The notes under the pieces: generated by a model | Told to the model about the DNA's origin: nothing | The model's input: only the letters and a program-made list of their open reading frames with translations | The model's database searches: none | IMG/VR virus record: IMGVR_UViG_3300012347_000520 | Span: 14,642-78,641 of that record | DNA: 64,000 nucleotides | From: a virus | Lineage: Duplodnaviria > Heunggongvirae > Uroviricota > Caudoviricetes | Strand: one strand, 5' to 3' | Part shown: piece after piece, positions 1-64,000 of the stretch | Layout: each line of letters opens with the position of its first letter | Numbering within the stretch: position 1 is the stretch's first letter | Position numbers and translations under genes: made by a program

Positions 1-2
1 CC

Positions 3-584
3 TTATCGCAAGTTGCAAAAGACAGAACAATTGCTAACTGGCAAGCTAAGTATTCTCCAAAGAATGGCGCTCGTCGCCCTATGATCTTGGATTCGGGACT
101 AAAGCCAGCAGCAGGTATTTCGGATACTTTCCAAGAAATGGATTTTGATACTTCTATTAAAACCCACGACATGAAAATCTTAAAGTCACTAGGTGTGCCG
201 CCAATCTTACTAGACGGCGGTAACAATGCTAACATTGCCCCTAATTTAAGATTGTTCTACTTAGAGACAATTATTCCTATTACTACTAAATTTACTAGCG
301 CTATTGAACGTTTCTTTGGTTACGATGTTGAACCAATTACTACTTCAGTAAGTGCGCTACAGCCAGAAATGAAAGATGTTGCTGCATACCACTCAACACT
401 AGTAAACGCTGGTATTATTTCTGCTAACGAAGCTCGTCAAGAACTACGTTACGAAGCAAAAACAGGAAATGACGATTTACGAATCCCTGCAAATATTGCA
501 GGTTCGGCGGCAAATCCAAGTCAAGGGGGAGCGCCTCCTAAACCTAAGAACCCTGCGGGTGACGGTGGTAAGAGCGTAGTATAG
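3..584 (+). CDS. portal protein, C-terminal portion (gene continues upstream of window)
   Basis: Frame open from the window edge with no upstream stop. C-terminal region resembles HK97-family portal proteins and ends in a G/P/K-rich tail. Lies directly upstream of the prohead protease, the canonical position. Confidence 0.55.
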   Translation, partial: LSQVAKDRTIANWQAKYSPKNGARRPMILDSGLKPAAGISDTFQEMDFDTSIKTHDMKILKSLGVPPILLDGGNNANIAPNLRLFYLETIIPITTKFTSAIERFFGYDVEPITTSVSALQPEMKDVAAYHSTLVNAGIISANEARQELRYEAKTGNDDLRIPANIAGSAANPSQGGAPPKPKNPAGDGGKSVV

Positions 585-597
585 AGTAAGGAACTAC

Positions 598-2568
598 ATG
601 AAAAATAAAGTACTAAGATTAAATAGTGCTTTTGCCGTAGATCAGAAAGCCTTGCCTACAAGCGGAGACAGCACTATCGAATCTGTTTATATCGAAGGTT
701 ACGCAAGTACTGTAGATATTGATAGAAGCGGTGATGTTGTCCCAAAATCCGTTTGGGAAGCAGGTATTCAGAATTACCTTAAAAATCCAATTATTTTAGC
801 TCAACATAATTACGATGATCCTATCGGACGTATGACTGACTATAAAGTGGATGATAAGGGTTTGTGGGTAAAAGCCCGTATTTCTTCAGCTGCTGAAGAA
901 GTATTTGGTCTAATTAAAGACAAGATTTTGACAGCATTTAGCATTGGCTTCCGCATCTTAGATGCAGAGTACAATAGTGCTGCAGAGGTATTTGTTATTA
1001 AGGAACTTGAACTTGTCGAAATTTCGGTAGTTTCTGTGCCTTGTAATCAAAATACCCTATTTGATTTGTCTAAAGCATTTGATACTGCTGAAGACTATAA
1101 AGAATTTAAACAGCAATTTGCACCCAAAGGCGACTCAGCTAAAGGGCTAGAATCCAAAACGGAAGCAAAAAGCACAACAACAAAGGAATTGGAAATGACT
1201 CCAGAAGAAATTCAAAAAATGCTTGCTGACGCCGCTGCAAAAGCCGCTGAAGAAGCTACTACAAAACTACTAGCTACTCAAGCTGCTCAAAAAGCTGCTC
1301 AAGAAGCTGAAGCAAAAGCCGCTGCTGAGCTAGATGCTCGCGTTAAAAGCGCTGTTGCTGCTCAAATCTCTGTTGGTGAAAGCGGTGCTGAACGCCTATT
1401 GGCCGAAGTTACTAAGCGTTTCGAAGACCAAGCAGAACAATCTAAGAGCGTTCTAGACGGTCTACAAGCTACTCTAAAAGAGAAAGCTGACGAGATCGCT
1501 AAGATGCAAGCTAGCAAAATGGCTTTTGCTGATCAAAAGAACAACGCTGGTTCTACATACGAAGAACGCGAAAAGGCTTTCTTGCTATCTAAAGTTTCCG
1601 GTAAAGGTATCACTGATACTAAGTTCGGTCGCGAACTAGCTGAGAAAACTGGTGCTCACTTGCCAAGCGCAACATGGGAACTAGAAGTTTCTACAAACAT
1701 GGAAGCTGAAGTACGTCGTCGTCTAGTTGTAGCTCCATTGGTTCGTGCAGTTAATATGCGCACCAACGTTATGACTATGCCAGTTAACCCAGAAGCAGGT
1801 TTAGCTACTTGGGTAACTAACAGCCAATTCGGTGCTGCTCCAAGTGCTCTAGGCGCTGCTGGTGCTTCTGCTGGTGCTTCACAAACTCATGCATTAAAAG
1901 AAATTACTCTAAATGCATATAAAGTTGCTACCAACGAATATCTAAACTACGAAGAAGAAGAAGACAGCCTATTGGTAATCATGCCTATCGTTCGCGATGC
2001 TATGGTCCGCCGTTTAGCTCGTTCTGTTGACCGCGCCTACTTGATGGGTACAGGTTCAGGTACAGACCCAGTTAAAGGTATCGCACTATACGATGCAGCT
2101 TCTACTGTAACTCCAGCTGTTGGTACTGCTGCTTCTATCGCTAACCTACGCAGTCTACGTAAAGACCTAGGTGCATGGGGTCTAGATCCATCAGAATTAG
2201 TATACGTTGTTTCTACAGAAGTATACTACGACTTGCTAGATGACGAGTCATTCCAGACTATGAACAACGTTGGCGCACAAGCTACATTGTTAACTGGTCA
2301 AGTAGGTTCTATCGGTAACACTCCAGTTCTAGTATCTGGTGAGTTCCCAACTAAGGCTTCTGGCGCTGCTACAGGTACTGCTAACATCGGTGCTCTATGT
2401 TTTGCTCCAGGTAACTTCTTAGCAGGTAACCAACGCGGTCTACGCTTCGATACACAAGATCTAGTTGAAACACAACGTCGTGTTTTAGTAGGTTCTATGC
2501 GTACCGGTCTAACACAAGTAACTACTAACCTAGGTGCTGGTGTTTCTACTCTACGTTGGGCTGCTTAA
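598..2568 (+). CDS. prohead protease - scaffold (delta-like) - HK97-fold major capsid protein, single polypeptide
   Basis: N-terminus carries HK97-type prohead protease (S78/U35) motifs (EGYASTVDIDRSGDVV, AQHNYDDPIG, FSIGF). Central Ala/Glu/Lys-rich coiled coil looks scaffold-like. C-terminal ~300 aa resembles a Phage_capsid/HK97 major capsid protein. Strong RBS AAGGAA upstream and a strong hairpin terminator downstream. Confidence 0.7.
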   Translation: MKNKVLRLNSAFAVDQKALPTSGDSTIESVYIEGYASTVDIDRSGDVVPKSVWEAGIQNYLKNPIILAQHNYDDPIGRMTDYKVDDKGLWVKARISSAAEEVFGLIKDKILTAFSIGFRILDAEYNSAAEVFVIKELELVEISVVSVPCNQNTLFDLSKAFDTAEDYKEFKQQFAPKGDSAKGLESKTEAKSTTTKELEMTPEEIQKMLADAAAKAAEEATTKLLATQAAQKAAQEAEAKAAAELDARVKSAVAAQISVGESGAERLLAEVTKRFEDQAEQSKSVLDGLQATLKEKADEIAKMQASKMAFADQKNNAGSTYEEREKAFLLSKVSGKGITDTKFGRELAEKTGAHLPSATWELEVSTNMEAEVRRRLVVAPLVRAVNMRTNVMTMPVNPEAGLATWVTNSQFGAAPSALGAAGASAGASQTHALKEITLNAYKVATNEYLNYEEEEDSLLVIMPIVRDAMVRRLARSVDRAYLMGTGSGTDPVKGIALYDAASTVTPAVGTAASIANLRSLRKDLGAWGLDPSELVYVVSTEVYYDLLDDESFQTMNNVGAQATLLTGQVGSIGNTPVLVSGEFPTKASGAATGTANIGALCFAPGNFLAGNQRGLRFDTQDLVETQRRVLVGSMRTGLTQVTTNLGAGVSTLRWAA

Positions 2569-2587
2569 TAGCTGCTTAAAATAGCAT

Positions 2588-2620
2588 AAAGATAAGGAAC
2601 TTCGGTTCCTTATCTTTTAT
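2588..2620 (+). terminator. rho-independent terminator after the capsid gene
   Basis: Inverted repeat aaagataaggaac-ttcg-gttccttatcttt followed by a T-rich tract. Confidence 0.6.
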
Positions 2621-2661
2621 AAGGGTATTCAGTACCTTTATAAAAGATAAAAGGATATTCT

Positions 2662-3234
2662 ATGGCAAATGATTTAATAACGCTCGCAGAATACAAAGCC
2701 TATGTCGGAATTACCAGCACTAACCAAGATATGACCCTTAGGTCGTTAATTCCTCAAGTTAGCGCATTAGTAAAGCAACTTTGTCACAGAACTTTTAATG
2801 ATTATGTCGATGACGTAAAAGTAGAAGTTTCTAAAGGTGGAGTTAATCGCCGTATATTATTACAAGAAACTCCTGTACTACGAGTAAGCTCTGTAGAATT
2901 CTCCGATGACTTCGGTAAGACTTATACTAGTCTTGAAGAGTTTACAGACTACGTAGTAGACGAAGATGCGATTGAGCTAATCAGTTACCCGTATGTAGAC
3001 TATTGGAAAACGAATGCGTTCCGTATCAGCTATAATGCTGGATACGAAGAATTACCAGTTGATTTAAAACTAGCTATTTCAGACTTAGTATTGTACTATA
3101 ATCGTAATGATGCTGCTGTTCACTCTAACAAGCCTGTAGGCTCTAATACTGTACAGCTAGAATATATTACAAACACTTCCCTACCTGCACATATTCGTCG
3201 CGTGCTAGACTTACATACTGCTTATTACGGATAA
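2662..3234 (+). CDS. head-tail connector protein (gp6-like)
   Basis: N-terminal LITLAEYKAYVGI...DMTLRSLIPQVSALVKQ pattern typical of phage gp6-like head-tail connector proteins. Lies directly after the capsid gene. RBS AAAGGA. Confidence 0.5.
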   Translation: MANDLITLAEYKAYVGITSTNQDMTLRSLIPQVSALVKQLCHRTFNDYVDDVKVEVSKGGVNRRILLQETPVLRVSSVEFSDDFGKTYTSLEEFTDYVVDEDAIELISYPYVDYWKTNAFRISYNAGYEELPVDLKLAISDLVLYYNRNDAAVHSNKPVGSNTVQLEYITNTSLPAHIRRVLDLHTAYYG

Positions 3235-3236
3235 TT

Positions 3237-4859
3237 ATGAGTGCTTCGCAGTTTTCTGATACCATTAAAAACCACATATTTGAGCTTTACAAAAGCGACA
3301 AATTAAGCATCGGTAGTTTTCAGAACGCAAGTAGACTAAGTATTTTTAATAAATACGACTCTACAAAGAAACTGCGTACTGCATATGAATCTGCAAGTTC
3401 TGGACATACTTCTATTGTAACACAGTCAGGTATAAATAGCTTAATGGCTAGTATACACGAAGGTGTTACAGATATTCGTAAGCAAGTCTTGCTAGAAAAG
3501 ATTTTTAGCAACTTTAATTACAAAGATTTCATTAATAACTGGGTACCTGCTCACGTAGCTAATGCTAACGTATCTAAGGTTGGTGCTGGTTACGCAATAT
3601 CCAATGTACCTCAAGACGTATTAAAAAATACTTTCATTGATTACTTAGGAGCACAAGCTGAAATTAACGGTATTGACGGTGACGAATTATTAAAGTACGC
3701 TTCAGACCATATTCAGTCAGGACATTTAGCAGGCGTATTTACGTTGAAAACAGCCTTAGCTTTAGGCGTAAACGTAGACATGTCCAGCGCTACTAACTAC
3801 AGAGATTTCAAAGTTAGTATGTCTGGTAGTACCGAAGAAACAAAAGAATACACAAATCTAATAGATAAAGTACTAAAACTACTATTAGATGCTGACTACG
3901 TAACAAGTAACTTAACAGATAACGTAGACATATTTGCTAATGCAACTAAGTCTGTTCTTGGTACAAAAAGTCCGTTCTTAAGTACTGAATTACAGTACAA
4001 AAAAGATAACCAAGCTGCTGGCGATTTACTACAGCAAGCTGGCCGACAATTAAATAATATTATTTCTAGTTTCCCTGCTAAAAGCACTGGTACACTAGAA
4101 AAAACAAAAATGGATCTAGCCTTCAAGAAGTTTATTTCTGAGCTAGGTACTATATCTGATATGTTGCTGCAGAAGTCTGCACAAATGAATCAGCTACCTT
4201 TAAGTAGTGATTTAAAAAACGCTATATTAGGTAATGCTGCTGAAATTAAAAAAATTGGCGAAGTATTAATAAATACAAAAGGATCTCCTTCTATTAAGGA
4301 ATCTATCCTACAAAATGCTGCAAGTATGTTGAAAAACGGTAAAGTATTACCTACACAAACTACTAAGGTTTCAGTAAAGCAGAAACAGCGCAACAAAGAT
4401 AACACAGCAAAAGATATTAATAAGACTTTAAAAGAAGCAGCTAAAGCAGTTAAAAAAGCTAAAGATGCAATAGACAAAGAGATGAAAAAGCAAGCTAGCA
4501 TAAAGCTAAAAGCTTCGCAAGCGCAAGCCGCACTTTCATTAAGTAGTTTGCAGATTCTTATTAATACACACTTACAAGACGTAGTGTCCGCAAATATGGG
4601 TAACGGTAGTAGTAAGAACGTGCTTAACTATCGTACAGGCAGACTAGCTTCTAGTGCCAATGTTGAAAAATTAACGCAAGGACGAGAAGGCATGATTACT
4701 GCTTTCTACTCGTACATGAAAAATCCTTACGCAACTTTCTCAGATGGTGGTAAGCAACAATACCCTAAATCCAGAGACCCTAAACTGCTTATTTCTAAGT
4801 CAATTAGAGAAATTGCAATGGAAGCAGGAATAACAAGAATGAGGTCAGTAGTAGTATGA
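3237..4859 (+). CDS. hypothetical virion (neck/head-completion region) protein, Lys-rich
   Basis: 540-aa ORF coupled to its neighbours (TAATTATG overlap upstream, ATGA overlap downstream). Sits between connector and tail genes. Lys/Ala-rich helical C-terminal half. No family recognised. Confidence 0.5.
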   Translation: MSASQFSDTIKNHIFELYKSDKLSIGSFQNASRLSIFNKYDSTKKLRTAYESASSGHTSIVTQSGINSLMASIHEGVTDIRKQVLLEKIFSNFNYKDFINNWVPAHVANANVSKVGAGYAISNVPQDVLKNTFIDYLGAQAEINGIDGDELLKYASDHIQSGHLAGVFTLKTALALGVNVDMSSATNYRDFKVSMSGSTEETKEYTNLIDKVLKLLLDADYVTSNLTDNVDIFANATKSVLGTKSPFLSTELQYKKDNQAAGDLLQQAGRQLNNIISSFPAKSTGTLEKTKMDLAFKKFISELGTISDMLLQKSAQMNQLPLSSDLKNAILGNAAEIKKIGEVLINTKGSPSIKESILQNAASMLKNGKVLPTQTTKVSVKQKQRNKDNTAKDINKTLKEAAKAVKKAKDAIDKEMKKQASIKLKASQAQAALSLSSLQILINTHLQDVVSANMGNGSSKNVLNYRTGRLASSANVEKLTQGREGMITAFYSYMKNPYATFSDGGKQQYPKSRDPKLLISKSIREIAMEAGITRMRSVVV

Positions 4860-5293
4860 GTCGTAGAACATCAATAATTAAAGCTCTTACCGAAAAATTA
4901 AAACTCATTGACGGAACCGCTCCGTATAAAACTAACGTATTTGGTAATGCTTATAGCTACCTGCGTTTTTGGGATGAAACAAACGACTTCCCTTCAATTT
5001 ATACGGTTGCAGGAAGCGAACAACGAGAGTATCTGCCAGGCGATTTTACTTGGGCGTATCTTAACGTAACGTTAAAGCTATATTGCAAAGGTGAAGATTC
5101 ACAGCAGGATCTTGAAGAATTATTAGAAGATGTAGAGCGAGTTATTCATGACAATCGCGTACTTAAATACGACGAGACCAACGGGTACGAGACTACAGAA
5201 ATTTTAGTAACCTCGATAATTACAGATGAAGGGCTTTTAGCTCCGTATTCTATCGGGGAAATGACAATACAGGTGCGTTACGCACTAATGTAA
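4856..5293 (+). CDS. neck / tail-terminator-like protein
   Basis: 145-aa ORF immediately upstream of the major tail gene. Size and position fit a tail completion/terminator protein. Confidence 0.4.
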   Translation: MSRRTSIIKALTEKLKLIDGTAPYKTNVFGNAYSYLRFWDETNDFPSIYTVAGSEQREYLPGDFTWAYLNVTLKLYCKGEDSQQDLEELLEDVERVIHDNRVLKYDETNGYETTEILVTSIITDEGLLAPYSIGEMTIQVRYALM

Positions 5294-5374
5294 CCAACGG
5301 TAAACCTAGCGCACCCGCAGATAAATATCTAGCACAAGCGCTCAGTAATACCAAAAATCATAAAGGAAAAGATT

Positions 5375-6571
5375 ATGGCATTAAATTTAGTCCGTAATAG
5401 TAAGGTATTCTTTACCACAAACGTAGACGCTTTAGGAAAAGTACTAGCTACTGGGTTTGACGCAGTAAATACACATGAAATTCAGGTGTTGGACGGCTTC
5501 ACTTTCTCACAAAATACAAATAGTGACACAGTTACTATTATGGAAGCTGGTAGTGCTCCTGTTCGCGGCCAACGCGCTTTTAACACTAGCTTAGCTCCAG
5601 TTGACTTCTCATTCTCAAGCTATATCCGCCCAAGCTTCAGCGATACTGATAACGAAGTAGCTGCTGAAGAATCAGTCTTATGGAACGCTATTGCAGGTAC
5701 CGGTGCTATCGGTGCAGCAGGTGCAGCATGGACTGGCGACGATGCATTTAGCTCAGTTTCATTTGCTAACTCAAACGCTCACCAACTACAGAAGTTCGGT
5801 ATGATCTTCATTGTTGACCAAGTTGCTTACGTAGTTGACAACTGTTCTCTAAACCAAGTTACTATTGACTTCGGCTTAGACGCTATTGCTACAGCTGCAT
5901 GGTCTGGCCAAGGTACTACACTTCGTCAAGCCGGTACAGCGATTACTGCCGTAGGCGGCCAATTCAGCGGTACAGGTATCGTTGGCGAATACGAAGCCAA
6001 GAACACAGACGCTAACTACATCACAAACAAACTATCTACAGTTAGCTTGTCACTAGTTAAAGACTTAAAAGACGCCGCAGGTACTACAGTTGCAGCTTCA
6101 GGCTCTAGCTACTTAGTTCCAATTACTGGTGGTTCAGTAACTATCAACAACAACATTAACTACATTACCCCTGCTAACCTAGGTACTGTTAACGCTCCAG
6201 TTACATACTACACAGGTCAACGCTCTATTACAGGTACATTAAATGCTTATTTACGTACTGGTGTAGGCGAAACAGGTACTGGTAAGTTGCTAGCTAACAT
6301 GTTGACAGCTGCTTCCGTAACAGTTGAACCAATGTTCGCATTAGGTATCTCTATCGGCGGTGGTGCTAACCCAGTTAAAGTTGTTTTAGATATGCCTTCA
6401 ACGGTTCTAACAATCCCAACAGTTGACGTTCAACAAGTTGTTTCTACAGCTATTAACTTCACTGCTCAAGGTTCTACAGGTAGCGGTAACAACACCGTGT
6501 ACGACTTGACACAAACTAACGATATTACAGTTAAGTACTACTCACCAGACTTAACTCCATCTGCTGGTTAA
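5375..6571 (+). CDS. major tail tube protein
   Basis: 398-aa protein with strong RBS AAAGGAAAAG and its own hairpin terminator. Followed by two small chaperone ORFs and the tape measure gene, the canonical order. Thr/Ser/Gly-rich beta-type composition. Confidence 0.55.
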   Translation: MALNLVRNSKVFFTTNVDALGKVLATGFDAVNTHEIQVLDGFTFSQNTNSDTVTIMEAGSAPVRGQRAFNTSLAPVDFSFSSYIRPSFSDTDNEVAAEESVLWNAIAGTGAIGAAGAAWTGDDAFSSVSFANSNAHQLQKFGMIFIVDQVAYVVDNCSLNQVTIDFGLDAIATAAWSGQGTTLRQAGTAITAVGGQFSGTGIVGEYEAKNTDANYITNKLSTVSLSLVKDLKDAAGTTVAASGSSYLVPITGGSVTINNNINYITPANLGTVNAPVTYYTGQRSITGTLNAYLRTGVGETGTGKLLANMLTAASVTVEPMFALGISIGGGANPVKVVLDMPSTVLTIPTVDVQQVVSTAINFTAQGSTGSGNNTVYDLTQTNDITVKYYSPDLTPSAG

Positions 6572-6579
6572 TATTTTCA

Positions 6580-6612
6580 AGGGGCGGCTTGATCACCGCC
6601 CTGCTTTTTCTC
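6580..6612 (+). terminator. rho-independent terminator after the major tail gene
   Basis: gggcgg-cttgatca-ccgccc hairpin followed by tgctttttctctc. Confidence 0.55.
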
Positions 6613-6643
6613 TCTAATTATAATTACAGGATAAATAATCCAA

Positions 6644-7066
6644 ATGGCAACAACTCTTTCACTTAAAACCCTTTTAGTTCCTTCAAAAACTGTTGAAGTT
6701 GATTACCCTGGTATGTCAGGATTCAAAGTTAAGGTTAATTTCCTTAGCCGCGAGACTTTAGTCAATATCCGCAAAAAGTCTACAAAAACCACATTTAAAA
6801 ATCGTCAAGCAACTGATGAATTAAATGATGAAGTATTCTTGCAACTATATGTTAAAGAATCCATCAAAGGTTGGGAAGGCCTTAAACTGTCGTATCTTGA
6901 ACAGCTAGCGCCAGTTGATTTAACAGGACAAGATCTAGAAGCAGAACTAGACTTCTCAGAAGAAAATGCTCTTTTCTTGATGAAGAACTCTAGCAACTTT
7001 GATGCGTTTGTATCAGAGACTGTTACTGACTTGGGAAACTTTCAAACGAGCAGCGCAGCGAAGTAA
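6644..7066 (+). CDS. tail assembly chaperone (gpG-like)
   Basis: 140-aa acidic protein between the major tail and tape measure genes. Contains a GGGAAAC slippery heptamer near its 3' end. Confidence 0.55.
   Translation: MATTLSLKTLLVPSKTVEVDYPGMSGFKVKVNFLSRETLVNIRKKSTKTTFKNRQATDELNDEVFLQLYVKESIKGWEGLKLSYLEQLAPVDLTGQDLEAELDFSEENALFLMKNSSNFDAFVSETVTDLGNFQTSSAAK
7033..7039 (+). other. candidate programmed -1 ribosomal frameshift site (G GGA AAC)
   Basis: Canonical X XXY YYZ heptamer in the 0-frame of the first chaperone ORF. The -1 frame is open from about 7030 into ORF 7096..7434, so a slip would give a G-T-like fusion. Confidence 0.4.
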
Positions 7067-7095
7067 ATAAAAAACTTGAGTCATTCTTCCAGAAT

Positions 7096-7434
7096 ATGTC
7101 TGTAAAGATGACTAAAGAAGCATACTTCGAAATGTGCGAAGCTCTGGGTACAGAACCTAGTGAGGAAGAGATTCCAGTTGAAATGGATGACTTCCCTGAC
7201 GAAGTTCAGGAAGCAATATCTATTTACTATAAACTGCGTGACGACTGGGATACTATGAATGGTATCTACATGGGTAAAAGTTACGCAGGCCTTGGTGATA
7301 TTCTAGATATACTAGAGGTCGAAAATGCAGACCGCAAATACTTGTTAGAGTGGATTTCAGTAATGGATTCTGCTAGGTCGAAGGTGCTAAGTGCCCAACG
7401 TCCTAAACAAGAAACAAAAACGAAAACCCCGTAG
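7096..7434 (+). CDS. tail assembly chaperone, second ORF (gpT-like; likely expressed as a -1 frameshift fusion starting about 7039)
   Basis: 112-aa acidic ORF in the -1 frame relative to the upstream chaperone. Weak RBS of its own. Position directly before the tape measure gene. Confidence 0.5.
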   Translation: MSVKMTKEAYFEMCEALGTEPSEEEIPVEMDDFPDEVQEAISIYYKLRDDWDTMNGIYMGKSYAGLGDILDILEVENADRKYLLEWISVMDSARSKVLSAQRPKQETKTKTP

Positions 7435-7460
7435 GCTCCGGCTTACGGGGTTTTTTCTTT
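7426..7460 (+). terminator. rho-independent terminator
   Basis: aaccccgtagg-ctccgg-cttacgggg hairpin followed by ttttttcttt. The stop codon of the chaperone ORF lies inside the stem. Confidence 0.65.
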
Positions 7461-7482
7461 GGTCATAAAAAAATTTTACTAT

Positions 7483-7511
7483 TGACTTTTGAGTGCTGTG
7501 GTGATATAATA
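7483..7511 (+). promoter_or_regulatory. sigma70 consensus promoter (TTGACT-17-TATAAT with extended -10 TGaTATAAT)
   Basis: Perfect -35/-10 hexamers with 17-nt spacing about 70 nt upstream of the tape measure start. Confidence 0.6.
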
Positions 7512-7583
7512 GGGTGAATATTGTGAGTATGCCTTCAACTTTAGTAGGTTACACTCCTTAAAAAGATGACAATAGGAGAAACT

Positions 7584-10500
7584 ATGTCAAATGACTCAAT
7601 TAAATTAAGTTTTGAACTTAATGATGATAATAACAGCGTAAACAAAAACATTAAAAACGTAGAAACCCTACGTAAAGCAGTAGATGGGTTAAGCGAAACA
7701 GCAAGTAAAGCTAATATTAGTAAGAAAATGGCTGCAGCATACGGCGGTAATACCACAGAAGCTATTAAAAGCGCTAGTATGTCTCCACAAGAAAGTATTG
7801 AGTACGGACAAGCTCGTGCAGCTGTTGGTACTGGTGCTGCTGGCAGAGACTTTGCTAAACAAGCTCAAGGTCTTGGTGGACTAGTACACGTTTATGCAAC
7901 TTTTGCGGCTAACTTATTTGCAGCAAGTGCTGCTTTTACTGCACTTAAAACTGCCGCCGATACAACAAGCATGATTAAAGGTTTAGACCAACTAGGTGCG
8001 GCCAGTGGTCGTAACTTAGGACAGTTGTCTAAGAATGTAGCCGCACTTAGTGATGGCGCAGTAAGTCTTAGAGAGGCAATGACTGCAACAGCCCAAGCAA
8101 CCAGTGCAGGAATGAGCAATAAAAATTTAGAGCGCCTAACTATTGTTGCTAAAAATGCAAGTCAAGCGCTTGGGTTAAATATGCCTGACGCATTATCGCG
8201 TTTAAGTCGTGGTATTACTAAAATCGAACCTGAACTATTAGACGAATTAGGTATTTTTGTAAAAGTTGAAGAAGCTTCTACAAATTACGCACGTACAATT
8301 GGAAAAACAGCTTCTAGCTTAACTGATTTTGAAAAACGTCAAGCTTTTGCTAATGCAGCCCTTGCACAAGGCGAAGCTAAGTTTAATGAAATTAGTATGG
8401 CTGCCAACCCTTATAGCAAGTTAAGCGCAAGCATTTCTAACTTAGCACAAAATACTCTAGAGTTAGTTAATAAAGCTTTAGGCCCATTAATGACTATGTT
8501 GTCGCAAAGCCCAGGGGCGTTGTTAGCAGTATTAGGCGGTATTGGTGGAGTTTTATTAAAACAAGCTATTCCAGCTATTGGTCAGTATCGTCAAAATGCT
8601 AAGGTAATGGAAGAAGAAACGCATAAGCGTGTTCTTAACATGGTAAAAGATCAGCAGATTGCTTATGCTGAAATGGATACTATTGCGGCTATGAGCGCAG
8701 AAAAACAGTTTAGAAATGAAGCTAGTACTGTTGCAAAACTTGAAAAGCTAAGATCAGCTAGATTTAACAAAGATATCTTAGGAGAAGGCCTTCGCAGCAC
8801 TCTAAAGAAAAATGCTTTTGATATTACTGCTGAAGAAACTCAATCTCTTAAAGCCAGATCAGAAGCATTACTAGCTTCTGATGACGTAACATATAAAAAA
8901 CAAGGGCAAAAATTAGCTGCTCATTTAAAATCCTTAGAAGCTTTACGTGCACAAAGTGATGCAGTAGGCGACGCAGCGGTAGCTGCAAATGAAAAGCGAG
9001 ATTCTGCGTGGTATTCACATCAAAATCAGTTAGCTAACAACTTAGATAAACTAAATAAAACCGCCGCAAAAAGCAAGCTTTTAGCAAGTGTCGCGGATAC
9101 TGCTGCTATCCTAGGGCCGGTGGCCGCGTTTAGGCAGCTAGGTGAAGAAACCTCTAGACTAGAAGCGGGAAAGGCCGCTAAAGGTTTTATACTACTACAA
9201 GGTGCTCTAAGTACAGTAGCTACAGCAGCAGGAACCGCCATTACGGCTTTTAGCGGATGGATTTCTGTAATAGGTATTATAGTTGCTGGCATGGCAACAG
9301 TAGCTAGCTGGATGTCAAATACTACAAAAGAGACAGAGCTAACTTCACAAGCTATTGAAGGATTAAACAGCAGCGTTAAAAATATTGATAGAACAGTAGA
9401 ATCTCTTAATATGAAAGGCGTGGTAGATCAAATATCTATTGAAGCTATTCAAGCTCGTGCTACTGCTTTCGGGGAGTTAGGCGATAGCATGGCTTTAGCT
9501 ACCAAGCGCGCTTTTACAGAACTAGATAAGATGGGTTCTATTGATGTAGGTACTAATTTTATTAAAAAACTTTGGGGCGGAGACGTACAAAGTACTTTAA
9601 ATAAAAGCACAGCAGACGCAGTTGTAGCCGCATTTTCAACAATGGAACGCGGGCCTGCCGCAGACGCAGTTCGTGACTCTATTAAGAAAACTTTAGGTAT
9701 TGTAGACATAGATACTAAATCAATCGAAAAAGCTTTCGAAGGAATGTCAGAATCCGCAAAAAAGGCTAATATCGAGGCAGTAGCTAGAGATCTTAAAAAG
9801 GCCGGTGATGAGGCTAGAGTAACTGCTGCGAAAGGTACCGAACTAAAACAAAGCTTTACTGAAGCAACTAAGCAACTTCAAGATTTGCGTAATGGTTTTA
9901 TACCTCAAGATAACGTATCTAAATTTGGTACTAATATTATTACAATGGCGTCTAAGATTGACGTAGCTTTAAAGGATCCTTTACAATCATTAAATGCTAT
10001 GGTAGAAGTAGTAAAAGATTCTAATAGTTTAAGTTTCTTTGATCCTGCAACTGCCACGCGTTTAATTTCATTAAAAGGCACCGTTGAGGGTTTAAATAAT
10101 AGTTTTATTAGTGCGACTCGCGAAGTAAAAAATGTAGATGATAAAATTAAGTCTCTTAATGACGAAAAATCTGCTATAGGTTTCCCAATATTAGAAACCT
10201 CTTACAAACGCATACAACAAATCAAACAAGAACTTGAAGAGCTAAAAAATACTAAAGATATTAAAGCTAGTATTTTACTTGAAGTAGACAAGGATGTTCA
10301 AGTACTAACTGCTGAGTTTGAGCTTGCAGTTAAAAAACAATTTGTATACGGCGCCGAAGTTTTAAGCTCTAAGCTTACAGAACAATGGGCAAAAGCAGGT
10401 CAGGTAATTGGAAGCACTATTGCAAGCTTACTTGGCGATACTACTGCAGGCATCGAAATGCGTGCAAAATACGAAAAAGCTGCTTTAGAAGCACAAATTG

Positions 10501-13500
10501 CTAGTATCAACTCTCAATTACTATTAATTAAGTCTAATGAAAAATTAGCTATAGAAATTGAGCAAGCCGCATTAGACAGAAAAAAAGAAAATGGTGACGC
10601 GCGAGATTTACGCATAGTTATTCCTCAACGAGAACTTGATTACAGAAGAGAGCGCTTAAACGCTCCTGTAACAAAAGGGTCTACCGCCTCCGTAGCTGCT
10701 GATATGAAAAACCCAGACCTTGCTATTAGTCAAGGAGCTCGCGAAAGCTTTAAGTATGTTCAGCAAGCAGAAGCAGCCTATGCTCAAATTGCTGGTATCA
10801 GTGCTGCCATCGACGCAGCATCAATTAAAGCAAGCGTAGATAAGATTAAACTAGAGGGTAAATATCAACAAGAAAAACTAGATAATGAGGCCACAAGTTT
10901 AAAGAACCAACAAGCTGGTATTGATATTCTAAGTTCTGTAGCAGGCACAAGTTCTGTGCTACTTTTAACAGAAAAACAAAGCCTAGAGGTAGATTTAGCT
11001 AGGTACGAAGCTAAAAAGAAGTCTTATGAGATCGAAACTCAAATACAAGTATTCGAAGACTTAAAGGCTAAAACAAGCGGTACTGCAAAGAATAATATTG
11101 ACCTTGAAATAAAAAGACTAGGTTTAGTTAAGCAAATCGCAACTGCTCGTTCACTAGAACTAGAAGCCAATTTAAAAAATAAGCAAGCTTTAGAACTAGC
11201 AAACGCAGAATATACTACAAAATCTAACTTGTTAGATGTGTATCGCACACTAGGAGGTATCTCTGAGCAAGACTATGAGAAGTCAAAACTAAAACTAGAG
11301 AATGACAAAGAAATACTTGCTACGCAAGTTAAAATAGATCAACTTCGTCAAAATGCTAAAAGTGAAATCAGTGGTGCACAAGAAAAAATTACCGCAGCAG
11401 AAATCTCGTTACAAAAGCCTAATATTAGTGCCAAGGAAACTTCAGAGCTTAATGCTTTAATAAAAGAACAAGTTACTTTAATTGATAATACTGCTTTAAA
11501 AACAGCAGGTGTAGTAGTACAACTAAACGCTCAGTCAGCAGCACAAATAGCTGTAAATACAGCTTTGTCAGATCAAAGAGTATTAATGGCTGATATTAAG
11601 TCAGCCACCGAAAGCTTAACAGCCGTATTTGGACAACTAGGTACTAGTATTGGTAATAGTGTAGCCGCGTTGACTAATTACACTACAGGCTCTGCAGCAA
11701 TGTCTGCTCGCCATAAAAAGAGTTTAGAAGGCTTGTCAGAAGATGACGATAAGTATAAAGACTTAGTAAAACAGAATACTAAAGAACGCGAAAAGTATGA
11801 TGTAAAAGCTTATGCTAATATGGCAGGGGCTGCCAAATCTTTGTTTAAAGAGAAGAGCGGTGCTTACAAAGCATTTGCAGCAGTTGAAAAAGCTGCTCAC
11901 GTACTGTCTATTGGTATGCAGTTGAAAGAAACTGGTATTAAAATAGCTGCTTGGGCTAATGAAGTCGCTATGAAGGGCATGACAGAGACACAGAAAACCG
12001 CATTTACAAACGCAGGTTTCTTATCGCGTCTACCGACTTATATCAGCGAAATCTGGGCTAGCTGGGGTGCTATGGGACCTTGGATGGCAGCTGCAGCAGG
12101 TGTGTTTATTGCCTCTAAACTAGGCGGCGGAAGTCGCGAAAGCTACAACGGACCAAGCGGGGAAGACTTTCAAAAAGCTCAAGGTACTGGCCAAGCTTAT
12201 GATGCTAGTGGTAATTTGACGGATACTGGATATGGCGTATTTGGTGATAGCTCACAAAAACTAGATTCTATCAACAAATCTTTAGAGATTTTAAATGATA
12301 CGGCAGTAAAAGGTCTAGACTACGACAATAAGATGCTTAAAGCTCTTAATATGGTAGCTGAGTCAATTACAGGTGCAGCTACTCAACTATACTCAATCCC
12401 TGGGTTGCGTCAAGGTACTAACTTCGGTACCCTAGGTGGCACTACAAGTATTGCAGCAGGTGGATTAAGTGGTGCTTTAGACTCTATACTAGGTGGATTA
12501 ACCGGAGGTATGCTGGGCGGTGTTGGTAGTAAGCTATTTGGCGGTGGCACTTCAGTAAGTGCTAGCGTAGATGCCGCAGGTATTCAGTTAAAAGGTACTT
12601 TTGAAAATGTAATGAACGATATTGCTGGTAGTATTACTCAGTATAAAGACATTTTAAAACAATTTGAACAAGATGGTGGTTGGTTTGGTAGTGATAGTAG
12701 CTGGACAGAACGTTACCGCGAAACACAATCAGTATCAGGTCAAATTACTGGCGCTATTGCAGATATATTTGTAAATGCAAAAGATATGTTTAAAACTGTA
12801 GGAGAAATATCTGGGGTTACTGCTGCTCAAGTAGATTCTGCGTTCAAAAACATGAGCATTAATACTGAAATTAACCTAAAAGGGCTAACTGGCGAGCAAG
12901 TAGTAACGGAACTAAATGCAGTTATATCAGTAGAGTTGAATAAGCTAACGGGTGTGCTGTTTGGTGCTTTCGATAAATTCAAAACTTTTGGCGAAGATTT
13001 ATTAACTACTGTAATTCGTGTAATTGATACTAATACGAAGATTGCACAGATAATGAGCAATTTGGGTGTTATTGCAGATCTAAAAGGTGCGTTTGATATT
13101 ACAGAAATACTTGCTAAAGCCGCAGGTGGTTTAGACAAGTTCATTGAACAAGCTAACTACTTTAACGAAAACTTCTATACAAGTGCAGAACAAGTAATCC
13201 CTACACAAAAGGCCGTAATCAAACAACTAGATGCGTTAGGTTTGTCTAGTGTAAATACTAAATCTCAGCTAAAATCAGTGGTACAAAGTTTAGACTTAAC
13301 TACTCAATCCGGTCGAGATATGTATCAATCTATTATGGATTTAGCTCCAGGATTTGTTGAAGTAACGGACGCTATCATGGAACAGTCTACTGCATTATCA
13401 GATGCAGCCGGTAACTTCCGTGAATTTGCAAAAACCGTATCGAACTTTAGAGATAGTTTGTTAATTAGTGCAAGTTCTACAGCAACTCCTTTAGAGAAGT

Positions 13501-14147
13501 ACGCTGAAGCAAAAATGCAATTTGAATCTACTTATACGGCAGCGTTAGGTGGTGATAAAGATGCAATGAGCAAGTTAACAGGCATATCGCAAACCTTCTT
13601 AGATATGTCGAAACAGTTCTACGCAAGTAGTGACCAGTATACTACTGATTTCAATACTGTTTTAGATAAACTAGAGTTTGCTTCGTTAAATGCTAGTGCT
13701 AGTGCTGATATAGCTCAGTTACAGTTGGATAATTTAAATATCCACACTACATTGTTAACTTCTATCAATGCTAACATTGCTTCTATCGCAGGAGTTCCTA
13801 CAGCAGCTACAGGAGGTCGCGTAAGTGGTCTAACCTTAGTTGGTGAAAAAGGTCCTGAACTAGTAGACTTTACTACTCCTGGTCAAGTATACACAGCAGA
13901 TCAAACTGCTGGTATGTTTACCGGTAGTAACGGAATGGGTCAAGCCATTGGCGCAATGGTTGGGGAAATTCAGCAATTACGTGCAGAAGTTAGCCAACTA
14001 CGCAAAGACCAGCAAAAACAAACTGGTGATTTAATTATCAGTAATTACGATGCAAATAATAAAGCATCCGAAGCCATAGCAGCAGCAGTTGTTGACGCTT
14101 CCCAAGAACAAGCCTGGACAGCTCGTTCTCAGTCTCAAGTTAAGTAA
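7584..14147 (+). CDS. tail tape measure protein
   Basis: About 2188 aa, largely alpha-helical and Ala/Lys/Glu/Gln-rich, with Gly-rich hydrophobic segments (GGIGGVLL, GxxxG stretches). Canonical position after the chaperone pair. Start moved to the ATG at 7584, which has RBS AGGAGAAACT. The track ORF begins 18 nt earlier without an RBS. Confidence 0.85.
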   Translation: MSNDSIKLSFELNDDNNSVNKNIKNVETLRKAVDGLSETASKANISKKMAAAYGGNTTEAIKSASMSPQESIEYGQARAAVGTGAAGRDFAKQAQGLGGLVHVYATFAANLFAASAAFTALKTAADTTSMIKGLDQLGAASGRNLGQLSKNVAALSDGAVSLREAMTATAQATSAGMSNKNLERLTIVAKNASQALGLNMPDALSRLSRGITKIEPELLDELGIFVKVEEASTNYARTIGKTASSLTDFEKRQAFANAALAQGEAKFNEISMAANPYSKLSASISNLAQNTLELVNKALGPLMTMLSQSPGALLAVLGGIGGVLLKQAIPAIGQYRQNAKVMEEETHKRVLNMVKDQQIAYAEMDTIAAMSAEKQFRNEASTVAKLEKLRSARFNKDILGEGLRSTLKKNAFDITAEETQSLKARSEALLASDDVTYKKQGQKLAAHLKSLEALRAQSDAVGDAAVAANEKRDSAWYSHQNQLANNLDKLNKTAAKSKLLASVADTAAILGPVAAFRQLGEETSRLEAGKAAKGFILLQGALSTVATAAGTAITAFSGWISVIGIIVAGMATVASWMSNTTKETELTSQAIEGLNSSVKNIDRTVESLNMKGVVDQISIEAIQARATAFGELGDSMALATKRAFTELDKMGSIDVGTNFIKKLWGGDVQSTLNKSTADAVVAAFSTMERGPAADAVRDSIKKTLGIVDIDTKSIEKAFEGMSESAKKANIEAVARDLKKAGDEARVTAAKGTELKQSFTEATKQLQDLRNGFIPQDNVSKFGTNIITMASKIDVALKDPLQSLNAMVEVVKDSNSLSFFDPATATRLISLKGTVEGLNNSFISATREVKNVDDKIKSLNDEKSAIGFPILETSYKRIQQIKQELEELKNTKDIKASILLEVDKDVQVLTAEFELAVKKQFVYGAEVLSSKLTEQWAKAGQVIGSTIASLLGDTTAGIEMRAKYEKAALEAQIASINSQLLLIKSNEKLAIEIEQAALDRKKENGDARDLRIVIPQRELDYRRERLNAPVTKGSTASVAADMKNPDLAISQGARESFKYVQQAEAAYAQIAGISAAIDAASIKASVDKIKLEGKYQQEKLDNEATSLKNQQAGIDILSSVAGTSSVLLLTEKQSLEVDLARYEAKKKSYEIETQIQVFEDLKAKTSGTAKNNIDLEIKRLGLVKQIATARSLELEANLKNKQALELANAEYTTKSNLLDVYRTLGGISEQDYEKSKLKLENDKEILATQVKIDQLRQNAKSEISGAQEKITAAEISLQKPNISAKETSELNALIKEQVTLIDNTALKTAGVVVQLNAQSAAQIAVNTALSDQRVLMADIKSATESLTAVFGQLGTSIGNSVAALTNYTTGSAAMSARHKKSLEGLSEDDDKYKDLVKQNTKEREKYDVKAYANMAGAAKSLFKEKSGAYKAFAAVEKAAHVLSIGMQLKETGIKIAAWANEVAMKGMTETQKTAFTNAGFLSRLPTYISEIWASWGAMGPWMAAAAGVFIASKLGGGSRESYNGPSGEDFQKAQGTGQAYDASGNLTDTGYGVFGDSSQKLDSINKSLEILNDTAVKGLDYDNKMLKALNMVAESITGAATQLYSIPGLRQGTNFGTLGGTTSIAAGGLSGALDSILGGLTGGMLGGVGSKLFGGGTSVSASVDAAGIQLKGTFENVMNDIAGSITQYKDILKQFEQDGGWFGSDSSWTERYRETQSVSGQITGAIADIFVNAKDMFKTVGEISGVTAAQVDSAFKNMSINTEINLKGLTGEQVVTELNAVISVELNKLTGVLFGAFDKFKTFGEDLLTTVIRVIDTNTKIAQIMSNLGVIADLKGAFDITEILAKAAGGLDKFIEQANYFNENFYTSAEQVIPTQKAVIKQLDALGLSSVNTKSQLKSVVQSLDLTTQSGRDMYQSIMDLAPGFVEVTDAIMEQSTALSDAAGNFREFAKTVSNFRDSLLISASSTATPLEKYAEAKMQFESTYTAALGGDKDAMSKLTGISQTFLDMSKQFYASSDQYTTDFNTVLDKLEFASLNASASADIAQLQLDNLNIHTTLLTSINANIASIAGVPTAATGGRVSGLTLVGEKGPELVDFTTPGQVYTADQTAGMFTGSNGMGQAIGAMVGEIQQLRAEVSQLRKDQQKQTGDLIISNYDANNKASEAIAAAVVDASQEQAWTARSQSQVK

Positions 14148-14150
14148 GAC

Positions 14151-14180
14151 AGATAAGGCCTAGAAATAGGCCTTATTCTT
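14151..14180 (+). terminator. hairpin / weak terminator after the tape measure gene
   Basis: ataaggcct-agaaat-aggccttat inverted repeat followed by tcttaat. Confidence 0.35.
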
Positions 14181-14226
14181 AATAGTTTAATGAGCTATTA
14201 AGAATAATAACAAAGGTTATAATACA

Positions 14227-15810
14227 ATGAACAATTTTAAAACTTGGCTAAAAAAGTCAGCCGTTGCCAGAATATTACTAGTTCATATAGAAGATATGGG
14301 TGTAGTAGGCTCTACCAATAACGGACTATATTTATCTACTCACCCTATTACAGTTGCAGCTGGTATCGGTATAGAGTACTTACCAATCATAGAAGGTACA
14401 GTAAATATTCAGGAGTCTATTTCTTTAGAGTATTTGCCAACAGTAAATTACGGAGATATTGAAATAAATAACTCCAAGGGCGATTACGATAGTTGGATAT
14501 CCGCTATATGGACAAACAAACGAGTAACTATTTATGTAGGAGAAAGATCTCCTGGGTACGACTATAACCAGCTTTATAATAACTTTGAGCCCGTATTTGT
14601 TGGTTATGTTGCCGACATAGACTCAAAAAGTCGTAGTAGGCTTAATATAAAAATACGAGACAACCTACAACCAGCAAACACTTCTATAAGTAGTGATCTT
14701 TTAGGTAACTACTATCAAGGTGAGATAGTTCCAACATACATATACAATAACACATATGCTAATAACCTAAAACCTATAGTTTTAGGCGAAGTTAATAATA
14801 TAACACCACTACTTATAGACCCAAGTAGACTAGAGTATATGGTAAATAATACTGCTGTAGAATCTATTTTAGAAGTACGTGATAATGGAGTGCCTGTACA
14901 GTTTAGTCCTGTGTATGGTACTGGTAAGTTTATTCTTTTAAAAACACCTGTAGGTGCTGTTACATGTGCAGTACAAGGTACTAAAGAAGCAATAATTTTT
15001 GCACAGTTTCCTTGGTCAGGCGATCAAATAGGTGCTCAACCGCTATACGTTAATACTGCTGCAAGTATTATTGCAAGACTACTGTATAATAAGACAGGCA
15101 TGCATTGGGGTTATTCCTTTGATTATAATAGTTTTACTACAGTATGCCAAGAGTCTGTTGGAGTGTATTTAACTTCTAGAGTTAACTTGCTATCTTTGTG
15201 CCAAGAAATAGCAAAGAGCTGCGGAGTAGTATTAACTACTACAAGAGAAGGGTACATGAAACTAGTTAAATTAGAAATAATTGATCAAAGTGCTTTGTTT
15301 GACCCTAATTCCCTTAATAATATTAGTGTTATTGAGGAAAAAGATACGCTATTTAATAGCTTACAGCTAACTAAAAAACTAGATGTAGTAGCAGGTGTAA
15401 AAATAGGTTATGCAAAAAACTGGACAGTACAGCCCGGCCTGCTAACCTCCATACCAGAACAACATAAAAGTCTATTAGGCACAGAGTGGCTAGAAGCAAT
15501 AGCAAAAGATACTAATGTGGCTTCAACTTATAAAATTACTGTTGAGCCAGACTTGGAGACTAGTTACTTAATAAACTCTACAGAAGCTACAGAAGTTGCC
15601 AACGACAAACTCTCACTTGTTAAAAAACAGCGAAAAGTATTCTCACTAGTGTGTAGCACACAGTATATGTACTTACAGCCTGGAGATCCTATAATCTTAT
15701 CAGCATCTAGGTATAATTTGAATAATAATAATATAGGTTCCACAGGTATAGTTATTTCCACTAAACCTGATTGGATACGTGGAACAATAGCGTTAGAGGT
15801 ATTAGTATAA
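14227..15810 (+). CDS. distal tail / baseplate protein
   Basis: 527-aa ORF directly after the tape measure gene, with beta-rich composition. Its stop overlaps the next gene start (TAATG). Confidence 0.45.
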   Translation: MNNFKTWLKKSAVARILLVHIEDMGVVGSTNNGLYLSTHPITVAAGIGIEYLPIIEGTVNIQESISLEYLPTVNYGDIEINNSKGDYDSWISAIWTNKRVTIYVGERSPGYDYNQLYNNFEPVFVGYVADIDSKSRSRLNIKIRDNLQPANTSISSDLLGNYYQGEIVPTYIYNNTYANNLKPIVLGEVNNITPLLIDPSRLEYMVNNTAVESILEVRDNGVPVQFSPVYGTGKFILLKTPVGAVTCAVQGTKEAIIFAQFPWSGDQIGAQPLYVNTAASIIARLLYNKTGMHWGYSFDYNSFTTVCQESVGVYLTSRVNLLSLCQEIAKSCGVVLTTTREGYMKLVKLEIIDQSALFDPNSLNNISVIEEKDTLFNSLQLTKKLDVVAGVKIGYAKNWTVQPGLLTSIPEQHKSLLGTEWLEAIAKDTNVASTYKITVEPDLETSYLINSTEATEVANDKLSLVKKQRKVFSLVCSTQYMYLQPGDPIILSASRYNLNNNNIGSTGIVISTKPDWIRGTIALEVLV

Positions 15811-17792
15811 TGGCAACAATAAAGAATAAAGTTAATGAATTGCTATACTCAGCTCCGGAGAGAATTACTGGAGCTACAGTAAAGCTATCTTCTGGGCCTA
15901 ATACCGTATTGATTGTACCTAAAGGTGGTACCATGCCTATACCAGAAGTATTAACCGTTACGGCTAGTATGGCAGGATATACTCAGCCACAGTATAAATG
16001 GTTTGTAAGGTTTGATGATAATAGCGAGTTTATAGAGCAAATAGGGTATACTACAAACCCGTTTATTTATGGTAACTCTTGGTACACAGAATATAATACT
16101 TCCACAGTAGTACAGGTAAAAGTAGAAGTGTCAGAAGCCTCGGGGGTAGGTACCTACGGTGTGAACACTTCTAGTGATATTTTAGCTATACCTGTAATTA
16201 GAGAAGGTAACGACGGAGTTTCTATTAATAGTATAACATTAACGTTATATAAAAGAACTACTAATAACACAGCACCAGTATTAACTACTACTGGCAACGC
16301 AACTTATTCATTTACTACTAGTACAGTAGTAGGTCAGCCTAGTGGATGGACTCAGACAGTTCCAAGTAATTCAATAGGCCAATATTTGTGGTCTACTAGT
16401 ATTAGGATTGCCAGTACTAGCAATAGTTACTCTTTTGCTAATATAAATTGGTCAAGCCCTGTTCAAGTAGCTTCTGACGGCATAACTGGTACAAATACTG
16501 CAATTATATACGCATACAAGCGTTCCGCAGATTTAGTGGTCGATAATCCTGGTGATATAGTATATAACTTTACATCTAACTCTATAACTAATACTGTACT
16601 GGCCAACGACTGGTCTAAGACTATACCTTCTGGTATGGATGCGTTATATGTTACAACTGTAACAGCTGCATCCAAAGAATCTACCGTTACTATAGCTCCA
16701 AGTCAGTGGTCCACGCCAGTAGTATTAGCCACCAGCGGTATTACTGTAGCTACAGTATATCTTTACATTAGAACCAATAGTTCAAGTAATCCACCTACAT
16801 TAAACACGACAGGTAGCTGTACTTACACATTTTCTAACGGAGTATTATCTGGCTCTATTCCTAGCGGATGGACTCAACTGTTACCTGCAGTAGCCAGCGG
16901 CAGCGTATTGTGGGCAGTACAAGCAACAGCTTCAGGCTCTTCTAGTGTAGACACCATATTAAATAACGAGTGGAGTGCGCCTAGAGTATTATCTACTGGA
17001 GGTTCTAGAGGTAATAGACAGCTATACTCTAATAACGTTGGGCATACCTCTAATTTTGTATATTTAAATAATGCTGCAGGAGCAGATAGCTACGCAGCTA
17101 AAGCGGCTGCATTAATTTTATCAAGCACTACCGCAGAAGATGTTATACCTACTACTCCAGTAACAGGAGATATTGTAACGTTTACAAACGGTACTAATTA
17201 TATATATACGATAGCTTATAATGCTAGTACTTCTGCGTGGGAGCCTCCAGGTACTGTTATTGACGGCACGCTACTAGTAACAGGCAGCGTTACCGCTGCA
17301 AAGATAGATAGTACAGGACTATCTATTAAAGACGCTAACGGTAATATTATACTTTCAGCAGGCGTACCTTTAAAATCCGCTAATTTAGACCCGTCTATTA
17401 CAAGTAGCATTACTACTGCACAAACTCTGGCTACAAGTGCTGCTGCAACTGCAAGTACTGCACAAACAACAGCTACAGCCGCAGCAACAGCAGCAAGCAA
17501 TAAATTAAGTAAATCAGGAACAGATACTTTAAGCGCCACCATTAGTGTTAATGCTGTAACAGGTGCAGGTTTCCGGGCCGGAGATTTAACGTGGAACTCT
17601 AGTGGTGTAAGAACAGGCGGAAAAGGGGTGGCTATGACTCCCGGAGGTATTACGAGTCATAATGGCGTTAGGACTACGTTTAACTTAGACGCAAGTACTG
17701 GAGACGCTACATTTGGTGGTGTAGCACAATCAGCAGACGGACTGTTTGTTATTGATTTTGTAAATAAGACCATTAAGATTACTACAATATAA
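15810..17792 (+). CDS. tail/baseplate protein with three tandem ~85-aa Ig/FN3-like repeats
   Basis: The track ORF starts at a TTG at 15771. ATG at 15810 overlaps the upstream stop. Three repeats share the pattern Y.YKR...P.L.TTG...Y.F...SGW.Q.VPS...LWS....WS.P. C-terminal Ala/Thr-rich coiled segment. Confidence 0.5.
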   Translation: MATIKNKVNELLYSAPERITGATVKLSSGPNTVLIVPKGGTMPIPEVLTVTASMAGYTQPQYKWFVRFDDNSEFIEQIGYTTNPFIYGNSWYTEYNTSTVVQVKVEVSEASGVGTYGVNTSSDILAIPVIREGNDGVSINSITLTLYKRTTNNTAPVLTTTGNATYSFTTSTVVGQPSGWTQTVPSNSIGQYLWSTSIRIASTSNSYSFANINWSSPVQVASDGITGTNTAIIYAYKRSADLVVDNPGDIVYNFTSNSITNTVLANDWSKTIPSGMDALYVTTVTAASKESTVTIAPSQWSTPVVLATSGITVATVYLYIRTNSSSNPPTLNTTGSCTYTFSNGVLSGSIPSGWTQLLPAVASGSVLWAVQATASGSSSVDTILNNEWSAPRVLSTGGSRGNRQLYSNNVGHTSNFVYLNNAAGADSYAAKAAALILSSTTAEDVIPTTPVTGDIVTFTNGTNYIYTIAYNASTSAWEPPGTVIDGTLLVTGSVTAAKIDSTGLSIKDANGNIILSAGVPLKSANLDPSITSSITTAQTLATSAAATASTAQTTATAAATAASNKLSKSGTDTLSATISVNAVTGAGFRAGDLTWNSSGVRTGGKGVAMTPGGITSHNGVRTTFNLDASTGDATFGGVAQSADGLFVIDFVNKTIKITTI

Positions 17793-17801
17793 GGAAGCAA
17801 T

Positions 17802-18554
17802 ATGGCACAAAATTTAAGAATGGTAACTAAAAACTTAGTTACCAGAGTAAACGGTTCAAGTACTGCAAAAAGTATGAACGACTATAAGTCTCAATACGAC
17901 TCAGGTTTAATTTTTACAGTTAATTTAGATGGAGTAGTAGATCCCCAAAACCTAGCTGTAATAGTTTGTATAGCTGATGCGGTATCTGGAGACGTATCTA
18001 TGACAGTAAAAGAAGGGCAAAGTGTAGTAGGTACTGGTACAGCCGTATTACCTTACGACATTAATTTAGTTAATACTGTTGGGTATACTGGTATTGGTTA
18101 TGTAGTTGCGTATTTAAACAACACTAGTTATTCACCAACTTTAACTTTAGATTTTAGTAATCCAGGTAATAACCCTGTTAAAGTATCTAAAATAATTGTT
18201 GGTAATTACTGGAGCCCTAAGTATAATACTAACTATGGAGCTCAAGTGGGTATAACAGATTTAAGCACAGTAGAAAGACTACAGGGCGGAGATCAGTACG
18301 CAGTAGTGGGTCCTAGATATAAAAATATGCGTTTTGATTTACAATACGTTGATGAATCGGATAGAAATACTATATTTCAAATAGCTAAAAACGTTGGACG
18401 CTCTAATCCTATCTTTGTTTCATTATTTCCAAATGATTCAGATGGGCATAAGCGCCAAATGTACTCAATAGTTGGCAGAGTGGTAACTCCACCCAATATG
18501 ACTAACACAATGTATAGCATGTACGCCACTTCTCTAGAAATAGAAGAAATATAA
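17802..18554 (+). CDS. tail/baseplate structural protein
   Basis: 250-aa ORF with RBS AAGGAAG. Lies in the tail module and is followed by a terminator. Confidence 0.45.
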   Translation: MAQNLRMVTKNLVTRVNGSSTAKSMNDYKSQYDSGLIFTVNLDGVVDPQNLAVIVCIADAVSGDVSMTVKEGQSVVGTGTAVLPYDINLVNTVGYTGIGYVVAYLNNTSYSPTLTLDFSNPGNNPVKVSKIIVGNYWSPKYNTNYGAQVGITDLSTVERLQGGDQYAVVGPRYKNMRFDLQYVDESDRNTIFQIAKNVGRSNPIFVSLFPNDSDGHKRQMYSIVGRVVTPPNMTNTMYSMYATSLEIEEI

Positions 18555-18603
18555 CCATTATAATTGCTAGCATATAAGTAACTAGAGCTAAAAAAATAAA
18601 CTA

Positions 18604-18630
18604 CCCAGGCTAAAAACCTGGGTATTTTTT
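18604..18630 (+). terminator. rho-independent terminator
   Basis: cccagg-ctaaaaa-cctggg hairpin followed by tattttttt. Confidence 0.55.
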
Positions 18631-18634
18631 TGCA

Positions 18635-18663
18635 TTGACAAATTAATGCTCCTGTGATATAAT
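18635..18663 (+). promoter_or_regulatory. sigma70 consensus promoter (TTGACA-17-TATAAT, extended -10 TGaTATAAT)
   Basis: Perfect hexamers with 17-nt spacer. Shares the motif cTGTGaTATAATAG with the promoter at 7483. Confidence 0.6.
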
Positions 18664-18789
18664 AGAACGAAATAATTCATGGGTATTCGATTTTTTCCGG
18701 CTCTTACCCTAAACCCGAGAAATTGTATAATATTCAAATTCACACTAAGACATATTAGCATACTGCTTAACAGTAAGGAGAAGTACTTA

Positions 18790-19143
18790 ATGTCAGAAAA
18801 TAACCCAGAGCAGCTTATTCAAGTATTAGGTATGTTATCGTTAGCAGTGGTTACCGCTTTTGTCGGTATTAGAAAATTGCTAAAAGATTGGAATACGGAT
18901 AATGCAGAAACGTCTGTAATTAACATAATGCATGAAGAACTAGAAAGAATGTCTAAGCAGAATACGTTACTAGCTACTGAACTTAATAAGTTACAGTTAG
19001 AAATCGTTAGCTTAAACCGTGAGCTACACAAGCTTAATCTAGAAAATCAGCGCTTACAATTAGAAGTAGTTGCTCTTACACGAGAAGTAACAAGGCTTCA
19101 AACGATGCTACATACAGGAGATCTTAATGTCAGCACCAATTAA
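18790..19143 (+). CDS. small membrane-anchored leucine-zipper/coiled-coil protein
   Basis: Start moved to the ATG at 18790 with RBS AGGAGAAG. The track ORF includes an unlikely 37-codon leader. One N-terminal TM helix (LIQVLGMLSLAVVTAFVGI), then a heptad Leu-rich coiled coil (LNKLQLEIVSLNRELHKLNLENQRLQLEVVALTREV). Confidence 0.5.
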   Translation: MSENNPEQLIQVLGMLSLAVVTAFVGIRKLLKDWNTDNAETSVINIMHEELERMSKQNTLLATELNKLQLEIVSLNRELHKLNLENQRLQLEVVALTREVTRLQTMLHTGDLNVSTN

Positions 19144-19711
19144 ACTAAATTTAAAGATATATCAAGGCAGCACTTTTAAACAAGTACTACGTTGGGAATC
19201 GTCTACAAAAGTATACGTACCAATTACAGCTATTACAAAAAGTGCTCCCGTTGTTATTACTGCCGAAGCTCATGAAATCCCTTTGGGATGGAGAGCCCGT
19301 GTAACCAATGTTGCTGGTATGAAAGAAATCAATAACATTGACTATCAGACAGTAACATCAAAGACAGCAAATACTGTCACATTCAACCAAATTAATTCTC
19401 TAGGCTATTCCACTTATACCGGCGGTGGTGTACTAGAGTATAATAAGCCAGCATATTTAGACGGTTATACAGCTCGTATGCAGGTTCGTGAAAAATTAAC
19501 CTCTTATGAAGTTATCCTAGAAGCTACTACTGAAAATGGTGGTATACTAATTGACCCAGTAGATAGTACTATTACTATCTACTTAACAGATGAAGATACA
19601 GCCGCATTAAACTTTACTCAAGCAGTGTATAGTTTAGAGGTAATTAAGAATGGTGAAACTACTCCATTCTTAGCAGGTTCTGTTACCCTACAACGTGAGG
19701 TGACGAGATAA
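19127..19711 (+). CDS. hypothetical tail/fibre-associated protein
   Basis: 194-aa ORF with RBS GGAG. Position in the fibre module. Confidence 0.45.
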   Translation: MSAPIKLNLKIYQGSTFKQVLRWESSTKVYVPITAITKSAPVVITAEAHEIPLGWRARVTNVAGMKEINNIDYQTVTSKTANTVTFNQINSLGYSTYTGGGVLEYNKPAYLDGYTARMQVREKLTSYEVILEATTENGGILIDPVDSTITIYLTDEDTAALNFTQAVYSLEVIKNGETTPFLAGSVTLQREVTR

Positions 19712-19956
19712 TGGACAGAATATTAATAGTTAACGATCAAGAAGCAGTATTAGTTAGTACTGATACTGCTCAAACTATAGTAACAGGATTAATGGGCCCT
19801 CCAGGCAGGGATAGTAGTAATACTATTTCCGAGTCCCAAGACGTGGATAATACTGAGCTAACAAACGGAGCAACTCTAGTATATAGAGCTAGCGATGCTA
19901 AGTGGAAAGCTACTAACTTGCTAGACAACCAGATACTAGAAGCTGGTCAATTTTAA
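19711..19956 (+). CDS. hypothetical small structural protein
   Basis: 81-aa ORF coupled to its upstream neighbour by an ATGG overlap. Confidence 0.4.
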   Translation: MDRILIVNDQEAVLVSTDTAQTIVTGLMGPPGRDSSNTISESQDVDNTELTNGATLVYRASDAKWKATNLLDNQILEAGQF

Positions 19957-19968
19957 AGGAATAAAACA

Positions 19969-21510
19969 ATGGCATCTCTTATTAAGATCAAAAGATCGGA
20001 AGTATCAGGTAATCCAGCAGTACTAGGAGCAGGTGAATTAGCCTATTCTGGTTTAGCCGACAACGGCTCTAATGGTGGTGATCGCTTATACATCGGTATG
20101 GGTACAGAAACTGCAGGTAATGCAGTAAATCACGTAGTAATTGGTGGTAAGTATTTTACTGACCAAATTACTGCGGCAACAGACGCTAACACAGCGTCAA
20201 CTTTAGTTAAGCGTGATAGTAGCGGTAATTTTACAGCAAATACTATTACAGCAGCTTTAGCAGGTAATGCAGCTACTGCTACTAAATGGCTAAATGCGCG
20301 TAGCATCAGTTTAACTGGTGACGCAACAGCTAGTTTTGCTAGCGTAGACGGAAGCTCAAACGTAACAACCGCAATTACATTAGCAACTGTAAATGCTAAT
20401 ATCGGTACTTACGGCAGCGCTAGTCTAATCCCTATCATTACAGTTAATGAAAAAGGTTTAGTTACAGCAGTATCAACAGCTTCTATTTCTACTAGCTTAA
20501 ATATTGCTGGTACTATTGGTACTGATACAGTTCAACTAGGTACTGATACGCTAACATTTGAAGGTGGTACTGGCGTAGTAACTGAAATAAGCAATAACAA
20601 AGTTAACATCGCAATCGGTCAAGCAGTTGGCACTGAAGACGACGTAACGTTTAACAGCGTTACAGTTAATGGCTCGCTAAACAGTGACGACATTACGGCT
20701 TCTAATATCAGTATTGCAGGTAACGCTACCATCGTTGGTAACTTAACTGTACAAGGTACTACAACCACAATTAATTCTACTACAGTAGCTGTAGGCGACC
20801 TTAACATTGAACTAGCTAAAGACGCTACTAGTGCTGCAGGCGCTAATGGTGCTGGTTTAACGGTAATTGGACCAACAGTCCCTGCTGGATTTACATATTC
20901 AAGTACTGACGACCGTTGGAACATGAATAAACAGCTAAATGTTGAATTAGTACATGGTGATTTAGATGGTACTGCAACAAGTGCAAATAGATTAGCTACT
21001 GCACGTACACTAACTTTAAACGGCGATGCAACTGCTGCATTTACAGGGTTCAACGGAACTGCCGATATTACTACAGCTATTACTCTTGCAGCAAGCGGAG
21101 TTTCAGCAGGTACTTATGGCGCTAATGATTCAGTAGCTAGAGTTGTTGTGGACTCAAAAGGTCGCGTAACTAGCGCTGAAAACATCCTTATTAACATTAA
21201 TGCTGCACAAGTAGTTCAAGGAACTTTAAATGCAGGTCGTTTACCTTCGTTTAGCGGAGACGTTACTTCAACAGTTGGCACTTCTGTACTATCTTTAGCT
21301 ACAGTTAACGCTAACGTTGGTACTTTTGGTACTGGTGTTGTAATCCCTAGCATTACAGTTAACGCAAAAGGTCTAGTAACTGCAGTAGCAGAAACACTTA
21401 TCCCAACTGCTACAAGCGTAGTAAAAGGTCTAGCAAGTTTCGACAGCACACAATTCTCTGTATCAGCCGGTGCAGTAAGCTTAAACGCAATCGACGGCGG
21501 AATTTACTAA
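19969..21510 (+). CDS. tail fibre protein with phage-fibre-type repeats
   Basis: N-terminal anchor-like motif (KRSEVSGNPAVLGAGELAYSG..DRLYIG). At least three ~50-aa repeats of type T(A/S)xF...G(T/S).....T.AITLA(T/A)..(A/S)..GTYG.......(I/V)..D.KG.VT.(A/V). RBS AAAGGAA. Confidence 0.6.
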   Translation: MASLIKIKRSEVSGNPAVLGAGELAYSGLADNGSNGGDRLYIGMGTETAGNAVNHVVIGGKYFTDQITAATDANTASTLVKRDSSGNFTANTITAALAGNAATATKWLNARSISLTGDATASFASVDGSSNVTTAITLATVNANIGTYGSASLIPIITVNEKGLVTAVSTASISTSLNIAGTIGTDTVQLGTDTLTFEGGTGVVTEISNNKVNIAIGQAVGTEDDVTFNSVTVNGSLNSDDITASNISIAGNATIVGNLTVQGTTTTINSTTVAVGDLNIELAKDATSAAGANGAGLTVIGPTVPAGFTYSSTDDRWNMNKQLNVELVHGDLDGTATSANRLATARTLTLNGDATAAFTGFNGTADITTAITLAASGVSAGTYGANDSVARVVVDSKGRVTSAENILININAAQVVQGTLNAGRLPSFSGDVTSTVGTSVLSLATVNANVGTFGTGVVIPSITVNAKGLVTAVAETLIPTATSVVKGLASFDSTQFSVSAGAVSLNAIDGGIY

Positions 21511-21561
21511 AATACAAACGGGCTTCTATAAGCTTCAATTTCATCCTTATTAGGAACTACT

Positions 21562-22011
21562 ATGTCATCAATTATATTAAAGAAAAGCTCCGTAGCTGGA
21601 AAAATACCTTTACCCTCAGATTTAGCTTATGGCGAAATCGCCTTAAACTATACAGACGGTGTTATCTACTATAAAAAAGCAGATAACACTATCGGTACTA
21701 TTGGTATGGGTTCTGGCAGCAGCGGAGGTACTAGTGCTGTTCGTAGAATCTACGAAACAAGCTTAACACAAGGACAAACAACTGTACTTATACCTGATGG
21801 GTATACTGTAGGTTTAATTGACTTTGTTTTAAACGGTTCGCAACTATATACACAAGACTTTACAGCTAACGATGGATCTACAGTAGTTCTTGCAGTCCCA
21901 GCAGTGGCAACAGATATCGCCAGGTTCATTATATACGATCCTGTCGGTATCTCTAGTCCAGGCACTGCTAGCGGTGGTTTTGAACAATCTTTTTTATTAA
22001 TGGGAGCCTAA
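21562..22011 (+). CDS. small fibre-like protein sharing the N-terminal anchor motif
   Basis: N-terminus KKSSVAGKIPLPSDLAYGEIALNYTDGVIYYKK parallels the N-terminus of 19969..21510. RBS TAGGAA. Confidence 0.45.
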   Translation: MSSIILKKSSVAGKIPLPSDLAYGEIALNYTDGVIYYKKADNTIGTIGMGSGSSGGTSAVRRIYETSLTQGQTTVLIPDGYTVGLIDFVLNGSQLYTQDFTANDGSTVVLAVPAVATDIARFIIYDPVGISSPGTASGGFEQSFLLMGA

Positions 22012-22012
22012 A

Positions 22013-22345
22013 ATGGCAACATCTACTTATAAAGTCTTAGGGCAAGTTAACCCTTCTGCAAATACTTTAACTACCTTATACACAGTACCTGCTGATACTT
22101 CTACAGTAGTAAGCACTATAGCTGTTTGTAATCAAGCAGAAAACGCCACAGCATTTAGATTGGCGGTTAGAGTTAATGGCGAATCTATAACTACTAAACA
22201 ATATATTAACTACGATACACCACTACCAGGTAACGATACTATTACCTTAACTATTGGTATGACTTTGGCTGCCGGAGACGTAATAAGCGTATATACAGGC
22301 GCAGCTACAGTTAGTTTTAACGCATTTGGAAGCGAGGTAGCATAA
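22013..22345 (+). CDS. hypothetical small structural protein
   Basis: 110-aa ORF with RBS GGGAG, tightly packed between fibre genes. Confidence 0.4.
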   Translation: MATSTYKVLGQVNPSANTLTTLYTVPADTSTVVSTIAVCNQAENATAFRLAVRVNGESITTKQYINYDTPLPGNDTITLTIGMTLAAGDVISVYTGAATVSFNAFGSEVA

Positions 22346-25300
22346 TGGGAGTTAGATCATCAAGTACTAGACGTACTTCTGCTGCTAGTGCTATCTCTGG
22401 GCAGATAGTAGCTATTAACACTCCTGCAGGCGGCGTAAGCGTAGCCGGAGGAAGAATCACAGCAAGCACACCCGTTAGCTTAGGTGTGGTAACTGCTGGA
22501 CAAAGCTCGGCAGCTAGTGTTGTAGTCGCAACTACAGCACCTACGGTTACTAGTTTAATTATTACTGACAGCAGTTTCAATAACCTAGACGATACTGCTT
22601 TTGACGTTGGTGGTGGTTATGCTAAAATTATCGGTACCAATTTTAAAGCAGGTGCCTCAGCTTATGTTAACGGCCAAGCCTTAACAACCACTTTTACTAG
22701 TGCTAACGAATTACGCGTTGTAGTTCCAGCTAGCGCTATTGGTTCATATTCTTTAATGGTATTTAATACCGATGGTTCTGGTGCTATATACCTAGGCCTT
22801 GGCGTATCTAATTTACCTTCTTTTGTAACTGCTGCTGGTACACTTGGCACTTTCTACGAAACCACAAATATTGTTGCTAGTACAACAGCTACTGGCGACT
22901 CTCCAATTACATATACTTTGTACTCAGGATCCTTACCTCCTGGAGCGACATTGGCCGCAGACGGTACTATTACAGGCACTAGCCCAACCGAAGCTTCAAG
23001 TACAGTATATTCGTTTGTTATTAAAGCAACAGACCCTCAAAATCAAGATAGTTACAGAGCTTTCAGCATAACTATTAGTGCTGATGTAGTTACTTGGAAT
23101 TCTCCTGCTCAAGGCACTATCAATTTAGATTCTACAGCAATTACTCCTGTAGTATTATCTGCTACAGCTGCTACTGGTAATGCAGTATCATATAGCGTTG
23201 ATACCTTACCTGATGGGTTATCTTTTAACACAAATACAATTACCGGTACACCAACTACAGAAGGTGATACCGTTACTACTTTAACAGCTACTTCAGCAGT
23301 TACTAATCGTACTGCTACACGCACAGTAACTTGGTCAGTATCACTATCTGATATATACTTTAAGTATACTACGTTATTATTAAGTGGTGATACCGCTATT
23401 CCTAGTTTTACTAACGACGCAAGCCTGAACAATGCACAGTTGACTATTGTTGGCGATACAAAGCCTAGTAGTTTTAATCCATATGAAGAAGGTTACTATA
23501 GTTACTTTGGAGAAGGATCTTCTGCATCTTATTTATCTTTACCTACACGAACTGGCGGCTGGCTAACTTCTGGAAATAACTTTACAGTAGAAGCCTGGGT
23601 AAACATGTCAAAGTACCCACAAGCACACCCAGGATACAACGCAACTGTAGCGGGTACCGCAGGAAACTCAAATGGCTGGGAGTGGACTTTTAACGGCAGT
23701 ACAGGAAGCAACTGTACTAGTTTAACCTTTGCTATGAAAGGTGTAGCAAGCGCTACATATACAGGAACCTTTTTAACCAATACGTGGTATCACATTGCGG
23801 CTGTTAGAAACGGGACTACCCTAACTGTTTATGTTAATGGAGTTGCAGGAGCAACCACAGCTACTTTAAATACTTGGACAGATAATGCTGATTTACGAAT
23901 CGGGGCAGATACCGCTCCAAGTTACCCACTATATTTTTACGGTAATATTAGTAATTTTAGAATAGTTAGCAATACAGCGGTATATACTTCTACGTTTACG
24001 CCACCTACCGGACCATTAACTGCAATTACAAATACATTAGTACTTGCATGTCAGTCTAATAGATTCATTGATAATTCAAGCAACAACTTTGTAATTACCA
24101 AAAATGGCGACGCTAAAGTAAGTTCAGCAATGCCATTTACTAACCCAACAATTGTAGCATATAATACACAGTATAGTACAAAATTTGATGGCACTGGAGA
24201 TTACTTAACTACTGCGGCAAATACAGCATTAGATATGGGAACTGGTGATTTTACTATTGAATGTTTTGTAAATACTAAAGGTTACGCTGGAAGTCAGTAT
24301 GGTCGTGGTATATTTGCACTGTACCCTAGTGGTAACTATAATAACCGATTGATTGTAAGACATACTACCGCAGACAATCGTTTAAATTTTTACGGTGCTG
24401 CTGGAGGTAATCCGTATCTTGGAACTTCGGGTACTGATGGAACGACTGCATTAGTTGCTGGTACTTGGAATCATATAGCAGTAGTAAGACAATCTGGAGT
24501 ATTTAGATTGTATATTAATGGCGTACAAGATATTGTTATTTCTAATCAGACCGGAGTTTCATTAGCATCTTCTAACTGTTTTGACATTGGTAGAACTCAA
24601 GAAGGTTCTATTCCTGATTGGAATGGTCTAATTTCTAACTTTAGGGTTATTAAGGGTACTTGTTTGTATCCAAACGGTACAACATTCACTAAACCATCAA
24701 CAACCTTAACCGCAGTTGCAGGTACAAGTTTGTTAACTTGTCAAGATAGCAGAGTAAAAGATAATAGTTCAACCGCACTTGCTATTACAGTTGGCAACCA
24801 AGCCCAACCTATAGCATTAAGCCCATTCACAATGACAACTAGTTCGACTACAGTAACTAGTTTAGGTTCAACGTATTTTGACGGTACTGGAGACTATTTA
24901 ACGCTGCCACACAATAAATCTTTGTATTTAGAATCAGGTGATTTTACCATAGAGTTTTGGTATAACTCTAGCATTGCGTTTAATACTGGCTACGGTCCTT
25001 GTATTGGCTTTGGGTATAAAAATACTCCTACTGGTGGTTGGGTAATTTATCGTAATACAGTATTAAATACCAATAGTATAACAATTCGTGTAGCAGGACA
25101 AGGCGGCGCTGGAATGGTTGACTTTTCTACAACTTCAACAGTAGAAAAGGACGTGTGGAACCATTGGGCAGTAGTTCGTAGCGGCACTTCATTGAAGTGG
25201 TATAAAAACGGCGTATTAGATGCTAGCACCACTAACTCTGTAAATATAACTGATACTGACTCTACTACCCTAGGCTATGTTGGGTATGCTCAGCAATGGG

Positions 25301-28300
25301 GTTATGCCGCACAAGGGTATTTAGCAGATGTGCGCGTAGTTAAAGGTACAGCAATATATACTAGCAACTTCTTGCCACCACAATTACCACTAACACCAAT
25401 AGTTAATACTAAACTATTAACTTGTCAATATAATGGTGCAGGAAACAACAACGGATTCGTTGACCAATCATGTTTTAACAATATTATTACCAGAAACGGT
25501 AATGTCACACAAGGCACATTTAGTCCTTACAGTCAAACTGGTTGGAGCACGTATTTTAATCGTAGTAGGATAGATTCAACACTAACTGGTAAGTCTCCAG
25601 GTACTGGTTCATTTACATACGAATTTTTCTTCAATGTAGCGGTTAAAGATGCAGCTATTGCTAACGTTGCAGCATTGTTTAGTACACGAGGTGGCGGTAC
25701 AGGTGCAGACGGTTTTGACGTTGAAATAACAACTGCCGGAGCAGTTCTTATAGGAACTTCCGGATCTACATTATTTACCTCAAGCTCCGGGCTAGTAAAT
25801 AATGGGACATGGTACCATTTGGCAATAGTCAGAAATGGCTCAACAAACTGGACAGTTTATTTAAACGGAAGTTCAATTGGAACACTAAGTAATGCAACTA
25901 ACTTTACTTCTGTTAACTTGTACCTTGGAGTGTTTGGTGGTGCTAGTCAAGACTGGTTTAAGGGTTATATAAGTAATTTCAGGTACACTCGTGATGCAGT
26001 TTATACCTCAAATTTTACTCCGTCAACAGTTCCGCTTACTGCAATAACCAATACTGAATTTTTAGGCTTCCAATCAAACGCCCATAAAGATAATTCAGCC
26101 AATAACTTCGCGGTTACTCCAGTTGCTCTAAACGGATCCTCAAGTATTCAAGCTTATTCGCCATTTGGTAGTGTACGTGCTGTGCCTGCTGGATACAGTT
26201 ATAGTTTGAATACTGGTAACGTTGAGGGGTGTGTATATTACCCAGACAAGCCAGCATTAAGAATTGGTACAAATCAATTTACTATGGAATGTTGGGTTAA
26301 TTTAACTCAATGGGTTAATGGTTCCGCAATTATTGCTACAAAACGAGCATACAACTCTACTGGTACTGGTTCTTGGATTTTCTATATTGGTACTAACGGT
26401 GCGGTATCGTTTGACCAACTACAAACTCCTGCAACAGTTATTACAACCGCAGCAGGTGCAGTAACTACAGGATCGTGGTATCATATTGCCTTGACTAGAG
26501 ATAGTAGCAACGTTATGCGAATTTATATCAACGGTGTAAATAGCGGAACAACAGCCCCAACTAGTACCTTTAACTTTAGTAGTACTGAGGCTCTGTATGT
26601 AGGAAAAAATAACGATAGCGGAAATTATAAATTCATTGGCAGAATGTCTAACTTTAGATTAGTAAATGGCACTGCGCTGTATACTGAGCCTTCTAATATC
26701 ACAATACCAACGGCTGCGCTAACTGCAATAAATAATACAGCATTGCTTACTTACCATTCAAATACAGTTGAAGATGGTTCTATTAATAACTTTGTGCCCG
26801 TGGTTATTGGGCCTGGCGTATTAACGGCTTCAACTATTAATCCATTTGGTACTATTACAAATAGTGCTGTATACACACCGAGTGTTAATGGTGGTTCAAT
26901 GTATTTTGATGGAACTGATGATTATTTAACCGCAGTAAACTCAAGATCATTCGACTTGAGTTCCGGTCCTTGGACTATTGAATGTTGGTTTTATCAGTTT
27001 GCTGGAAAAACCGTACAGTTATTTAGTGTGGGTGCGGCAGCATGGAGACTTGACGTTTCATCTACCGGTATGGTAAGTTTTGTTTTCAACAACGGCTCTA
27101 GTGTAGGATCTACGGTTACTACTGCAAAATTGAACTCATGGAATCATGTAGCACAAACATTTAATGCTGATGGAACTACTACAGCAACTAAACTATTTCT
27201 TAACGGTAAGTTAGAATTTGCAGGACAATACGTACCTAGTGCTAATACTACTAGTTTATTTTATGTTGGCAGAAATCCTGATGCGTCTGGCGCTTGGGAC
27301 TTTAATGGCTATATATCAGATATAGCCATTACAAAAGGTATTAGTAAATACAATGCAAATTTTGTGCCACCAGTAACTGCAATATCTACAACCCCAAACA
27401 CTGCGTTCTTGTTAACAGGTACTAATGGGGGTATCCTTGATGCTCATGGAAGCAACAATTTAGAAACTGTTGGTAATGTGCAGCTTGCGCCGGAAACTCC
27501 GTACAGTGGTAATTATTATAGTAGCTACTTTGACGGTACTGGAGATCGTTTAACGTTTACCGGAGGTACGCCGTTCAATTTCGGGTCAGATGACTTCACA
27601 ATCGAAGCATGGGTCAACCCACAAAGTTTCGGTAATCTTGGTCTTGTGTTCTTTAGTAACTTTGTACCAAGCGGTGTTCGATTTGTTCTATATTTAGGTT
27701 CCGCAGGGATTGGAATAGACTCCGGAGGGCAGTTTACTACTTCAGGAACAACTACTTGCTCTCTCGGCACATGGTATCATTGCGCAGTAGTTAAGTCTGG
27801 CACTTCTATCAAGACATTTGTCAATGGAATACAAGTTTCTACTGCTACTTCTCCAGCAACGTACTGGGTAACAGCAAATACTAGTGTAACAGTTGGTGAT
27901 TATATTGATGATTATAGTACTGGATATGGGTATATTTCTAATTTACGAGTAGTTAAAGGTCAAGCACTGTACAGTGGAGCCTTTACTCCTAGTACTAGTC
28001 CACTAACCTCTACTTCAGTAGGGTCTACCGGTCCTGGTGCAGCAGCAAGTGTTACTGGAACAGTTTCTTTATTGACCTGCCAATCTAATAAATTTATTGA
28101 CAATAGCTCTAATAATGCACTACCTACAGTATCTGGCAACCCGGCTGTAAAATCAATGAACCCATTCCAACAAAACACTGGAAATAGTTTGTACTTTGAT
28201 GGCACTGGTGATTACATAGCAAACTATACCGGAGCGGTAAATTTGGTAGACGATAAGTTCATACTACAAAAAGATTTCACAATTGAATTATGGGCTTATG

Positions 28301-28686
28301 GTACTGTTAACAATAGTGTATTCGTTTCGCTTGGTAACGAGAATTCCGGTCGGTTCACGTTTTTTACTAATACTAGTAATCAACTAGCATATGATATCTA
28401 TTTGGTAGGGACAACAACTTTTACTAATAAAGTAGTACCTCTAGGTCAGTGGAATCACATAGCGTTAGTACGCTCTGGTTCTACAATTACTGCTTATGTA
28501 AATGGAACCTCAGCTGGAACAGCATCTCAAGCAGCAGTTTTAGGGAACGGACCTCTTTCAATTGGTGTCAATGCTAATCGTTCAGCCAACTTCTGGAACG
28601 GGTACATCAAAGACCTAAGAATCACCAAAGGCGTAGCGCGCTATACATCGGACTTTACTGCTCCAAGCAAGTTAAAAGCTCTATAA
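22345..28686 (+). CDS. giant tail fibre / adhesin-like protein with N-terminal IPT/Ig-like domains and at least 8 tandem LamG (ConA-like lectin) domains
   Basis: 2113 aa. The motif pair YFDGTGDYL...DFTIE.WVN ... W.HIA.VR.G....Y.NG ... GYISN.R..KG.A.YTS.F.PP..PLT (LamG_3/pentraxin-like) recurs about every 180-220 aa. N-terminal region has IPT/TIG-like and He_PIG-like Ig segments. Confidence 0.7.
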   Translation: MGVRSSSTRRTSAASAISGQIVAINTPAGGVSVAGGRITASTPVSLGVVTAGQSSAASVVVATTAPTVTSLIITDSSFNNLDDTAFDVGGGYAKIIGTNFKAGASAYVNGQALTTTFTSANELRVVVPASAIGSYSLMVFNTDGSGAIYLGLGVSNLPSFVTAAGTLGTFYETTNIVASTTATGDSPITYTLYSGSLPPGATLAADGTITGTSPTEASSTVYSFVIKATDPQNQDSYRAFSITISADVVTWNSPAQGTINLDSTAITPVVLSATAATGNAVSYSVDTLPDGLSFNTNTITGTPTTEGDTVTTLTATSAVTNRTATRTVTWSVSLSDIYFKYTTLLLSGDTAIPSFTNDASLNNAQLTIVGDTKPSSFNPYEEGYYSYFGEGSSASYLSLPTRTGGWLTSGNNFTVEAWVNMSKYPQAHPGYNATVAGTAGNSNGWEWTFNGSTGSNCTSLTFAMKGVASATYTGTFLTNTWYHIAAVRNGTTLTVYVNGVAGATTATLNTWTDNADLRIGADTAPSYPLYFYGNISNFRIVSNTAVYTSTFTPPTGPLTAITNTLVLACQSNRFIDNSSNNFVITKNGDAKVSSAMPFTNPTIVAYNTQYSTKFDGTGDYLTTAANTALDMGTGDFTIECFVNTKGYAGSQYGRGIFALYPSGNYNNRLIVRHTTADNRLNFYGAAGGNPYLGTSGTDGTTALVAGTWNHIAVVRQSGVFRLYINGVQDIVISNQTGVSLASSNCFDIGRTQEGSIPDWNGLISNFRVIKGTCLYPNGTTFTKPSTTLTAVAGTSLLTCQDSRVKDNSSTALAITVGNQAQPIALSPFTMTTSSTTVTSLGSTYFDGTGDYLTLPHNKSLYLESGDFTIEFWYNSSIAFNTGYGPCIGFGYKNTPTGGWVIYRNTVLNTNSITIRVAGQGGAGMVDFSTTSTVEKDVWNHWAVVRSGTSLKWYKNGVLDASTTNSVNITDTDSTTLGYVGYAQQWGYAAQGYLADVRVVKGTAIYTSNFLPPQLPLTPIVNTKLLTCQYNGAGNNNGFVDQSCFNNIITRNGNVTQGTFSPYSQTGWSTYFNRSRIDSTLTGKSPGTGSFTYEFFFNVAVKDAAIANVAALFSTRGGGTGADGFDVEITTAGAVLIGTSGSTLFTSSSGLVNNGTWYHLAIVRNGSTNWTVYLNGSSIGTLSNATNFTSVNLYLGVFGGASQDWFKGYISNFRYTRDAVYTSNFTPSTVPLTAITNTEFLGFQSNAHKDNSANNFAVTPVALNGSSSIQAYSPFGSVRAVPAGYSYSLNTGNVEGCVYYPDKPALRIGTNQFTMECWVNLTQWVNGSAIIATKRAYNSTGTGSWIFYIGTNGAVSFDQLQTPATVITTAAGAVTTGSWYHIALTRDSSNVMRIYINGVNSGTTAPTSTFNFSSTEALYVGKNNDSGNYKFIGRMSNFRLVNGTALYTEPSNITIPTAALTAINNTALLTYHSNTVEDGSINNFVPVVIGPGVLTASTINPFGTITNSAVYTPSVNGGSMYFDGTDDYLTAVNSRSFDLSSGPWTIECWFYQFAGKTVQLFSVGAAAWRLDVSSTGMVSFVFNNGSSVGSTVTTAKLNSWNHVAQTFNADGTTTATKLFLNGKLEFAGQYVPSANTTSLFYVGRNPDASGAWDFNGYISDIAITKGISKYNANFVPPVTAISTTPNTAFLLTGTNGGILDAHGSNNLETVGNVQLAPETPYSGNYYSSYFDGTGDRLTFTGGTPFNFGSDDFTIEAWVNPQSFGNLGLVFFSNFVPSGVRFVLYLGSAGIGIDSGGQFTTSGTTTCSLGTWYHCAVVKSGTSIKTFVNGIQVSTATSPATYWVTANTSVTVGDYIDDYSTGYGYISNLRVVKGQALYSGAFTPSTSPLTSTSVGSTGPGAAASVTGTVSLLTCQSNKFIDNSSNNALPTVSGNPAVKSMNPFQQNTGNSLYFDGTGDYIANYTGAVNLVDDKFILQKDFTIELWAYGTVNNSVFVSLGNENSGRFTFFTNTSNQLAYDIYLVGTTTFTNKVVPLGQWNHIALVRSGSTITAYVNGTSAGTASQAAVLGNGPLSIGVNANRSANFWNGYIKDLRITKGVARYTSDFTAPSKLKAL

Positions 28687-28692
28687 TAATAA

Positions 28693-28720
28693 CCCGGGCT
28701 GTCATGGCCCGGGCTATTTT
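28693..28720 (+). terminator. rho-independent terminator
   Basis: cccgggc-tgtcatg-gcccggg hairpin followed by ctatttt. Confidence 0.55.
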
Positions 28721-28736
28721 AAAATAAGGAAATTAA

Positions 28737-31079
28737 ATGACAAAAGCAAGAACTCTTAGTAGTTTAGCAAGTGCTGGAGCTTTAGACTATATAGGTACTG
28801 TAAAGTCTTTAGTTGCAGGTACCGGTCTAACTGGCGGTACAATTACAACAACCGGTACTATTAGTTTAGCTAATACTACCGTAACAGCCGGCAGCTATAC
28901 AGCTGCAAATATTACTATTGATGCTCAAGGACGAATTACTTCGGCCACTAGCGGCACTGCAGTAGCTGCCGCAACTGCTACTGCACGCGGTACTTTGTAT
29001 GGTACTGAAGATGTATTTGCATATTCAAACTCTATAGGATATGGTAGTGCTCCTGCAAGCTACTCCGTAGCTATTGGATATAGCAGTATATCTTCTGGAG
29101 CAAATTTCTCGGTATCAGCAGGGTATAATTCCTCGGTAGATAGCGGTTCTGGCTACTCTATAGCACTAGGCAGTAATGCTAAAGTAAGGAGTGGAACAAA
29201 TTCTGTAGTAATAGGTGCCGGCAGTAATATTGCCTCCGGAGGAAGCTCTGGTAATATGGTACTTCTAGGTGCCGGTGTAGTTGCTGGCTACGGATCTTAT
29301 AACTCTATTGTAATAGGTCAAAATGCTAGGCTTGGCAATTATGCTCCTAACGCTATTATTCTAGAAGCAACAGGCAGCAGTACTACTTACGGGTCAGGGT
29401 TTTATGTTAACCCTATTACTCAAGCAAATACTTCGTATACTTTATTCTACAATCCTACTACGAAAAAAGTTACCTACGATTCGGCTCCTGGCGGTAGTAG
29501 TTTATATGTATATGACGATAGTAATCTATTAACTACTGCAGCTAGTACTATTAACTTTGTCGGAAACGGCGTCACTGCAACTTCTAGTGGTGGGTCAGTT
29601 ACTGTAGAAGTAGCCGGCGGCTCTAACTTAGATGGATTATCTGACGTAGTGTTGACTAGCCCTACAACCGGTCAACTACTACAATACAATGGAACTAACT
29701 GGGTAAACGCAACTGTAAGTACTGGAGGTACAACAGAAGAAACTACTATTACTACAGCTACAAGACTAGCTCCAATGTATGTTAATCAGTTCAACAGTTC
29801 TTACGTTAGAATAGGTACTGATTCGCCCGCTAAAGCAACACATATTAAAGACGCTATTGTAGCAGCGGCGTCCGTTGCCTCTTCTGGTGGTCAACAAGTT
29901 ATAGTAGAGATTATATATAATAATACAATTTTTAGTTTAGCTTTAGATTCAAATGCTAGTAGCTACGTTACTATATTTAATTCTGATGCTGTAAATATAC
30001 AGAACTATCAAGTCAACTCTTTCTCACAAAATGACTCTAGACCTGCTGGAATTTACGTAACCTTATCACCATCCCAGTACAACCAAATAGCTGCAAAAAC
30101 TTTATCGTTTACGTTTTTAGGCAGTGCCAGTACATTAGGAACAGTTTTTACTACTAATAAGCCTTACGGTGTGTATTACACACCCAGCAACTTCGGACAA
30201 CCAGTAGGTAGCCTAGGCCCTACTACCTCTCCTAGTACAACTCCTGAAATTATAAATGTTGTGGCTACAGGACAAACTCTAGATGTAGTATTTGCTAATA
30301 ATGTTGTAACTATTACAGGTGTATCAGGTACAAGCAGTCAATTCATAACATTTGTTTTAGGTATGACTAGCATTACTAGTGGTGGTGGTGGTGGTGCTAC
30401 CGAATCCGTGGTAACTGTAGAAACACCTAGTAATTTTAACGGACAATTTACTGCACAACCAAATACAACAGGTTCTCGTGGGTACGTGTTCGTAAATAAC
30501 TGGGATGGGGGCCTTAACTCCTTATCTTCAAACAGTCCAACTAACTGGGGCGTAGTACAAGGTAGTACACAGTGGCTATACTCACAAGCAGCTAATCCAA
30601 CCACGGGGGTTTCTATTAGTTGGGACCCTATTTGGTATGGATCTTTTACAGCTGTAAAGATTCAGGGTGTTGACGGAGGCGGCGTTAATTCTCCTAATAG
30701 ACACGTGATCTATCAACAAACTATTTATGGGTATAATAATGGTATATACTGGCCTCCACAACAAAACTGGGCACAAAACTATCAAATGTATTCCGGCGGA
30801 GTAGCCGCTTATGCAGTTGTACTTGCTGCTAATAATAGCCCACTAGCTAGTTGGATGCAATCAGTAACGGTTAACTCTACCTATACTAATATGGTAGATA
30901 TTACCATAGGCACTACCGGACCTATATCAGCAGTTGGTAACACGGACTTTAAGTATATGGTACTACGTATAAAACCCGAAGCATTTAATTCTGGTAATTT
31001 AGGTAATGCTCCTTTATTTACATTTTCCGGCCCTCCTAGTGACATACCACTAAACTGGGTAATTGCAGGTATACAATAA
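28737..31079 (+). CDS. tail fibre / tail spike protein
   Basis: 780 aa, Ser/Gly/Thr/Asn-rich with short beta-helix-like repeats (SVAIGYSS..GANFSVSAGYNSS..SGYSIALGSNAKV). RBS AAGGAAA. Confidence 0.55.
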   Translation: MTKARTLSSLASAGALDYIGTVKSLVAGTGLTGGTITTTGTISLANTTVTAGSYTAANITIDAQGRITSATSGTAVAAATATARGTLYGTEDVFAYSNSIGYGSAPASYSVAIGYSSISSGANFSVSAGYNSSVDSGSGYSIALGSNAKVRSGTNSVVIGAGSNIASGGSSGNMVLLGAGVVAGYGSYNSIVIGQNARLGNYAPNAIILEATGSSTTYGSGFYVNPITQANTSYTLFYNPTTKKVTYDSAPGGSSLYVYDDSNLLTTAASTINFVGNGVTATSSGGSVTVEVAGGSNLDGLSDVVLTSPTTGQLLQYNGTNWVNATVSTGGTTEETTITTATRLAPMYVNQFNSSYVRIGTDSPAKATHIKDAIVAAASVASSGGQQVIVEIIYNNTIFSLALDSNASSYVTIFNSDAVNIQNYQVNSFSQNDSRPAGIYVTLSPSQYNQIAAKTLSFTFLGSASTLGTVFTTNKPYGVYYTPSNFGQPVGSLGPTTSPSTTPEIINVVATGQTLDVVFANNVVTITGVSGTSSQFITFVLGMTSITSGGGGGATESVVTVETPSNFNGQFTAQPNTTGSRGYVFVNNWDGGLNSLSSNSPTNWGVVQGSTQWLYSQAANPTTGVSISWDPIWYGSFTAVKIQGVDGGGVNSPNRHVIYQQTIYGYNNGIYWPPQQNWAQNYQMYSGGVAAYAVVLAANNSPLASWMQSVTVNSTYTNMVDITIGTTGPISAVGNTDFKYMVLRIKPEAFNSGNLGNAPLFTFSGPPSDIPLNWVIAGIQ

Positions 31080-31501
31080 TGACTACACAAATAACATTTT
31101 ACATACTAAATACTGATACTTCTCCTACGTATAACTTTCTTTATGTAGGCAGCTTTATTAATGGAGATACTGTATCTGAAGCTAACTATGAGGAATTAGG
31201 TTTAACGCCTATTACCTTTACAGAGCAACCAGAAGGTCGAGTACGTGCACAAGCTACAAAAGTTGATGGTACATGGACTGGTAGTTGGCAAGAAGTAACT
31301 GACTGGGTATTGGAAACAGAAGCTAAAGCGCAGCAGGTACGTCGCCAACGCGACAACAGGCTGGCAGCTAGCGACTGGACTCAAGTTTCGGATGCTCCAG
31401 TAGATAAACAAGCTTGGGCTGTTTACAGACAAGCTTTACGCGACGTTTCAGACCAAGCAGGGTTTCCAAACCAGATTACTTGGCCTCTTAAACCAGCTTA
31501 A
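31079..31501 (+). CDS. tail fibre assembly protein (Tfa / gp38-like chaperone)
   Basis: C-terminal motif RDNRLAASDWTQ..D.P....W..YRQALRD......WP.KP matches the Caudovirales tail fibre assembly protein family. Start overlaps the fibre gene stop. Confidence 0.65.
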   Translation: MTTQITFYILNTDTSPTYNFLYVGSFINGDTVSEANYEELGLTPITFTEQPEGRVRAQATKVDGTWTGSWQEVTDWVLETEAKAQQVRRQRDNRLAASDWTQVSDAPVDKQAWAVYRQALRDVSDQAGFPNQITWPLKPA

Positions 31502-31508
31502 TAAACCG

Positions 31509-31535
31509 CACAGGCCAGTAACCCTGGCCTGTGTT
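31509..31535 (+). terminator. hairpin, possible weak terminator
   Basis: cacaggccag-taaccc-ctggcctgtg inverted repeat. The T-tract is weak. Confidence 0.3.
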
Positions 31536-31548
31536 CAAAGGAAGATTA

Positions 31549-31950
31549 ATGTTTTGGATTTTTAAAATTTTTCCAGACTGGTTATTCTACGCAATACTTT
31601 TAACAGGACTACTAGTCTTCTTTGCTAGTTACCTAAAGTCACTACGAATGTATGACTTAATGTTAAAAAGTTCAGGTTTACTAACCATAGTCTCAGGAAT
31701 TTTTCTTCTTGGTATGTTATACGCAGATAATACTTGGAAACAAGCAGCTCTAGTCCTACAAGCTAAAGCTGATGTTATTGCTGTTGAATCAAAAAACGTA
31801 AGTACTAATATTGACAAAGACTTAGCTGTTAAAAAACAATTAAGTAAAGATAAGGTATTAACAATTACTGAATACATTGACAGCAAAGTAAAAACTACCT
31901 GCGAGCTACCACAAGAAGTACTAAATGCACACAATAAGGCCACAAAATGA
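31549..31950 (+). CDS. membrane protein, putative i-spanin (Rz-like); alternatively a holin
   Basis: Start set at the ATG with RBS AAGGAAG. The track ORF uses an upstream GTG. Two N-terminal hydrophobic helices, then a periplasmic coiled-coil region. Coupled to the downstream lipoprotein by an ATGA overlap. Confidence 0.45.
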   Translation: MFWIFKIFPDWLFYAILLTGLLVFFASYLKSLRMYDLMLKSSGLLTIVSGIFLLGMLYADNTWKQAALVLQAKADVIAVESKNVSTNIDKDLAVKKQLSKDKVLTITEYIDSKVKTTCELPQEVLNAHNKATK

Positions 31951-32210
31951 AATACTTAGTACTAATTTTAGCCCTAACCTTATCTGCATGTACAACTGTA
32001 GTGCCAGTAACCACCAAGTTTCCTGAACAGCCCACAGAACTAAAAGAAATGTGCGCTCCTTTAAAAGAAGCTACTTCTACACAAGTTACTGAGTTCACGA
32101 AAACTGTAGTTACTAACTACCAACAATATCACGACTGTAGCGACAAAGTAACTGCGTGGCAGACATGGTACAATAAACAAAAGCAACTTTATGAGGAGCT
32201 TAATAAGTGA
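31947..32210 (+). CDS. outer-membrane lipoprotein, putative o-spanin (Rz1-like)
   Basis: Signal peptide with lipobox LALTLSAC. Small, Cys-containing mature part. Immediately upstream of the endolysin. Confidence 0.55.
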   Translation: MKYLVLILALTLSACTTVVPVTTKFPEQPTELKEMCAPLKEATSTQVTEFTKTVVTNYQQYHDCSDKVTAWQTWYNKQKQLYEELNK

Positions 32211-32821
32211 CACTAACACTTAATCAATTAAAACAAATTATACCAAAAAATCCTTATGTGGATCACTGGTACGAAGCCTTGGTACAACTACTTGACGAAT
32301 ATCAAATTGATACTCCACAACGTCAAGCAGCGTTTTTGGCGCAGTGTGCGCACGAATCGGGCGGCTTCACCGCTATCAAAGAAAATTTAAACTATCGTGC
32401 GCAAACACTGCGTAAGGTATTTCCTAAGTATTTTCCAACGGATGATATTGCAGCGCAGTACGCAGGTCACCAAGAAGCTATTGCTAATCGAGTTTATGCT
32501 AACCGCATGGGCAACGGCGATGAGGCGTCTGGCGATGGTTATCGTTACTGTGGCAGAGGTCTTATACAGTTAACTGGTAAAGACAACTACCAATGGTTTG
32601 CTGATTCGCTAGGGATTTCACCAGAAGAAGCTTCGGAGTATATGGCTACTTTTGAAGGAGCTTGTCAGTCAGCTTGCTGGTTCTGGGAAACCAATAACCT
32701 AAACCAATTTGCTGATCGTGGAGATATTTTAACCATGACCAAACGCATTAATGGCGGAACTATCGGCCTAGAAGACCGTAAAAAACACTACGAACACGCC
32801 CTACACATTCTAGGAGCTTAA
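32207..32821 (+). CDS. endolysin, glycoside hydrolase family 19 (chitinase-like lysozyme)
   Basis: GH19 signature stretches QRQAAFLAQCAHESGGF...NLNY and YCGRGLIQLTGKDNY. GTG start overlapping the upstream stop (GTGA). Confidence 0.8.
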   Translation: MTLTLNQLKQIIPKNPYVDHWYEALVQLLDEYQIDTPQRQAAFLAQCAHESGGFTAIKENLNYRAQTLRKVFPKYFPTDDIAAQYAGHQEAIANRVYANRMGNGDEASGDGYRYCGRGLIQLTGKDNYQWFADSLGISPEEASEYMATFEGACQSACWFWETNNLNQFADRGDILTMTKRINGGTIGLEDRKKHYEHALHILGA

Positions 32822-32835
32822 TACAAGGAGGTTAA

Positions 32836-33600
32836 ATGGATCCATTAACCCTCTTTGCACTAGCAAATGGAGCTGTATCCGCTGTAAAAGCAGGATGTAA
32901 GCTATATAAGGATATTAAAGGTGCTGCTGGAGAAGTCAAAGAAGTTTTAAAAGACTTAGACAACCAGTTTAAGACTATCCATAAAGATAAACCTCCTAGC
33001 CCAGAAGCTAAAAAGCAGTTCCAAGAAGAAAAAGCTCGCATTGTTGAGTTAAATCAAAAAGACCCTGGCGATGTTTACTCTACAATCGGTGAACAGCTAG
33101 GCGTTTACTTTGAGAACCGCGCTAAATGTATTGCTATCTGGGAAGAAGAAGAACGTAGAGCTTCAGAAGTTTATCAAGGAGGTGCTTCTATTGGTAAACG
33201 AGCTTTAGAACGTGTTTTAATGCGTAAAAAGCTAGAGCAAATGGAAGTAGACTTACGAGAACTAATGGTGTATCAAAGTCCTCCTGAGCTTGGCGGACTG
33301 TATAACGAAGTGTTCGAAATGATGACTAAAATCACAGCCGAACAGTCTAAAGCTATTGCCAAGCAAATGCGTTTAGCTCATGCCAAGGAACTGCAACGTA
33401 AGCGTGAACTAAATCAACTATACGTAGATATAGGCATGGGCATAACAGCCTTAATACTAGCAGCTTCTTTAGGATTATCTATGGCTTATGTAGTAGAAGA
33501 CAGAATCAAAAAATACCCTCAGTATGGCACTAATTGGATACCTAGAACAGAGGAGCAGCGACGTAAAGATGCTGAGCCGGTTGTTTACATAGGCAGATAA
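32836..33600 (+). CDS. hypothetical protein with C-terminal transmembrane helix (lysis-associated?)
   Basis: Perfect RBS AAGGAGG. Helical, charged N-terminal domain and C-terminal TM (GMGITALILAASLGLSMAYVV). Confidence 0.5.
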   Translation: MDPLTLFALANGAVSAVKAGCKLYKDIKGAAGEVKEVLKDLDNQFKTIHKDKPPSPEAKKQFQEEKARIVELNQKDPGDVYSTIGEQLGVYFENRAKCIAIWEEEERRASEVYQGGASIGKRALERVLMRKKLEQMEVDLRELMVYQSPPELGGLYNEVFEMMTKITAEQSKAIAKQMRLAHAKELQRKRELNQLYVDIGMGITALILAASLGLSMAYVVEDRIKKYPQYGTNWIPRTEEQRRKDAEPVVYIGR

Positions 33601-33623
33601 TATTAACAAGAAAAGGATCTTCA

Positions 33624-34067
33624 ATGGCAGAAGAACTAAAGCCTGAAGAACAGGCACAAGAAGATTGGATCACCAAAAAATGGCGTCCAATGATGGCAAT
33701 GATGTATATGTGCGTATGTGCGTGTGACTTTATTTTATTTCCTATTATGTGGACAATTGTTCAGTTCTGGGAAAACGAAGCAGTTAATGACGCTTTTCGT
33801 CAGTGGGCTCCACTAACCCTGCAAGGCGGTGGTTTATTTCATATGGCTATGGGTGCTGTACTTGGTATTAGTGCTTGGAGTCGCGGACAAGAAAAAATGG
33901 CTGGAGCAGCAACTACTCCACCACAGCCTCAAGCACTACAGCAAGGCCTAAACGGTACTACAGCACAGGACATTCCTACTGCACCAACTCAACCAAGAGT
34001 TCAAGCGCCTCAAGCAGGCTTCAATGGTAAACTGGCACCTCCGCCAGCACCTCAACCACCACTATAA
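33624..34067 (+). CDS. membrane protein, holin candidate
   Basis: Two predicted TM helices (MMAMMYMCVCACDFILFPIMWTIV; GGLFHMAMGAVLGISAW) and a Pro/Gln-rich C-terminal tail. RBS AAAGGA. Confidence 0.4.
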   Translation: MAEELKPEEQAQEDWITKKWRPMMAMMYMCVCACDFILFPIMWTIVQFWENEAVNDAFRQWAPLTLQGGGLFHMAMGAVLGISAWSRGQEKMAGAATTPPQPQALQQGLNGTTAQDIPTAPTQPRVQAPQAGFNGKLAPPPAPQPPL

Positions 34068-34068
34068 T

Positions 34069-34254
34069 ATGAAAAATTTATTTTTAGCTTTAATTTTTTC
34101 CAGTTTTGTAATCACGGCACAAGCAGCCGAAACTAAACGGATTTGTCACGATAGCACAAACCCACAAACAAAGAGAGTCACTCAGGTTTGTAAAGAAGTA
34201 AAGCAACACAAAAAACTTGAAGGTACGAAGGTACCGGAGAAAAAATCTAAGTAA
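34069..34254 (+). CDS. small secreted protein (signal peptide)
   Basis: MKNLFLALIFSSFVITAQA signal peptide followed by a Lys-rich ~40-aa mature part. Start 2 nt after the upstream stop. Confidence 0.35.
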   Translation: MKNLFLALIFSSFVITAQAAETKRICHDSTNPQTKRVTQVCKEVKQHKKLEGTKVPEKKSK

Positions 34255-34288
34255 TTAGGCATCAATCATGGCATGCTTAAAAATAGGT

Positions 34289-34317
34289 TTGCCATGATTT
34301 TATATTTATTGTATAAT
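34289..34317 (+). promoter_or_regulatory. sigma70-like promoter (TTGCCA-17-TATAAT) for phoH
   Basis: Hexamers with 17-nt spacing about 45 nt upstream of the phoH ATG. Overlaps a short inverted repeat atcatggc/gccatgat. Confidence 0.45.
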
Positions 34318-34360
34318 CATTGTAGCATAAGACTACAACTTAACTAACTCTAGGAACTAA

Positions 34361-35065
34361 ATGGCAACTTCCTCAGGTAAAAAAGCTCGCAGAGCTGCTC
34401 AACAACAAAAGACTCAACCAATGGATACAGTAGCTAAACCTATTGGATTCACAGAAGTAAGGGCTCTAAATGAAATCCAACAAGATTACTTAGACGCCAT
34501 TAACGAAAATGAAGTAATTTTTGGTGTTGGGTCCGCAGGTACTGGTAAAACGTTTGTTGCTGCATCATACGCAGCTTCGCAACTATACCATCGTAAAGTA
34601 AATAAAATTATTCTAACTCGTCCTAACGTAGAAACTGGTCGTGGACTTGGCTTCCTGCCTGGCGAATTAGAAGAGAAGTATGCCCCATACTTAGACCCTT
34701 TTGACCAAGTATTTAAAAAATGCTTAGGCTCAGGATTTTATGAGTATGCACTAAAGACAAAAGCAATCGAACCTAAACCGCTAGGGTTTATGCGAGGTGC
34801 ATCATTTGAAAACGCTATTATTTTAGTAGACGAAGTTCAAAACATGACCAAAGCAGAATTCAAAATGCTGTTAACTCGTATTGGTAAGAACTGTAAGCTA
34901 ATACTTTCAGGCGACCCAGAACAGTGCGATATTACAGATAGCGGCCTAAAAGACGCCATTTACCGTCTAGAATATCTAGACGGTATTGAGGTTGTTCGAT
35001 TTATGGATGCAGACATTGTACGTAGTAAAATGTGTAAACAAATTATTATTGCTTACAAAGATTAA
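34361..35065 (+). CDS. phoH: PhoH-like ATPase
   Basis: Walker A GVGSAGTGKTFVAA and conserved PhoH blocks (LTRPNVETGRGLGFLPG, ILVDEVQNMT, GDPEQCD). Confidence 0.85.
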   Translation: MATSSGKKARRAAQQQKTQPMDTVAKPIGFTEVRALNEIQQDYLDAINENEVIFGVGSAGTGKTFVAASYAASQLYHRKVNKIILTRPNVETGRGLGFLPGELEEKYAPYLDPFDQVFKKCLGSGFYEYALKTKAIEPKPLGFMRGASFENAIILVDEVQNMTKAEFKMLLTRIGKNCKLILSGDPEQCDITDSGLKDAIYRLEYLDGIEVVRFMDADIVRSKMCKQIIIAYKD

Positions 35066-35080
35066 AAGTAAAAAAAGAAA

Positions 35081-35112
35081 AAGCCCCGTTGATTGCTCAA
35101 CGGGGCTTTTTT
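35081..35112. terminator. bidirectional rho-independent terminator at the convergence of the two arms
   Basis: aagccccgttg-attgct-caacggggctt hairpin flanked by A-run upstream and T-run downstream. Lies between the phoH stop and the stop of the minus-strand gene. Confidence 0.7.
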
Positions 35113-35116
35113 GTTT

Positions 35117-35587
35117 TTAAATAATATTCCAGCTAGTGCCATCAAATATAACCATAACAGCATCCTGAGCACCAAGTACTTTAGTTGCAGCTGTGTTTAT
35201 TTGTTGTCCACTAGTTCCTGTTACAGTTATATTTCCTGTATGCTGATTTTTAACAACATAAACTTTACCTAGTGTTCCAGTAGGTAAAGTTATTGTTATA
35301 TTGTTAATCGTAGCACCAATATAATAATCACTATCAAGTACTGTATAGTCTACAGCAGTAAGATGAACTGCGTATATGTTACTAACGCTACCTGTTGAAG
35401 ATAATACTCCCTGTGGAGTAATAGACAAACCACTGCCTACTCGAATTACGCCAAGACTGTTAGCAGTTGCAATTTCGCAATCTAAGGTAACTGGAATAAT
35501 ACCTGCAGGTGCAAGTGCCGAAGGAGGAGGATTTTGCACTAAAGCTGTTCCTGCCAAAACAGTTTGGGGTTGTCTGTTATAGCTCAT
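35117..35587 (-). CDS. small fibre-like protein, paralog C (shared C-terminal domain)
   Basis: The track ORF starts at a TTG at 35608. ATG at 35587 (MSYNRQPQ..) lies 1 nt after the upstream stop. C-terminal ~60 aa (..GNITVTGTSGQQINTAATKVLGAQDAVMVIFDGTSWNII) is related to the C-termini of 35589..35987 and 36546..36995. Confidence 0.5.
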   Translation of the reverse strand: MSYNRQPQTVLAGTALVQNPPPSALAPAGIIPVTLDCEIATANSLGVIRVGSGLSITPQGVLSSTGSVSNIYAVHLTAVDYTVLDSDYYIGATINNITITLPTGTLGKVYVVKNQHTGNITVTGTSGQQINTAATKVLGAQDAVMVIFDGTSWNII

Positions 35588-35588
35588 A

Positions 35589-35987
35589 TTATAGAATCTT
35601 CCACTCAACGCCTGAGTAAACTAGTGTTAATGCTCCGTAAGGTGCATTGATAGTAGCTGTAGCAGCTCCATCAATAGTTCCTGCTGCAGGAGTGATAGTA
35701 ATAGGTGTTGCAGGCGCTGCTAAACCTAGACCGTCCTTGATATAGAATAGTTGTCCTGTAACGCCGGCAGGTAAGTTAACCGCTACAGCTACTGGACCAG
35801 GTACTTCTACCGATACTACATCATCAGCGTTAGTGACTGCGACCGGAGTAGCAACAGCTATTCGCACTGCTTGAACAGGACTACCAGTTGCGCTGATAGT
35901 AATTGTATTAGCTCCGGTACCCGTAGTAGGTGTTACGGTAATATTGGTACCTGCTAAGATTGAGGTTGGGTTGTTTGTGTATGACAT
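35589..35987 (-). CDS. small fibre-like protein, paralog B
   Basis: MSYTNNP.. N-terminus parallel to its paralogs. C-terminus ..TIDGAATATINAPYGALTLVYSGVEWKIL. Confidence 0.5.
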   Translation of the reverse strand: MSYTNNPTSILAGTNITVTPTTGTGANTITISATGSPVQAVRIAVATPVAVTNADDVVSVEVPGPVAVAVNLPAGVTGQLFYIKDGLGLAAPATPITITPAAGTIDGAATATINAPYGALTLVYSGVEWKIL

Positions 35988-36000
35988 GAAGTCTCCTTAA

Positions 36001-36549
36001 TTAAATTTGAGTTACGACAATTTTTACGCTTGGAGTAGCCGGTCGTGTCGGCGTTACTTGAGCAGCTGTGGGTAGTAATCGCATTGCAATATCTGGGCTA
36101 CTCCACTTTATTTGTACAAAATCACCAGCAACAGCAGTAATTAAAAAGATGCCTGTACGATACCCAGCATTACCTCCTGTATCTACCAACGTAACCTCTA
36201 TGTTAGAGTTTGGTACATTAACACCATTTTGTGATAGCCAAATACTGATAGGGTCTGTACCACCATCGGTTTTGCTAATTTGCATAGTCATTGTAATAGT
36301 GTAAACACCTGTATTAGCAAAAGTAATTTGATTGCCTGCTACAATGCTTACACCGTTAGCTGATTCAGTTGTATTAAATGCTGTATTATTTCCTGTGTTA
36401 ATTACAGGGTTTGTTTGTAGTGTAGAGTCAGAAAAATATCCGTACCAGTTAGGTATTTTATCTACCGTTCCGTTTGTTACTGATAGTCCAGTTCCCACTT
36501 TTAGTATACCAAAGTTTGTAGCTGTTGCTAGTGGGGATCTGTAACTCAT
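36001..36549 (-). CDS. small fibre-like protein D (different C-terminal domain)
   Basis: Start chosen at MSYRSP.. (36549), which overlaps the upstream stop by ATGA. The longer track ORF starts at 36561. Beta-rich, Asn/Thr/Gly-rich. Confidence 0.45.
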   Translation of the reverse strand: MSYRSPLATATNFGILKVGTGLSVTNGTVDKIPNWYGYFSDSTLQTNPVINTGNNTAFNTTESANGVSIVAGNQITFANTGVYTITMTMQISKTDGGTDPISIWLSQNGVNVPNSNIEVTLVDTGGNAGYRTGIFLITAVAGDFVQIKWSSPDIAMRLLPTAAQVTPTRPATPSVKIVVTQI

Positions 36550-36995
36550 ACAATATTCCATTCTGTGCCGTTAAACACTAAAGTAATACTACCGTAGTCA
36601 GTATTGATTAAAGCACTTACGGATCCATCAATATTTGTTGCGGCTGTAACAATAATAGAGTTTGTTGAGGCATTTCCGCTTAAGTCTTTGATAATAAATA
36701 CTGTTCCTACAGGAGCTATAGGTAATACTACGCTTGATGGCGCTGCCACGTTAACGCCAATAAAGTAATCGGCTAAGGTAGCCAAATACGGTGTTGTAGT
36801 TACAATAGTAACGGGTACTAAACCAGGTGTGCCGGCAGGGCCTTGTGGGCCTGCAGGACCTTGCGGACCAGCTGGCCCCGGAGGGCCAGGAGGGCCTACT
36901 ATTATAGAGCTGTTAATAAATAAGTCATTATCGCTACAAAATGGTGCAAATGGTACCAGGGGTAGTAGGGGCGATATAGTTTGTGTTTGATACAT
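36546..36995 (-). CDS. collagen-like triple-helix repeat protein with fibre-paralog C-terminal domain
   Basis: [25 protein letters not shown] run of Gly-X-Y triplets. C-terminus ..[29 protein letters not shown] is homologous to paralogs B and C. Start 1 nt after the Dps stop. Confidence 0.6.
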
Positions 36996-36996
36996 A

Positions 36997-37449
36997 TTAT
37001 GCTTTCATACTAGCGTATAACATCCAGCCGTGTTTACGGTGTTGGTCCATACGTTCTGATAAAAAATTGGATAAACCATGCTCTTGCATTGCTTCAGCTT
37101 TAGTATACGCAGAAATTAAGTCTGTATTGATTTTACCATTAGCTAAATACAGGTTCTGTATCATTTCATATGGCGTATGTTGCTCCATAATAGGCTCACC
37201 TATAATACTAGATAAGTTATGTAGTTCCATAAGTGTAGCAGGAGCGTAGCCTCGTATGCTTCTAATCTGCTCTGCAAATACGTCAATTTTTGAGTCTACT
37301 TCGCTATATACTTTACCAAATAAATCATGGTATTCTAAAAAGTCTGGACCTTCGACATTCCAGTGGTAGCACGCAGCCACTAAAGAAAACGCAAACGTAG
37401 TGGCAAAAGCCTTCTTTGTTAGTTCTTGTAATTCTTCTAAATCTGTCAT
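36997..37449 (-). CDS. dps: Dps-like ferritin-superfamily protein
   Basis: Dps signature HWNVEGPDFLEYHDLFGKVYSE...D..AE (ferroxidase-site His/Asp/Glu spacing). 150 aa. RBS AGGAGA. Confidence 0.65.
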   Translation of the reverse strand: MTDLEELQELTKKAFATTFAFSLVAACYHWNVEGPDFLEYHDLFGKVYSEVDSKIDVFAEQIRSIRGYAPATLMELHNLSSIIGEPIMEQHTPYEMIQNLYLANGKINTDLISAYTKAEAMQEHGLSNFLSERMDQHRKHGWMLYASMKA

Positions 37450-37467
37450 TCGTTTCTCCTAAAGAAA

Positions 37468-37498
37468 AAAGCCCCACAACCTGTGGTTGCAGGGCTTA
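37468..37498 (-). terminator. rho-independent terminator (minus strand) after the Gly/Gln-rich gene
   Basis: On the minus strand, AAGCCCTGCAACC-ACA-GGTTGTGGGGCTT hairpin followed by TTTTTCTTT, then the RBS of the Dps gene. Confidence 0.6.
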
Positions 37499-37515
37499 CA
37501 ATTTACCAAAAAATA

Positions 37516-38475
37516 TTAACGAATGTTAGTGTTGGTATTTGTTGGGCTAGCTGTTAGCGTTCCGCTACCAACGTTGATTGCTTCGTTAGTTGAACGAATG
37601 CTTTGACCTAAACCGTAGATTAGGTTAGCAAGTTGACCAAACTGGGCTTGTTGCTGTTGTTGCTGTTGCATCTGATTGATGTTGTTAGTAGTAGTAATTT
37701 CTACACCACGAGTAGCAGCACCAATGTTTTGCTGGCTACGTAACTCGATTAGAGCAGCATTAGCTTCTTGTAGTTGACGAGTTAGATTTTGTTCGTACTG
37801 TGCTGTAATTAGAGCACGAGTTTTTTCACCATCGTTAGAAATATTCTGTGATATAACATAACGGTTTTCCATGATGTTTTGGTTAGTCTGAGCAGCTGTA
37901 CTCATAACAGCTTCTTTAACTCCCTCAACACGAGCTGCTAGAGCTTGGGTAATGCTGTTTAATTGTCCAGTAATACCTAGTGTTTGAGTAGCTTGTGAAG
38001 CTTCCATAGTTGCTGTTGAAACTGCAACGGATTTATCTACTGCACCAATGCCGGCCATTAAGTCCATATTTGCTTGGTTTTGTTCTGGAGGATTACGTAA
38101 AACTGCGCCGCCTACTCCGCCTTCGTTGCCGAATAAACCTCCGTTGCCGTTGCGTAGTAAGCTTCCTAAGATTAATCCACCGATTAATCCGCCGCCACTG
38201 CCAAAACCTAGACCGCCGTCTCCACTGCCGCCGCCCATAATCATACTTGGTGTCATAATTTCTGCCATAGTTTTTCCTTCTGTACCTTGGGTACTTGTTG
38301 TTGCGTCTGTTGCAACTTGTTTAATTTGTTTTGCTAACTTTTCGTAGTATTTACGAGCTTGGTCAGCCTGCTGATTTAGCGCACTCATTAGATCATCACT
38401 AACCGCTTTTGCCATTTCTGGGTCTACTGTGGTTACTGGTGTTTCTGCTGGTACGCCTTCAATTGTATCCGCCAT
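37516..38475 (-). CDS. Gly/Gln-rich protein of unknown function, highly expressed
   Basis: Start set at MADTIEG (RBS AAGGA). Acidic helical N-terminus, then a Gly-rich hydrophobic glycine-zipper-like core (GGGSGDGGLGFGSGGGLIGGLILGSLL..GGLFGNEGGVGG). Thr/Gln/Asn-rich helical C-terminal half with a poly-Q tract (QQQQQQQQ). Consensus promoter upstream and terminator downstream. Confidence 0.55.
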   Translation of the reverse strand: MADTIEGVPAETPVTTVDPEMAKAVSDDLMSALNQQADQARKYYEKLAKQIKQVATDATTSTQGTEGKTMAEIMTPSMIMGGGSGDGGLGFGSGGGLIGGLILGSLLRNGNGGLFGNEGGVGGAVLRNPPEQNQANMDLMAGIGAVDKSVAVSTATMEASQATQTLGITGQLNSITQALAARVEGVKEAVMSTAAQTNQNIMENRYVISQNISNDGEKTRALITAQYEQNLTRQLQEANAALIELRSQQNIGAATRGVEITTTNNINQMQQQQQQQAQFGQLANLIYGLGQSIRSTNEAINVGSGTLTASPTNTNTNIR

Positions 38476-38539
38476 GATAATCCTTGGGATATAAATGATA
38501 ATGCGTATCACGCGCAGTCAAATTTTTTCGACTTAGATA

Positions 38540-38568
38540 ATTATAACACTTTTGCTATATCTGGTCAA
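38540..38568 (-). promoter_or_regulatory. sigma70 consensus-like promoter on the minus strand (TTGACC-17-TATAAT)
   Basis: Minus-strand sequence ttgacc agatatagcaaaagtgt tataat lies about 65 nt upstream of the Gly/Gln-rich gene start. Confidence 0.5.
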
Positions 38569-38666
38569 TAAGAGCTTTCAGGGTTCCTGGAGCATAAATG
38601 CTAGCTGGCATAAATGCTGCAGGAACAGGATACAACTATAGAAAAAGAATTATGTTCCGGAAATGA

Positions 38667-38702
38667 AAAAAGCCCCGTAGATTTCTCTACGGGGCTTTTT
38701 TG
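38667..38702. terminator. bidirectional rho-independent terminator
   Basis: aaaagccccgtag-atttct-ctacggggctttttt with A-run and T-run on both sides. Lies downstream of the 38714 gene on the minus strand. Confidence 0.65.
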
Positions 38703-38713
38703 TTGGCTGAATT

Positions 38714-38914
38714 TTATTCGGCTACTGGATTAGCGGCTTCTTGCTCGGCAGCTTGCATTGCTGCAATTTGTGCTTGAGCTTGAGTTTTAATCTTTTCGCT
38801 TAGAGGGTTGCAGATTTTACCTGGCAACTCTTGTAAAGCTGCTAAGATAATATTAGCTTCTTCTAAGTTTAGTTCAAAGTTGAAGGTTGGGTTTGGGTTT
38901 ACTTCTTGTGTCAT
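38714..38914 (-). CDS. hypothetical small acidic protein
   Basis: Start chosen at MTQEVNPN.., 4 nt after the RNR stop. The track ORF begins 54 nt earlier, overlapping the RNR 3' end. Helical with an Ala/Gln-rich C-terminus. Confidence 0.35.
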   Translation of the reverse strand: MTQEVNPNPTFNFELNLEEANIILAALQELPGKICNPLSEKIKTQAQAQIAAMQAAEQEAANPVAE

Positions 38915-38918
38915 AATT

Positions 38919-40886
38919 TTACTTGATAGGGCATGCGCCGGTTGCACATTCAGCATCCGTGATTTCATCGAAGCTGTTTGTATTGTTTAAGTCTACTTCA
39001 CCAAGTGTTTTCACATACTCTTGGTAATCTTGTTGTGTTACTACTTCTTGAGGAAGGTATAAGTAACCCAAGTCTTTAGCCGTTTTAGTAGGATCAGTTC
39101 TGTAGATGAAAGAAACACCTACATAACAATCCCAATTCTCTAGAAGCCAGTCAATAATTGCAGGCACTTCACTAGGATCGTAACTAATAGTTACTGAAGT
39201 ATTTTGTTGATTCCACGAAGTCTGTAAGAGCTTATAACGCTCTAGCTGAACAATTGCGGACTCAATATTAACTTCTTTACCATCAACCTCGTCGAAAGGT
39301 ACTCCGTCCCACATCACAGGGAATGTTACCAATACTCCACTATCATCCACAGGGTGGTTGATAACACGATAGCCAGCGTCACGAAGCTTCTCCACGACTG
39401 GGTCATGCTTGCTAAACTGCACATTGTTGAAGATGTACTTTCCAAGTGGTTTGTGTACTCCTTCGGTCGTATCCATAATTTTGGACAGTGTGCCAGACGG
39501 CTTAATACAAGTAACGTTTTTAGGTGCTGGTAAGCCCAATTCGTTAGCCATACCAATAGCAGCACCAGTAGCAGTACGCTTAAGATACTCATAGTCATAA
39601 CTTCCCATGTCTGGACGCATAGCGATACCAGTTAAACCTACTCCGCATAAGCGCAAGAAGTAGTTATTTAAATGCCAAGATTCTTGCAAGATACCGTCAT
39701 TTAAGTCTACGCAAGTCTGACGGTAGTTAGCACGAGCAGCTAAACGAATAGCTGCGTGTAAGCCAGCAGTATCACCTTTAAATTTAGCAATATCGGTTTC
39801 TGTTAAGTTACAGAAAGCCTTATTACCTAACAAGATCTCTACACATGGGTTAGCACCTTTAAACCAAGGAGCACGACGTAGAGCTTCTACTTCGTTAATA
39901 AATCCTGGCTCTGAACCGCCTGCTTTAATCATCATCGCAAAGATTTTTTCTAAGTCTGATTTTAAAGGAGTCTTTTTAAACACTAAAGAGTTATTAGACT
40001 GTGTACGGTGTGCATTATTGTGCAACCACCAATCTTTTTTGGCTACCGCAAACTCTTGCCACTCTGGTTGATCGTAATCGAAAAGAGCAATTTCAGCGCT
40101 TCGGCGGCTACTGAGAATAGTACCCAGATGATTAACAATGTCCAGAATATCCATCCTAGTGAGTAAACTATCAGCACGACCATTAAGAATATTGGCAATA
40201 CTAACATAAGCGCTGCTAATAGCAGCATCCCCAGAACTAATCCATCCATAGCCTTTTAACCTTTCACCAGCTGGGCGTAACTGCGAGAAGTCAAGAACCA
40301 GCGTATCAGCAGGATACTTGCCTGCAATTAGTTTACCAATAGACTTAGCCCAAGCTTCAGCTGAGTCGCCTACTTGAATAGTCCAAATCTTTGTTTCTTG
40401 ATCAAATGTTTCTACGTTTTTTTCATTACCGCCTTTACCTGTGCGGGTTGAGCGTACAACTTTGATATTTTTAATAGGCTTTGAAAAGCCGTTTAGTGTT
40501 CCCACGATTGGTTTGAAACCAACGCCGCAACCTTGTAGCAATAGCCATAAGACGTCAACTACGTCATAGATTGTTTCAACGTGTGTAAACGAACAGTTAA
40601 ACTGAGACGCTTCACGTGTTTTAGCTACATTAGTACCACCAAGCCATAGTGTACGGCCTGACATTAATACTTTGCGATCTAGCATTAACTGCTCTAGATC
40701 ATATAATTCTGCATACTCTAAGTCATTTAAATCACGATTTACAGCACGTTCCCACAACCATTGTTGATGGTCAATAACGCGAGCTACCGTTTCTTGCCAT
40801 GTTTCAAAGTTCTTGCCGTCATCACTAGTTGGACGGTTATATGTACGACGTGTAATTACCTGTGCTCGTGTAGATGGTGTATTCAT
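38919..40886 (-). CDS. nrdJ: ribonucleotide reductase, probably class II (B12-dependent, NrdJ-like)
   Basis: 655-aa RNR-like catalytic protein with a C-terminal redox Cys pair in tail CATGACPIK. No NrdB/NrdG partner in the window. Glutaredoxin encoded nearby. Class assignment is from memory. Confidence 0.55.
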   Translation of the reverse strand: MNTPSTRAQVITRRTYNRPTSDDGKNFETWQETVARVIDHQQWLWERAVNRDLNDLEYAELYDLEQLMLDRKVLMSGRTLWLGGTNVAKTREASQFNCSFTHVETIYDVVDVLWLLLQGCGVGFKPIVGTLNGFSKPIKNIKVVRSTRTGKGGNEKNVETFDQETKIWTIQVGDSAEAWAKSIGKLIAGKYPADTLVLDFSQLRPAGERLKGYGWISSGDAAISSAYVSIANILNGRADSLLTRMDILDIVNHLGTILSSRRSAEIALFDYDQPEWQEFAVAKKDWWLHNNAHRTQSNNSLVFKKTPLKSDLEKIFAMMIKAGGSEPGFINEVEALRRAPWFKGANPCVEILLGNKAFCNLTETDIAKFKGDTAGLHAAIRLAARANYRQTCVDLNDGILQESWHLNNYFLRLCGVGLTGIAMRPDMGSYDYEYLKRTATGAAIGMANELGLPAPKNVTCIKPSGTLSKIMDTTEGVHKPLGKYIFNNVQFSKHDPVVEKLRDAGYRVINHPVDDSGVLVTFPVMWDGVPFDEVDGKEVNIESAIVQLERYKLLQTSWNQQNTSVTISYDPSEVPAIIDWLLENWDCYVGVSFIYRTDPTKTAKDLGYLYLPQEVVTQQDYQEYVKTLGEVDLNNTNSFDEITDAECATGACPIK

Positions 40887-40894
40887 TTATTTCC

Positions 40895-41368
40895 TTAATT
40901 TATTCCGGTACTGCCGAATCCGCCAGTACCACGTTCTGTGTCATTCCAGTTATCTACAAAGTCGACTAATACGATTGGTTGGACTACAAGCTGTGCAATT
41001 CGATCACCTTGGACGATCAAATATGGCTTGTCCGAAGTATTTTTTAGCAAAACTTTTAAATTTCCACGATAATCGGAATCAATTACGCCAACAGAATGAG
41101 GGATTGTAATTCCCTTTTTCCCTTGCGAACTCCTGTTATAAATAAGGCCAACAAAGCCTCGTGGAATTTTGACCGCTATACCTGTATCAACAAGTTTTTG
41201 CTCATTTGGAGCGATCTCAAGTTCTGTGTTAGAACACTCAAACCACGCAAAAAGATCGGCACCTGCATCTGTTGCGTGTGCACGTTGTGGTAGTTTAGCT
41301 AAGGGCTGTACTTGGCATTGAATCTTTGGTACGCTCATTTCGCCGAATGTATTATAGTTATAGTTCAT
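40895..41368 (-). CDS. dut: dUTP diphosphatase (dUTPase)
   Basis: Trimeric dUTPase motifs AGADL, GVIDSDYRG, GDRIAQL, RGTGGFGSTG. Confidence 0.9.
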   Translation of the reverse strand: MNYNYNTFGEMSVPKIQCQVQPLAKLPQRAHATDAGADLFAWFECSNTELEIAPNEQKLVDTGIAVKIPRGFVGLIYNRSSQGKKGITIPHSVGVIDSDYRGNLKVLLKNTSDKPYLIVQGDRIAQLVVQPIVLVDFVDNWNDTERGTGGFGSTGIN

Positions 41369-42213
41369 TGTGTATATAATTCTAGAATTTGATCAATTTC
41401 TTTACAGTTATCGACTCCGACTGCTTCTTCACAGTGCGTTACTAAGTCCATTAACTGATAATTTAGCATGAGCTGATCTTTGCATTTGTTCAGCTCTTGA
41501 ATGTATTTATACTTGCCGTTTAAAGGGATGCTGGCAATAATATCCCATGTAGAACCGAACTCTTCAACAAGGCTAAGCGCACGTTTTGGCCCAATGCTTG
41601 GAACGCCAAAAACGTTATCGCCTGTATCGCCCATTAGACACTTAATAGAAATATAATCTTCTTGTGACCATTCGTAGTGTTCAGACCAGTTTTCGTGGGT
41701 TACTTCTTTACGAGTAACATACGAAAAACGAGAAACCCCAGGCTCGACTAATAAGTCCCAATCTCGGTCAGACGAGATCAGCCAAATTTCATCAAACTTG
41801 AGGAATTTCTTTTTTGATACAATGTACGCAGCAATATCGTCAGCCTCAACTCCTTGGAATTTAATAACTGGATATTCAGTATTTTCTTTGATATGTTCTA
41901 GCGTAGCTAAAAAGTCTTCAAAGAAAATTTCAAACGCTGCTGCTTCTGCATCTGTTTGTGTTGCTTGTTTATCTTTACGGTTTTGCTTGTATTCAGGGTA
42001 AAGCTCTTTGCGATAGCTAGAGGAGCCTTGGTCACATGCCATAATAACGTGTGAGGCTTTGTAGCTTTTCTTTAGGCTATTAACTGTACGAAGATAGTCT
42101 TCAGCAAAATCGGTAGCACCACTATGCTTATAGCGAAACGCTAAGTTAAGTGAGTCTACAATAAGTAGTACGTTTTTAGATTCGTTGATTTGTGTAAATG
42201 ATTTAACGGACAT
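41365..42213 (-). CDS. flap endonuclease / 5'-3' exonuclease (T5 D15 / RNase H-like)
   Basis: LLIVDSLNLAFRY N-terminal PIN-like motif. H3TH motif MGDTGDNVFGVPSIGPKRA. Acidic catalytic residues spaced as in FEN family. Confidence 0.8.
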   Translation of the reverse strand: MSVKSFTQINESKNVLLIVDSLNLAFRYKHSGATDFAEDYLRTVNSLKKSYKASHVIMACDQGSSSYRKELYPEYKQNRKDKQATQTDAEAAAFEIFFEDFLATLEHIKENTEYPVIKFQGVEADDIAAYIVSKKKFLKFDEIWLISSDRDWDLLVEPGVSRFSYVTRKEVTHENWSEHYEWSQEDYISIKCLMGDTGDNVFGVPSIGPKRALSLVEEFGSTWDIIASIPLNGKYKYIQELNKCKDQLMLNYQLMDLVTHCEEAVGVDNCKEIDQILELYTQ

Positions 42214-42391
42214 TTTCTTTGGTACAAGTTATTGTTAGAGTTTTGTTATTGCCTTCATTATTAGTATTAGTAATAATGGTACCTAACTTACAGTTATTAA
42301 GAAAGGCACTAGTAGTGCTTCGGGCTTCTGACATATCCCAAGAGCACCCTGTTAGAAGTAGCGCAATTATTAGTGTATATATTGTTTTCAT
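42203..42391 (-). CDS. small lipoprotein (62 aa)
   Basis: Signal peptide with lipobox LLTGC. Short Asn/Thr-rich mature part containing two Cys. Confidence 0.45.
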   Translation of the reverse strand: MKTIYTLIIALLLTGCSWDMSEARSTTSAFLNNCKLGTIITNTNNEGNNKTLTITCTKENVR

Positions 42392-42422
42392 TTTATAATT
42401 ATACCAAAGACAAGCTCGCTGT

Positions 42423-42881
42423 TCAAGTTACAAATTGTGGTTGCTCGTACTTTAACCAATCTTCGAGTAAGGCAACATAAAATTCGTGCGACTCGTGGTT
42501 ATAGTAAATACATCTATATGCTTGTGTATTAGGCATATCATCGAAAGCAACAAATACCTTGCTGCGATCAAATTTAAAGATTAGCAAAGGTTTTTTACCA
42601 ACTTGCGTACCTTGACGAACTGACTGTTCCCAAAATTCCACTAATTGCGGAGTCTTAGAAGTTAGTAAGTGTGAAGTAAGATGGTCTTCTTTGTAACCTT
42701 TGACTTCTACGCACCATAGATTAGTTCGACCAGGCACATACAAATCGCCTTTTAACAGATGTTTAGGGTCAAGAGCACCAGAGCCAGGCACTCTTTCCCA
42801 CCCCAAACCGGTGTGCTTTTTTAAGAGGTCACGTACTGTTGTTTCAGTACGTGCACCCTTAGCTCTAGCGTCTACGACCAT
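42423..42881 (-). CDS. PD-(D/E)xK-type nuclease, putative Holliday-junction resolvase-like
   Basis: N-terminal GARTETTVRDLL..GW..VPGSG and a D..VEVKG core, resembling Hjc/VRR-NUC type nucleases. Sits in the recombination cluster next to SbcCD. Confidence 0.4.
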   Translation of the reverse strand: MVVDARAKGARTETTVRDLLKKHTGLGWERVPGSGALDPKHLLKGDLYVPGRTNLWCVEVKGYKEDHLTSHLLTSKTPQLVEFWEQSVRQGTQVGKKPLLIFKFDRSKVFVAFDDMPNTQAYRCIYYNHESHEFYVALLEDWLKYEQPQFVT

Positions 42882-43219
42882 TACTTTTTCGCGGCAACCG
42901 GAGCTGGAGTTTCCACGCTGGGAGGTACTACGGAAACTGGAGCTGTTTCTTCTTTAGTTTCTTCCTTAGTTTCTTCTGTATTTGTAGTTTCAACAACTAC
43001 TGGAGCAGGCTCAGTAGTTACTTCAACTGTAGAGATAGTAGCTTTTTCACCTTTTGGCACTACAACTACTTGAGATTCGTCAATGCAGTAAACTACATCA
43101 CCACCAGCAACAATAGTTTCTACTTCTTCTGGAGTGATTTGCATATTTGGAAACAATACGCACTCTTCACCGTCACGAGTAATAGTACAAATACCTTCAA
43201 CTGATTCAATTTTAATCAT
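42881..43219 (-). CDS. hypothetical acidic protein
   Basis: 112-aa ORF coupled by start/stop overlaps to its neighbours. C-terminal Thr/Glu/Pro/Val-rich low-complexity tail. Confidence 0.4.
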   Translation of the reverse strand: MIKIESVEGICTITRDGEECVLFPNMQITPEEVETIVAGGDVVYCIDESQVVVVPKGEKATISTVEVTTEPAPVVVETTNTEETKEETKEETAPVSVVPPSVETPAPVAAKK

Positions 43220-43221
43220 GT

Positions 43222-45054
43222 TTAACTTTCAATTTGTGAAATGTTGTTGTTTTTAACAACGTTAATCTTCTCTAGCAAAGGATGGGTAAACCCATGAGAT
43301 ACTAGGAATGTGTTTAAATATTCTTCTTTTAGAAGAACCTCAACTAATCTTTCTTTTCCGTCAACGTCTAGCGTTTCTACGGTTTCGTCAAGAATTAGTA
43401 AATTAATACGAGAACTAGATAAGGACTGCATTAACTTACGAATGGCTAATAAGGTTGCTACGTTTACACGAGCACGCTCACCGCCTGATAATGCAAGAAT
43501 ATCAATATCCTTACTATTATCCGTGATAACTACGTTTAGTTTATCGCTAGAACTAATACGGAAAGCAATCTGAAATCTACCATCAGATAGGTCGATCAAG
43601 TACTTATTAGTCAGCTCTTCTAAGTCCTTAACTAAACATTCTATTTTATAAGCTACTAAACCAGTTGTAGAGAAGGTTTTGGTTAAAACATTAATTAACC
43701 CCATTCTTTCAGATAGCTCGTGTAGAGTACCTGAATACTTCTCTAAATCTTCGTTCATTTCAACTAGTTGCTTAGAAACAATATCTACTCTTGTATTATG
43801 AGCTTCTGCTTCACGATTATGCTTTTCAGCCCTAGTGATTAGTACCTTTAAATCTGTAATTTCGTTCTGTAAAACATCGAATTGACGTTGCAATTCGTGT
43901 TGGTCTAGTAAGTCTTCTTGTAGAGACGTATCAATTAATGCGTGATACTTTTCCCATTCTTCTTTAGACTTAGTAGCTTTATCATATTCTGCAAGCTCTG
44001 ATTTATATTCTTGCTCTTTAACTGTGTAAGTAGTAAGAATAGTATTAACTTCTACAAGACGCTCATTAGCCTTAGTCTGTAAGTCTAGTTGCTCGTCTAA
44101 TAGAGCTTTAATTTTTGATTCATCAATAGCTTGCAAACAAGTAGGGCAAGTACCTTTAAGACCATTCATCTTTAATACAAAAGCTTTGGAGTCTTTTATT
44201 ACTTTGTTATTTTCTACTTGTTCTTTAACGTAAGAAGCCTTTTTAGTAGATAGGTCTTCTACTACTGGCATTTCAGGAATCGGGAATAACTTCAATGTAC
44301 CCTGAATCTGCTTATAAGTATTATTTTTAGTAATCTTTTTATTTGTAGCTTCTAGGTTAGAGATATTAGCAGACAACTCACCTTGCTTAGCAATTAAGTC
44401 ATCAGGAGTTTTAGGGATCTCTACTAAGTCTCTAGTAGTCAGATCAGTATTACTGTATTTATCTAACCAAGTATTCACTGTATTGATCTGAGACTGTATA
44501 ATAGCAATCTCTTTAGATACGTCTTGCGCTACTTCTTTAAAGATTTCCTGAGCCTTAGTATACTTACCTAAGTTCAGTAATTCAATTAGGAACTTTTTCC
44601 GAGCCGTGTCTGGCGCAGTAAGAAATTCTAAGCTGGAAGCGTGTGATTGGTATACGATTTGTGCAAAGGTTTTATGGTCAAACCCGATAATATCTTCAAT
44701 TTGCTTATAGGTTGCTGTGGCTGTATGGGCAGAAATATCGTTTCCACCCCTGTATAATTTAACTGTTTGCGAACTACCACGAGAACTCTTGATTTGGTAT
44801 TCTGTACCGTCTTTATCGAAGTCTAATTCGATAGTGTACGATTTATCCTTAATATAACGATTAAGGATATCAGCTTTCTTGATACCCTTGCTGTTCTTAT
44901 TAAACAATACTTCTTCAAGAATTAAGGCCACGCTGGATTTACCGTGGCCATTTTTACCTACAAGCTGAGTTAAAGGACTATTAACAAAGCTTACCTCGTT
45001 ATCTTTACCATATGAAAAGGCATTAGACCAACGTAAGGTTTTTAGTGTAATCAT
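43222..45054 (-). CDS. sbcC: SbcC/Rad50-like recombination ATPase (gp46-like)
   Basis: Walker A GKNGHGKSS, long coiled coils with a CPTC zinc hook, ABC signature LSGGERARV and Walker B LLILDE. Confidence 0.8.
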   Translation of the reverse strand: MITLKTLRWSNAFSYGKDNEVSFVNSPLTQLVGKNGHGKSSVALILEEVLFNKNSKGIKKADILNRYIKDKSYTIELDFDKDGTEYQIKSSRGSSQTVKLYRGGNDISAHTATATYKQIEDIIGFDHKTFAQIVYQSHASSLEFLTAPDTARKKFLIELLNLGKYTKAQEIFKEVAQDVSKEIAIIQSQINTVNTWLDKYSNTDLTTRDLVEIPKTPDDLIAKQGELSANISNLEATNKKITKNNTYKQIQGTLKLFPIPEMPVVEDLSTKKASYVKEQVENNKVIKDSKAFVLKMNGLKGTCPTCLQAIDESKIKALLDEQLDLQTKANERLVEVNTILTTYTVKEQEYKSELAEYDKATKSKEEWEKYHALIDTSLQEDLLDQHELQRQFDVLQNEITDLKVLITRAEKHNREAEAHNTRVDIVSKQLVEMNEDLEKYSGTLHELSERMGLINVLTKTFSTTGLVAYKIECLVKDLEELTNKYLIDLSDGRFQIAFRISSSDKLNVVITDNSKDIDILALSGGERARVNVATLLAIRKLMQSLSSSRINLLILDETVETLDVDGKERLVEVLLKEEYLNTFLVSHGFTHPLLEKINVVKNNNISQIES

Positions 45055-45294
45055 TTATAGAATCTTTCGAAGGGCTTCTAGTCCACCAATATACTTACCA
45101 TTTAGGAAAATCTGTGGCACACTACGAGCATCAGGCACTGCTGCAAGTAGATCTTGTTTTGTAGCGTTCTCGCCCAACATTTTTAGTTCATAAGGAATAC
45201 CCTTAATCTCTAATAGTGTTTTAGCTTGATTGCAGGCTAGGCAGTTGGCTTGTGACCATACTACGGCGGTATTACTGTTCGAATTTTTCTGCAT
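45055..45294 (-). CDS. glutaredoxin / NrdH-like redoxin
   Basis: 79 aa with a CLAC (CxxC) active site in a thioredoxin-fold context, ..GIPYE....., and C-terminal GG..L. Confidence 0.6.
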   Translation of the reverse strand: MQKNSNSNTAVVWSQANCLACNQAKTLLEIKGIPYELKMLGENATKQDLLAAVPDARSVPQIFLNGKYIGGLEALRKIL

Positions 45295-46231
45295 GATTTT
45301 GCATTTCCTTTAGTACGAGTTCTACTGTTTCAGCAGGTAACTCTAGGATGAAGGTTAAATACTCCGACACTTCTTCTGATAGTGTCATTGTAGGTTCAAG
45401 AATAAGTGTAGCTTCTGTAGATCGCTTGATAACTTTCTTATCAATCAAATCTGAATTTTCTAGTTCTGCAAGTTCCTGCATATCGCCTTCGACTTCATAC
45501 ATAATATGGTCAAAGATACCTGCTGGCTTTTCGTCCTGCACATTAACTGTTTTCTTAATTAGCTGTGGTAAGTTGAATTTTAGCCACTCATGTTCTAGTG
45601 TATCCGCATCTAGTAATATAGCGCCAGTATCTACTCTAGTTCTGTGAAAGCTAGTAGTATAAGGACTACCTGGGTACAAGATATTACGCTGAGAATTCTC
45701 GTAAGAGTGTAAGTCTCCAGCTAATACCACTTGCCAGCGATCTAGTAGGCTGAGATCAATCTCTGGTTTAACGTGTGGTGGAATCTCTCCACGAACGTGA
45801 GTACACAAGATTTTTCCTGAAAATGGGTGTCCATTCTTCTCGAAGTCTTTTAGATTATTATAAGGAATAATATCTAAACTAAATCCTACATTCTCGTAGT
45901 AGTCGTCTACTAAGGTTACTAGAGGATTTAAACGATGCGTGGACTTCTTTAAGTAAGTTAAGAAAGTAGTGTCTTTCTTAAGCATTTCGTGATTACCTGC
46001 ATAGATAATCGTAGGCTTTTTGAAGCTAGCAACAAAGTCGAAATATAGTTCGACTTCATCCATTGTTGGTAAGCGGTCAAACACATCACCACCAATAATT
46101 ACTAGATCTGCCTGTTTCTGCATTTCTGCAAACTGTTCAACGAATAGTGCAAAACGATTACGTGCCCAATCAATAGGAACGTTCTTTTGACCTAATTTAA
46201 TGTGCACATCCGCTGTGAATAATATTTTCAT
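45272..46231 (-). CDS. sbcD: SbcD/Mre11-like nuclease (gp47-like)
   Basis: Calcineurin-like phosphoesterase motifs DVH, GGDVFD, GNHE. Adjacent to sbcC. Confidence 0.8.
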   Translation of the reverse strand: MKILFTADVHIKLGQKNVPIDWARNRFALFVEQFAEMQKQADLVIIGGDVFDRLPTMDEVELYFDFVASFKKPTIIYAGNHEMLKKDTTFLTYLKKSTHRLNPLVTLVDDYYENVGFSLDIIPYNNLKDFEKNGHPFSGKILCTHVRGEIPPHVKPEIDLSLLDRWQVVLAGDLHSYENSQRNILYPGSPYTTSFHRTRVDTGAILLDADTLEHEWLKFNLPQLIKKTVNVQDEKPAGIFDHIMYEVEGDMQELAELENSDLIDKKVIKRSTEATLILEPTMTLSEEVSEYLTFILELPAETVELVLKEMQNHAEKFEQ

Positions 46232-46242
46232 AATTTATCAGG

Positions 46243-46275
46243 CAAAAAAGCCCTCTAAGCATATAGATTAGAGGG
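46243..46275. terminator. bidirectional hairpin terminator
   Basis: aagccctcta-agcatatagat-tagagggctt flanked by A-run and T-run. Confidence 0.45.
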
Positions 46276-46284
46276 CTTGAGTTT

Positions 46285-46926
46285 TTATTCTAGATCTTTT
46301 ACTGCTTCTTTTTCAGCATCTGATTGGGCATCGTCGCCGTCAGTACCAGAAGTGATCTTTTCTAGCAGAGCCAATACTTCGGCTTCTGTAGGGCGAACAT
46401 ACTTCTCGTCAATAGCCTTTTCTGCATCAGCGACTGCGCGCTCTGCTTCGCTTAGGCTACGTTGTTTGCAACGCAGGACTTGAAGTTGATATTCAACGTT
46501 AAACGCCAATGGGCCTGTTTTAACGCGCTTGAATACAACATCCCAACCTGTATCGTAATCTGTTGGATCGCCCAAGTCTTCGGCTGCTGTCATGATTTGC
46601 TCAAACAGTTTCTTTTTAAGGTTAAGAGCCTTAACCTTACCGTCTTTAGGGTCGATACAGTTAATAGAGTAACTCCATGAGCACTTAGCTTCTGGGAAGA
46701 AGGCTTGCACATGATCTTTTTCAAGATTGTTAAACTTTTCTGCTTCACGGTCAAATGCCAAGCACTCAACTGGAATATCTTTATTATTAGAACCTTTTAG
46801 CCAGTACACATAACGTGGCAGAATTCCGCCAACTAAACGTACTGTATTTTCGCCGTCTTTATACTCAAAAGAATCTACTTTATTAGATTGTGCCTTGCCT
46901 TTGGTATTTTTAAAGCTAATTGCCAT
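46285..46926 (-). CDS. putative single-stranded DNA-binding protein (T7 gp2.5-like)
   Basis: 213 aa. N-terminal PRYVYWLKGSN resembles the gp2.5 PYAYIAKPD motif. Strongly acidic C-terminal tail (TDGDDAQSDAEKEAVKDLE). RBS GAGGAA. Confidence 0.4.
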   Translation of the reverse strand: MAISFKNTKGKAQSNKVDSFEYKDGENTVRLVGGILPRYVYWLKGSNNKDIPVECLAFDREAEKFNNLEKDHVQAFFPEAKCSWSYSINCIDPKDGKVKALNLKKKLFEQIMTAAEDLGDPTDYDTGWDVVFKRVKTGPLAFNVEYQLQVLRCKQRSLSEAERAVADAEKAIDEKYVRPTEAEVLALLEKITSGTDGDDAQSDAEKEAVKDLE

Positions 46927-47314
46927 TTGTTAATTCCTCGTATTTGAATTTTATTTGTTTGTTTGTAATTTCAAGCAATGGATTTGACTCCAAAGCGGGT
47001 AAGTTTAAATCGCTGAAATAGGTTAGATCTAAGTATTTAAGTCGGTGTGATTTATAAAATGAATAATCTCGTCGGGCCGCTAATCTTAGATACTGCGCTA
47101 GATAACGAATATCAGTGGTTTTGTCGTTGAAGAAGCTCTCAGGGTTTAACAAAAAACTACTTCCGGCTAGTGACTTTTGGATTGGCTTATAAACGCTTCG
47201 TGAATTTTTAGGTAGTGATCGTTTTTGCCAATAAAGCTTAAGAGCCTGAACCATATAGTACGGGTCACATAAAGTTTCCTGTTCTAATACTAAAATGTTG
47301 AAAAATAGAGTCAT
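46916..47314 (-). CDS. hypothetical protein
   Basis: 132-aa ORF filling the gap between the helicase and SSB genes. A promoter-like TTGTCA-17-TATAAT lies upstream. Confidence 0.4.
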   Translation of the reverse strand: MTLFFNILVLEQETLCDPYYMVQALKLYWQKRSLPKNSRSVYKPIQKSLAGSSFLLNPESFFNDKTTDIRYLAQYLRLAARRDYSFYKSHRLKYLDLTYFSDLNLPALESNPLLEITNKQIKFKYEELTNGN

Positions 47315-47333
47315 ATTCTCTCTTTCAGTAAAT

Positions 47334-47362
47334 ATTATAGCAGATTAGACAAGCAGTGACAA
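47334..47362 (-). promoter_or_regulatory. sigma70-like promoter on the minus strand (TTGTCA-17-TATAAT)
   Basis: Hexamers identified on the reverse complement of the 47315-47372 intergenic region. Confidence 0.4.
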
Positions 47363-47372
47363 GTCAATTTTT

Positions 47373-48668
47373 CTAAACGCTTATTATTTCCCAGCCTTTA
47401 CGCATATAAAGCCCAAGCCTGTCATTATTCTGTTTCTTATCAGCGAAACCAGAGAAATGTACATCGACCACTAAAGGGTTCAATTTATCCTCGTGTAATC
47501 GCTGAACCCTACCAACGATCTGCTCTAAAAGTGAGTCGTTGCTCATAGGTACTGCTAAAATTACGCAGGACAAGATGTTAACAGAAATGCCTTCTGAGAA
47601 GATTTGCCTAGAGCCACATACGCACTTCTTTTCTCCGCTAAGGAGTTGTGCTTTTGCTTTTTGTCTATCTTCAAACTCGGTATTTCCAGTAACCAGCACA
47701 CTTTCTTCACCAACATATTCTGAAACCTTTTCTAAGAATTCTACTCTATCTGCGATTACTAGGACACTATGTCCTTTATCCATTTGTGTTAAAGCTGTAG
47801 CAGCAATAAATCTTCTATAACTATCGTCTTGCGTTAATGCGTTAATCTTATCTACCCAAGTAGCGCCAGGCTTTAAGGTAATGCCTGGCTTTAGGATTAA
47901 TACCTTAGGAGTCATAGTATTAGACTGCGGAGGCTTAACAACGTGTGAGCCAAAATAATCTTTAAAGACTATGTGCTTTTGGTCTTTTCTGACCATAGTA
48001 CCCGATAATGCGACTCTATAACGGGCGTGGAAACTGTCGATAATGGCAGCAAATGTGGTGGCAGGACAGTGGTGGGCTTCGTCGAGGATAACACACCCGA
48101 ACTCTTTAGCGAGTTTGTCACAGTGCTTGACGAGGGTTTGGACATTAGCAACTGTGATAAAGTGGTCATCGTGGTCCACTCGTCCACCACCAATAATTCC
48201 GCATTTCTGCCCGAATAAGATTTTGATTTCTTCTGCCCACTGGTCTCGCAGAGCTGCGGTGTGTGTAATAACCAGTGTTTTTTGCCCGAACTTGTGGGCA
48301 AGGTGTAAAGCTGTGAAGGTTTTACCCCAGCCGACCAAAGCATTGATAAAAACCGTATCTGCCACTTCGTCGTAAACAACCTGCTGCTCAGCGCGTAAGG
48401 GAAATTTTGGAGTTGGGAATGGTACTGGTACGAGTGTTCGTTTATCGACAATTTCATATCCTTCTGGTATTAGCTCTTGTCTGCCTTGCGGAATAGAAAT
48501 AATACCTTTTGGTAAAATTTTATAGTTCTTGATAGTCTCGACAGCGGCAAATTTCTTTGAGCCAGTGTCTTTCTGAATTTTATACGTAAGAGCCTTCATG
48601 ATGGCTTTAGTCGCTTCTACCCCTGGATTATCCATGTAGATACGATTACTAATTATTGCTTTAGCCAT
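47373..48668 (-). CDS. superfamily II DEAD/DEAH-box helicase
   Basis: Motif I GWGKTFTA, motif II VILDEAHH, and a C-terminal helicase domain. Start chosen at MAKAI.., which overlaps the upstream stop (TAATG). The track ORF starts 15 nt earlier. Confidence 0.75.
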   Translation of the reverse strand: MAKAIISNRIYMDNPGVEATKAIMKALTYKIQKDTGSKKFAAVETIKNYKILPKGIISIPQGRQELIPEGYEIVDKRTLVPVPFPTPKFPLRAEQQVVYDEVADTVFINALVGWGKTFTALHLAHKFGQKTLVITHTAALRDQWAEEIKILFGQKCGIIGGGRVDHDDHFITVANVQTLVKHCDKLAKEFGCVILDEAHHCPATTFAAIIDSFHARYRVALSGTMVRKDQKHIVFKDYFGSHVVKPPQSNTMTPKVLILKPGITLKPGATWVDKINALTQDDSYRRFIAATALTQMDKGHSVLVIADRVEFLEKVSEYVGEESVLVTGNTEFEDRQKAKAQLLSGEKKCVCGSRQIFSEGISVNILSCVILAVPMSNDSLLEQIVGRVQRLHEDKLNPLVVDVHFSGFADKKQNNDRLGLYMRKGWEIISV

Positions 48669-49258
48669 TAGACTAATCTCCAACTCTCTTTAGGCTCATC
48701 ACGATAAATTCCATAAAATATGTATGACATTCCTGTTTTTAAAACTGCTGCATATTGAGCATCTTGATCTGGTTTAAAAGCAGTCTTAAATCTTTGAGGA
48801 ATACCCTCAAGCTCTATAACTGCACCTAAACCGCCTGTAGGCAGGACTTTAGTTATTTTGCGTACTATTAGCTTAGCACGTCTAGATTTTTTGTATTGGA
48901 ATATTGTGCCAGAGCTATCAATAAACCAAGTAGTAGCCTTCGCTAGTTTAAGTAAATCACCTAAAAAGTAGACAGCTCTGTGAATAGGAAACAGTTTAAC
49001 ACCCTGCACTAACAGTTCCAGCCTTCTGCGGCTTAGGGTAGGCTTGTCTATATTTCTATCGTCTACTATGCGCAGAGTACCTGTATGCTCGTCTGTGTCG
49101 AGATCAGTATACTCTGTTGCATAGTATACTACGCCGTCTTCTATTTTAGGCTCATTTTCACTTAGTCTGAATACGGGCCAAACGACCGTCTCTAAGTTCA
49201 TAGTATTCCTCAAACTTATCGAAAGCGTAGTCTTGACCAATATCTTGATCAACGCCAA
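48668..49258 (-). CDS. hypothetical protein
   Basis: 196-aa ORF whose 5' end overlaps the DNA polymerase 3' end in another frame. The true start may be internal (MNLET..). Confidence 0.35.
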   Translation of the reverse strand: MALIKILVKTTLSISLRNTMNLETVVWPVFRLSENEPKIEDGVVYYATEYTDLDTDEHTGTLRIVDDRNIDKPTLSRRRLELLVQGVKLFPIHRAVYFLGDLLKLAKATTWFIDSSGTIFQYKKSRRAKLIVRKITKVLPTGGLGAVIELEGIPQRFKTAFKPDQDAQYAAVLKTGMSYIFYGIYRDEPKESWRLV

Positions 49259-51449
49259 TCGGAAAGCCTTTAATTGAACATCCTAGGTCTTGCTGAGTGT
49301 TGCGCTTGAGGATCTCGCAGTATTCCACCACATCTTCGTCTTTTACAATCGCAACAATCGAGTCATGAACTAGCATGAAAATATGAGCATCTAGGCCTTT
49401 GGCTTTGATTTCGTTGGCAGTAGCCATAGCGCCAAACAAGTTCATGTCACTAGCTAAGGACTGTACTTCAGCGTTAATACCGCTACGCACTTCGTGACTA
49501 GCAATACCCTTATCACTAGAGAATACGTTTGGCAGACGGCGTTTACGGCCAAAGAAACTATAAGTATATCCGTTAGCTTCAATAAACTGTTTACGACCAG
49601 TTAGCCATGCTTTTAGCTTATTAAACTTCGTAAAGTACGCTTTAATATCTGACTGTGCTTGGTCAAGCCCGTAGTACTCGCCTGTAGCTTTTGATACTGT
49701 TTCAGAAACTTTCTTAGCGCCTGAACCGTACAAAATACCGAATGAAATAGCTTTTGCTGACTGACGCATATTGCCGTATAGCTTTTTAACGTCGTCTACT
49801 TCACAAGGCAAGTTAAATACCATTTTAGCAATTGTTGAGTGAAAGTCACCGCCGCTAGTAAAAACTGTTTGCAGATTCTTGTCTCCCGATAACACTGCGG
49901 CGTAATACATCTCCGCAGTGGTCAAGTCTTGGGAAACAATCTTGTAGCCTTCTGGTGCTGCAATACATCCTTTGATAATTGGATCATCACGAGGAATTTG
50001 CTGAGCATTAAACTTACCACTTGAAGACAAACGGCCTGAAGTGGTAAAGATAAGATTAAAATTGGTACGAATTCTGTCATCTTTATCTAGTTCTGGTAAA
50101 ATCTTTGAAATATAGGTATTTTGAATCTTACCTAATTGGCGAACTTTAAGAATAGCTGCTGGTAGTGGATGTTGCTCTGCTAGTTCTTTTAATACTTCAG
50201 CATCAGTAGAAATAGCTCCAGTTGCTGTTTTCTTACCAGTGTGCTCTAAGCCTAGGTAGTCAAATAGCACTGTACGTAACTGCAACACAGAGTTAGGGTT
50301 AAAGATTTTGCCTGTATCAAGTTCAAACTGCTTAACTTGTTCAAACTTGTAAACATCTTCTTTAGCTAACTGAATCTGTTCGTTTAAATACAGGTCTGCA
50401 CCTTGCATACGTTCGCGATGAATTGGAATGCCTACTTCTTCCATATCCATAAGGAATAAAGTACCTGCAACTAGGAGCTTTTCGTATACATAACGTAGCT
50501 TATCGTTCTTTTGCACTAGAGGCCAGAACTTCAGGAATAGTTCATAAGTTACAGCAGTATCAATAGATGCGTAACGGGCAATAGTTTCAAAAGGAATTAA
50601 GTCATAAGTAAAGTCATCTTGCAACATACCATGAGATGCACAATACTCTTTCTTGAAGGTATCCAACTCACTATCGTAGTCACCATAGTCTGTGTACTTT
50701 AAAGCCAAAGGCTTCAAACCGTGACTATCATTCTCATCTAGGACGTAATGCATCAACATAGTATCATGCACACGATCGCGATCAAAGTCAATATCAAGAT
50801 GGTACTTAATCATCTTAAAGTCAAACTTCATGTTGTGGAATACTGTATAGAAACGCTTAGCAATTTCTCGCATCATTTCAATACATTCTTCGTCTAAACA
50901 GTCTGTTAAGATGTAACGTCCTTGTTTTGATTTGTACGTAAGTGAAACACCAAGTACGTAACCATCACGAGGATACAAGGCAGTTGTTTCCGTGTCCCAT
51001 GCCACGTAACCTTGAGCATTGTCAAGAACTTCTTGTAAAAAGGCTTTAGCAATAATTGTGCTATCAATGCCTTTAAAGTCGCCTTGAGTAGTAGCCTTAG
51101 CTTGGCCACTAATGTACTTGTGAATTTTATCACACGCACGTTGAAAATCTGGTTTGCCTTCTGGCTTAAAGCTCAACATCGCTGGATTAGAAATTGCGAT
51201 GAACTTATCATGAACTAACTGCCCTGCCATACTGGTCACGGAAGTTATTTTAGCGTATTCCTTGGCCGCTTCGGCGCCGACTAAAATTACGAAGTCGTAT
51301 TCTTCAAGGTTAACCTCAAGGTCAACGTCCTTTTTTAACAACTTGGTAATTGGAATTGAGCTCATGTGGTAGTGATCAAACTCAAACTGAAAATAGTCTG
51401 AGTAACGAGTACGGTTAGGAGCTTTGTCGATTAATGCGATTTTTGTCAT
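49158..51449 (-). CDS. DNA polymerase, family A, with 3'-5' exonuclease domain
   Basis: Exo I region DTETTALYP. Pol motif A region and motif B RQSAKAISFGILYGSGAKK. Motif C HDSIVAIV. Confidence 0.9.
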   Translation of the reverse strand: MTKIALIDKAPNRTRYSDYFQFEFDHYHMSSIPITKLLKKDVDLEVNLEEYDFVILVGAEAAKEYAKITSVTSMAGQLVHDKFIAISNPAMLSFKPEGKPDFQRACDKIHKYISGQAKATTQGDFKGIDSTIIAKAFLQEVLDNAQGYVAWDTETTALYPRDGYVLGVSLTYKSKQGRYILTDCLDEECIEMMREIAKRFYTVFHNMKFDFKMIKYHLDIDFDRDRVHDTMLMHYVLDENDSHGLKPLALKYTDYGDYDSELDTFKKEYCASHGMLQDDFTYDLIPFETIARYASIDTAVTYELFLKFWPLVQKNDKLRYVYEKLLVAGTLFLMDMEEVGIPIHRERMQGADLYLNEQIQLAKEDVYKFEQVKQFELDTGKIFNPNSVLQLRTVLFDYLGLEHTGKKTATGAISTDAEVLKELAEQHPLPAAILKVRQLGKIQNTYISKILPELDKDDRIRTNFNLIFTTSGRLSSSGKFNAQQIPRDDPIIKGCIAAPEGYKIVSQDLTTAEMYYAAVLSGDKNLQTVFTSGGDFHSTIAKMVFNLPCEVDDVKKLYGNMRQSAKAISFGILYGSGAKKVSETVSKATGEYYGLDQAQSDIKAYFTKFNKLKAWLTGRKQFIEANGYTYSFFGRKRRLPNVFSSDKGIASHEVRSGINAEVQSLASDMNLFGAMATANEIKAKGLDAHIFMLVHDSIVAIVKDEDVVEYCEILKRNTQQDLGCSIKGFPIGVDQDIGQDYAFDKFEEYYELRDGRLARIQTK

Positions 51450-51484
51450 AGTTTCTTTCTGATACTTTATTATAGCGTATCTTG

Positions 51485-52339
51485 CTATTTTTTAACATAC
51501 TCTGCGATAGAGCGTACATCTTCGGCGTCGAGGTCGCCAGGATCACTGCCTTCTGGAAGGTTGACGATTTCCACAATGAAGCTTTCTGCTTCAATAAGTG
51601 GTTTAAGGTTGTGCGCAGCTTTAATGCCCGCTTCGTCACCGTCAAATAGTAAGTATATGTGTGTAATTCCCTGAGCCTTAAAAGGTAAGAGCTTTTGTTT
51701 TGTATCATTTTGTAGTGTGTTAGTTCCAAAGGCACAAACAACGTTTTCTAAACCCTTGTCGTATAAGTTTAGCATATCAAAAATGCCTTCAACAATTACC
51801 ATAGACTTGTGGCCTTGTGGTAAGTGCGAAGGAAATACTGGAATCTTAACGCCCTGAGGGTAGTTGATATATCTGGGATTGCCGTTGGACATAGTATGTC
51901 TGCCAACAAATACCACGGTTTTACCTGTAATGTCTTTGATTGGAAAGATAATTCTGTCTACTAGCTTTTCTTCTTGATTTGTATAAAACGCCCCAAATGT
52001 TTTTAGGGTTGCTGGGCTAATGCCTCGGAATTGTTTTAAGTACGGAGTATACCCTTTTGGCAGTTCCAAGTCAAGTCCAAGACTTCTAATGTTAGACAGC
52101 TTTTCTTTTAGAGCAGCAATCTTCATTGGCACGGGATTAGTAAAAACGCCGTAAAACTTAAACAAGTTAGTCTTGAAACCACAAGCAAAGCAATGTGCAA
52201 CTCCAGTTACCTTATCTACCCTAAAACTTGGGTTAGAGTCAGTATGTTCAGGATTTAAACATTTGATCAAGTAGTCACGGCCCGACATATTGTATGCCAG
52301 GCCGTTCTTTTGGATTAATTCTAATACTGGATCGCTCAT
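51485..52339 (-). CDS. DNA primase (DnaG-like: CHC2 zinc finger + TOPRIM)
   Basis: Zinc ribbon CLNPEHTDSNPSF...CFACG. TOPRIM acidic motifs IVEGIFD and LLFDGDEAG. Start set at MSDPVLELIQ... The longer track ORF (start 52492) overlaps a tightly fitting small gene in another frame. Confidence 0.75.
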   Translation of the reverse strand: MSDPVLELIQKNGLAYNMSGRDYLIKCLNPEHTDSNPSFRVDKVTGVAHCFACGFKTNLFKFYGVFTNPVPMKIAALKEKLSNIRSLGLDLELPKGYTPYLKQFRGISPATLKTFGAFYTNQEEKLVDRIIFPIKDITGKTVVFVGRHTMSNGNPRYINYPQGVKIPVFPSHLPQGHKSMVIVEGIFDMLNLYDKGLENVVCAFGTNTLQNDTKQKLLPFKAQGITHIYLLFDGDEAGIKAAHNLKPLIEAESFIVEIVNLPEGSDPGDLDAEDVRSIAEYVKK

Positions 52340-52340
52340 G

Positions 52341-52544
52341 TTAGTCTCGTATTTTGTAAACTTCTTTACACATAAACCAGCCATTTTGAAATGATAGCAA
52401 CTCATCCCAAACAGGGTGTTCAGGATGAGCACTAATATTTTTAGGCAGTAGTTCTGTGTTTGATCTGTTTTGCCAGAAAAGTAAGCTAACATAAGCTAGC
52501 TCTGCTTCTCCGTATTCATCTAGTAGTTCTAGTCGTGTTTTCAT
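52341..52544 (-). CDS. hypothetical small protein (67 aa) between helicase and primase
   Basis: ATG overlaps the helicase stop (TAATG) and its stop lies 1 nt before the primase ATG. It exactly fills the inter-gene gap. Confidence 0.45.
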   Translation of the reverse strand: MKTRLELLDEYGEAELAYVSLLFWQNRSNTELLPKNISAHPEHPVWDELLSFQNGWFMCKEVYKIRD

Positions 52545-53944
52545 TATGCGTCCCATGGAAGGTCTGCCGAATCTTCGGTTTTTACTCCAGACTTATCGGG
52601 TATCTTGGATTCCTTGCTTCCCACCTTCTTAATCTTCTCAGGTGCACTAGGCTTGTCAACCGACTGTGGGCTGATGCGTAAGGTGTCCCAGTCAATCGGG
52701 CACGTGAAAGCCATTTCTTTTCCGCCACGAATTTTCGTAGTTTCAAAAGATACTGCATTCGTTTCTTTGTCATGTGCTTCCATCGTAAGGGCAATATCCG
52801 CTGCATCCAAGATGCCTTTAGCAAAGCGGGCTTCTCCGTTTGCGTCGATTTGGTATGGCGAAACCATGACAATTTCGTATTTCCGCGCAAGATTTTTAAG
52901 CTTCTTTGAGACTTCGATCTGTGGTTTCCAATCATACTGATCGTTTCCTTCTAGGACAATTTGGTTAACATAGTCAACGACGACAAGCTTTAGCTTATCT
53001 CCAAACTTGGCTTTGGCTTTACCAATATGAAGGTCGATCGAGCTTAGGGTCAAGTCACGGTCGTCAACGATAATCATTTGATTATCCTCTTTTAGAGAGT
53101 GCTGACGTACTAACATTTCTTCAAATTTAAAGCGGTCACGATGACGCAAAAATTCTTCAACAGAACCTTCGGCATCTTTAAACATATTAGCACGAGCTTT
53201 AACTAATCTTAGAACTTCTTCGTCTGTTAGTTTATGTTGTTTAAGGTTTTGTAGGTTTACGTTGGCTAGGATAGACAGATTACGTTCCATCGTCTCCTTA
53301 GCGGTCATTTCAATACTAAAGTAAATACTAGAGTTACCAGCTTCATACTGATTAACAAAGATATTACTACTAGTAATAGACTTACCTGACCCTCTCTTAC
53401 CGCCAATGAGAATGAGCTCTTGTCTTGCAACGCCTCCGAGCACAGCATCGAAAGAATTGTTAAGTCCAAGATATACACGCTCTTTCTCCAAGTCTTCTGG
53501 TCGGCTGAACATCATCATGTCAGCCATAGTAAACACTTTTTCTGATGTATGTGTTTTTTCTTCAATAGTCAGAGCAATAGATGCTAGACTATCTTTAATT
53601 TCATTTGTGTCGTAAAGTGGTAGTTTATCAACAAACTTGTCCAATAACTTTACTGTTTCGTTTTGTGTGTACTGGTCGATTAAAGCGTCTAACGCTACTT
53701 CTACCGATACGTCTGGTACTTCTGTTAGCTTTAATGTAGCTAGTGTTTTAGAGGCAGGGCCTTCTCTTACCGTTAACTCAAGATCATCAAAACTAGGAAT
53801 TGAGTTATACTTTTCGTAGTGCTTATTAATAACACTATATAGTGAGGAATACGCAGGATCTAAAAATACTAGCTTAAGTTTTGCCCAGATATCTAGGTTT
53901 TTCTCTGCTAATAATTTATTTAATACTACTGCGGAAGTATCCAC
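52544..53944 (-). CDS. replicative DNA helicase (DnaB family)
   Basis: N-terminal DnaB-like helical domain and a RecA-like domain with Walker A GGKRGSGKS and Walker B IIVDD. Confidence 0.8.
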   Translation of the reverse strand: MDTSAVVLNKLLAEKNLDIWAKLKLVFLDPAYSSLYSVINKHYEKYNSIPSFDDLELTVREGPASKTLATLKLTEVPDVSVEVALDALIDQYTQNETVKLLDKFVDKLPLYDTNEIKDSLASIALTIEEKTHTSEKVFTMADMMMFSRPEDLEKERVYLGLNNSFDAVLGGVARQELILIGGKRGSGKSITSSNIFVNQYEAGNSSIYFSIEMTAKETMERNLSILANVNLQNLKQHKLTDEEVLRLVKARANMFKDAEGSVEEFLRHRDRFKFEEMLVRQHSLKEDNQMIIVDDRDLTLSSIDLHIGKAKAKFGDKLKLVVVDYVNQIVLEGNDQYDWKPQIEVSKKLKNLARKYEIVMVSPYQIDANGEARFAKGILDAADIALTMEAHDKETNAVSFETTKIRGGKEMAFTCPIDWDTLRISPQSVDKPSAPEKIKKVGSKESKIPDKSGVKTEDSADLPWDA

Positions 53945-53946
53945 TG

Positions 53947-54246
53947 TTAACCTACTTTCGATTCATTGTCGATAATAACTTGATCAATTATCTCGCCAAC
54001 TTTATAAATAATATTGCTACGTAATTTTTGTAGGTCTTGTTGATACCCTGCACCACTATCATACAACAAGCTCAACTGCTCGTGTGTAATCAACTGTTGC
54101 AGACCAAAATAAATCATATCATATGCCATAGTTGATTCAGGCATAATCTCGATATGAGCATTTTTTCCGTAATTGTGTACTGCTTGGGCTACTACTTCTT
54201 CTACTGTCAACGACTCATTGTCGTGATATGTAATATTGACTTTCAT
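53947..54246 (-). CDS. hypothetical protein
   Basis: 99-aa ORF with RBS AGGAGA, directly after a strong terminator. Stop 2 nt before the helicase ATG. Confidence 0.45.
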   Translation of the reverse strand: MKVNITYHDNESLTVEEVVAQAVHNYGKNAHIEIMPESTMAYDMIYFGLQQLITHEQLSLLYDSGAGYQQDLQKLRSNIIYKVGEIIDQVIIDNESKVG

Positions 54247-54262
54247 TTGTATCTCCTAAAGC

Positions 54263-54298
54263 AAAAAAGGTCGGGAGCTAAAACAACTCCCGACCTGA
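54263..54298 (-). terminator. rho-independent terminator (minus strand) after the HTH-repeat gene
   Basis: On the minus strand, ggtcgggag-ttgttttag-ctcccgacc hairpin followed by TTTTTTTGCTTT. Confidence 0.65.
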
Positions 54299-54315
54299 GG
54301 CAATTAAGCTACAAA

Positions 54316-55062
54316 TTAAGCAGCAGCTTTTGCTTCTGCTTTAGCTTTCTTAGCTGCACCATCATAGTCAGCAACTTTGATACCACGGCGAGTAAGCAAA
54401 GTACGTAGACCACGTTCTGTTTTATCAACAGCAGCAGCGATTTCAGCAACAGTCATAGTAGCGATTTTATCGCCCAATGCTGCAACTAGATCGGTAGACT
54501 CTTTAGCGTGAGATTGCTTTTGAGCTGGAATCTTGCTGATTTGGCCTTTACGTGTCAAGCTAAGAGCTTTACCACGAACTGAGGCGATAGACTTGCCCAA
54601 GACTTGAGCGATTTCTTCGATGAATGAACCACCTTCGGCCATTTTAACGAATTTAGCTTCTTCTGCTTCTGTGTATGTACGAGCAGCTTCAACTTTTTCT
54701 GCTGGCTTAACTGAGCCAGTCAATTCCAAAGCAAGCAATTTACCTTGGATTTGTTTTGCTGAGAACTTGCCAGAAGCGAAGCGTTCAGCGATTTCTTTGT
54801 AAGTAAAGTTACCAGCATTGCTGTTAACGTAAGCGGCCAATGCATCGCCTTCGTCAGTAGTAAAAGCGCTAGTCTTTTCTTTAGCCATAGAAGCAACTTC
54901 ATGGTCCATCTGACGCAATTTGCTTGCAACTGATCGTGTTGTAAAGCCTAGAGCTTCAGCGATTTGTTCCACAGTACCTGCGGAAACTGGAGATTCACCA
55001 CCAACGATGTTCAACATTTGTGCGGTGGCTTCGTCAGACCATTTTTTAGCTTTTTCAGTCAT
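54316..55062 (-). CDS. protein with four tandem ~55-aa helix-turn-helix-like repeats (putative DNA-binding/regulatory)
   Basis: The pattern ..(V/I)EEIA..LG(K)S..SVR.KL..L.R.G recurs four times (TVEQIAEALGFTTRSVASKLRQM; YKEIAERFASGKFSAKQIQGKLLAL; FIEEIAQVLGKSIASVRGKALSL; VAEIAAAVDKTERGLRTLLTRRG). Followed by a strong terminator. Confidence 0.55.
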   Translation of the reverse strand: MTEKAKKWSDEATAQMLNIVGGESPVSAGTVEQIAEALGFTTRSVASKLRQMDHEVASMAKEKTSAFTTDEGDALAAYVNSNAGNFTYKEIAERFASGKFSAKQIQGKLLALELTGSVKPAEKVEAARTYTEAEEAKFVKMAEGGSFIEEIAQVLGKSIASVRGKALSLTRKGQISKIPAQKQSHAKESTDLVAALGDKIATMTVAEIAAAVDKTERGLRTLLTRRGIKVADYDGAAKKAKAEAKAAA

Positions 55063-55813
55063 TTTGTTTTTCTTTCAAGAAAGTGTTTAGATTTTGGATT
55101 ATTGTAATGCCGAGGTCGTCGGCTTTTTTACGTTTGGAACTACCCTTGTTATCTTCATCAACTAAGTAATCAGTGGCTTTCGTTACTGTTTCCGTAACTT
55201 TGAAACCTGCCTCTTCTAATGCTTTGTAGGCTTCTGCTTTAGTTTTATACGAGGATAATTTTCCGGTAATACAGACGGACTTTCCGCCAATCTGTACTGG
55301 AACTTGTACCGAAGTGAAAGAAAAGGGTAAAAACTCTCTCACTTCAAGGAACTCTGTATCTAGCCAGTTGACTAGATTGTTTGATACTTTCTCACCTAAG
55401 CCTGCTTCACGGCACTTGTCAAAGGTGATTTCATCAATATTGCTAACAGCGGCACAAATCTTTTTAGATGCTGTACCACCGACTAGCGGGATTGAGAAAC
55501 TAGCAATTACTGTAGCCAAATCGGCTGCTTTAGCTTTTTCAATCTCTGTAATTAGCTTGTTAGCCATTGTCGCACTGCCTAAAGCATCTGTGACTTGATC
55601 TACATCGAGATAGAAAAGCTCAGTAATATCAGCTAAACCCAACTTCTCAATGGTTTTAGCTCCCATGCCTTTGATACCCAAAGTCTTGCAGAAATGTTCA
55701 ACTTTCTTGGAAAGCTGTGCATCACAAGCTGTGTTACGACAAAAGAGTTGATCGTTGACCATCTCTAGTGGGTATGAGCAGCAAGGGCAAGTAGTTGGAA
55801 TTTCAATTTTCAT
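55055..55813 (-). CDS. ligA: NAD-dependent DNA ligase, C-terminal portion (Zn finger - HhH - BRCT)
   Basis: C4 zinc finger CPCCSYPLE..CRNTAC. HhH GIKGMGAKTIEKL. C-terminal BRCT-like KSVCITGKLSSYKTKAEAYKALEEAGFKV. Confidence 0.75.
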   Translation of the reverse strand: MKIEIPTTCPCCSYPLEMVNDQLFCRNTACDAQLSKKVEHFCKTLGIKGMGAKTIEKLGLADITELFYLDVDQVTDALGSATMANKLITEIEKAKAADLATVIASFSIPLVGGTASKKICAAVSNIDEITFDKCREAGLGEKVSNNLVNWLDTEFLEVREFLPFSFTSVQVPVQIGGKSVCITGKLSSYKTKAEAYKALEEAGFKVTETVTKATDYLVDEDNKGSSKRKKADDLGITIIQNLNTFLKEKQND

Positions 55814-55886
55814 GGCTGTTTATCAATTTCTAAGTATCTATTATACTGCTTTAAGGACTACACAACAAGTGTAAATTTCTAATGCT

Positions 55887-56837
55887 TTATGCATCAACTT
55901 TGTGCAGTACGCAAGGAATAATTTCTCCGGCCCTAATGATAGCTACCGTATCTCCGATTTGAAGATCCAGCATCTCAATGAAACCAGGATTGTTAAGAGT
56001 AGCACGACTGACAAGGGCATCGCCAACATACACAGGCTCCAGAATAGCAACTGGAGTAACTTTTCCGCTTTTGCCGACTTGCCACTCAACATCGAGAAGT
56101 TTTGTTTCAACGTGGGCTGCTCGTTCTTTCTTGGCATATGCGCCTCTAGGATGTTTGCTTGTATAACCCATGTCATAGAAGGTTTTGTTATCGTTTACAC
56201 GAAACACAATACCATCACAAGGGAAGATTTTGTCTAAGTCAGGTTCATTGATAACGCCGAAACCAGCGCCTTTCAACAAATCCATATCTTTGTTAAATGT
56301 ATCTGCTAGACTAGGCTGAACACCGTAAGCAAAAAAGCTCAAAGCACGACTACGGAATTCTGTAATATCTTTGAGGTTAAGAGCACCTGCGGCATAGTTA
56401 CGAGAGTTTTCAATATTAATCGGAGCTACCACTTCGCCAGTAATCTGGTGAACGCCCATAAACGGGATAGTTTGTGGTACAATAGGATTATTTAAAAACT
56501 TCTCAGTAACAATCTGACCTTCTACGCCATCACCGCGCGTAAGAGCTCTAACGAGATTACCATCAACATAAAGCAAGCTAAGAGCTGCCCCGTCCAGCTT
56601 AATGCTAGTAGCAAGGCTTCGAATACCTTCGAGAGGCTGATTGCCTTCATCTTCATAGTATTTCTGTAGTGAATACATTTGGTAAAGATGTTTTTCAGTT
56701 TTTGCATTTTGCTTGGCACCTACTGCGTTATAACCAGCAGACTCGGCGAGTCTGTCAAACTGTTCATCACTAATGATAGGAGAACCTGCGTAATAGGCTT
56801 TTGAAGCCGAATCTAAATATTGTTCAATTTTGTTCAT
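55887..56837 (-). CDS. ligA: NAD-dependent DNA ligase, N-terminal portion (Ia - adenylation - OB)
   Basis: LigA domain Ia YYAGSPIISDEQFDRL. Adenylation lysine motif KLDG in IKLDGAALSLLYVDG. Ends 73 nt before the C-terminal ORF. Confidence 0.75.
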   Translation of the reverse strand: MNKIEQYLDSASKAYYAGSPIISDEQFDRLAESAGYNAVGAKQNAKTEKHLYQMYSLQKYYEDEGNQPLEGIRSLATSIKLDGAALSLLYVDGNLVRALTRGDGVEGQIVTEKFLNNPIVPQTIPFMGVHQITGEVVAPINIENSRNYAAGALNLKDITEFRSRALSFFAYGVQPSLADTFNKDMDLLKGAGFGVINEPDLDKIFPCDGIVFRVNDNKTFYDMGYTSKHPRGAYAKKERAAHVETKLLDVEWQVGKSGKVTPVAILEPVYVGDALVSRATLNNPGFIEMLDLQIGDTVAIIRAGEIIPCVLHKVDA

Positions 56838-57019
56838 AGCAATAATTATAACAGTTTAGGGTAATAGCAACAAGTCTAAATTAATGGAAGTGTTTGCCAA
56901 AAGCGCAGTAGATTTGAAACTTACTAGGAGGCTCCATGAAGTCCCAGTAGTCATTTCTACTCCACTTAAAGTGTGGGCTGTAGCGGTCGATCTGTAAATG
57001 ATATTTACCAAAGCGGATA

Positions 57020-57316
57020 TTAAATAGAAGGCTGCTCATTTTTAGTAATCTTTTCGTAGTAATGCTTAATAATGTCTTCGCCCTCAGCTTTAGCACAAAT
57101 GTCTAGTAAGCCATCGAGCATTGCGTAAATATTCTCTAGTGAAGCAGGAATAGAAACACCTTCTCTACTAGCCTGCCAATCGCCTTCGTAAGTTAAAAAA
57201 TACTTACGAAGTTGAATATATTGCGTATCTCTGAATTCATTGATAACTAGCCTCACTTGAAAGCCTTTTTCCATGTTTTCTTCGATCAGCTTGTTATAAT
57301 GAATGTTGTCGTCCAT
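57020..57316 (-). CDS. hypothetical protein
   Basis: 98-aa ORF at the distal end of a tightly coupled early operon. Confidence 0.4.
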   Translation of the reverse strand: MDDNIHYNKLIEENMEKGFQVRLVINEFRDTQYIQLRKYFLTYEGDWQASREGVSIPASLENIYAMLDGLLDICAKAEGEDIIKHYYEKITKNEQPSI

Positions 57317-57332
57317 GCGTAATCTTTTGTAG

Positions 57333-57599
57333 TTAAATTAGTTGGGGTTTTGGCGCTGATAGAATATTCGCTAAGTTTTCGGCGGTTGCTAGCACTGCCC
57401 AATTAACCACAGTCCAGTCCTCAATACAGTTAATAGGAGTAACTCCAGTGCCTTCAGCAATATTGTTTATAGTATTATAATCAGTCATCTTGCTGAGCCA
57501 GTATTCCCAGTACTCAGCAAGAATAGCGTCGTCTGAATAAATTTTCCAGACGGGTTCTTCGCTATTGCCAGCAGGTTCGGCTATGAGCCAGAACCTCAT
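57333..57599 (-). CDS. hypothetical protein
   Basis: 88-aa ORF. ATGA overlap with the upstream membrane protein gene. Confidence 0.4.
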   Translation of the reverse strand: MRFWLIAEPAGNSEEPVWKIYSDDAILAEYWEYWLSKMTDYNTINNIAEGTGVTPINCIEDWTVVNWAVLATAENLANILSAPKPQLI

Positions 57600-58012
57600 T
57601 TTGATTCCTTTTTAGGCTTCTTTTTCTCAGCAGCTTTTTCTGCTTCTTCGATTCCTTCTTCTACATAAGTATCGAGCTTCTGATTGATAATAGTCAGTAC
57701 TTTTGCGCCAACTTGCTCTACTTTAGGGTTTTGGGCAATCTGCTGAGCAGTATAAGCACCAACCATTACATAGGCAGTCTTCTCGCTAGGGATTAACGTT
57801 TTGATAGCACCAATAAAGCAGAAAATTGCTACCATCCAAACAAGTTTAGATTTAAACCACTGCCAGAACTCTCCAGTATAGTCTACTGCATTAACTAATG
57901 CCGCGAATAGGCCAATAGCTACTAAGGTAAGTATTACAGCATTAACAAAAGTTAATGCGCCGTCCACAGGGCCAAGTAAGCTAATTGCGTATACAAGTAA
58001 TGCGAGATCCAT
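57596..58012 (-). CDS. membrane protein (3 TM helices, Lys/Glu-rich C-terminal tail)
   Basis: Three hydrophobic helices. Lies immediately downstream of the SPFH lipoprotein gene with a 1-nt gap. Confidence 0.5.
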   Translation of the reverse strand: MDLALLVYAISLLGPVDGALTFVNAVILTLVAIGLFAALVNAVDYTGEFWQWFKSKLVWMVAIFCFIGAIKTLIPSEKTAYVMVGAYTAQQIAQNPKVEQVGAKVLTIINQKLDTYVEEGIEEAEKAAEKKKPKKESK

Positions 58013-58013
58013 A

Positions 58014-58811
58014 TTATCTTCCTACGTTAACCATACCTTTAAAATCGGTAGGGATGATGATTGTGTGAACATGACCTTCACGAACAGCTTTGGCAATTTC
58101 CATTTGAGCCATTGCGTTCATGTACGGGATTGCCTGACTGTTGCTGTTTAGGGTCTGAATACGAATAGCTTCTTGTTTAGCAATTTCTACTTCAACTTGC
58201 TTAGTCTTCAAATCGTTCTGAGCACGAACAGCGTTGTTAGCCGAAGCAACAATATCATCGGCTGGAGTAGCTGAGGTAACACGAACTTGGCTAATATTAA
58301 TAGATTTTTCCAGCTTTTCTTCAGTCAACATAGCTTTAATGATATTGTGAACATCTTTTTCAATGTTTTCACGGTTATCGGCAACTTCTAGAGCTTTGTA
58401 CTTACGAACAGCTTTAGCGGCGGCAGAACTCAGTACCTGAGACATATAGTTTTGCATCAGCAAGTAATCGCCGTGATGAAGGGTATGAAAGCTACGAGAC
58501 TGATTAACCCACAATTCGCTAACACTAGCTGGATTAATTTCATAAACGATATTAATATCGAAGTCTTTAAGAGTTGAGTTATCAGCAGTTTGAGGAGTCA
58601 AGTTTTCCCAACCAGTAGGGATCGAGCGCACTTGAAACTCAAGTACAGAGCCAATCAAAGTCTGGTTCCAAGAACCTGCTTGAAGCTCAGTGCCTTGAAT
58701 CTGTTTTGACATATCAACGCGCAAACCAACAGTACCTGTCTCAATGCGGGTACAGGCTTGCAGAGAGAACAAGGCTACAACAATAAAAAAGAGTTTAAAA
58801 AAGTGTTTCAT
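58014..58811 (-). CDS. SPFH/band-7 (prohibitin-like) domain lipoprotein
   Basis: Lipoprotein signal (FSLQAC). IETGTVGLRV.. start of an SPFH core. DFDINIVYEINP and an AE-rich helical segment (..AVRAQNDLKTKQVEVEIAKQEAIRIQ..) typical of band-7 proteins. Confidence 0.5.
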   Translation of the reverse strand: MKHFFKLFFIVVALFSLQACTRIETGTVGLRVDMSKQIQGTELQAGSWNQTLIGSVLEFQVRSIPTGWENLTPQTADNSTLKDFDINIVYEINPASVSELWVNQSRSFHTLHHGDYLLMQNYMSQVLSSAAAKAVRKYKALEVADNRENIEKDVHNIIKAMLTEEKLEKSINISQVRVTSATPADDIVASANNAVRAQNDLKTKQVEVEIAKQEAIRIQTLNSNSQAIPYMNAMAQMEIAKAVREGHVHTIIIPTDFKGMVNVGR

Positions 58812-58812
58812 T

Positions 58813-58989
58813 TTAGAATAAGATAATGATTGCTATTAAAGAAAGAAAGGCAAGTAGGGCGGTAAAGAAACCATAAGCAACAGTCTTTAAAAGACTAATA
58901 CGCTCACGATTACTCATAACCATAAAAGAGTTAATAGCTAGCGTGATACATAACCACGCTAGCATAAAGTTGGCAAGAATTTTAATCAT
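58813..58989 (-). CDS. small membrane protein (58 aa, below the ORF-track threshold)
   Basis: Unlisted ORF MIKILANFMLAWLCITLAINSF..LLAFLSLIAIIILF with two hydrophobic helices. Its stop lies 1 nt before the SPFH gene ATG. Confidence 0.4.
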   Translation of the reverse strand: MIKILANFMLAWLCITLAINSFMVMSNRERISLLKTVAYGFFTALLAFLSLIAIIILF

Positions 58990-59188
58990 TTTTTAGTTTC
59001 TTTACTTGATGATCGTATAGAATACAACCAAGTATCCACACTAAAAACGTGATAAGTGCCGTAGCTATAAAGCCAAACAAGTAAATAGGATACTTAACAA
59101 TAATAAGCATAATTGCTGAACTAATAATCAGCAAACCTAACATAATGATTAGTGTACGAGCTAAGGCTAGTTTATTAATGTTTTTCAA
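58982..59188 (-). CDS. small membrane protein (68 aa, 2 TM)
   Basis: Two hydrophobic helices. Start/stop overlaps with both neighbours. Confidence 0.45.
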   Translation of the reverse strand: MKNINKLALARTLIIMLGLLIISSAIMLIIVKYPIYLFGFIATALITFLVWILGCILYDHQVKKLKND

Positions 59189-59811
59189 ATTCTAACTCCT
59201 AGTAAACGCAAATGCGCAAGGGAGGCAAGCTCTGAGGCTTCTTGGTAGGCGGATTGTTTCCACTTGTCGGCAAGCAACCAGATACGATAAACGTACCCGT
59301 GTTTGTCTGATGTTTGCTCCGCATCAATGCGGGCTGTGGAATCGTATCGTGCCGAATACACGACTTCACCAATCTGGAATCTATCACGAACTGCTCCGTC
59401 TGGAATCAACTGAGGGTCAAAATAAGTGTGCCCTGGGACGCGAATTGGAACCGCATTTTCTTCAAGAACATTCTTGATAAAAGTCGGGCTACGATAAGTA
59501 GCTTTCGAGATCGCATCTACAGTCTCACCGCCTAGGTATTCGCCAATAATATATACTAGCTCGTCATTGGTAACTGGCTTACCACGCAGCTCAGCACGAC
59601 GCTTAGCTGAACGCTCTTGCTTTTGTTTAAACTCTTGGATAAGCGTACCAAGGCGAGTTGTATTATATGCCATGCCCAACATAGCACAAGCATCTTTTTT
59701 AGTAATCGGCTTAGCAGCCTCATCTTGTGGCTCAAGCAAACGGATTACTTTGGACAGGTTTGCGTCAGTCATCAATTCTTGTTCAATTTCTGATCGTTTA
59801 CGAGTTGCCAT
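59185..59811 (-). CDS. hypothetical protein
   Basis: Start set at MATRKRSEIEQ.., which has RBS AAAGGAAA. The track ORF has a 25-codon unlikely leader. Basic/helical N-terminus. No family recognised. Confidence 0.45.
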   Translation of the reverse strand: MATRKRSEIEQELMTDANLSKVIRLLEPQDEAAKPITKKDACAMLGMAYNTTRLGTLIQEFKQKQERSAKRRAELRGKPVTNDELVYIIGEYLGGETVDAISKATYRSPTFIKNVLEENAVPIRVPGHTYFDPQLIPDGAVRDRFQIGEVVYSARYDSTARIDAEQTSDKHGYVYRIWLLADKWKQSAYQEASELASLAHLRLLGVRI

Positions 59812-59873
59812 TGTATTTCCTTTTAAAAGATTATTATATCCTATTTGACCTTGATACACAAGTCTAAAATTAA

Positions 59874-59896
59874 AAAGGCGGCACATGGCCGCCTTT
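59874..59896 (-). terminator. rho-independent terminator (minus strand)
   Basis: aaggcggc-acatg-gccgcctt hairpin followed, on the minus strand, by TTTTTAATTTT. Confidence 0.55.
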
Positions 59897-59898
59897 GA

Positions 59899-60258
59899 TT
59901 ACTTGAGTACGCTTAGGAAGTACACAGCTGCTTTACCTGTCAATTTAGACAAAATGTCGTCATCGACTGGTTTGTTAGCTTCTTCCAATGCTTGACGCAA
60001 CTCAGCAATAGCGGATTCTTTAGAAACGCGCTTAGTGCCTTCGCCACTAGCTTTAGTTGTTTTTGCGCTAGGAGCTGATGCGTCTTTCTTGACGTATACG
60101 CCTGCTTGCACGAGAACCATACGAACGCCGTTTGGAGACATTTCGATTTCTTCTGCAATATCTTTGATAATTTCTGTAGAATTTTCAGGAGTTGGGCCAG
60201 CACCTTCGTACTTAGCGATAACTTCTTGCTTCAATTCTTCTGTCCATGCTGTTGCCAT
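59899..60258 (-). CDS. hypothetical protein carrying one or two copies of the HTH-like repeat found in 54316..55062
   Basis: TPENSTEIIKDIAEEIEMSPNGVRMVLVQAGVYV and ESAIAELRQALEEA...ILSKLTGKA match the repeat pattern of the four-repeat protein. Confidence 0.45.
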   Translation of the reverse strand: MATAWTEELKQEVIAKYEGAGPTPENSTEIIKDIAEEIEMSPNGVRMVLVQAGVYVKKDASAPSAKTTKASGEGTKRVSKESAIAELRQALEEANKPVDDDILSKLTGKAAVYFLSVLK

Positions 60259-60296
60259 TTTTTAATTCCTTAGTTTGTTTAATTTGTTTCTAGTAT

Positions 60297-60569
60297 TTAA
60301 GCGTATTCAACTGTTACATCAGTCATACGATCTGGTACGAATCGGCGATAGTTTTTTGATAAATCAAATTCTGCATACAAAGCCATACGTTTAGTATACA
60401 GCTCGTCTTCTAATTGCTTTAGCTTTGGAAGAAATTCTGCATATGAATCTAGGGACATATCACTAACATCAATGCCTTCTACGTGTGCTGTAGGCGAAAC
60501 AAGTTCTACCAAAGTACGAGTAGAAACATCACCATTAGCTTTTGTATAGTTAAATTCTTTGATTTTCAT
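60297..60569 (-). CDS. hypothetical protein
   Basis: 90-aa ORF in the early-gene cluster. Confidence 0.4.
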   Translation of the reverse strand: MKIKEFNYTKANGDVSTRTLVELVSPTAHVEGIDVSDMSLDSYAEFLPKLKQLEDELYTKRMALYAEFDLSKNYRRFVPDRMTDVTVEYA

Positions 60570-60633
60570 AATGTTCTTTCCGTTGAATAAGTATATATTA
60601 TATAGGAAACCGATTCAATTTGCAAATGCAAAA

Positions 60634-60894
60634 TTATTCTTGTTCGTGAACAATCTTACTTAGGCTAGTTCTAAAACGCTCATTCATACTAGGAACAAAC
60701 AGCGGAAGAGCTATTAGTGGAGCCATAATTGTCGTAAGAATAAAATAAATAAAATACGACGTTTTAGGATTCTCGGTTAGAACATTTTTTACATCTTTAG
60801 ATGTAGCTTCCTGAATAGCAGGAATGAATATGTCAATTAATGCAAAAATTGACGTACTCAGGGCGAATATGAGATAATACTCAATCATGCCCAT
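60634..60894 (-). CDS. small membrane protein
   Basis: 86 aa with two hydrophobic helices. Confidence 0.4.
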   Translation of the reverse strand: MGMIEYYLIFALSTSIFALIDIFIPAIQEATSKDVKNVLTENPKTSYFIYFILTTIMAPLIALPLFVPSMNERFRTSLSKIVHEQE

Positions 60895-61277
60895 ACTAGG
60901 TTTCCAAGAGCATCGTGTGCTCGTGCACCTAGTGTAAAGCTAACTTTACCTTCTGGAAGTTTGATCTGAGACCAATCAGCGCGAGTCAAATGCAAGCGAG
61001 CATTGCCGCGAACAGACTCAGTACTAGAGAACACGTTCAAGTCCATACGACCTGTGAACTCTTTAAACAACTTGGCTTCACGAATCATTGTGTGTGACCA
61101 ATAGCTGTTGTTTGGGGTCTTGCGACTAGAAGGGCGGTCATCACTAAGAGCAACCTTAACTTGTTCGTTGTTAGGTTGTTGCTTCAAAGTACGCTCCAAT
61201 CGCTTTTTACGATTGATAGAGTAGCGGCTAACGGGTTTAGCTGGTGTAGCTGCTTTGTTCGATGATTTAGTTGCCAT
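60885..61277 (-). CDS. hypothetical basic protein
   Basis: 130 aa with a Lys/Arg/Ser-rich N-terminal ~60 aa, then a compact C-terminal domain. Confidence 0.4.
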   Translation of the reverse strand: MATKSSNKAATPAKPVSRYSINRKKRLERTLKQQPNNEQVKVALSDDRPSSRKTPNNSYWSHTMIREAKLFKEFTGRMDLNVFSSTESVRGNARLHLTRADWSQIKLPEGKVSFTLGARAHDALGNLVWA

Positions 61278-61298
61278 TGTATTTTTTATTTAATTTAA

Positions 61299-61598
61299 TT
61301 ATTCGAAAGTGTGGATAAATTCTGAATCTAGCAAACAATCTTGGATTTCGTCTGCTTTTTCCAAGGTATGCAAAGTGCAACGAATATCTACTAGAGTACC
61401 GATTAGTACGTCGATGATATCTACGCTAAGTGGAATTGATCGACCACAAGTATCACTAATAGTGAAGTCTTCTGTACCGCCTGGGTTTGAGCCGAACTCT
61501 ACTGAATTGTAGAAGAATTCGCCTTTGTACTCAAACAAGCCGTCTGAGCCAAACGTCTCAACGTGCTCGTTAGGTACTTTACCAATAAAATATTTCAT
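61299..61598 (-). CDS. hypothetical protein
   Basis: 99-aa ORF downstream of the tRNA terminator, with an AT-rich upstream region. Confidence 0.4.
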   Translation of the reverse strand: MKYFIGKVPNEHVETFGSDGLFEYKGEFFYNSVEFGSNPGGTEDFTISDTCGRSIPLSVDIIDVLIGTLVDIRCTLHTLEKADEIQDCLLDSEFIHTFE

Positions 61599-61683
61599 GT
61601 GTTTCCTTAGTGTTATATTGCTGTGTAAAAAATAATTATATCAAATAGTATTCAATATTTCAAGAATATATTTTTGCAACAAA

Positions 61684-61712
61684 AAACCACCTATCTGGTT
61701 AATAGGTGGTTA
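61684..61712 (-). terminator. rho-independent terminator (minus strand) directly after tRNA-Met
   Basis: On the minus strand, aaccaccta-ttaaccaga-taggtggtt hairpin followed by TTTTTT. Confidence 0.6.
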
Positions 61713-61714
61713 AG

Positions 61715-61789
61715 TGGTGCGCTAACTAGGAATTGAACCTAGACTCGACCGATTATGAGTCGGCTGCTTTACCATTAAGCTATTAGCGC
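61715..61789 (-). tRNA. tRNA-Met (anticodon CAT; could be Ile2 if lysidinylated)
   Basis: Reverse complement folds as a cloverleaf: acceptor GCGCTAA/TTAGCGC, D-arm GCTT-AATGGTA-AAGC, anticodon arm GCCGA-CTCATAA-TCGGT, T-arm CTAGG-TTCAATT-CCTAG, encoded CCA. 75 nt. Confidence 0.75.
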
Positions 61790-61795
61790 GTATTT

Positions 61796-61939
61796 TTATA
61801 AGTCAAGTGATTCGTAGTCTTCTTTGCCTACACCACACTCTGGACACTCATAGTCGTCAGGTGCAGCATTAAACTCAGATTCTGTTAGCTCGTGTCCACA
61901 CACTACGCAGATATAGATTTTATCGTTTACTTCGCTCAT
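61796..61939 (-). CDS. rubredoxin-like small iron protein (47 aa, below the ORF-track threshold)
   Basis: Unlisted ORF MSEVNDKIYICVVCGHELTESEFNAAPDDYECPECGVGKEDYESLDL with rubredoxin CxxCG...CPxCG knuckles. Its ATG overlaps the rubrerythrin stop (ATGA). Confidence 0.6.
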   Translation of the reverse strand: MSEVNDKIYICVVCGHELTESEFNAAPDDYECPECGVGKEDYESLDL

Positions 61940-62388
61940 TTTACACTTTCCCAAACTTGTTGATATGCTTCTGCATGACGTTGCTCTACTCGTTTTAGTG
62001 CTGCAAAGCGCTTCTCAGCTTTTGCTAGTACTTGGGCAAATTCGTCAGCGTGTTGTTTTGATTCGGCAGCCTGTAAGCGAGCTTCTAGCAAAGCTTCGTC
62101 ATTGCGCTCAAGTTCTGCCTGTTCTTCCATACGCGGATACATTTCCATGTATTCGTAAGTCTCGCCTTCGATGGCTTTTTCTAAACAGATTTTTACGCTA
62201 GGGCGGCCAATAAGCAGCTCAAGGTGACCCCAAGCGTGTTTAAGTTCTTGCTGTGCAGTATGCTCGAAGTGTTTAGCAACATCTTCAAACCCGTCTTCGC
62301 GAGCAATCTTAGCAAAGTACATATATTTTGTAAATGCCATTGACTCGCCAGCTAGTGCACCTTCTAAGTTTTGTAAGGTTAGCGACAT
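61936..62388 (-). CDS. rubrerythrin/ferritin-like diiron protein
   Basis: Four-helix-bundle ferritin-like pattern with E...ExxH pairs (..AGESMAF.., ..QQELKHAWGH.., ..EGETYEYMEMY.., ..AESKQHADEF..). Confidence 0.55.
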   Translation of the reverse strand: MSLTLQNLEGALAGESMAFTKYMYFAKIAREDGFEDVAKHFEHTAQQELKHAWGHLELLIGRPSVKICLEKAIEGETYEYMEMYPRMEEQAELERNDEALLEARLQAAESKQHADEFAQVLAKAEKRFAALKRVEQRHAEAYQQVWESVK

Positions 62389-62903
62389 TGTTTTTTAATT
62401 TCCTCTAGTGAGATTGGTGTGTAATTGATACGTTCCATAGACACGTTAAAGTAACGCTTGTCAGGAATCTGCGAAAGCGGCATTTTAACTACATTGTGGT
62501 GTAGGTGTCCGTGTACATTCAAACCCCAGCGAGCTAGGGATTCTTGATGAATTGGGATATGGGTCATAATCAAACCATCAAACTGGTGACTACCACGAAT
62601 ATCTTTGAAATATTCTAGGTACGCTTTAGCATCACATTGATCGTGGTTGCCTTTGATGAGAACCTTCTCTCCGTTAAGACGTGCAAGAATCTTTAAGCCT
62701 GAGTTTTTGCGATTCATGCAAACGTCGCCTAAGAAGTATACTTTATCATTAGGTCTAACTGTTTCGTTATGACACTTAATGATATGCTCGTTCATATGGT
62801 CAACGTCGACAAAATCACGCAGGGGCGTGCCGTCGTCGCGCTTGAAGGTCAGGATATTAGCGTGACCAAAGTGATGATCTGACGCAAAAAAGATATTAGC
62901 CAT
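62379..62903 (-). CDS. metallophosphoesterase (calcineurin-like phosphatase)
   Basis: DHHFGH and GDV...GNHD metal-binding motifs. 174 aa. Confidence 0.7.
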   Translation of the reverse strand: MANIFFASDHHFGHANILTFKRDDGTPLRDFVDVDHMNEHIIKCHNETVRPNDKVYFLGDVCMNRKNSGLKILARLNGEKVLIKGNHDQCDAKAYLEYFKDIRGSHQFDGLIMTHIPIHQESLARWGLNVHGHLHHNVVKMPLSQIPDKRYFNVSMERINYTPISLEEIKKQCR

Positions 62904-63196
62904 TAATAAGTCTCCCAGTGTGGAGTACCCGTTGTAGTATGCCCGTCGTGTTTGTCAGGGTCGTAGTCTTCAACCCAGCCTTCGATATTGTCAGAGTAGC
63001 TGTCGCCGTCCTCATCCTCATCCTCTATTTCGTATTCACCACGAGGATAGATACCGTACATTTCAGCGTGATCTTTAGCACGCTCCCAAGCAAACTGGTC
63101 AAGTTCTTCGCTAGAAACTGTTACTGGAACTTGGTAAAATTCCCAAGCGTCTGTACCAGCTACGCCAGCGTCCATTCCAATAACAATTTTACGCAT
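62903..63196 (-). CDS. hypothetical acidic protein
   Basis: Start set at MRKIVIGMDAGV... The upstream ORF ends at 63204. Strongly acidic C-terminal half (EDEDEDGDSYSD..). Confidence 0.4.
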   Translation of the reverse strand: MRKIVIGMDAGVAGTDAWEFYQVPVTVSSEELDQFAWERAKDHAEMYGIYPRGEYEIEDEDEDGDSYSDNIEGWVEDYDPDKHDGHTTTGTPHWETY

Positions 63197-63203
63197 AATA
63201 ACC

Positions 63204-63545
63204 TTAGATAGAGATGAATTGTGGTTGAGTAACTGCTTCTTCGCCACCGATTAGTTTAACGAAGATATAAGTTTTGTTTGGGTTTAGTTTAGCTAAACGC
63301 TTGCACTCTGCACGAGCTGCTTGTGTGCTGTAGTGCACAGCAGGAAAGTTAGCAAAGCTAAGACCTTGAGTCTCGCTGAAGCTACCTATTACATAGTTAC
63401 CGCCTTTTACGGCTGAAGTCAGTTGTGTTTTTGTTTGTAGTTTATCGTTATACATAATAGTTTTTGTGTATTTAATAGCAAATTGTTCGGGACTATCTAG
63501 GAACCTTTGTAAGTGTTCTAGATCAAACATGGTTTCATCATTCAT
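63204..63545 (-). CDS. hypothetical protein
   Basis: Start set at MNDETMFDLEHL... The earlier ATG of the track ORF lies inside a hairpin. Confidence 0.4.
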   Translation of the reverse strand: MNDETMFDLEHLQRFLDSPEQFAIKYTKTIMYNDKLQTKTQLTSAVKGGNYVIGSFSETQGLSFANFPAVHYSTQAARAECKRLAKLNPNKTYIFVKLIGGEEAVTQPQFISI

Positions 63546-63551
63546 AATGCA

Positions 63552-63594
63552 AAATCCCCTAAAGAACATATATTATATGCCATTTAGGGGATTG
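63552..63594 (-). terminator. stem-loop (11-bp stem) between two minus-strand genes; terminator/attenuator-like
   Basis: aatcccctaaa ...20 nt... tttaggggatt inverted repeat. On the minus strand it is followed by TTTTGCATT and then the ATG of the next gene. Confidence 0.4.
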
Positions 63595-63608
63595 ATTCAA
63601 GTCTAAAT

Positions 63609-63896
63609 TTAAGTGCCTTGCCAAACTTTTGGGTTTTCTAAATGCGCTTGCATTATCTTCCAAGAAGTTTCGTAGCCGTTATGCGGAATAACGCACTGTG
63701 AGCAGTCTTTACGAGTATTACCATGTTTATCTTGGTATACTAAGTAATTGCCTGGACACTCATAGGCAATAAGTGGGCAATAACAAAAAAGGCAATTAAA
63801 CTCTTTTTTGACATTTTTATGGCAAGGAAAGAACTCGCACTGGCTATTTGTATAGCCTTTAAAATAAATAGTTTGTACGGTATCTTTGGGTTGCAT
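63609..63896 (-). CDS. cysteine-rich small protein (Cys-rich small domain-like)
   Basis: 95 aa with 11 Cys and His in CEFFPCH ... NCLFCYCPLIAYECPG ... CSQC. Resembles the FFPCH / FCYCP signature of the bacterial/archaeal Cys-rich small domain family (from memory). Directly downstream of tRNA-Val. Confidence 0.5.
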   Translation of the reverse strand: MQPKDTVQTIYFKGYTNSQCEFFPCHKNVKKEFNCLFCYCPLIAYECPGNYLVYQDKHGNTRKDCSQCVIPHNGYETSWKIMQAHLENPKVWQGT

Positions 63897-63897
63897 A

Positions 63898-63972
63898 ATT
63901 TTATATTTGGTACGTCGTGACGGTTTCGAACCGCCGACCCTCTCCGTGTAAAGGAGACGCTCTACCCCTGAG
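63898..63972 (-). tRNA. tRNA-Val (anticodon TAC)
   Basis: Reverse complement GCGTTGT-TA-GCTC-AGGGGTA-GAGC-G-TCTCC-TTTACAC-GGAGA-GGGTC-GGCGG-TTCGAAA-CCGTC-ACGACGT-A-CCA forms a standard 75-nt cloverleaf. Coordinates +/-2. Confidence 0.7.
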
Positions 63973-63981
63973 CTAACAACG

Positions 63982-64000
63982 CATTTATTTGTGGAGCGGG
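63982..64000 (-). tRNA. possible 3' end of a further tRNA running off the window edge
   Basis: The minus strand reads ...CCCGCTCCA, then a 9-nt spacer before tRNA-Val, consistent with a tRNA array. Only about 10 nt are visible. Confidence 0.2.

Follow-up and report, generated by a model that had tools for sequence, protein, structure and literature searches.

A dispensable, mobile cassette of a T5-like siphophage pairing an apparently abundant helical protein with collagen-like and fibre-type proteins

The BclA filaments of the Bacillus and Clostridioides exosporium nap combine an N-terminal targeting peptide, a Gly-X-Y stalk and a C1q/TNF-like head, and are anchored on a basal-layer protein. 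Morons, in Hendrix's sense, are insertions between conserved genes of a phage, each a self-contained unit of promoter, gene and terminator. Dps, the DNA-binding protein from starved cells, forms ferritin-like dodecamers. Known capsid decoration proteins, T5 pb10 and T4 Hoc also among them, are non-essential; SPP1 gp12 is a collagen-like trimer on hexon centres, and phi29 gp8.5 is an alpha-helical coiled-coil head fibre (PMC7602432). Here we compare a six-gene phage cassette with these systems.

The window, the whole 64,000-nucleotide stretch of DNA that was analysed, comes from a freshwater, distant T5-like siphophage, which appears lytic. According to its ORF listing, six minus-strand genes span 35117-38475 where the late and early genome arms converge (Table 1). 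All six lie where the initial annotation placed them, with likely starts corrected to ATG 38475 (ORF1), 36549 (ORF4) and 35587 (ORF6). Their neighbours are early and nucleotide-metabolism genes, including that for RNR, and the genes for the phage's large fibre and baseplate proteins lie in the plus arm; the earlier view that the unit is unrelated to replication is supported. The G+C content of the cassette is that of the rest of the genome. ORF2 to ORF6 are tightly coupled, their successive junctions being TAAtATG, an ATGA overlap of the ORF3 stop with the ORF4 start, a Shine-Dalgarno sequence plus ATG, and TAAtATG. The small ORF o84 belongs to the backbone rather than the cassette, since it is also found in cassette-less relatives.

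Table 1 Features of the cassette and its immediate surroundings in the window
Feature	Position	Strand	Basis
Bidirectional hairpin terminator at the arm convergence (PhoH end / ORF6 end)	35077..35112	.	16-bp stem, T runs on both strands
ORF6, 156 aa from ATG 35587, predicted gp9/gp10-like beta-sandwich	35117..35587	-	PHROG, BLASTP
ORF5, 132 aa, MSYxxxP N-terminus, predicted gp9/gp10-like beta-sandwich	35589..35987	-	BLASTP, predicted structure
ORF4, 182 aa from ATG 36549, BclA_C/C1q/TNF-like head	36001..36549	-	Homology searches
ORF3, collagen-like protein	36546..36995	-	Pfam, PHROG, BLASTP, sequence reading
ORF2, Dps-family ferritin-like protein, 150 aa	36997..37449	-	Pfam, PDB, NCBIfam searches
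Hairpin+U terminator directly 3' of ORF1	37469..37497	-	Terminator scan
ORF1, 319 aa, uncharacterised family	37516..38475	-	ORF listing, sequence comparison
Internal Shine-Dalgarno AAGGA + ATG (Met70) in ORF1	38266..38279	-	Homolog comparison
Sigma-70-type promoter TTGACC-17-TGtTATAAT	38540..38568	-	Scores 11/12, extended -10 TG
Hairpin+U terminator upstream of the ORF1 promoter; ends the RNR/o84 transcript	38666..38700	-	Sequence read directly
o84, small conserved ORF between the RNR gene and the cassette	38714..38968	-	ORF listing, comparison of relatives

The near-consensus promoter first described ahead of ORF1 is present, and homologous loci keep the TATAAT -10 element, frequently with an 11-12/12 match. 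It is not a special mark of the unit, because at least five other intergenic promoters in the window score 11-12/12 and the same class also precedes structural genes (at 7482 and at 18635 in the structural arm). The 14 promoter-like sites in the region are no excess over the shuffled expectation of 10 ± 3. Hairpin+U terminators do bracket ORF1. The upstream one reads directly as aaaaagccccgtag-agaaat-ctacggggctttttt and was unlisted by the automated terminator scan because its stem absorbs the T run. The downstream one is an attenuator ahead of the following genes; 42/58 non-redundant homologous loci have a hairpin of -10 kcal/mol or lower and a T run no more than about 50 nt from the ORF1 stop, which points to a high ORF1:fibre ratio. 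High expression of ORF1, suggested earlier from the terminator bracket, is independently supported by codon bias and appears likely. Its effective number of codons (ENC) is 36.7, third in bias among 51 genes, alongside 36.5 for the major tail protein and 37.3 for the protease-MCP fusion.

ORF1 belongs to a large, unannotated family with more than 2,000 metagenomic variants. It has no match in Pfam, PHROG, NCBIfam, PADLOC or PDB, and profile and structure-database comparisons detected no similarity to any virion protein. The initial annotation could assign no well-characterised phage function to any of the six proteins; this stands for ORF1 but goes too far for the C1q-like head, the Dps and the domain of gp9/gp10 type described below. 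In ORF1, an N-terminal helix (residues 19-59) is followed by a Gly/Leu/Phe-rich low-complexity segment containing 22 Gly (70-129); residues 130-297 form a long helical stretch rich in Q, N, T, A and S, and the tail, AINVGSGT..NTNTNIR, is invariant. The five residues Q, N, T, A and S make up 54% of the C-terminal 190 positions. The predicted model is weak (pLDDT 61, pTM 0.22). Two nested products are suggested by the internal start at Met70, the short isoform being 250 aa: the Shine-Dalgarno sequence is kept in 44/44 long-form homologs (vs 28/456 for other internal ATGs), short-form homologs begin precisely at the Met70-equivalent residue, and in one locus (L070) the N-extension is a separate ORF. 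This extension is lineage-specific, while the core is common to the family.

The GLFG-like Gly/Phe/Leu low-complexity head and long Q/N-rich helical rod of ORF1 could alternatively make up a structure separate from the virion, inside the cell or associated with it (for example a matrix with cohesive properties, a condensate or a filament), to which the collagen and C1q proteins attach. The composition of ORF1 (no Cys, Trp or His, 12% Gly, LGFG/GLFG motifs) fits such a structure, as do its apparent very high expression and a hydrophobic periodicity nearer 11/3 than 7/2. Distant family members have disordered N-termini rich in RGG/YG or His/Lys, and in the member from a Lelliottia prophage the head is rich in Gly and Tyr and the neighbour in Q, P and Y. 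However, the periodicity signal is weak, and the folds of the downstream proteins are known only from virion fibres and baseplates. We know of no precedent for an ORF1-type intracellular structure among phages of comparable size, and we consider this explanation very unlikely.

The collagen (Gly-X-Y)n protein is confirmed as ORF3. Its nine uninterrupted triplets follow a Q-rich/Pro-Phe-rich N-terminus and a DNDLFIN motif and precede a predicted gp9/gp10-like C-terminal beta-sandwich. The C-terminal domain reported as shared with the collagen protein is indeed found in ORF5 and ORF6 (BLASTP 2e-14, 1e-8 and 3e-4 among the three), at a length of about 90 rather than 60 aa. It is predicted to be the T4 gp9/gp10 fibre-adaptor sandwich. 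The ORF5 model (pLDDT 76; domain 80-93) has Foldseek matches to T4 gp9 and gp10, the N-terminal domains of CBA120 TSP4 and a baseplate protein of a Klebsiella phage (E 2.7e-4 to 5e-3, probability 1.0), and its 164 BFVD matches include "Baseplate structural protein Gp9/Gp10", tailspikes and collagen-repeat proteins. PHROG tail-fibre and baseplate matches were found for ORF3, ORF5 and ORF6, and Pfam Phage_depo_C is sub-threshold for proteins with the shared domain (17 and 16.4 bits vs 25). An MSYxxxP motif begins ORF4, ORF5 and ORF6, extending to MSYxxP..GxxKVGxGL in ORF4 and accompanied by GxxRVGxGL in ORF6. The three small proteins once described as beta-rich are of fibre type, and ORF4 is, beyond being beta-rich, BclA_C/C1q-like. 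It matches GXX_rpt_CTERM (1.3e-5) and, as best PDB match, the exosporium protein 7r1m (E 0.1), and Pfam BclA_C is found in 3/18 homologs. In phiAC-1, a BclA_C/C1q-like domain ends the protein encoded immediately after the capsid gene.

The likeness to BclA includes a short Pro-rich hydrophobic N-terminal peptide, a collagen repeat, a trimeric beta head and an abundant partner protein, ORF1, encoded adjacently. Unlike in BclA, the stalk and the C1q-like head are on separate polypeptides: ORF3, with just nine triplets, terminates in the gp9/gp10-like sandwich, and a collagen repeat is missing from ORF4. ORF1 is unrelated in sequence to BxpB/ExsY, and the context is a phage. The adaptors of the T4 baseplate and CBA120 TSP4 resemble ORF3, ORF5 and ORF6 in predicted fold. 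However, here the domain is almost the entire 130-160 aa protein, with no enzymatic or receptor-binding body, and the genes are outside any baseplate module.

Because domains of the gp9/gp10 type are known to connect fibres, and the PHROG tail-fibre matches arise through the collagen repeat and C-terminal domain, the genes could form an ordinary tail-fibre or host-range cassette of the lineage, a counterpart of the T5 side fibres. The GenBank label of the ORF1 homolog PhiPLPE gp38, "putative tail-fiber protein", agrees with this; gp38 adjoins virion proteins confirmed by mass spectrometry (MS), but the label itself has no MS backing. The cassette has no paralogs in the tail module of the window, and the plus arm supplies the large fibre and baseplate proteins. 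ORF5 is 83-94% identical across more than 100 clusters, unlike fast-evolving receptor-binding tips, and over half of the near-identical relatives lack the cassette with their structural arm complete. We find this explanation very improbable.

ORF2 is a true Dps, as first proposed from its sequence. It scores 56 bits against Pfam Ferritin (cutoff 24.5), matches 35 PDB Dps chains (8ff9 at 1e-12), and aligns His29, His41, Asp56 and Glu60 with the ferroxidase ligands. It differs in having Gly in place of the acidic residue four positions past the second His, and it falls under the NCBIfam equivalog cutoff (38.8 vs 114 bits). Its N-terminus is short and acidic, which makes DNA binding through a Lys-rich tail unlikely. 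Among relatives the Dps gene occupies three positions, on both strands, or is absent, and by this variable placement it is a passenger gene.

Judged from gene content, the conserved core is ORF1 plus the collagen-like gene, with C1q, ORF5 and ORF6 optional. The collagen-like gene follows ORF1 in 61/64 non-redundant loci, and the pair is present in at least four unrelated phage backbones at different genomic sites. These include T5-like siphophages, phages with Cpn10/RNaseH-like/RNA-ligase genes and, partly, a jumbo phage. In most other backbones the cassette lies among early and nucleotide-metabolism genes (RNR, RNA ligase, endonuclease, RNaseH, Cpn10), while in L023 and L065 it lies between TerL and fibre or decoration genes, and the At2 homolog comes after a 1348-aa tail protein. 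ORF1 occurs without fibre genes in At2, PhiPLPE and KLER1-1, and fibre genes without ORF1 in L087 and L137. Among 57 near-identical T5-like relatives (RNR 87-94% identical), 33 lack the cassette; 12 of these have an empty site of 240-307 nt, and the cassette-less relatives keep a complete structural arm. The single fixed six-gene operon of the initial annotation therefore does not hold. Its question whether the cassette is conserved or mobile is answered in favour of mobility: absence from 33/57 relatives and the occurrence of the pair in unrelated backbones indicate a dispensable, horizontally mobile module.

The arm junction could also be a hot spot that collects unrelated accessory genes, their adjacency reflecting insertion history. 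Between RNR and PhoH lie 240 nt to 5.6 kb of DNA, an interval that may be empty, carry a lone Dps or a lone C1q gene, or contain fibre genes but no ORF1, and the cassette is sometimes inverted (L004, L144, L145); the shifting Dps gene fits as well. The order of ORF1 and the collagen-like gene, kept in 61/64 loci and across backbones, the translational coupling of ORF2-6 and the shared N-terminal motif and C-terminal domain make the lack of any functional unit distinctly doubtful.

Unlikely, in our view, is a moron-type role of ORF1 in host interaction, for instance as a protein associated with the envelope or membrane and acting in superinfection exclusion or cell-surface remodelling, with a Gly-zipper-like hydrophobic N-terminal segment and long and short isoforms of different topology; the downstream fibre genes would be separate virion parts merely sharing the variable island. 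The ORF1 unit resembles morons in having its own sigma-70 promoter and intrinsic terminator and in that close relatives may have or lack it at one and the same pair of flanking genes. The enterobacterial Lelliottia prophage carries its ORF1-family gene distally, by host purB, past tail fibre and Tfa genes, and KLER1-1 gp74 sits among early genes. The short form starts at the hydrophobic Gly-rich segment, and the conserved dual start recalls holin/antiholin topology control. However, by a rough sequence estimate this segment, with 22 Gly among its 60 residues, lacks the hydrophobicity expected of an ordinary transmembrane helix, and ORF1 has neither a signal peptide nor positive N-terminal charge and matches no PADLOC or PHROG exclusion family. 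Unlike a typical moron, the unit does not deviate in G+C, lies in an apparently lytic phage and is linked to downstream structural-type genes. Its adjacency to a collagen-like gene in 61/64 loci across backbones is hard to account for unless the two are functionally linked.

Of the appendage, intracellular structure and host-interaction system originally considered, we favour the appendage, though it is not proven: the module most likely encodes a dispensable fibre or decoration of the virion, in which ORF1 would be the abundant base (probability roughly 0.4). This reading draws on the fibre-type fold of the ORF5 model and the PHROG matches, on ORF4 and its phiAC-1 counterpart beside a capsid gene, on the ORF1-collagen linkage, and on the structural neighbours in L023, L065, PhiPLPE and At2. 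The lineage-specific extension on a shared core is usual for virion-docking domains; the codon bias equals that of major virion genes, the terminator after ORF1 is conserved, and dispensability matches known decoration proteins. Like these, the cassette would supply accessories of collagen-like or coiled-coil trimeric shape, expected in high copy number and proposed to serve adhesion rather than stability. Against it, ORF1 resembles no known virion protein in sequence or fold and its model is weak. The cassette sits among early or nucleotide-metabolism genes, in the window and in most other backbones, and in the window it is placed where the early arm ends, whereas known decoration genes lie in the head module. 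Its presence in unrelated backbones is awkward for docking on a specific virion, and the moron architecture, the cargo-zone position in the prophage and the separate occurrence of ORF1 and fibre genes also count against it.

In the favoured fibre or decoration reading, strong, terminator-bracketed transcription of the ORF1 unit, with translation probably from both Met1 and Met70, would yield an abundant, elongated alpha-helical oligomer serving as base or stalk. Read-through of the ORF1 terminator would give smaller amounts of the coupled downstream proteins. ORF3 would be a short collagen-like trimer docking by its Pro/aromatic-rich N-terminus, ORF4 a C1q/BclA_C-like head protein, and ORF5 and ORF6 small adaptor-sandwich proteins. 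We infer the oligomeric state of ORF1, its contact with ORF3, the virion location and the adhesive function, the last modelled on Hoc, pb10, SPP1 gp12 and phi29 gp8.5. The Dps would be an unrelated iron/oxidative-stress passenger riding in the same variable island, and ORF1 with ORF3-6 may form short, possibly branched fibres for reversible adhesion.

The virion and lysis genes of the window run on the plus strand from 1 to ~35,065, with both giant structural genes (2113 and 2193 aa) in this arm. The replication and nucleotide-metabolism genes run on the minus strand from 64,000 down to 35,117 and include a T5 D5-like regulator, SbcCD-like genes, a flap endonuclease and dCTP deaminase/dUTPase. 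We consider the phage a distant T5-like siphophage because its protease-capsid fusion is ~34% identical to protease/capsid proteins of T5-like phages of Vibrio, Aeromonas, Escherichia and others. The fusion has no T5-type delta/scaffolding domain between its two parts, and no separate scaffold gene was recognised in the window. The length of the tape measure implies a very long tail, and the early arm has two tRNA genes, a common trait of T5-like phages. Related contigs are ~96-102 kb, and their sample names suggest an origin in lake metagenomes. The cassette examined here (ORF1 to ORF6) sits at the end of the minus (early) arm rather than in the head morphogenesis module, between the RNR and PhoH genes; Rfam and tRNA scans of the region gave no match. 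The last 50 nt of RNR are shared with a small conserved ORF that stands between it and the cassette; this ORF is retained in relatives that lack the cassette.

Features of the window
Feature	Position	Strand	Remarks
Prohead-protease/major-capsid fusion	598-2568	+	656-aa ORF; protease ~25-320, capsid ~460-641
Major tail protein	5375-6571	+	
Near-consensus sigma-70 promoter	7482-7510	+	intergenic, before tail gene
Tape measure	7566-14147	+	2193 aa
Near-consensus sigma-70 promoter	18635-18663	+	perfect 12/12; intergenic, before tail gene
Repeat-rich baseplate/fibre protein	22345-28686	+	2113 aa; at most 8 matched stretches, PHROG baseplate-wedge/virion-structural families
Lysis genes	32.2-34.3 kb	+	strand opposite ORF1
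Near-consensus sigma-70 promoter	34289-34317	+	intergenic
PhoH	34361-35065	+	last gene of plus arm
Bidirectional terminator	35077-35112		meeting point of both arms
ORF6	35117-35587	-	
ORF5	35589-35987	-	
ORF4	36001-36549	-	
ORF3	36546-36995	-	
ORF2	36997-37449	-	
Hairpin+U terminator	37469-37497		after ORF1
ORF1	37516-38475	-	
Cassette promoter TTGACC-17-TATAAT	38568-38540	-	score 11/12, extended -10 TG
Hairpin+U terminator	38666-38700		before ORF1
Small conserved ORF	38714-38968	-	motif EANxILAALQELPxKxCNPL; between RNR and cassette
Class II-type RNR	38919-40886	-	
Near-consensus sigma-70 promoter	47334-47362	-	intergenic
T5 D5-like transcription regulator/DNA-binding protein	54316-55062	-	PHROG 323, 5.5e-40
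Near-consensus sigma-70 promoter	61635-61663	-	intergenic
tRNA-Met(CAT)	61715-61789	-	early arm
tRNA-Val(TAC)	63908-63982	-	early arm

The initial annotation had described this region as a strongly promoted six-gene operon, and all six minus-strand ORFs are present, each with many homologs elsewhere. Alignment with homologs points to ATG 38475, 36549 and 35587 as the likely starts of ORF1, ORF4 and ORF6. ORF2 to ORF6 are translationally coupled, with an ATGA overlap joining ORF3 and ORF4. The near-consensus promoter and the pair of terminators claimed to bracket ORF1 were both recovered, and since the Dps gene (ORF2) starts only 20 nt from the second terminator, the downstream genes need read-through. 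The promoter itself is real, but it is not distinctive, as five more intergenic promoters in the window score 11-12/12. Because two of these stand ahead of tail genes, the promoter class is uninformative on timing or uniqueness, and we no longer take the strength of a promoter to indicate the early class. Most of the five carry an extended -10 TG; they occur in both arms, one of them directly before the tape-measure gene. From these sites, the phage seems to use host-type promoters for its late genes also.

High expression of ORF1 is backed independently by codon bias and by conservation of its signals. Its effective number of codons (ENC) of 36.7 is the third lowest among 51 genes, close to the values for the major tail protein (36.5) and the protease-capsid fusion (37.3). 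The most codon-biased gene in the window is the D5-like regulator (33.9), which supports ENC as a proxy for abundance here. The TATAAT box is kept in relatives, and the post-ORF1 terminator is kept in 42/58 non-redundant loci. Judged by consensus matches and conservation, ORF1 would have the architecture of a moron, with its own promoter, its own intrinsic terminator and variable presence between fixed neighbours. Its base composition does not deviate, with a GC of 0.395-0.416 over 34-40 kb that is the same as in the rest of the window. We consider it unlikely that ORF1 is an envelope-directed moron.

ORF1 belongs to a family of more than 2,097 clusters at 90% identity (396 at 50%), for which neither single-sequence nor 45-sequence profile queries found a match in Pfam, PHROGs, NCBIfam, PADLOC or the PDB. 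At E ≤ 0.01 there was likewise no PHROG match to T5-type structural or early families, and Pfam searches of ten long family members revealed no domain fusions. The protein lacks Cys, Trp and His altogether. Residues 70-129 are 37% Gly, with LGFG/GLFG motifs flanking an invariant GGLIGGLILGSLLR, and residues 130-297 are helical in the predicted model (pLDDT 72-85), with a hydrophobic periodicity closer to 3.67 than to 3.5. Almost invariant across the family are DGEKTRALI, a Gln run and a C-terminal AINVGSGT..NTNTNIR. The whole model gave zero Foldseek matches, which is weakly informative as it is essentially one long helix (pLDDT 61). We found no description of the cassette or of ORF1 relatives in the literature.

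The length of ORF1 differs between lineages. At 240-290 aa, the homologs from other backbones and from the isolates At2 and KLER1-1 are shorter and begin at or just before the Gly-rich segment, most of them at the residue aligned with Met70, an internal ATG that would reduce the 319-aa product to 250 aa. A Shine-Dalgarno sequence precedes this ATG in 44/44 non-redundant long-form genes despite differing encoded residues, compared with 28/456 (≥4 nt) and 5/456 (≥5 nt) for other internal ATGs, and at one homologous locus (L070) the N-extension is a separate ORF. We infer from these sequence patterns that ORF1 probably yields two nested products and that its N-terminal helix (19-59) would be an addition confined to particular lineages. 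In non-T5 backbones (L040, L052, L053, L055, L057, L062, L064, L071 and others) a conserved ORF of 65-90 aa that differs from the small ORF beside RNR, with the motif LSIPLLLRLFEYIREExTTDEDLHFMAERI, directly precedes the short-form ORF1 and may be a further cassette member.

Two in-frame starts, the internal one putatively translated, are also a mark of the holin/antiholin class. We rejected this assignment: at 250-319 aa ORF1 is too large, its hydrophobic segment is too Gly-rich (37%), it lies away from the endolysin with the lysis cassette elsewhere on the other strand, and it matches no holin family in Pfam or PHROG. A scaffolding protein resembling the nested lambda C/Nu3 was also rejected, as ORF1 is in the wrong module, missing in half of the relatives and present in unrelated backbones.

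The claim of a Dps-like protein holds for ORF2, which matches Pfam Ferritin (PF00210) at 56 bits (cutoff 24.5) over residues 13-146 and so covers the whole four-helix bundle above the curated family threshold; it also matches PHROG 3636 at 1e-24 and 35 PDB Dps chains down to 1e-12. Residues H29, H41, D56 and E60 align with conserved ferroxidase ligands, and at position +4 from the second His a Gly stands where an acidic residue is expected. Its acidic N-terminus favours a putative role in iron/ROS handling over DNA condensation. Among relatives the Dps gene may follow ORF1, stand at the cassette end, lie on the other strand beside PhoH, or be absent, and the best-supported model treats it as an unrelated passenger in the cassette. 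Seven loci (L008, L012, L019, L029, L032, L043, L063) carry a second, longer Dps-like ORF (263-272 aa) on the opposite strand beside PhoH, and in some relatives the junction area holds as many as three Dps-like genes.

The remaining four proteins resemble parts of fibres. ORF3 contains nine uninterrupted G-X-Y triplets, in line with the collagen claim, and scores 21.4 against the Pfam collagen family (PF01391), under the 27.2 cutoff because the tract is short. Its homologs have 5-27 triplets and a common N-terminal design in which a Q-rich stretch is followed by a Pro/Phe/Trp-rich stretch and then DDxDLFIN. The C-terminal domain said to be shared with two downstream proteins is indeed common to ORF3, ORF5 and ORF6, but measures ~90 residues rather than ~60. 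The AlphaFold model of ORF5 (pLDDT 76; 80-93 within the domain) was compared with the PDB using Foldseek, and matched 9f4a_LS (2.7e-4), 1qex (4.4e-4), 7rfv/7rej, 5iv5 and 2fl8; these entries cover a baseplate protein of a Klebsiella phage, T4 gp9 and gp10, and the adaptor domains at the N-terminus of CBA120 TSP4. Against BFVD it matched 164 predicted viral proteins at E ≤ 1e-3, including pectate-lyase tailspikes, proteins named 'Baseplate structural protein Gp9/Gp10' and numerous collagen-repeat proteins from phages and giant viruses. The domain is therefore predicted to have a gp9/gp10-like fold. Its scores against Pfam Phage_depo_C (PF25692) are 17.0 and 16.4 bits, below the cutoff of 25, and tblastn of ORF5 against phage records gave no match.

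GenBank relatives of ORF4 are labelled C1q/cerebellin-like. Pfam BclA_C matches 3/18 ORF4 homologs (best 3e-5) and TNF matches one, with no BclA_C match for the ORF4 of the window itself. This ORF4 scores 25.1 bits against NCBIfam GXX_rpt_CTERM, a Gly-X-X-repeat C-terminal domain with a cutoff of 50, and the best PDB match of its profile is the exosporium protein 7r1m (E 0.1). ORF4, ORF5 and ORF6 have an N-terminal MSYxxxP motif in common, and ORF4 and ORF6 also share GxxKVGxGLS. From these fold and family matches, ORF3 to ORF6 appear to be fibre-type trimeric building blocks. Paralogs of the cassette proteins were found nowhere else in the window, the large fibre proteins included, and the idea of such paralogy was dropped.

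Comparative genomics showed that the region is no fixed operon; it is an accessory island that is mobile and keeps ORF1 and the collagen-like gene as its conserved core. Among 80 IMG/VR loci retrieved through ORF1 (64 non-redundant), a collagen-like gene follows ORF1, directly or past Dps, in 61/64; the C1q-like, ORF5-like and ORF6-like genes are optional. The cassette occurs in T5-like phages and at least four other backbones, at sites beside an endonuclease/phosphoesterase, beside an RNA ligase, directly past the large terminase amid fibre/decoration genes, and in phages with Cpn10/RNaseH/RNA ligase. A 284-kb jumbo contig with rIIB (L087, 7318-10399) has collagen-like, C1q-like, adaptor-domain and ORF5 genes, the last 86% identical to ORF5 of the window, with two unrelated ORFs in place of ORF1. 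Among T5-like relatives chosen by their RNR (87-94% identical; 57 non-redundant junctions), ORF1 is absent from 33/57, as would suit a decoration protein dispensable for particle formation, with RNR and PhoH just 240-307 nt apart in 12 of them. Three loci (L004, L144, L145) have the cassette inverted. Absence in relatives, inversion and varied content mark the cassette as dispensable, mobile and modular. Its proteins also diverge faster than core genes, with within-lineage median identities of 59.5% for ORF1, 45% for the collagen-like protein and 43% for the C1q-like protein, against 91% for RNR, 78% for FEN and 67% for PhoH; ORF5 (73%) is the exception. Mere co-accumulation at a hot spot would accommodate the shifting content and the Dps passenger, and sits poorly with the recurrent ORF1-collagen pair; we regard it as improbable.

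The ORF1 family also has cultured carriers. Against 50,697 phage records, tblastn of ORF1 found Acinetobacter phage At2 only and megablast of the region found nothing; the At2 homolog led to gp38 of Iodobacter phage PhiPLPE and gp74 of KLER1-1. A genome-collection scan with a narrower ORF1-family alignment (A5) returned 4 loci, and blastn of the enterobacterial homolog against 5,426 E. coli genomes gave no match. The contexts of the carriers are mixed and lean toward structural or cargo genes. In At2 the gene comes after a 1348-aa tail protein. PhiPLPE gp38 is labelled 'putative tail-fiber' and adjoins two virion proteins confirmed by mass spectrometry (the note in that record covers three proteins only); the paper on the PhiPLPE group does not discuss gp38. 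In a Lelliottia wanjuensis prophage (L093, 9317-10790) just one ORF, Q/P/Y-rich and 128 aa long, stands between the gene and host purB-hflD-mnmA, and the gene lies 3 kb past those for a tail fibre and the protein that assembles it. This gene and its counterpart in a Buttiauxella brennerae prophage (L094) are distant family members with a Gly/Tyr-rich head. KLER1-1 gp74 is among early genes. The cassette lies inside structural modules only in the L023/L065 lineage and PhiPLPE. We judge an ordinary tail-fibre cassette very unlikely. A non-virion matrix or filament, set beside the adaptor-like folds, also seems highly improbable.

We favour an optional virion fibre or decoration module, with a probability of roughly 0.4, held at this level because ORF1 has moron architecture and is often found among early genes, and because the virion types involved are very different. 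Abundant ORF1, in two isoforms, would form a helical base or stalk. The other components would be made in smaller quantity by read-through of the terminator: a short collagen-like trimer, a C1q-like head protein and gp9/gp10-type adaptors. From these, short fibres that may be branched would be assembled. Among known systems, the nearest parallels are the BclA nap of spore exosporia and two non-essential decoration proteins, SPP1 gp12 and phi29 gp8.5 (PMC7602432). Unlike SPP1 gp12, phi29 gp8.5, T5 pb10 and T4 Hoc, the cassette of the window is not in the head module.

A bolder and decidedly less probable reading is that the ORF1 family represents a new class of very abundant phage protein, with nested isoforms, that builds a structure outside the classical virion on which BclA-like collagen/C1q fibres would stand. 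Assembly could then proceed through the GLFG-like Gly-rich head and the Q/N-rich helical rod, the candidate structures being a cohesive coat or matrix that covers either the particle or the envelope of the infected cell. This would amount to a phage-borne, transferable 'exosporium-like nap' on siphophages, myophages and prophage hosts.

The observation behind the initial annotation thus stands with corrections, and its interpretation is only partly supported. The island would be of an accessory fibre/decoration kind and centres on a large, uncharacterised protein family that probably has a nested start. If the fibre/decoration reading is true, unrelated freshwater phages trade a self-contained module that close relatives gain and lose. 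This would offer a natural system for how accessory adhesins alter phage ecology, through adsorption to particles, hosts or mucus-like matrices. The conserved internal start of ORF1 is a concrete, testable prediction, and relatives with and without the cassette are natural controls already at hand. The ORF1 family is large, apparently highly expressed and without annotation, and characterising it would reduce viral dark matter.

Follow-up and report, generated by a model that had tools for sequence, protein, structure and literature searches.

A glycine-zipper rod protein heading a mobile phage cassette, tentatively read as the stalk of accessory virion fibres

The gene, its protein and its expression signals

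The 64,000-nucleotide stretch of phage DNA analysed here (the window) encodes on its minus strand a 319-residue protein, the founding member of an unnamed family. The initial annotation had located this reading frame without stating its strand, and it mentioned neither the internal start, the partner genes nor the family size described below. The frame is real: thousands of homologues, together with a promoter and terminator design that recurs in relatives, rule out a chance ORF. The locus comprises the following elements.

about 38665-38700, both directions: bidirectional terminator hairpin upstream of the cassette (-26 kcal/mol, z = -6.7)
38540-38568, minus strand: sigma-70-type promoter, TTGACC-17 nt (TG)-TATAAT, 11/12 matches
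38476-38533, minus strand: 5' UTR, with a stem-loop (38516-38533) at the predicted 5' end
38496-38517, minus strand: invariant UTR element CTGCGCGTGATACGCATTATCA, containing TGATA-N5-TATCA
38481-38485, minus strand: Shine-Dalgarno sequence AAGGA, 5 nt 5' of the ATG
37516-38475, minus strand: coding sequence of the full-length 319-residue product (start ATG 38473-38475, stop TAA 37516-37518)
38266-38280, minus strand: internal Shine-Dalgarno sequence GAAGGA (38275-38280) and in-frame ATG (38266-38268, Met70), recognised by conservation in relatives
38089-38244, minus strand: Gly-rich segment, residues 78-129 (52 residues, 42% Gly)
38155-38211, minus strand: hydrophobic glycine zipper GLGFGSGGGLIGGLILGSLL, about residues 88-107, containing GxxxGxxxG
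37585-38085, minus strand: continuous alpha-helix predicted by AlphaFold (AF2), residues 131-297, about 25 nm
37807-37836, minus strand: signature NDGEKTRALI, residues 214-223, on which the hhalign match with the sister branch is centred
37642-37674, minus strand: Q tract QMQQQQQQQAQ, residues 268-278, from the family alignment
37519-37578, minus strand: conserved C-terminal tail INVGSGTLTASPTNTNTNIR, residues 300-319, from the family alignment
37469-37497, minus strand: intrinsic terminator, 13-bp stem and T run, directly 3' of the stop

A start further upstream, at the GTG at 38511, would lengthen the protein to 331 residues, but the ATG is favoured because relatives begin MADT or MTDT. The protein is rich in a few residues (G 38, A 36, T 32, Q 32, N 25) and lacks Cys, His and Trp altogether. 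An acidic N-terminus (residues 1-24) overlaps an amphipathic helix at about residues 19-63; the Gly-rich segment contains GLGFG and GGLFG, the only two FG motifs, and the second half of the protein is 30% Q+N. The poly-Q tract noted earlier is present, although it has seven glutamines rather than eight and does not end the protein, since 41 residues follow it. Within the tract Q268, Q272, Q274, Q276 and Q278 are invariant across the family, and Q270 nearly so (68/72 distant sequences). The last ~105 residues form a C-terminal module whose elements (NDGEKTRALI, ELR, the glutamine ladder and the INVGSG...NTNTNIR tail) keep fixed spacings of 29, 24, 35-36 and 16 residues; in 190 of 191 members G303 lies 15-16 residues from the end.

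The promoter, the good ribosome-binding site and the flanking terminators that had been described for this gene are all there, and they recur elsewhere. A perfect TATAAT lies at the same position in 10 T5-like relatives, and the identical TTGACC/17/TATAAT promoter is found at locus L046. The UTR element CTGCGCGTGATACGCATTATCA is unchanged in 8 relatives with protein identities of only 59-76%. An equivalent hairpin of different sequence follows the stop codon in 15/15 related loci, and also in L046. The hairpin on the other side closes the replication-gene transcription unit and is the positional counterpart of the T5 bidirectional terminator after dut/T5.132. An Rfam search with the UTR and terminator region returned nothing beyond sub-threshold terminator-like matches, and RNAalifold found no covariation in the 5' UTR, where MAFFT had misaligned the first hairpin. 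These expression signals are among the strongest in the genome, and from them we infer that the gene would be highly expressed.

The family, the predicted rod and the nested start

Around the window protein lies an unnamed family, one of the larger such among phage proteins, with more than 2000 clusters at 90% identity and 404 at 50%. A sister branch adds more than 1000 further matches; it lacks the hydrophobic segment and has in its place repeats with faint matches to Apolipoprotein (PF01442), and one of its members bears the source name 'gas vesicle protein'. Viral-contig loci were found with a back-translated NDGEKTRALI pattern. The family occurs in T5-like, lambda-J-like, Mu-like and myovirus contigs and in megaphage contigs of 459-697 kb, as well as in three cultured phages, Acinetobacter phage At2 (XLQ30922), Iodobacter phage PhiPLPE (gp38) and Flavobacterium phage FL-1 (APZ82874). 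At least three bacterial genomes also carry a copy, and the cultured hosts and those listed are all Gram-negative.

In agreement with the earlier statement that no family could be named, the window protein matched nothing significantly in Pfam-A (best E 0.14), PHROGs v4 (best E 0.17), NCBIfam 20 (best E 0.018, far under the family cut-off), PADLOC 2.0 (no match) or a PDB sequence-profile search (best E 1.1). Divergent family members were equally negative against the profile collections, some profile searches with partner proteins likewise gave nothing significant, and none of the Gly-zipper, YtxH or holin Pfam models matches. The protein thus has no confident match to a structural family, and its frame is conserved as protein. 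A megablast search of 50,697 phage records with 20 kb of window sequence gave nothing, and a literature search by accession number and keyword gave nothing informative. Segments of the protein were also compared by BLAST with the window's own proteome, seeking a shared docking peptide, with no significant result; the best, non-significant match was a Gly-rich stretch of the 2193-residue tape measure.

An AF2 monomer model built on a 97-sequence alignment predicts one continuous helix of about 167 residues, with pLDDT above 90 for residues 160-250, whereas the Gly-rich segment falls below 50 except for a short helix at 100-106. Across the family the first part of the rod varies in length while the second keeps its spacing. 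The rod lengths fall into classes (60, 71, 78, 89, 100 etc.) separated by steps of 11 or 7 residues and vary by some 30%; the Gly-rich linker, on the other hand, varies continuously from 26 to 60 residues. Because the variable part changes only in these 11/7-residue steps, the rod is predicted to be a coiled coil that keeps its register. Fourier analysis of residues 130-299 showed no significant hydrophobic periodicity, only helix 25-58 being amphipathic, and so does not support a canonical heptad coiled coil; the quantised indels are the more informative. A helical hairpin turning at the invariant N-D-G was also considered, but the AF2 model retains a single helix, which is why the zero matches of a Foldseek search of the model against the PDB were to be expected.

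Ahead of the rod lies the glycine zipper. The GxxxGxxxG motif (G96-G100-G104 in the window protein) is kept in 85% of 325 members, and the hydrophobic stretch reported earlier is therefore genuine, but its resemblance to a transmembrane helix is only marginal: the Kyte-Doolittle 19-mer value is 1.57 (family median 1.51, with only 25% reaching 1.6), and the summed Hessa-scale free energy stays above 0 throughout the family, at a median of +3.4 kcal/mol. We regard the segment as borderline. Its flanks differ in charge, with a mean of 0.26 K+R in the 15 residues before the segment vs 1.11 after it.

The conserved internal Shine-Dalgarno sequence and ATG at Met70 predict two nested products, one of 319 residues and one of 250 starting MAEIMTPS. 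An AAGGA lies 6-7 nt 5' of the Met70 ATG in 13/13 long-form relatives, even though the encoded peptides differ, and a Shine-Dalgarno sequence with ATG is found in 22 of 23 extended members, compared with 10% of control ATGs. Short-form genes begin exactly at the equivalent of this ATG, their N-termini are free of K and R, and the nested start sits exactly before the hydrophobic segment. What precedes it is variable: an N-terminal extension is almost lacking in 66 of 325 members, and in about 15% it exceeds 100 residues, one kind being a beta-rich domain (a tblastn search with this domain found no match).

The cassette and its neighbours

Taken as a unit, the gene heads a mobile, self-contained cassette in the order terminator, promoter, structured 5' UTR, gene, terminator and partners. 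The partners in the window are four fibre-like genes downstream.

36546-36995, minus strand: collagen repeat and beta-sandwich gene
36001-36561, minus strand: C1q-like head gene
35589-35987, minus strand: beta-sandwich paralogue
35117-35608, minus strand: beta-sandwich paralogue

Collagen-like/beta-sandwich genes follow directly on the same strand in 17 of 40 loci with unrelated backbones, and the 697-kb and 459-kb megaphages show this class downstream of their copies as well. Domain matches of these genes are to tail-fibre PHROGs, to Collagen and to Phage_depo_C, as well as to a C1q/cerebellin-like head; a tblastn search with one paralogue found no match. In cultured phages this head sits at the C-terminus of larger proteins whose genes lie in structural regions, as in phiAC-1 gp44, encoded directly after the major head protein, and in a Limnohabitans DC31 protein. 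At least 14 loci, including PhiPLPE (gp39), have a small conserved "P-domain" gene immediately downstream. The downstream partners in At2 and FL-1 are XLQ30921 and APZ82924, respectively.

The upstream neighbours are often of fibre type too. A giant lambda-J-like protein and a Phage_tail_APC chaperone precede the family gene in three loci (L037, L010 and L011), fibre-like proteins of 1348-1411 residues precede it in At2 and L025, and the PhiPLPE copy lies within the tail-fibre region, annotated 'putative tail-fiber'. Other settings are more varied: one copy sits between a Mu-F-like head protein and a protease, that of L016 adjoins holin-like and i-spanin-like genes, some cassettes include a GerE/LuxR regulator, and the FL-1 cassette is oriented opposite to all its neighbours. 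Signal peptides are absent from all cassette proteins.

In the window itself, the T5-like tail set is complete, with a tape-measure gene at 7566-14147; the family gene lies outside the tail operon, ~23 kb from the tape-measure gene and on the other strand. The lysis genes occupy 31531-34067 and comprise an i-spanin/o-spanin pair (31531-31950 and 31947-32210, lipobox LSAC) adjoining the endolysin, and holin-like genes; the endolysin gene is ~4.7 kb from the family gene, on the other strand. Since the spanin genes sit there, we rejected a spanin identity for the window protein, and among the window's ORFs no same-strand embedded frame or nearby lipobox gene was seen at the family gene.

A proposed fibre stalk and competing readings

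Our leading explanation, which we hold tentatively and short of an even chance, is that the cassette builds extra virion fibres and that the window protein is the stalk of this accessory set. Mechanistically, a flexible Gly-rich hinge would hold the short hydrophobic GxxxGxxxG helix ahead of the rod, zipper and hinge together would act as the proximal joint, and the rods would assemble into oligomers, probably trimers. In the long form, the N-terminal extension, which is specific to the lineage, may be an adaptor to a particular virion, although such an adaptor cannot be general given the 66 members with almost no extension. At the other end, the C-terminal module would dock the downstream products: in some lineages small collagen-like trimers headed by a beta-sandwich or C1q-like domain, in others the P-domain protein, which would resemble a chaperone of fibre assembly. 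A high ratio of rod to partner may be set by the terminator 3' of the rod gene. This reading is suggested by the linkage to fibre-type genes and tail-fibre neighbours across lineages, by the small downstream gene, which reproduces the usual order of fibre then chaperone, by the rod anatomy with a composition like that of phage fibres (no Cys, His or Trp), and by cassette proteins free of signal peptides. The strong, conserved promoter and terminator point to a multi-copy accessory virion protein. Of the three roles first suggested, that of an abundant virion protein consequently fares best on fibre-gene linkage, in the modified form of a fibre or stalk. On the other side, PhiPLPE gp34 and gp35 are noted as 'confirmed by MS' and gp38 is not (a weak hint), fibres do not usually contain a conserved hydrophobic glycine zipper, the absence of K/R before the zipper and their presence after it resemble a membrane-topology bias, and a cassette that is often transcriptionally autonomous would also fit a non-virion accessory gene.

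Known systems offer partial parallels to such a stalk. T4 fibritin (Wac) and the phi29 head fibre gp8.5 likewise have a long coiled-coil rod of variable length and a short conserved C-terminal element, and are likewise dispensable, separately signalled genes tied to other fibres. They match the window protein neither in sequence nor in fold, have no counterpart to its glycine zipper, nested start or Q ladder, and differ in packing, which the 11- and 7-residue steps suggest is hendecad rather than purely heptad here. Collagen-like phage fibres or decoration proteins are known from PRD1 (spike P5) and SPP1 (gp12), and BclA is a C1q-headed collagen fibre. These share with the partners a Gly-X-Y repeat or short stalk and a beta-sandwich or C1q-like head; the likeness is the partners' only, as collagen repeats are absent from the window protein. 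With 132-186 residues the partners are unusually small and would need a carrier.

The same features can be read as those of a membrane tether acting within the infected cell, an account we consider unlikely while granting it an appreciable chance. The zipper of the short isoform would lie in the inner membrane, N-out/C-in, and oligomerise through GxxxGxxxG, the 25-nm rod would extend into the cytoplasm, and the C-terminal module would bind partners. The long isoform, whose charged 69-residue extension would keep its N-terminus from being translocated, would for that reason modulate the short isoform in the manner of a holin/antiholin dual start. Superinfection exclusion, organisation of membrane assembly or replication, and lysis timing are possible roles. 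Such a topology agrees with a motif kept in 85% of members, with the charge bias and K/R-free short-form N-termini, and with a nested start placed exactly in front of the segment. Proteins without signal peptides could meet at the cytoplasmic face; autonomous, sometimes oppositely oriented cassettes are moron-like, and a family common to unrelated virion types, with exclusively Gram-negative cultured hosts and listed bacterial carriers, also fits, as do the apolipoprotein-like repeats and the 'gas vesicle protein' name in the sister branch. YtxH/GvpP-like and apolipoprotein-like proteins, whose functions are poorly known, likewise place a small-residue hydrophobic anchor at the N-terminus before long helices, but the likeness is architectural, with no Pfam match. 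Lambda S107/S105 and phage 21 S68/S71 also have two in-frame starts before a small-residue-rich hydrophobic segment; their extension is 2-3 residues vs 69 here, and holins and antiholins are proteins of ~60-220 residues with clear transmembrane helices, encoded beside the endolysin, whereas the products here have 319 and 250 residues, a 25-nm rod and a marginal segment, and their gene lies outside the lysis cassette. The marginal hydrophobicity, the large and partly beta-rich N-terminal extensions of ~15% of members and the unmatched Gly-zipper, YtxH and holin models speak against a membrane anchor, and collagen-like and C1q-like proteins are not known to act in the cytoplasm during phage infection. 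The membrane-inserting glycine zipper proposed at the outset thus retains its conserved motif and loses force from this hydrophobicity and from the sister branch, where the segment is absent. A fuller version, in which a two-isoform glycine-zipper rod connects collagen-like/C1q-like trimers, or the P-domain partner, with a lipid membrane, seems to us rather improbable; that membrane might be the inner membrane of the host during infection or the membrane of a target cell at entry, and a dedicated GerE/LuxR regulator is proposed to govern the cassette in some lineages.

Membrane activity could also belong to the virion, with the Gly-rich segment entering the host envelope like a fusion peptide, as in a 'mini tape-measure' or ejection protein. 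A moderately hydrophobic Gly-rich segment is nearer to fusion peptides and tape-measure segments than to signal anchors; tape-measure proteins share the long alpha-helix and the Gly-rich hydrophobic stretches, an 11-residue length quantum has been described for them as well, the best (non-significant) match in the window's proteome was to its own tape measure, and one copy lies between a head protein and a protease. We nevertheless judge this improbable: the phage already has a tape measure and full T5-like tail set, the gene lies outside the tail operon, the protein is about a seventh of the tape measure's length (319 vs 2193 residues) with no chaperone frameshift pair, the segment is missing in the sister branch, and profile searches found no homology to known ejection proteins. 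A spanin- or TolA-like protein crossing the periplasm N-in/C-out, with its zipper in the inner membrane and its helix reaching to the outer, would suit a helix about as long as the periplasm is wide, the Gram-negative hosts and the lysis-type neighbours at L016, yet it is very unlikely, as the charge bias is opposite to N-in topology, signal peptides are absent from the partners, members differ in rod length by about 30%, no lipoprotein gene was seen within or next to the family gene and the window has its own spanins, endolysin and holin-like genes. Least credible, to the point of being hardly tenable, is the condensate or low-complexity scaffold held together by FG/GLFG-like and poly-Q stickers, one of the roles first suggested. 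The 42% Gly content, the FG motifs, the Q+N-rich second half and the low pLDDT of the Gly-rich part would suit it, but conservation is positional rather than compositional (alternate glutamines invariant, spacings fixed, tail nearly invariant), the zipper is conserved in register, the Q tract lies inside a confidently predicted helix of a rod whose length is quantised, and there are only two FG motifs.

What is new here is the prediction of a rod with length steps, the fixed C-terminal spacing, the nested start, the cassette partners and the marginal transmembrane character of the hydrophobic segment. Both the nested start and the quantisation of length in steps of 11 and 7 residues are concrete enough to be tested, and the cultured carriers At2, PhiPLPE and FL-1 make the family experimentally accessible now. 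The family reaches siphoviruses, myoviruses and megaphages. If the tether were true, it would represent a new class of phage-host membrane interface, spanning T5-like phages to 700-kb megaphages. If, as in the fibre-stalk reading, the protein carries small collagen-like adhesins, the cassette would be a portable host-range or decoration module, of use for engineering and for the annotation of metagenomic phages.

Anatomy of the window protein

The open reading frame lies at positions 37516–38475, where the initial annotation had placed it; it is on the minus strand, which that annotation did not state (start ATG 38473–38475, stop TAA 37516–37518). Its 319 residues have the unusual composition described there (38 Gly, 36 Ala, 32 Thr, 32 Gln and 25 Asn, with no Cys, His or Trp), including the acidic N-terminus followed by a helix. 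The glycine-rich segment, put at about 60 residues, is present and spans 52 (78–129, 42% Gly); residues 88–107 read GLGFGSGGGLIGGLILGSLL. The glutamine run said to be eight residues long has seven (QMQQQQQQQAQ), and it is not the end of the protein, since 41 more residues come after it.

The AlphaFold2 model, a monomer based on a 97-sequence alignment (mean pLDDT 72.7), predicts a helix at residues 19–63 (pLDDT about 90), disorder over 66–128 except for a short helix at 100–106, and a single continuous helix at 131–297, about 25 nm long, with pLDDT above 90 for 160–250. We then compared spacings in 325 family members aligned to the profile. The distance from the glycine zipper (GxxxGxxxG, G96-G100-G104) to G144 spreads smoothly from 26 to 60 residues, and because of this smooth variation we predict a flexible linker. 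The G144-to-D215 distance, on the other hand, is discrete (60, 67, 71, 78, 82, 89, 93, 96, 100, 107, 118 or 122 residues, most commonly 78, 89 and 100, in 122, 100 and 30 members), with classes differing by 11 or 7 residues. Beyond D215 the geometry is nearly constant: 29 residues to E244 in 319 of 322 members, 24 from E244 to Q268 in 277 of 321, 35 or 36 from Q268 to G303, and 15 or 16 from G303 to the end. Such length steps and fixed C-terminal spacings argue for a coiled-coil rod that keeps its register while its length is adjustable, carrying a C-terminal module of fixed geometry.

This module has the signature NDGEKTRALI; Q268, Q272, Q274, Q276 and Q278 are invariant in all 97 sequences, Q270 is retained in 68 of 72 distant ones, and the tail follows the consensus I-N-V/I-G-x-G...N-P-T-N-T-N-T-N-V/I-R. 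Since a simple Fourier analysis of the rod found no significant heptad or hendecad hydrophobic period, its packing mode and oligomeric state are ones we can only infer.

Nested start, cassette and genome setting

In all 13 long-form close relatives, AAGGA stands 6–7 nt upstream of the in-frame Met70 ATG, and it is kept despite differing encoded peptides (LKD, EKE, LKE, TEG). Natural short-form genes begin at exactly the equivalent ATG and have a normal RBS there. When lineages with unrelated N-terminal extensions are compared, a Shine–Dalgarno-like match of at least 4 nt precedes an in-frame ATG 15–40 residues upstream of the zipper in 22 of 23 non-identical genes, against just 10% of 156 internal ATGs used as controls; the former figure takes the best among several candidate Met codons, and three of those chosen lie within GGAGG-like glycine codons. 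From sequence we infer two predicted products, of 319 and 250 residues. At the N-terminus of some members (L046, positions 9001–9345; also P0019, P0083, P0124, P0136, P0139, P0177 and L023) is a beta-rich domain, about 100 residues long (MWTI.DA..N.TN.V.IP.DG.ITIS.P..V...AYVND...), without match in Pfam or cultured phages. The conserved internal Shine–Dalgarno sequence and ATG sit just after it.

The window phage is a distant relative of T5. Its fused prohead protease–capsid ORF is about 34% identical to the head genes of Demerecviridae (in T5-like phages, its tblastn match covers two adjacent genes), and the opposite strand holds helicase, Mre11/Rad50, nuclease, flap endonuclease, dUTPase and class II ribonucleotide reductase genes in T5-like order. 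A megablast with 20 kb of the window found no DNA-level relative among 50,697 phage records. Among the structural genes are those for the major tail protein, a tape measure of 2193 aa, and a 780-aa fibre accompanied by a Tfa-like chaperone; the spanin, endolysin and holin-like genes (31531–34067) lie away from the cassette.

Features of the window
598–2568, plus: 656-aa single ORF, prohead serine protease (residues 29–157) and HK97-type capsid (364–638)
22345–28686, plus: 2113-aa LamG-repeat protein, eight Laminin_G_3 (concanavalin-like) domains and a He_PIG Ig-like domain; presumed giant lateral fibre or adhesin
31079–34067, plus: complete lysis region, after the 780-aa fibre
31079–31501, plus: Tfa-like chaperone
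31531–31950, plus: i-spanin
31947–32210, plus: o-spanin, lipobox LSAC, overlapping
32207–32821, plus: GH19-like endolysin
remaining lysis-region genes, plus: 254-aa coiled-coil protein with C-terminal TM segment; 147-aa holin-like protein
35117–36995: four collagen-like/beta-sandwich genes, downstream of the rod gene
36997–37449, minus: Dps/ferritin-like gene (Pfam Ferritin, 5e-15)
38496–38533, minus: 5'-UTR stem-loop at the predicted transcript start, with invariant element
about 38665–38700: upstream hairpin (−26 kcal/mol, z = −6.7)
38714–38968, minus: 84-aa ORF between reductase and cassette
61715–61789 and 63908–63982, minus: tRNA genes, Met (CAT) and Val (TAC)

In T5, dut, T5.132 and a bidirectional terminator close the early region, which converges on the late genes; the cassette occupies exactly that early/late junction, past the equivalent terminator. 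The control elements first proposed for it hold: its own promoter (TTGACC-17-TATAAT, extended −10 TG, 11 of 12 matches), a good RBS (AAGGA, 5 nt ahead of the ATG) and flanking terminators, namely the strong upstream hairpin and a 13-bp hairpin immediately 3' of the stop. Ten T5-like relatives retain a perfect TATAAT. Downstream of the stem-loop, whose sequence differs among relatives, eight keep the element CTGCGCG(A)TGATACGCnnTATCA, which contains the inverted repeat TGATA-N5-TATCA and is identical in all eight although their proteins are only 59–76% identical. No Rfam family matches this element, which might serve as an operator or in translational control. In 15 of 15 related loci for which downstream sequence exists, a GC-rich hairpin and T run directly follow the stop, with stems that vary by lineage and with an RBS and the next gene 10–20 nt beyond.

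A 109-kb T5-like contig has the cassette at the same junction in reversed orientation (terminator, TTGACC/17/TATAAT, gene, terminator), and on a 99-kb contig it leads the late operon, upstream of terminase. On this evidence the cassette is an autonomous, mobile unit.

Family and partner genes

Curated libraries give the protein no name, in line with the earlier failure to place it in a family. Even so, over 2097 of the 90%-identity clusters match it, the best being 57–77% identical and every one 'hypothetical'. A profile search returned 404 clusters at 50% identity with E ≤ 1e-3 (250 with E ≤ 1e-10), and searches from two divergent members gave 955 and 1157 further matches. Among cultured phages, family members are carried by Acinetobacter phage At2, Iodobacter phage PhiPLPE (as gp38, labelled 'putative tail-fiber'), Flavobacterium phage FL-1 and Aeromonas phage phiWae15; among the matches listed, the genomes of Buttiauxella, Lelliottia and Pseudomonas contain remnants, and every one of these hosts is Gram-negative. 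A sister branch, found on contigs up to 697 kb, is homologous via the core (hhalign probability 97.7%, E = 2e-12) and has, instead of the glycine-rich segment, an N-terminal half of Asp/Arg-rich repeats with faint Apolipoprotein matches. The family, cassette design, nested start and quantised rod are absent from the resources searched; their likely kind, an accessory coiled-coil fibre or anchored rod, is already known.

Neighbours were clustered at 40 loci, a sample skewed to those with the exact NDGEKTRALI-encoding pattern; at 17 of them, on different backbones, small collagen-like or beta-sandwich proteins are encoded directly downstream on the same strand, as also at megaphage loci. These proteins match tail-fibre PHROGs, Collagen, Phage_depo_C and a C1q/cerebellin-like head, which in cultured phages is the C-terminal domain of larger structural-region proteins; phiAC-1 gp44, which has this head, directly follows the major head protein. 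At 14 or more other loci, PhiPLPE gp39 included, the small downstream protein has a P-domain (a conserved domain of about 50 residues), and the At2-type partner appears to be a diverged form of it. Collagen-like and P-domain partners did not co-occur in the sampled loci. Elsewhere the gene follows J-like proteins and a Tfa-type chaperone, or fibre-like proteins of 1348–1411 aa.

GerE/LuxR-type regulators flank the family gene in several lineages and at both megaphage loci, where regulator, sister-branch and collagen-like genes appear to travel as a group:

L048 (459-kb contig), 5523–10275, and L049 (697-kb contig), 7201–9727: GerE/LuxR-type or sigma-70 region-4-like regulator gene(s), sister-branch gene, collagen-like gene(s)

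In the window, the Dps-like gene separates the rod gene from the four fibre-like genes; in relatives it is elsewhere, inverted or missing, which suggests that it inserted separately at the same hot spot. Relatives keep the 84-aa ORF (cluster c20, ...EEANIILAALQELPGK..NPL..KI...), which matches no family; it bears a faint, unconfirmed likeness to the P-domain partner motif.

Role of the rod

Base rates and linkage lead us to favour, tentatively, a virion-associated role. The main rival, in our judgement only slightly less likely, is a membrane tether on the cytoplasmic face of the inner membrane. The zipper-like hydrophobic stretch noted initially is conserved as GxxxGxxxG in 85% of members, and the K+R average rises from 0.26 in the 15 residues before it to 1.11 after, a topology-like bias that fits a tether, as do the start codon immediately ahead of the segment, the cassette's autonomy and its occurrence across virion types. 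However, the membrane-like character is marginal (median Kyte–Doolittle 19-mer 1.51, with 25% of members reaching 1.6; summed biological-scale free energy, median +3.4 kcal/mol and never at or below 0), about 15% of members have long N-terminal domains, and the sister branch lacks the zipper.

Below both readings, an ejection or tape-measure-like protein is improbable and a periplasm-spanning protein even more so. A condensate role is the least credible, because conservation is by position, contrary to a purely compositional function.

Under the preferred virion-associated role, the rod would serve as stalk or carrier for a set of accessory fibres, with the downstream collagen-like/C1q-like trimers as fibre heads or, alternatively, the P-domain protein as a chaperone. 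The terminator that follows the rod gene would fix the rod-to-partner ratio, and the nested start would supply rods with or without a lineage-specific adaptor.
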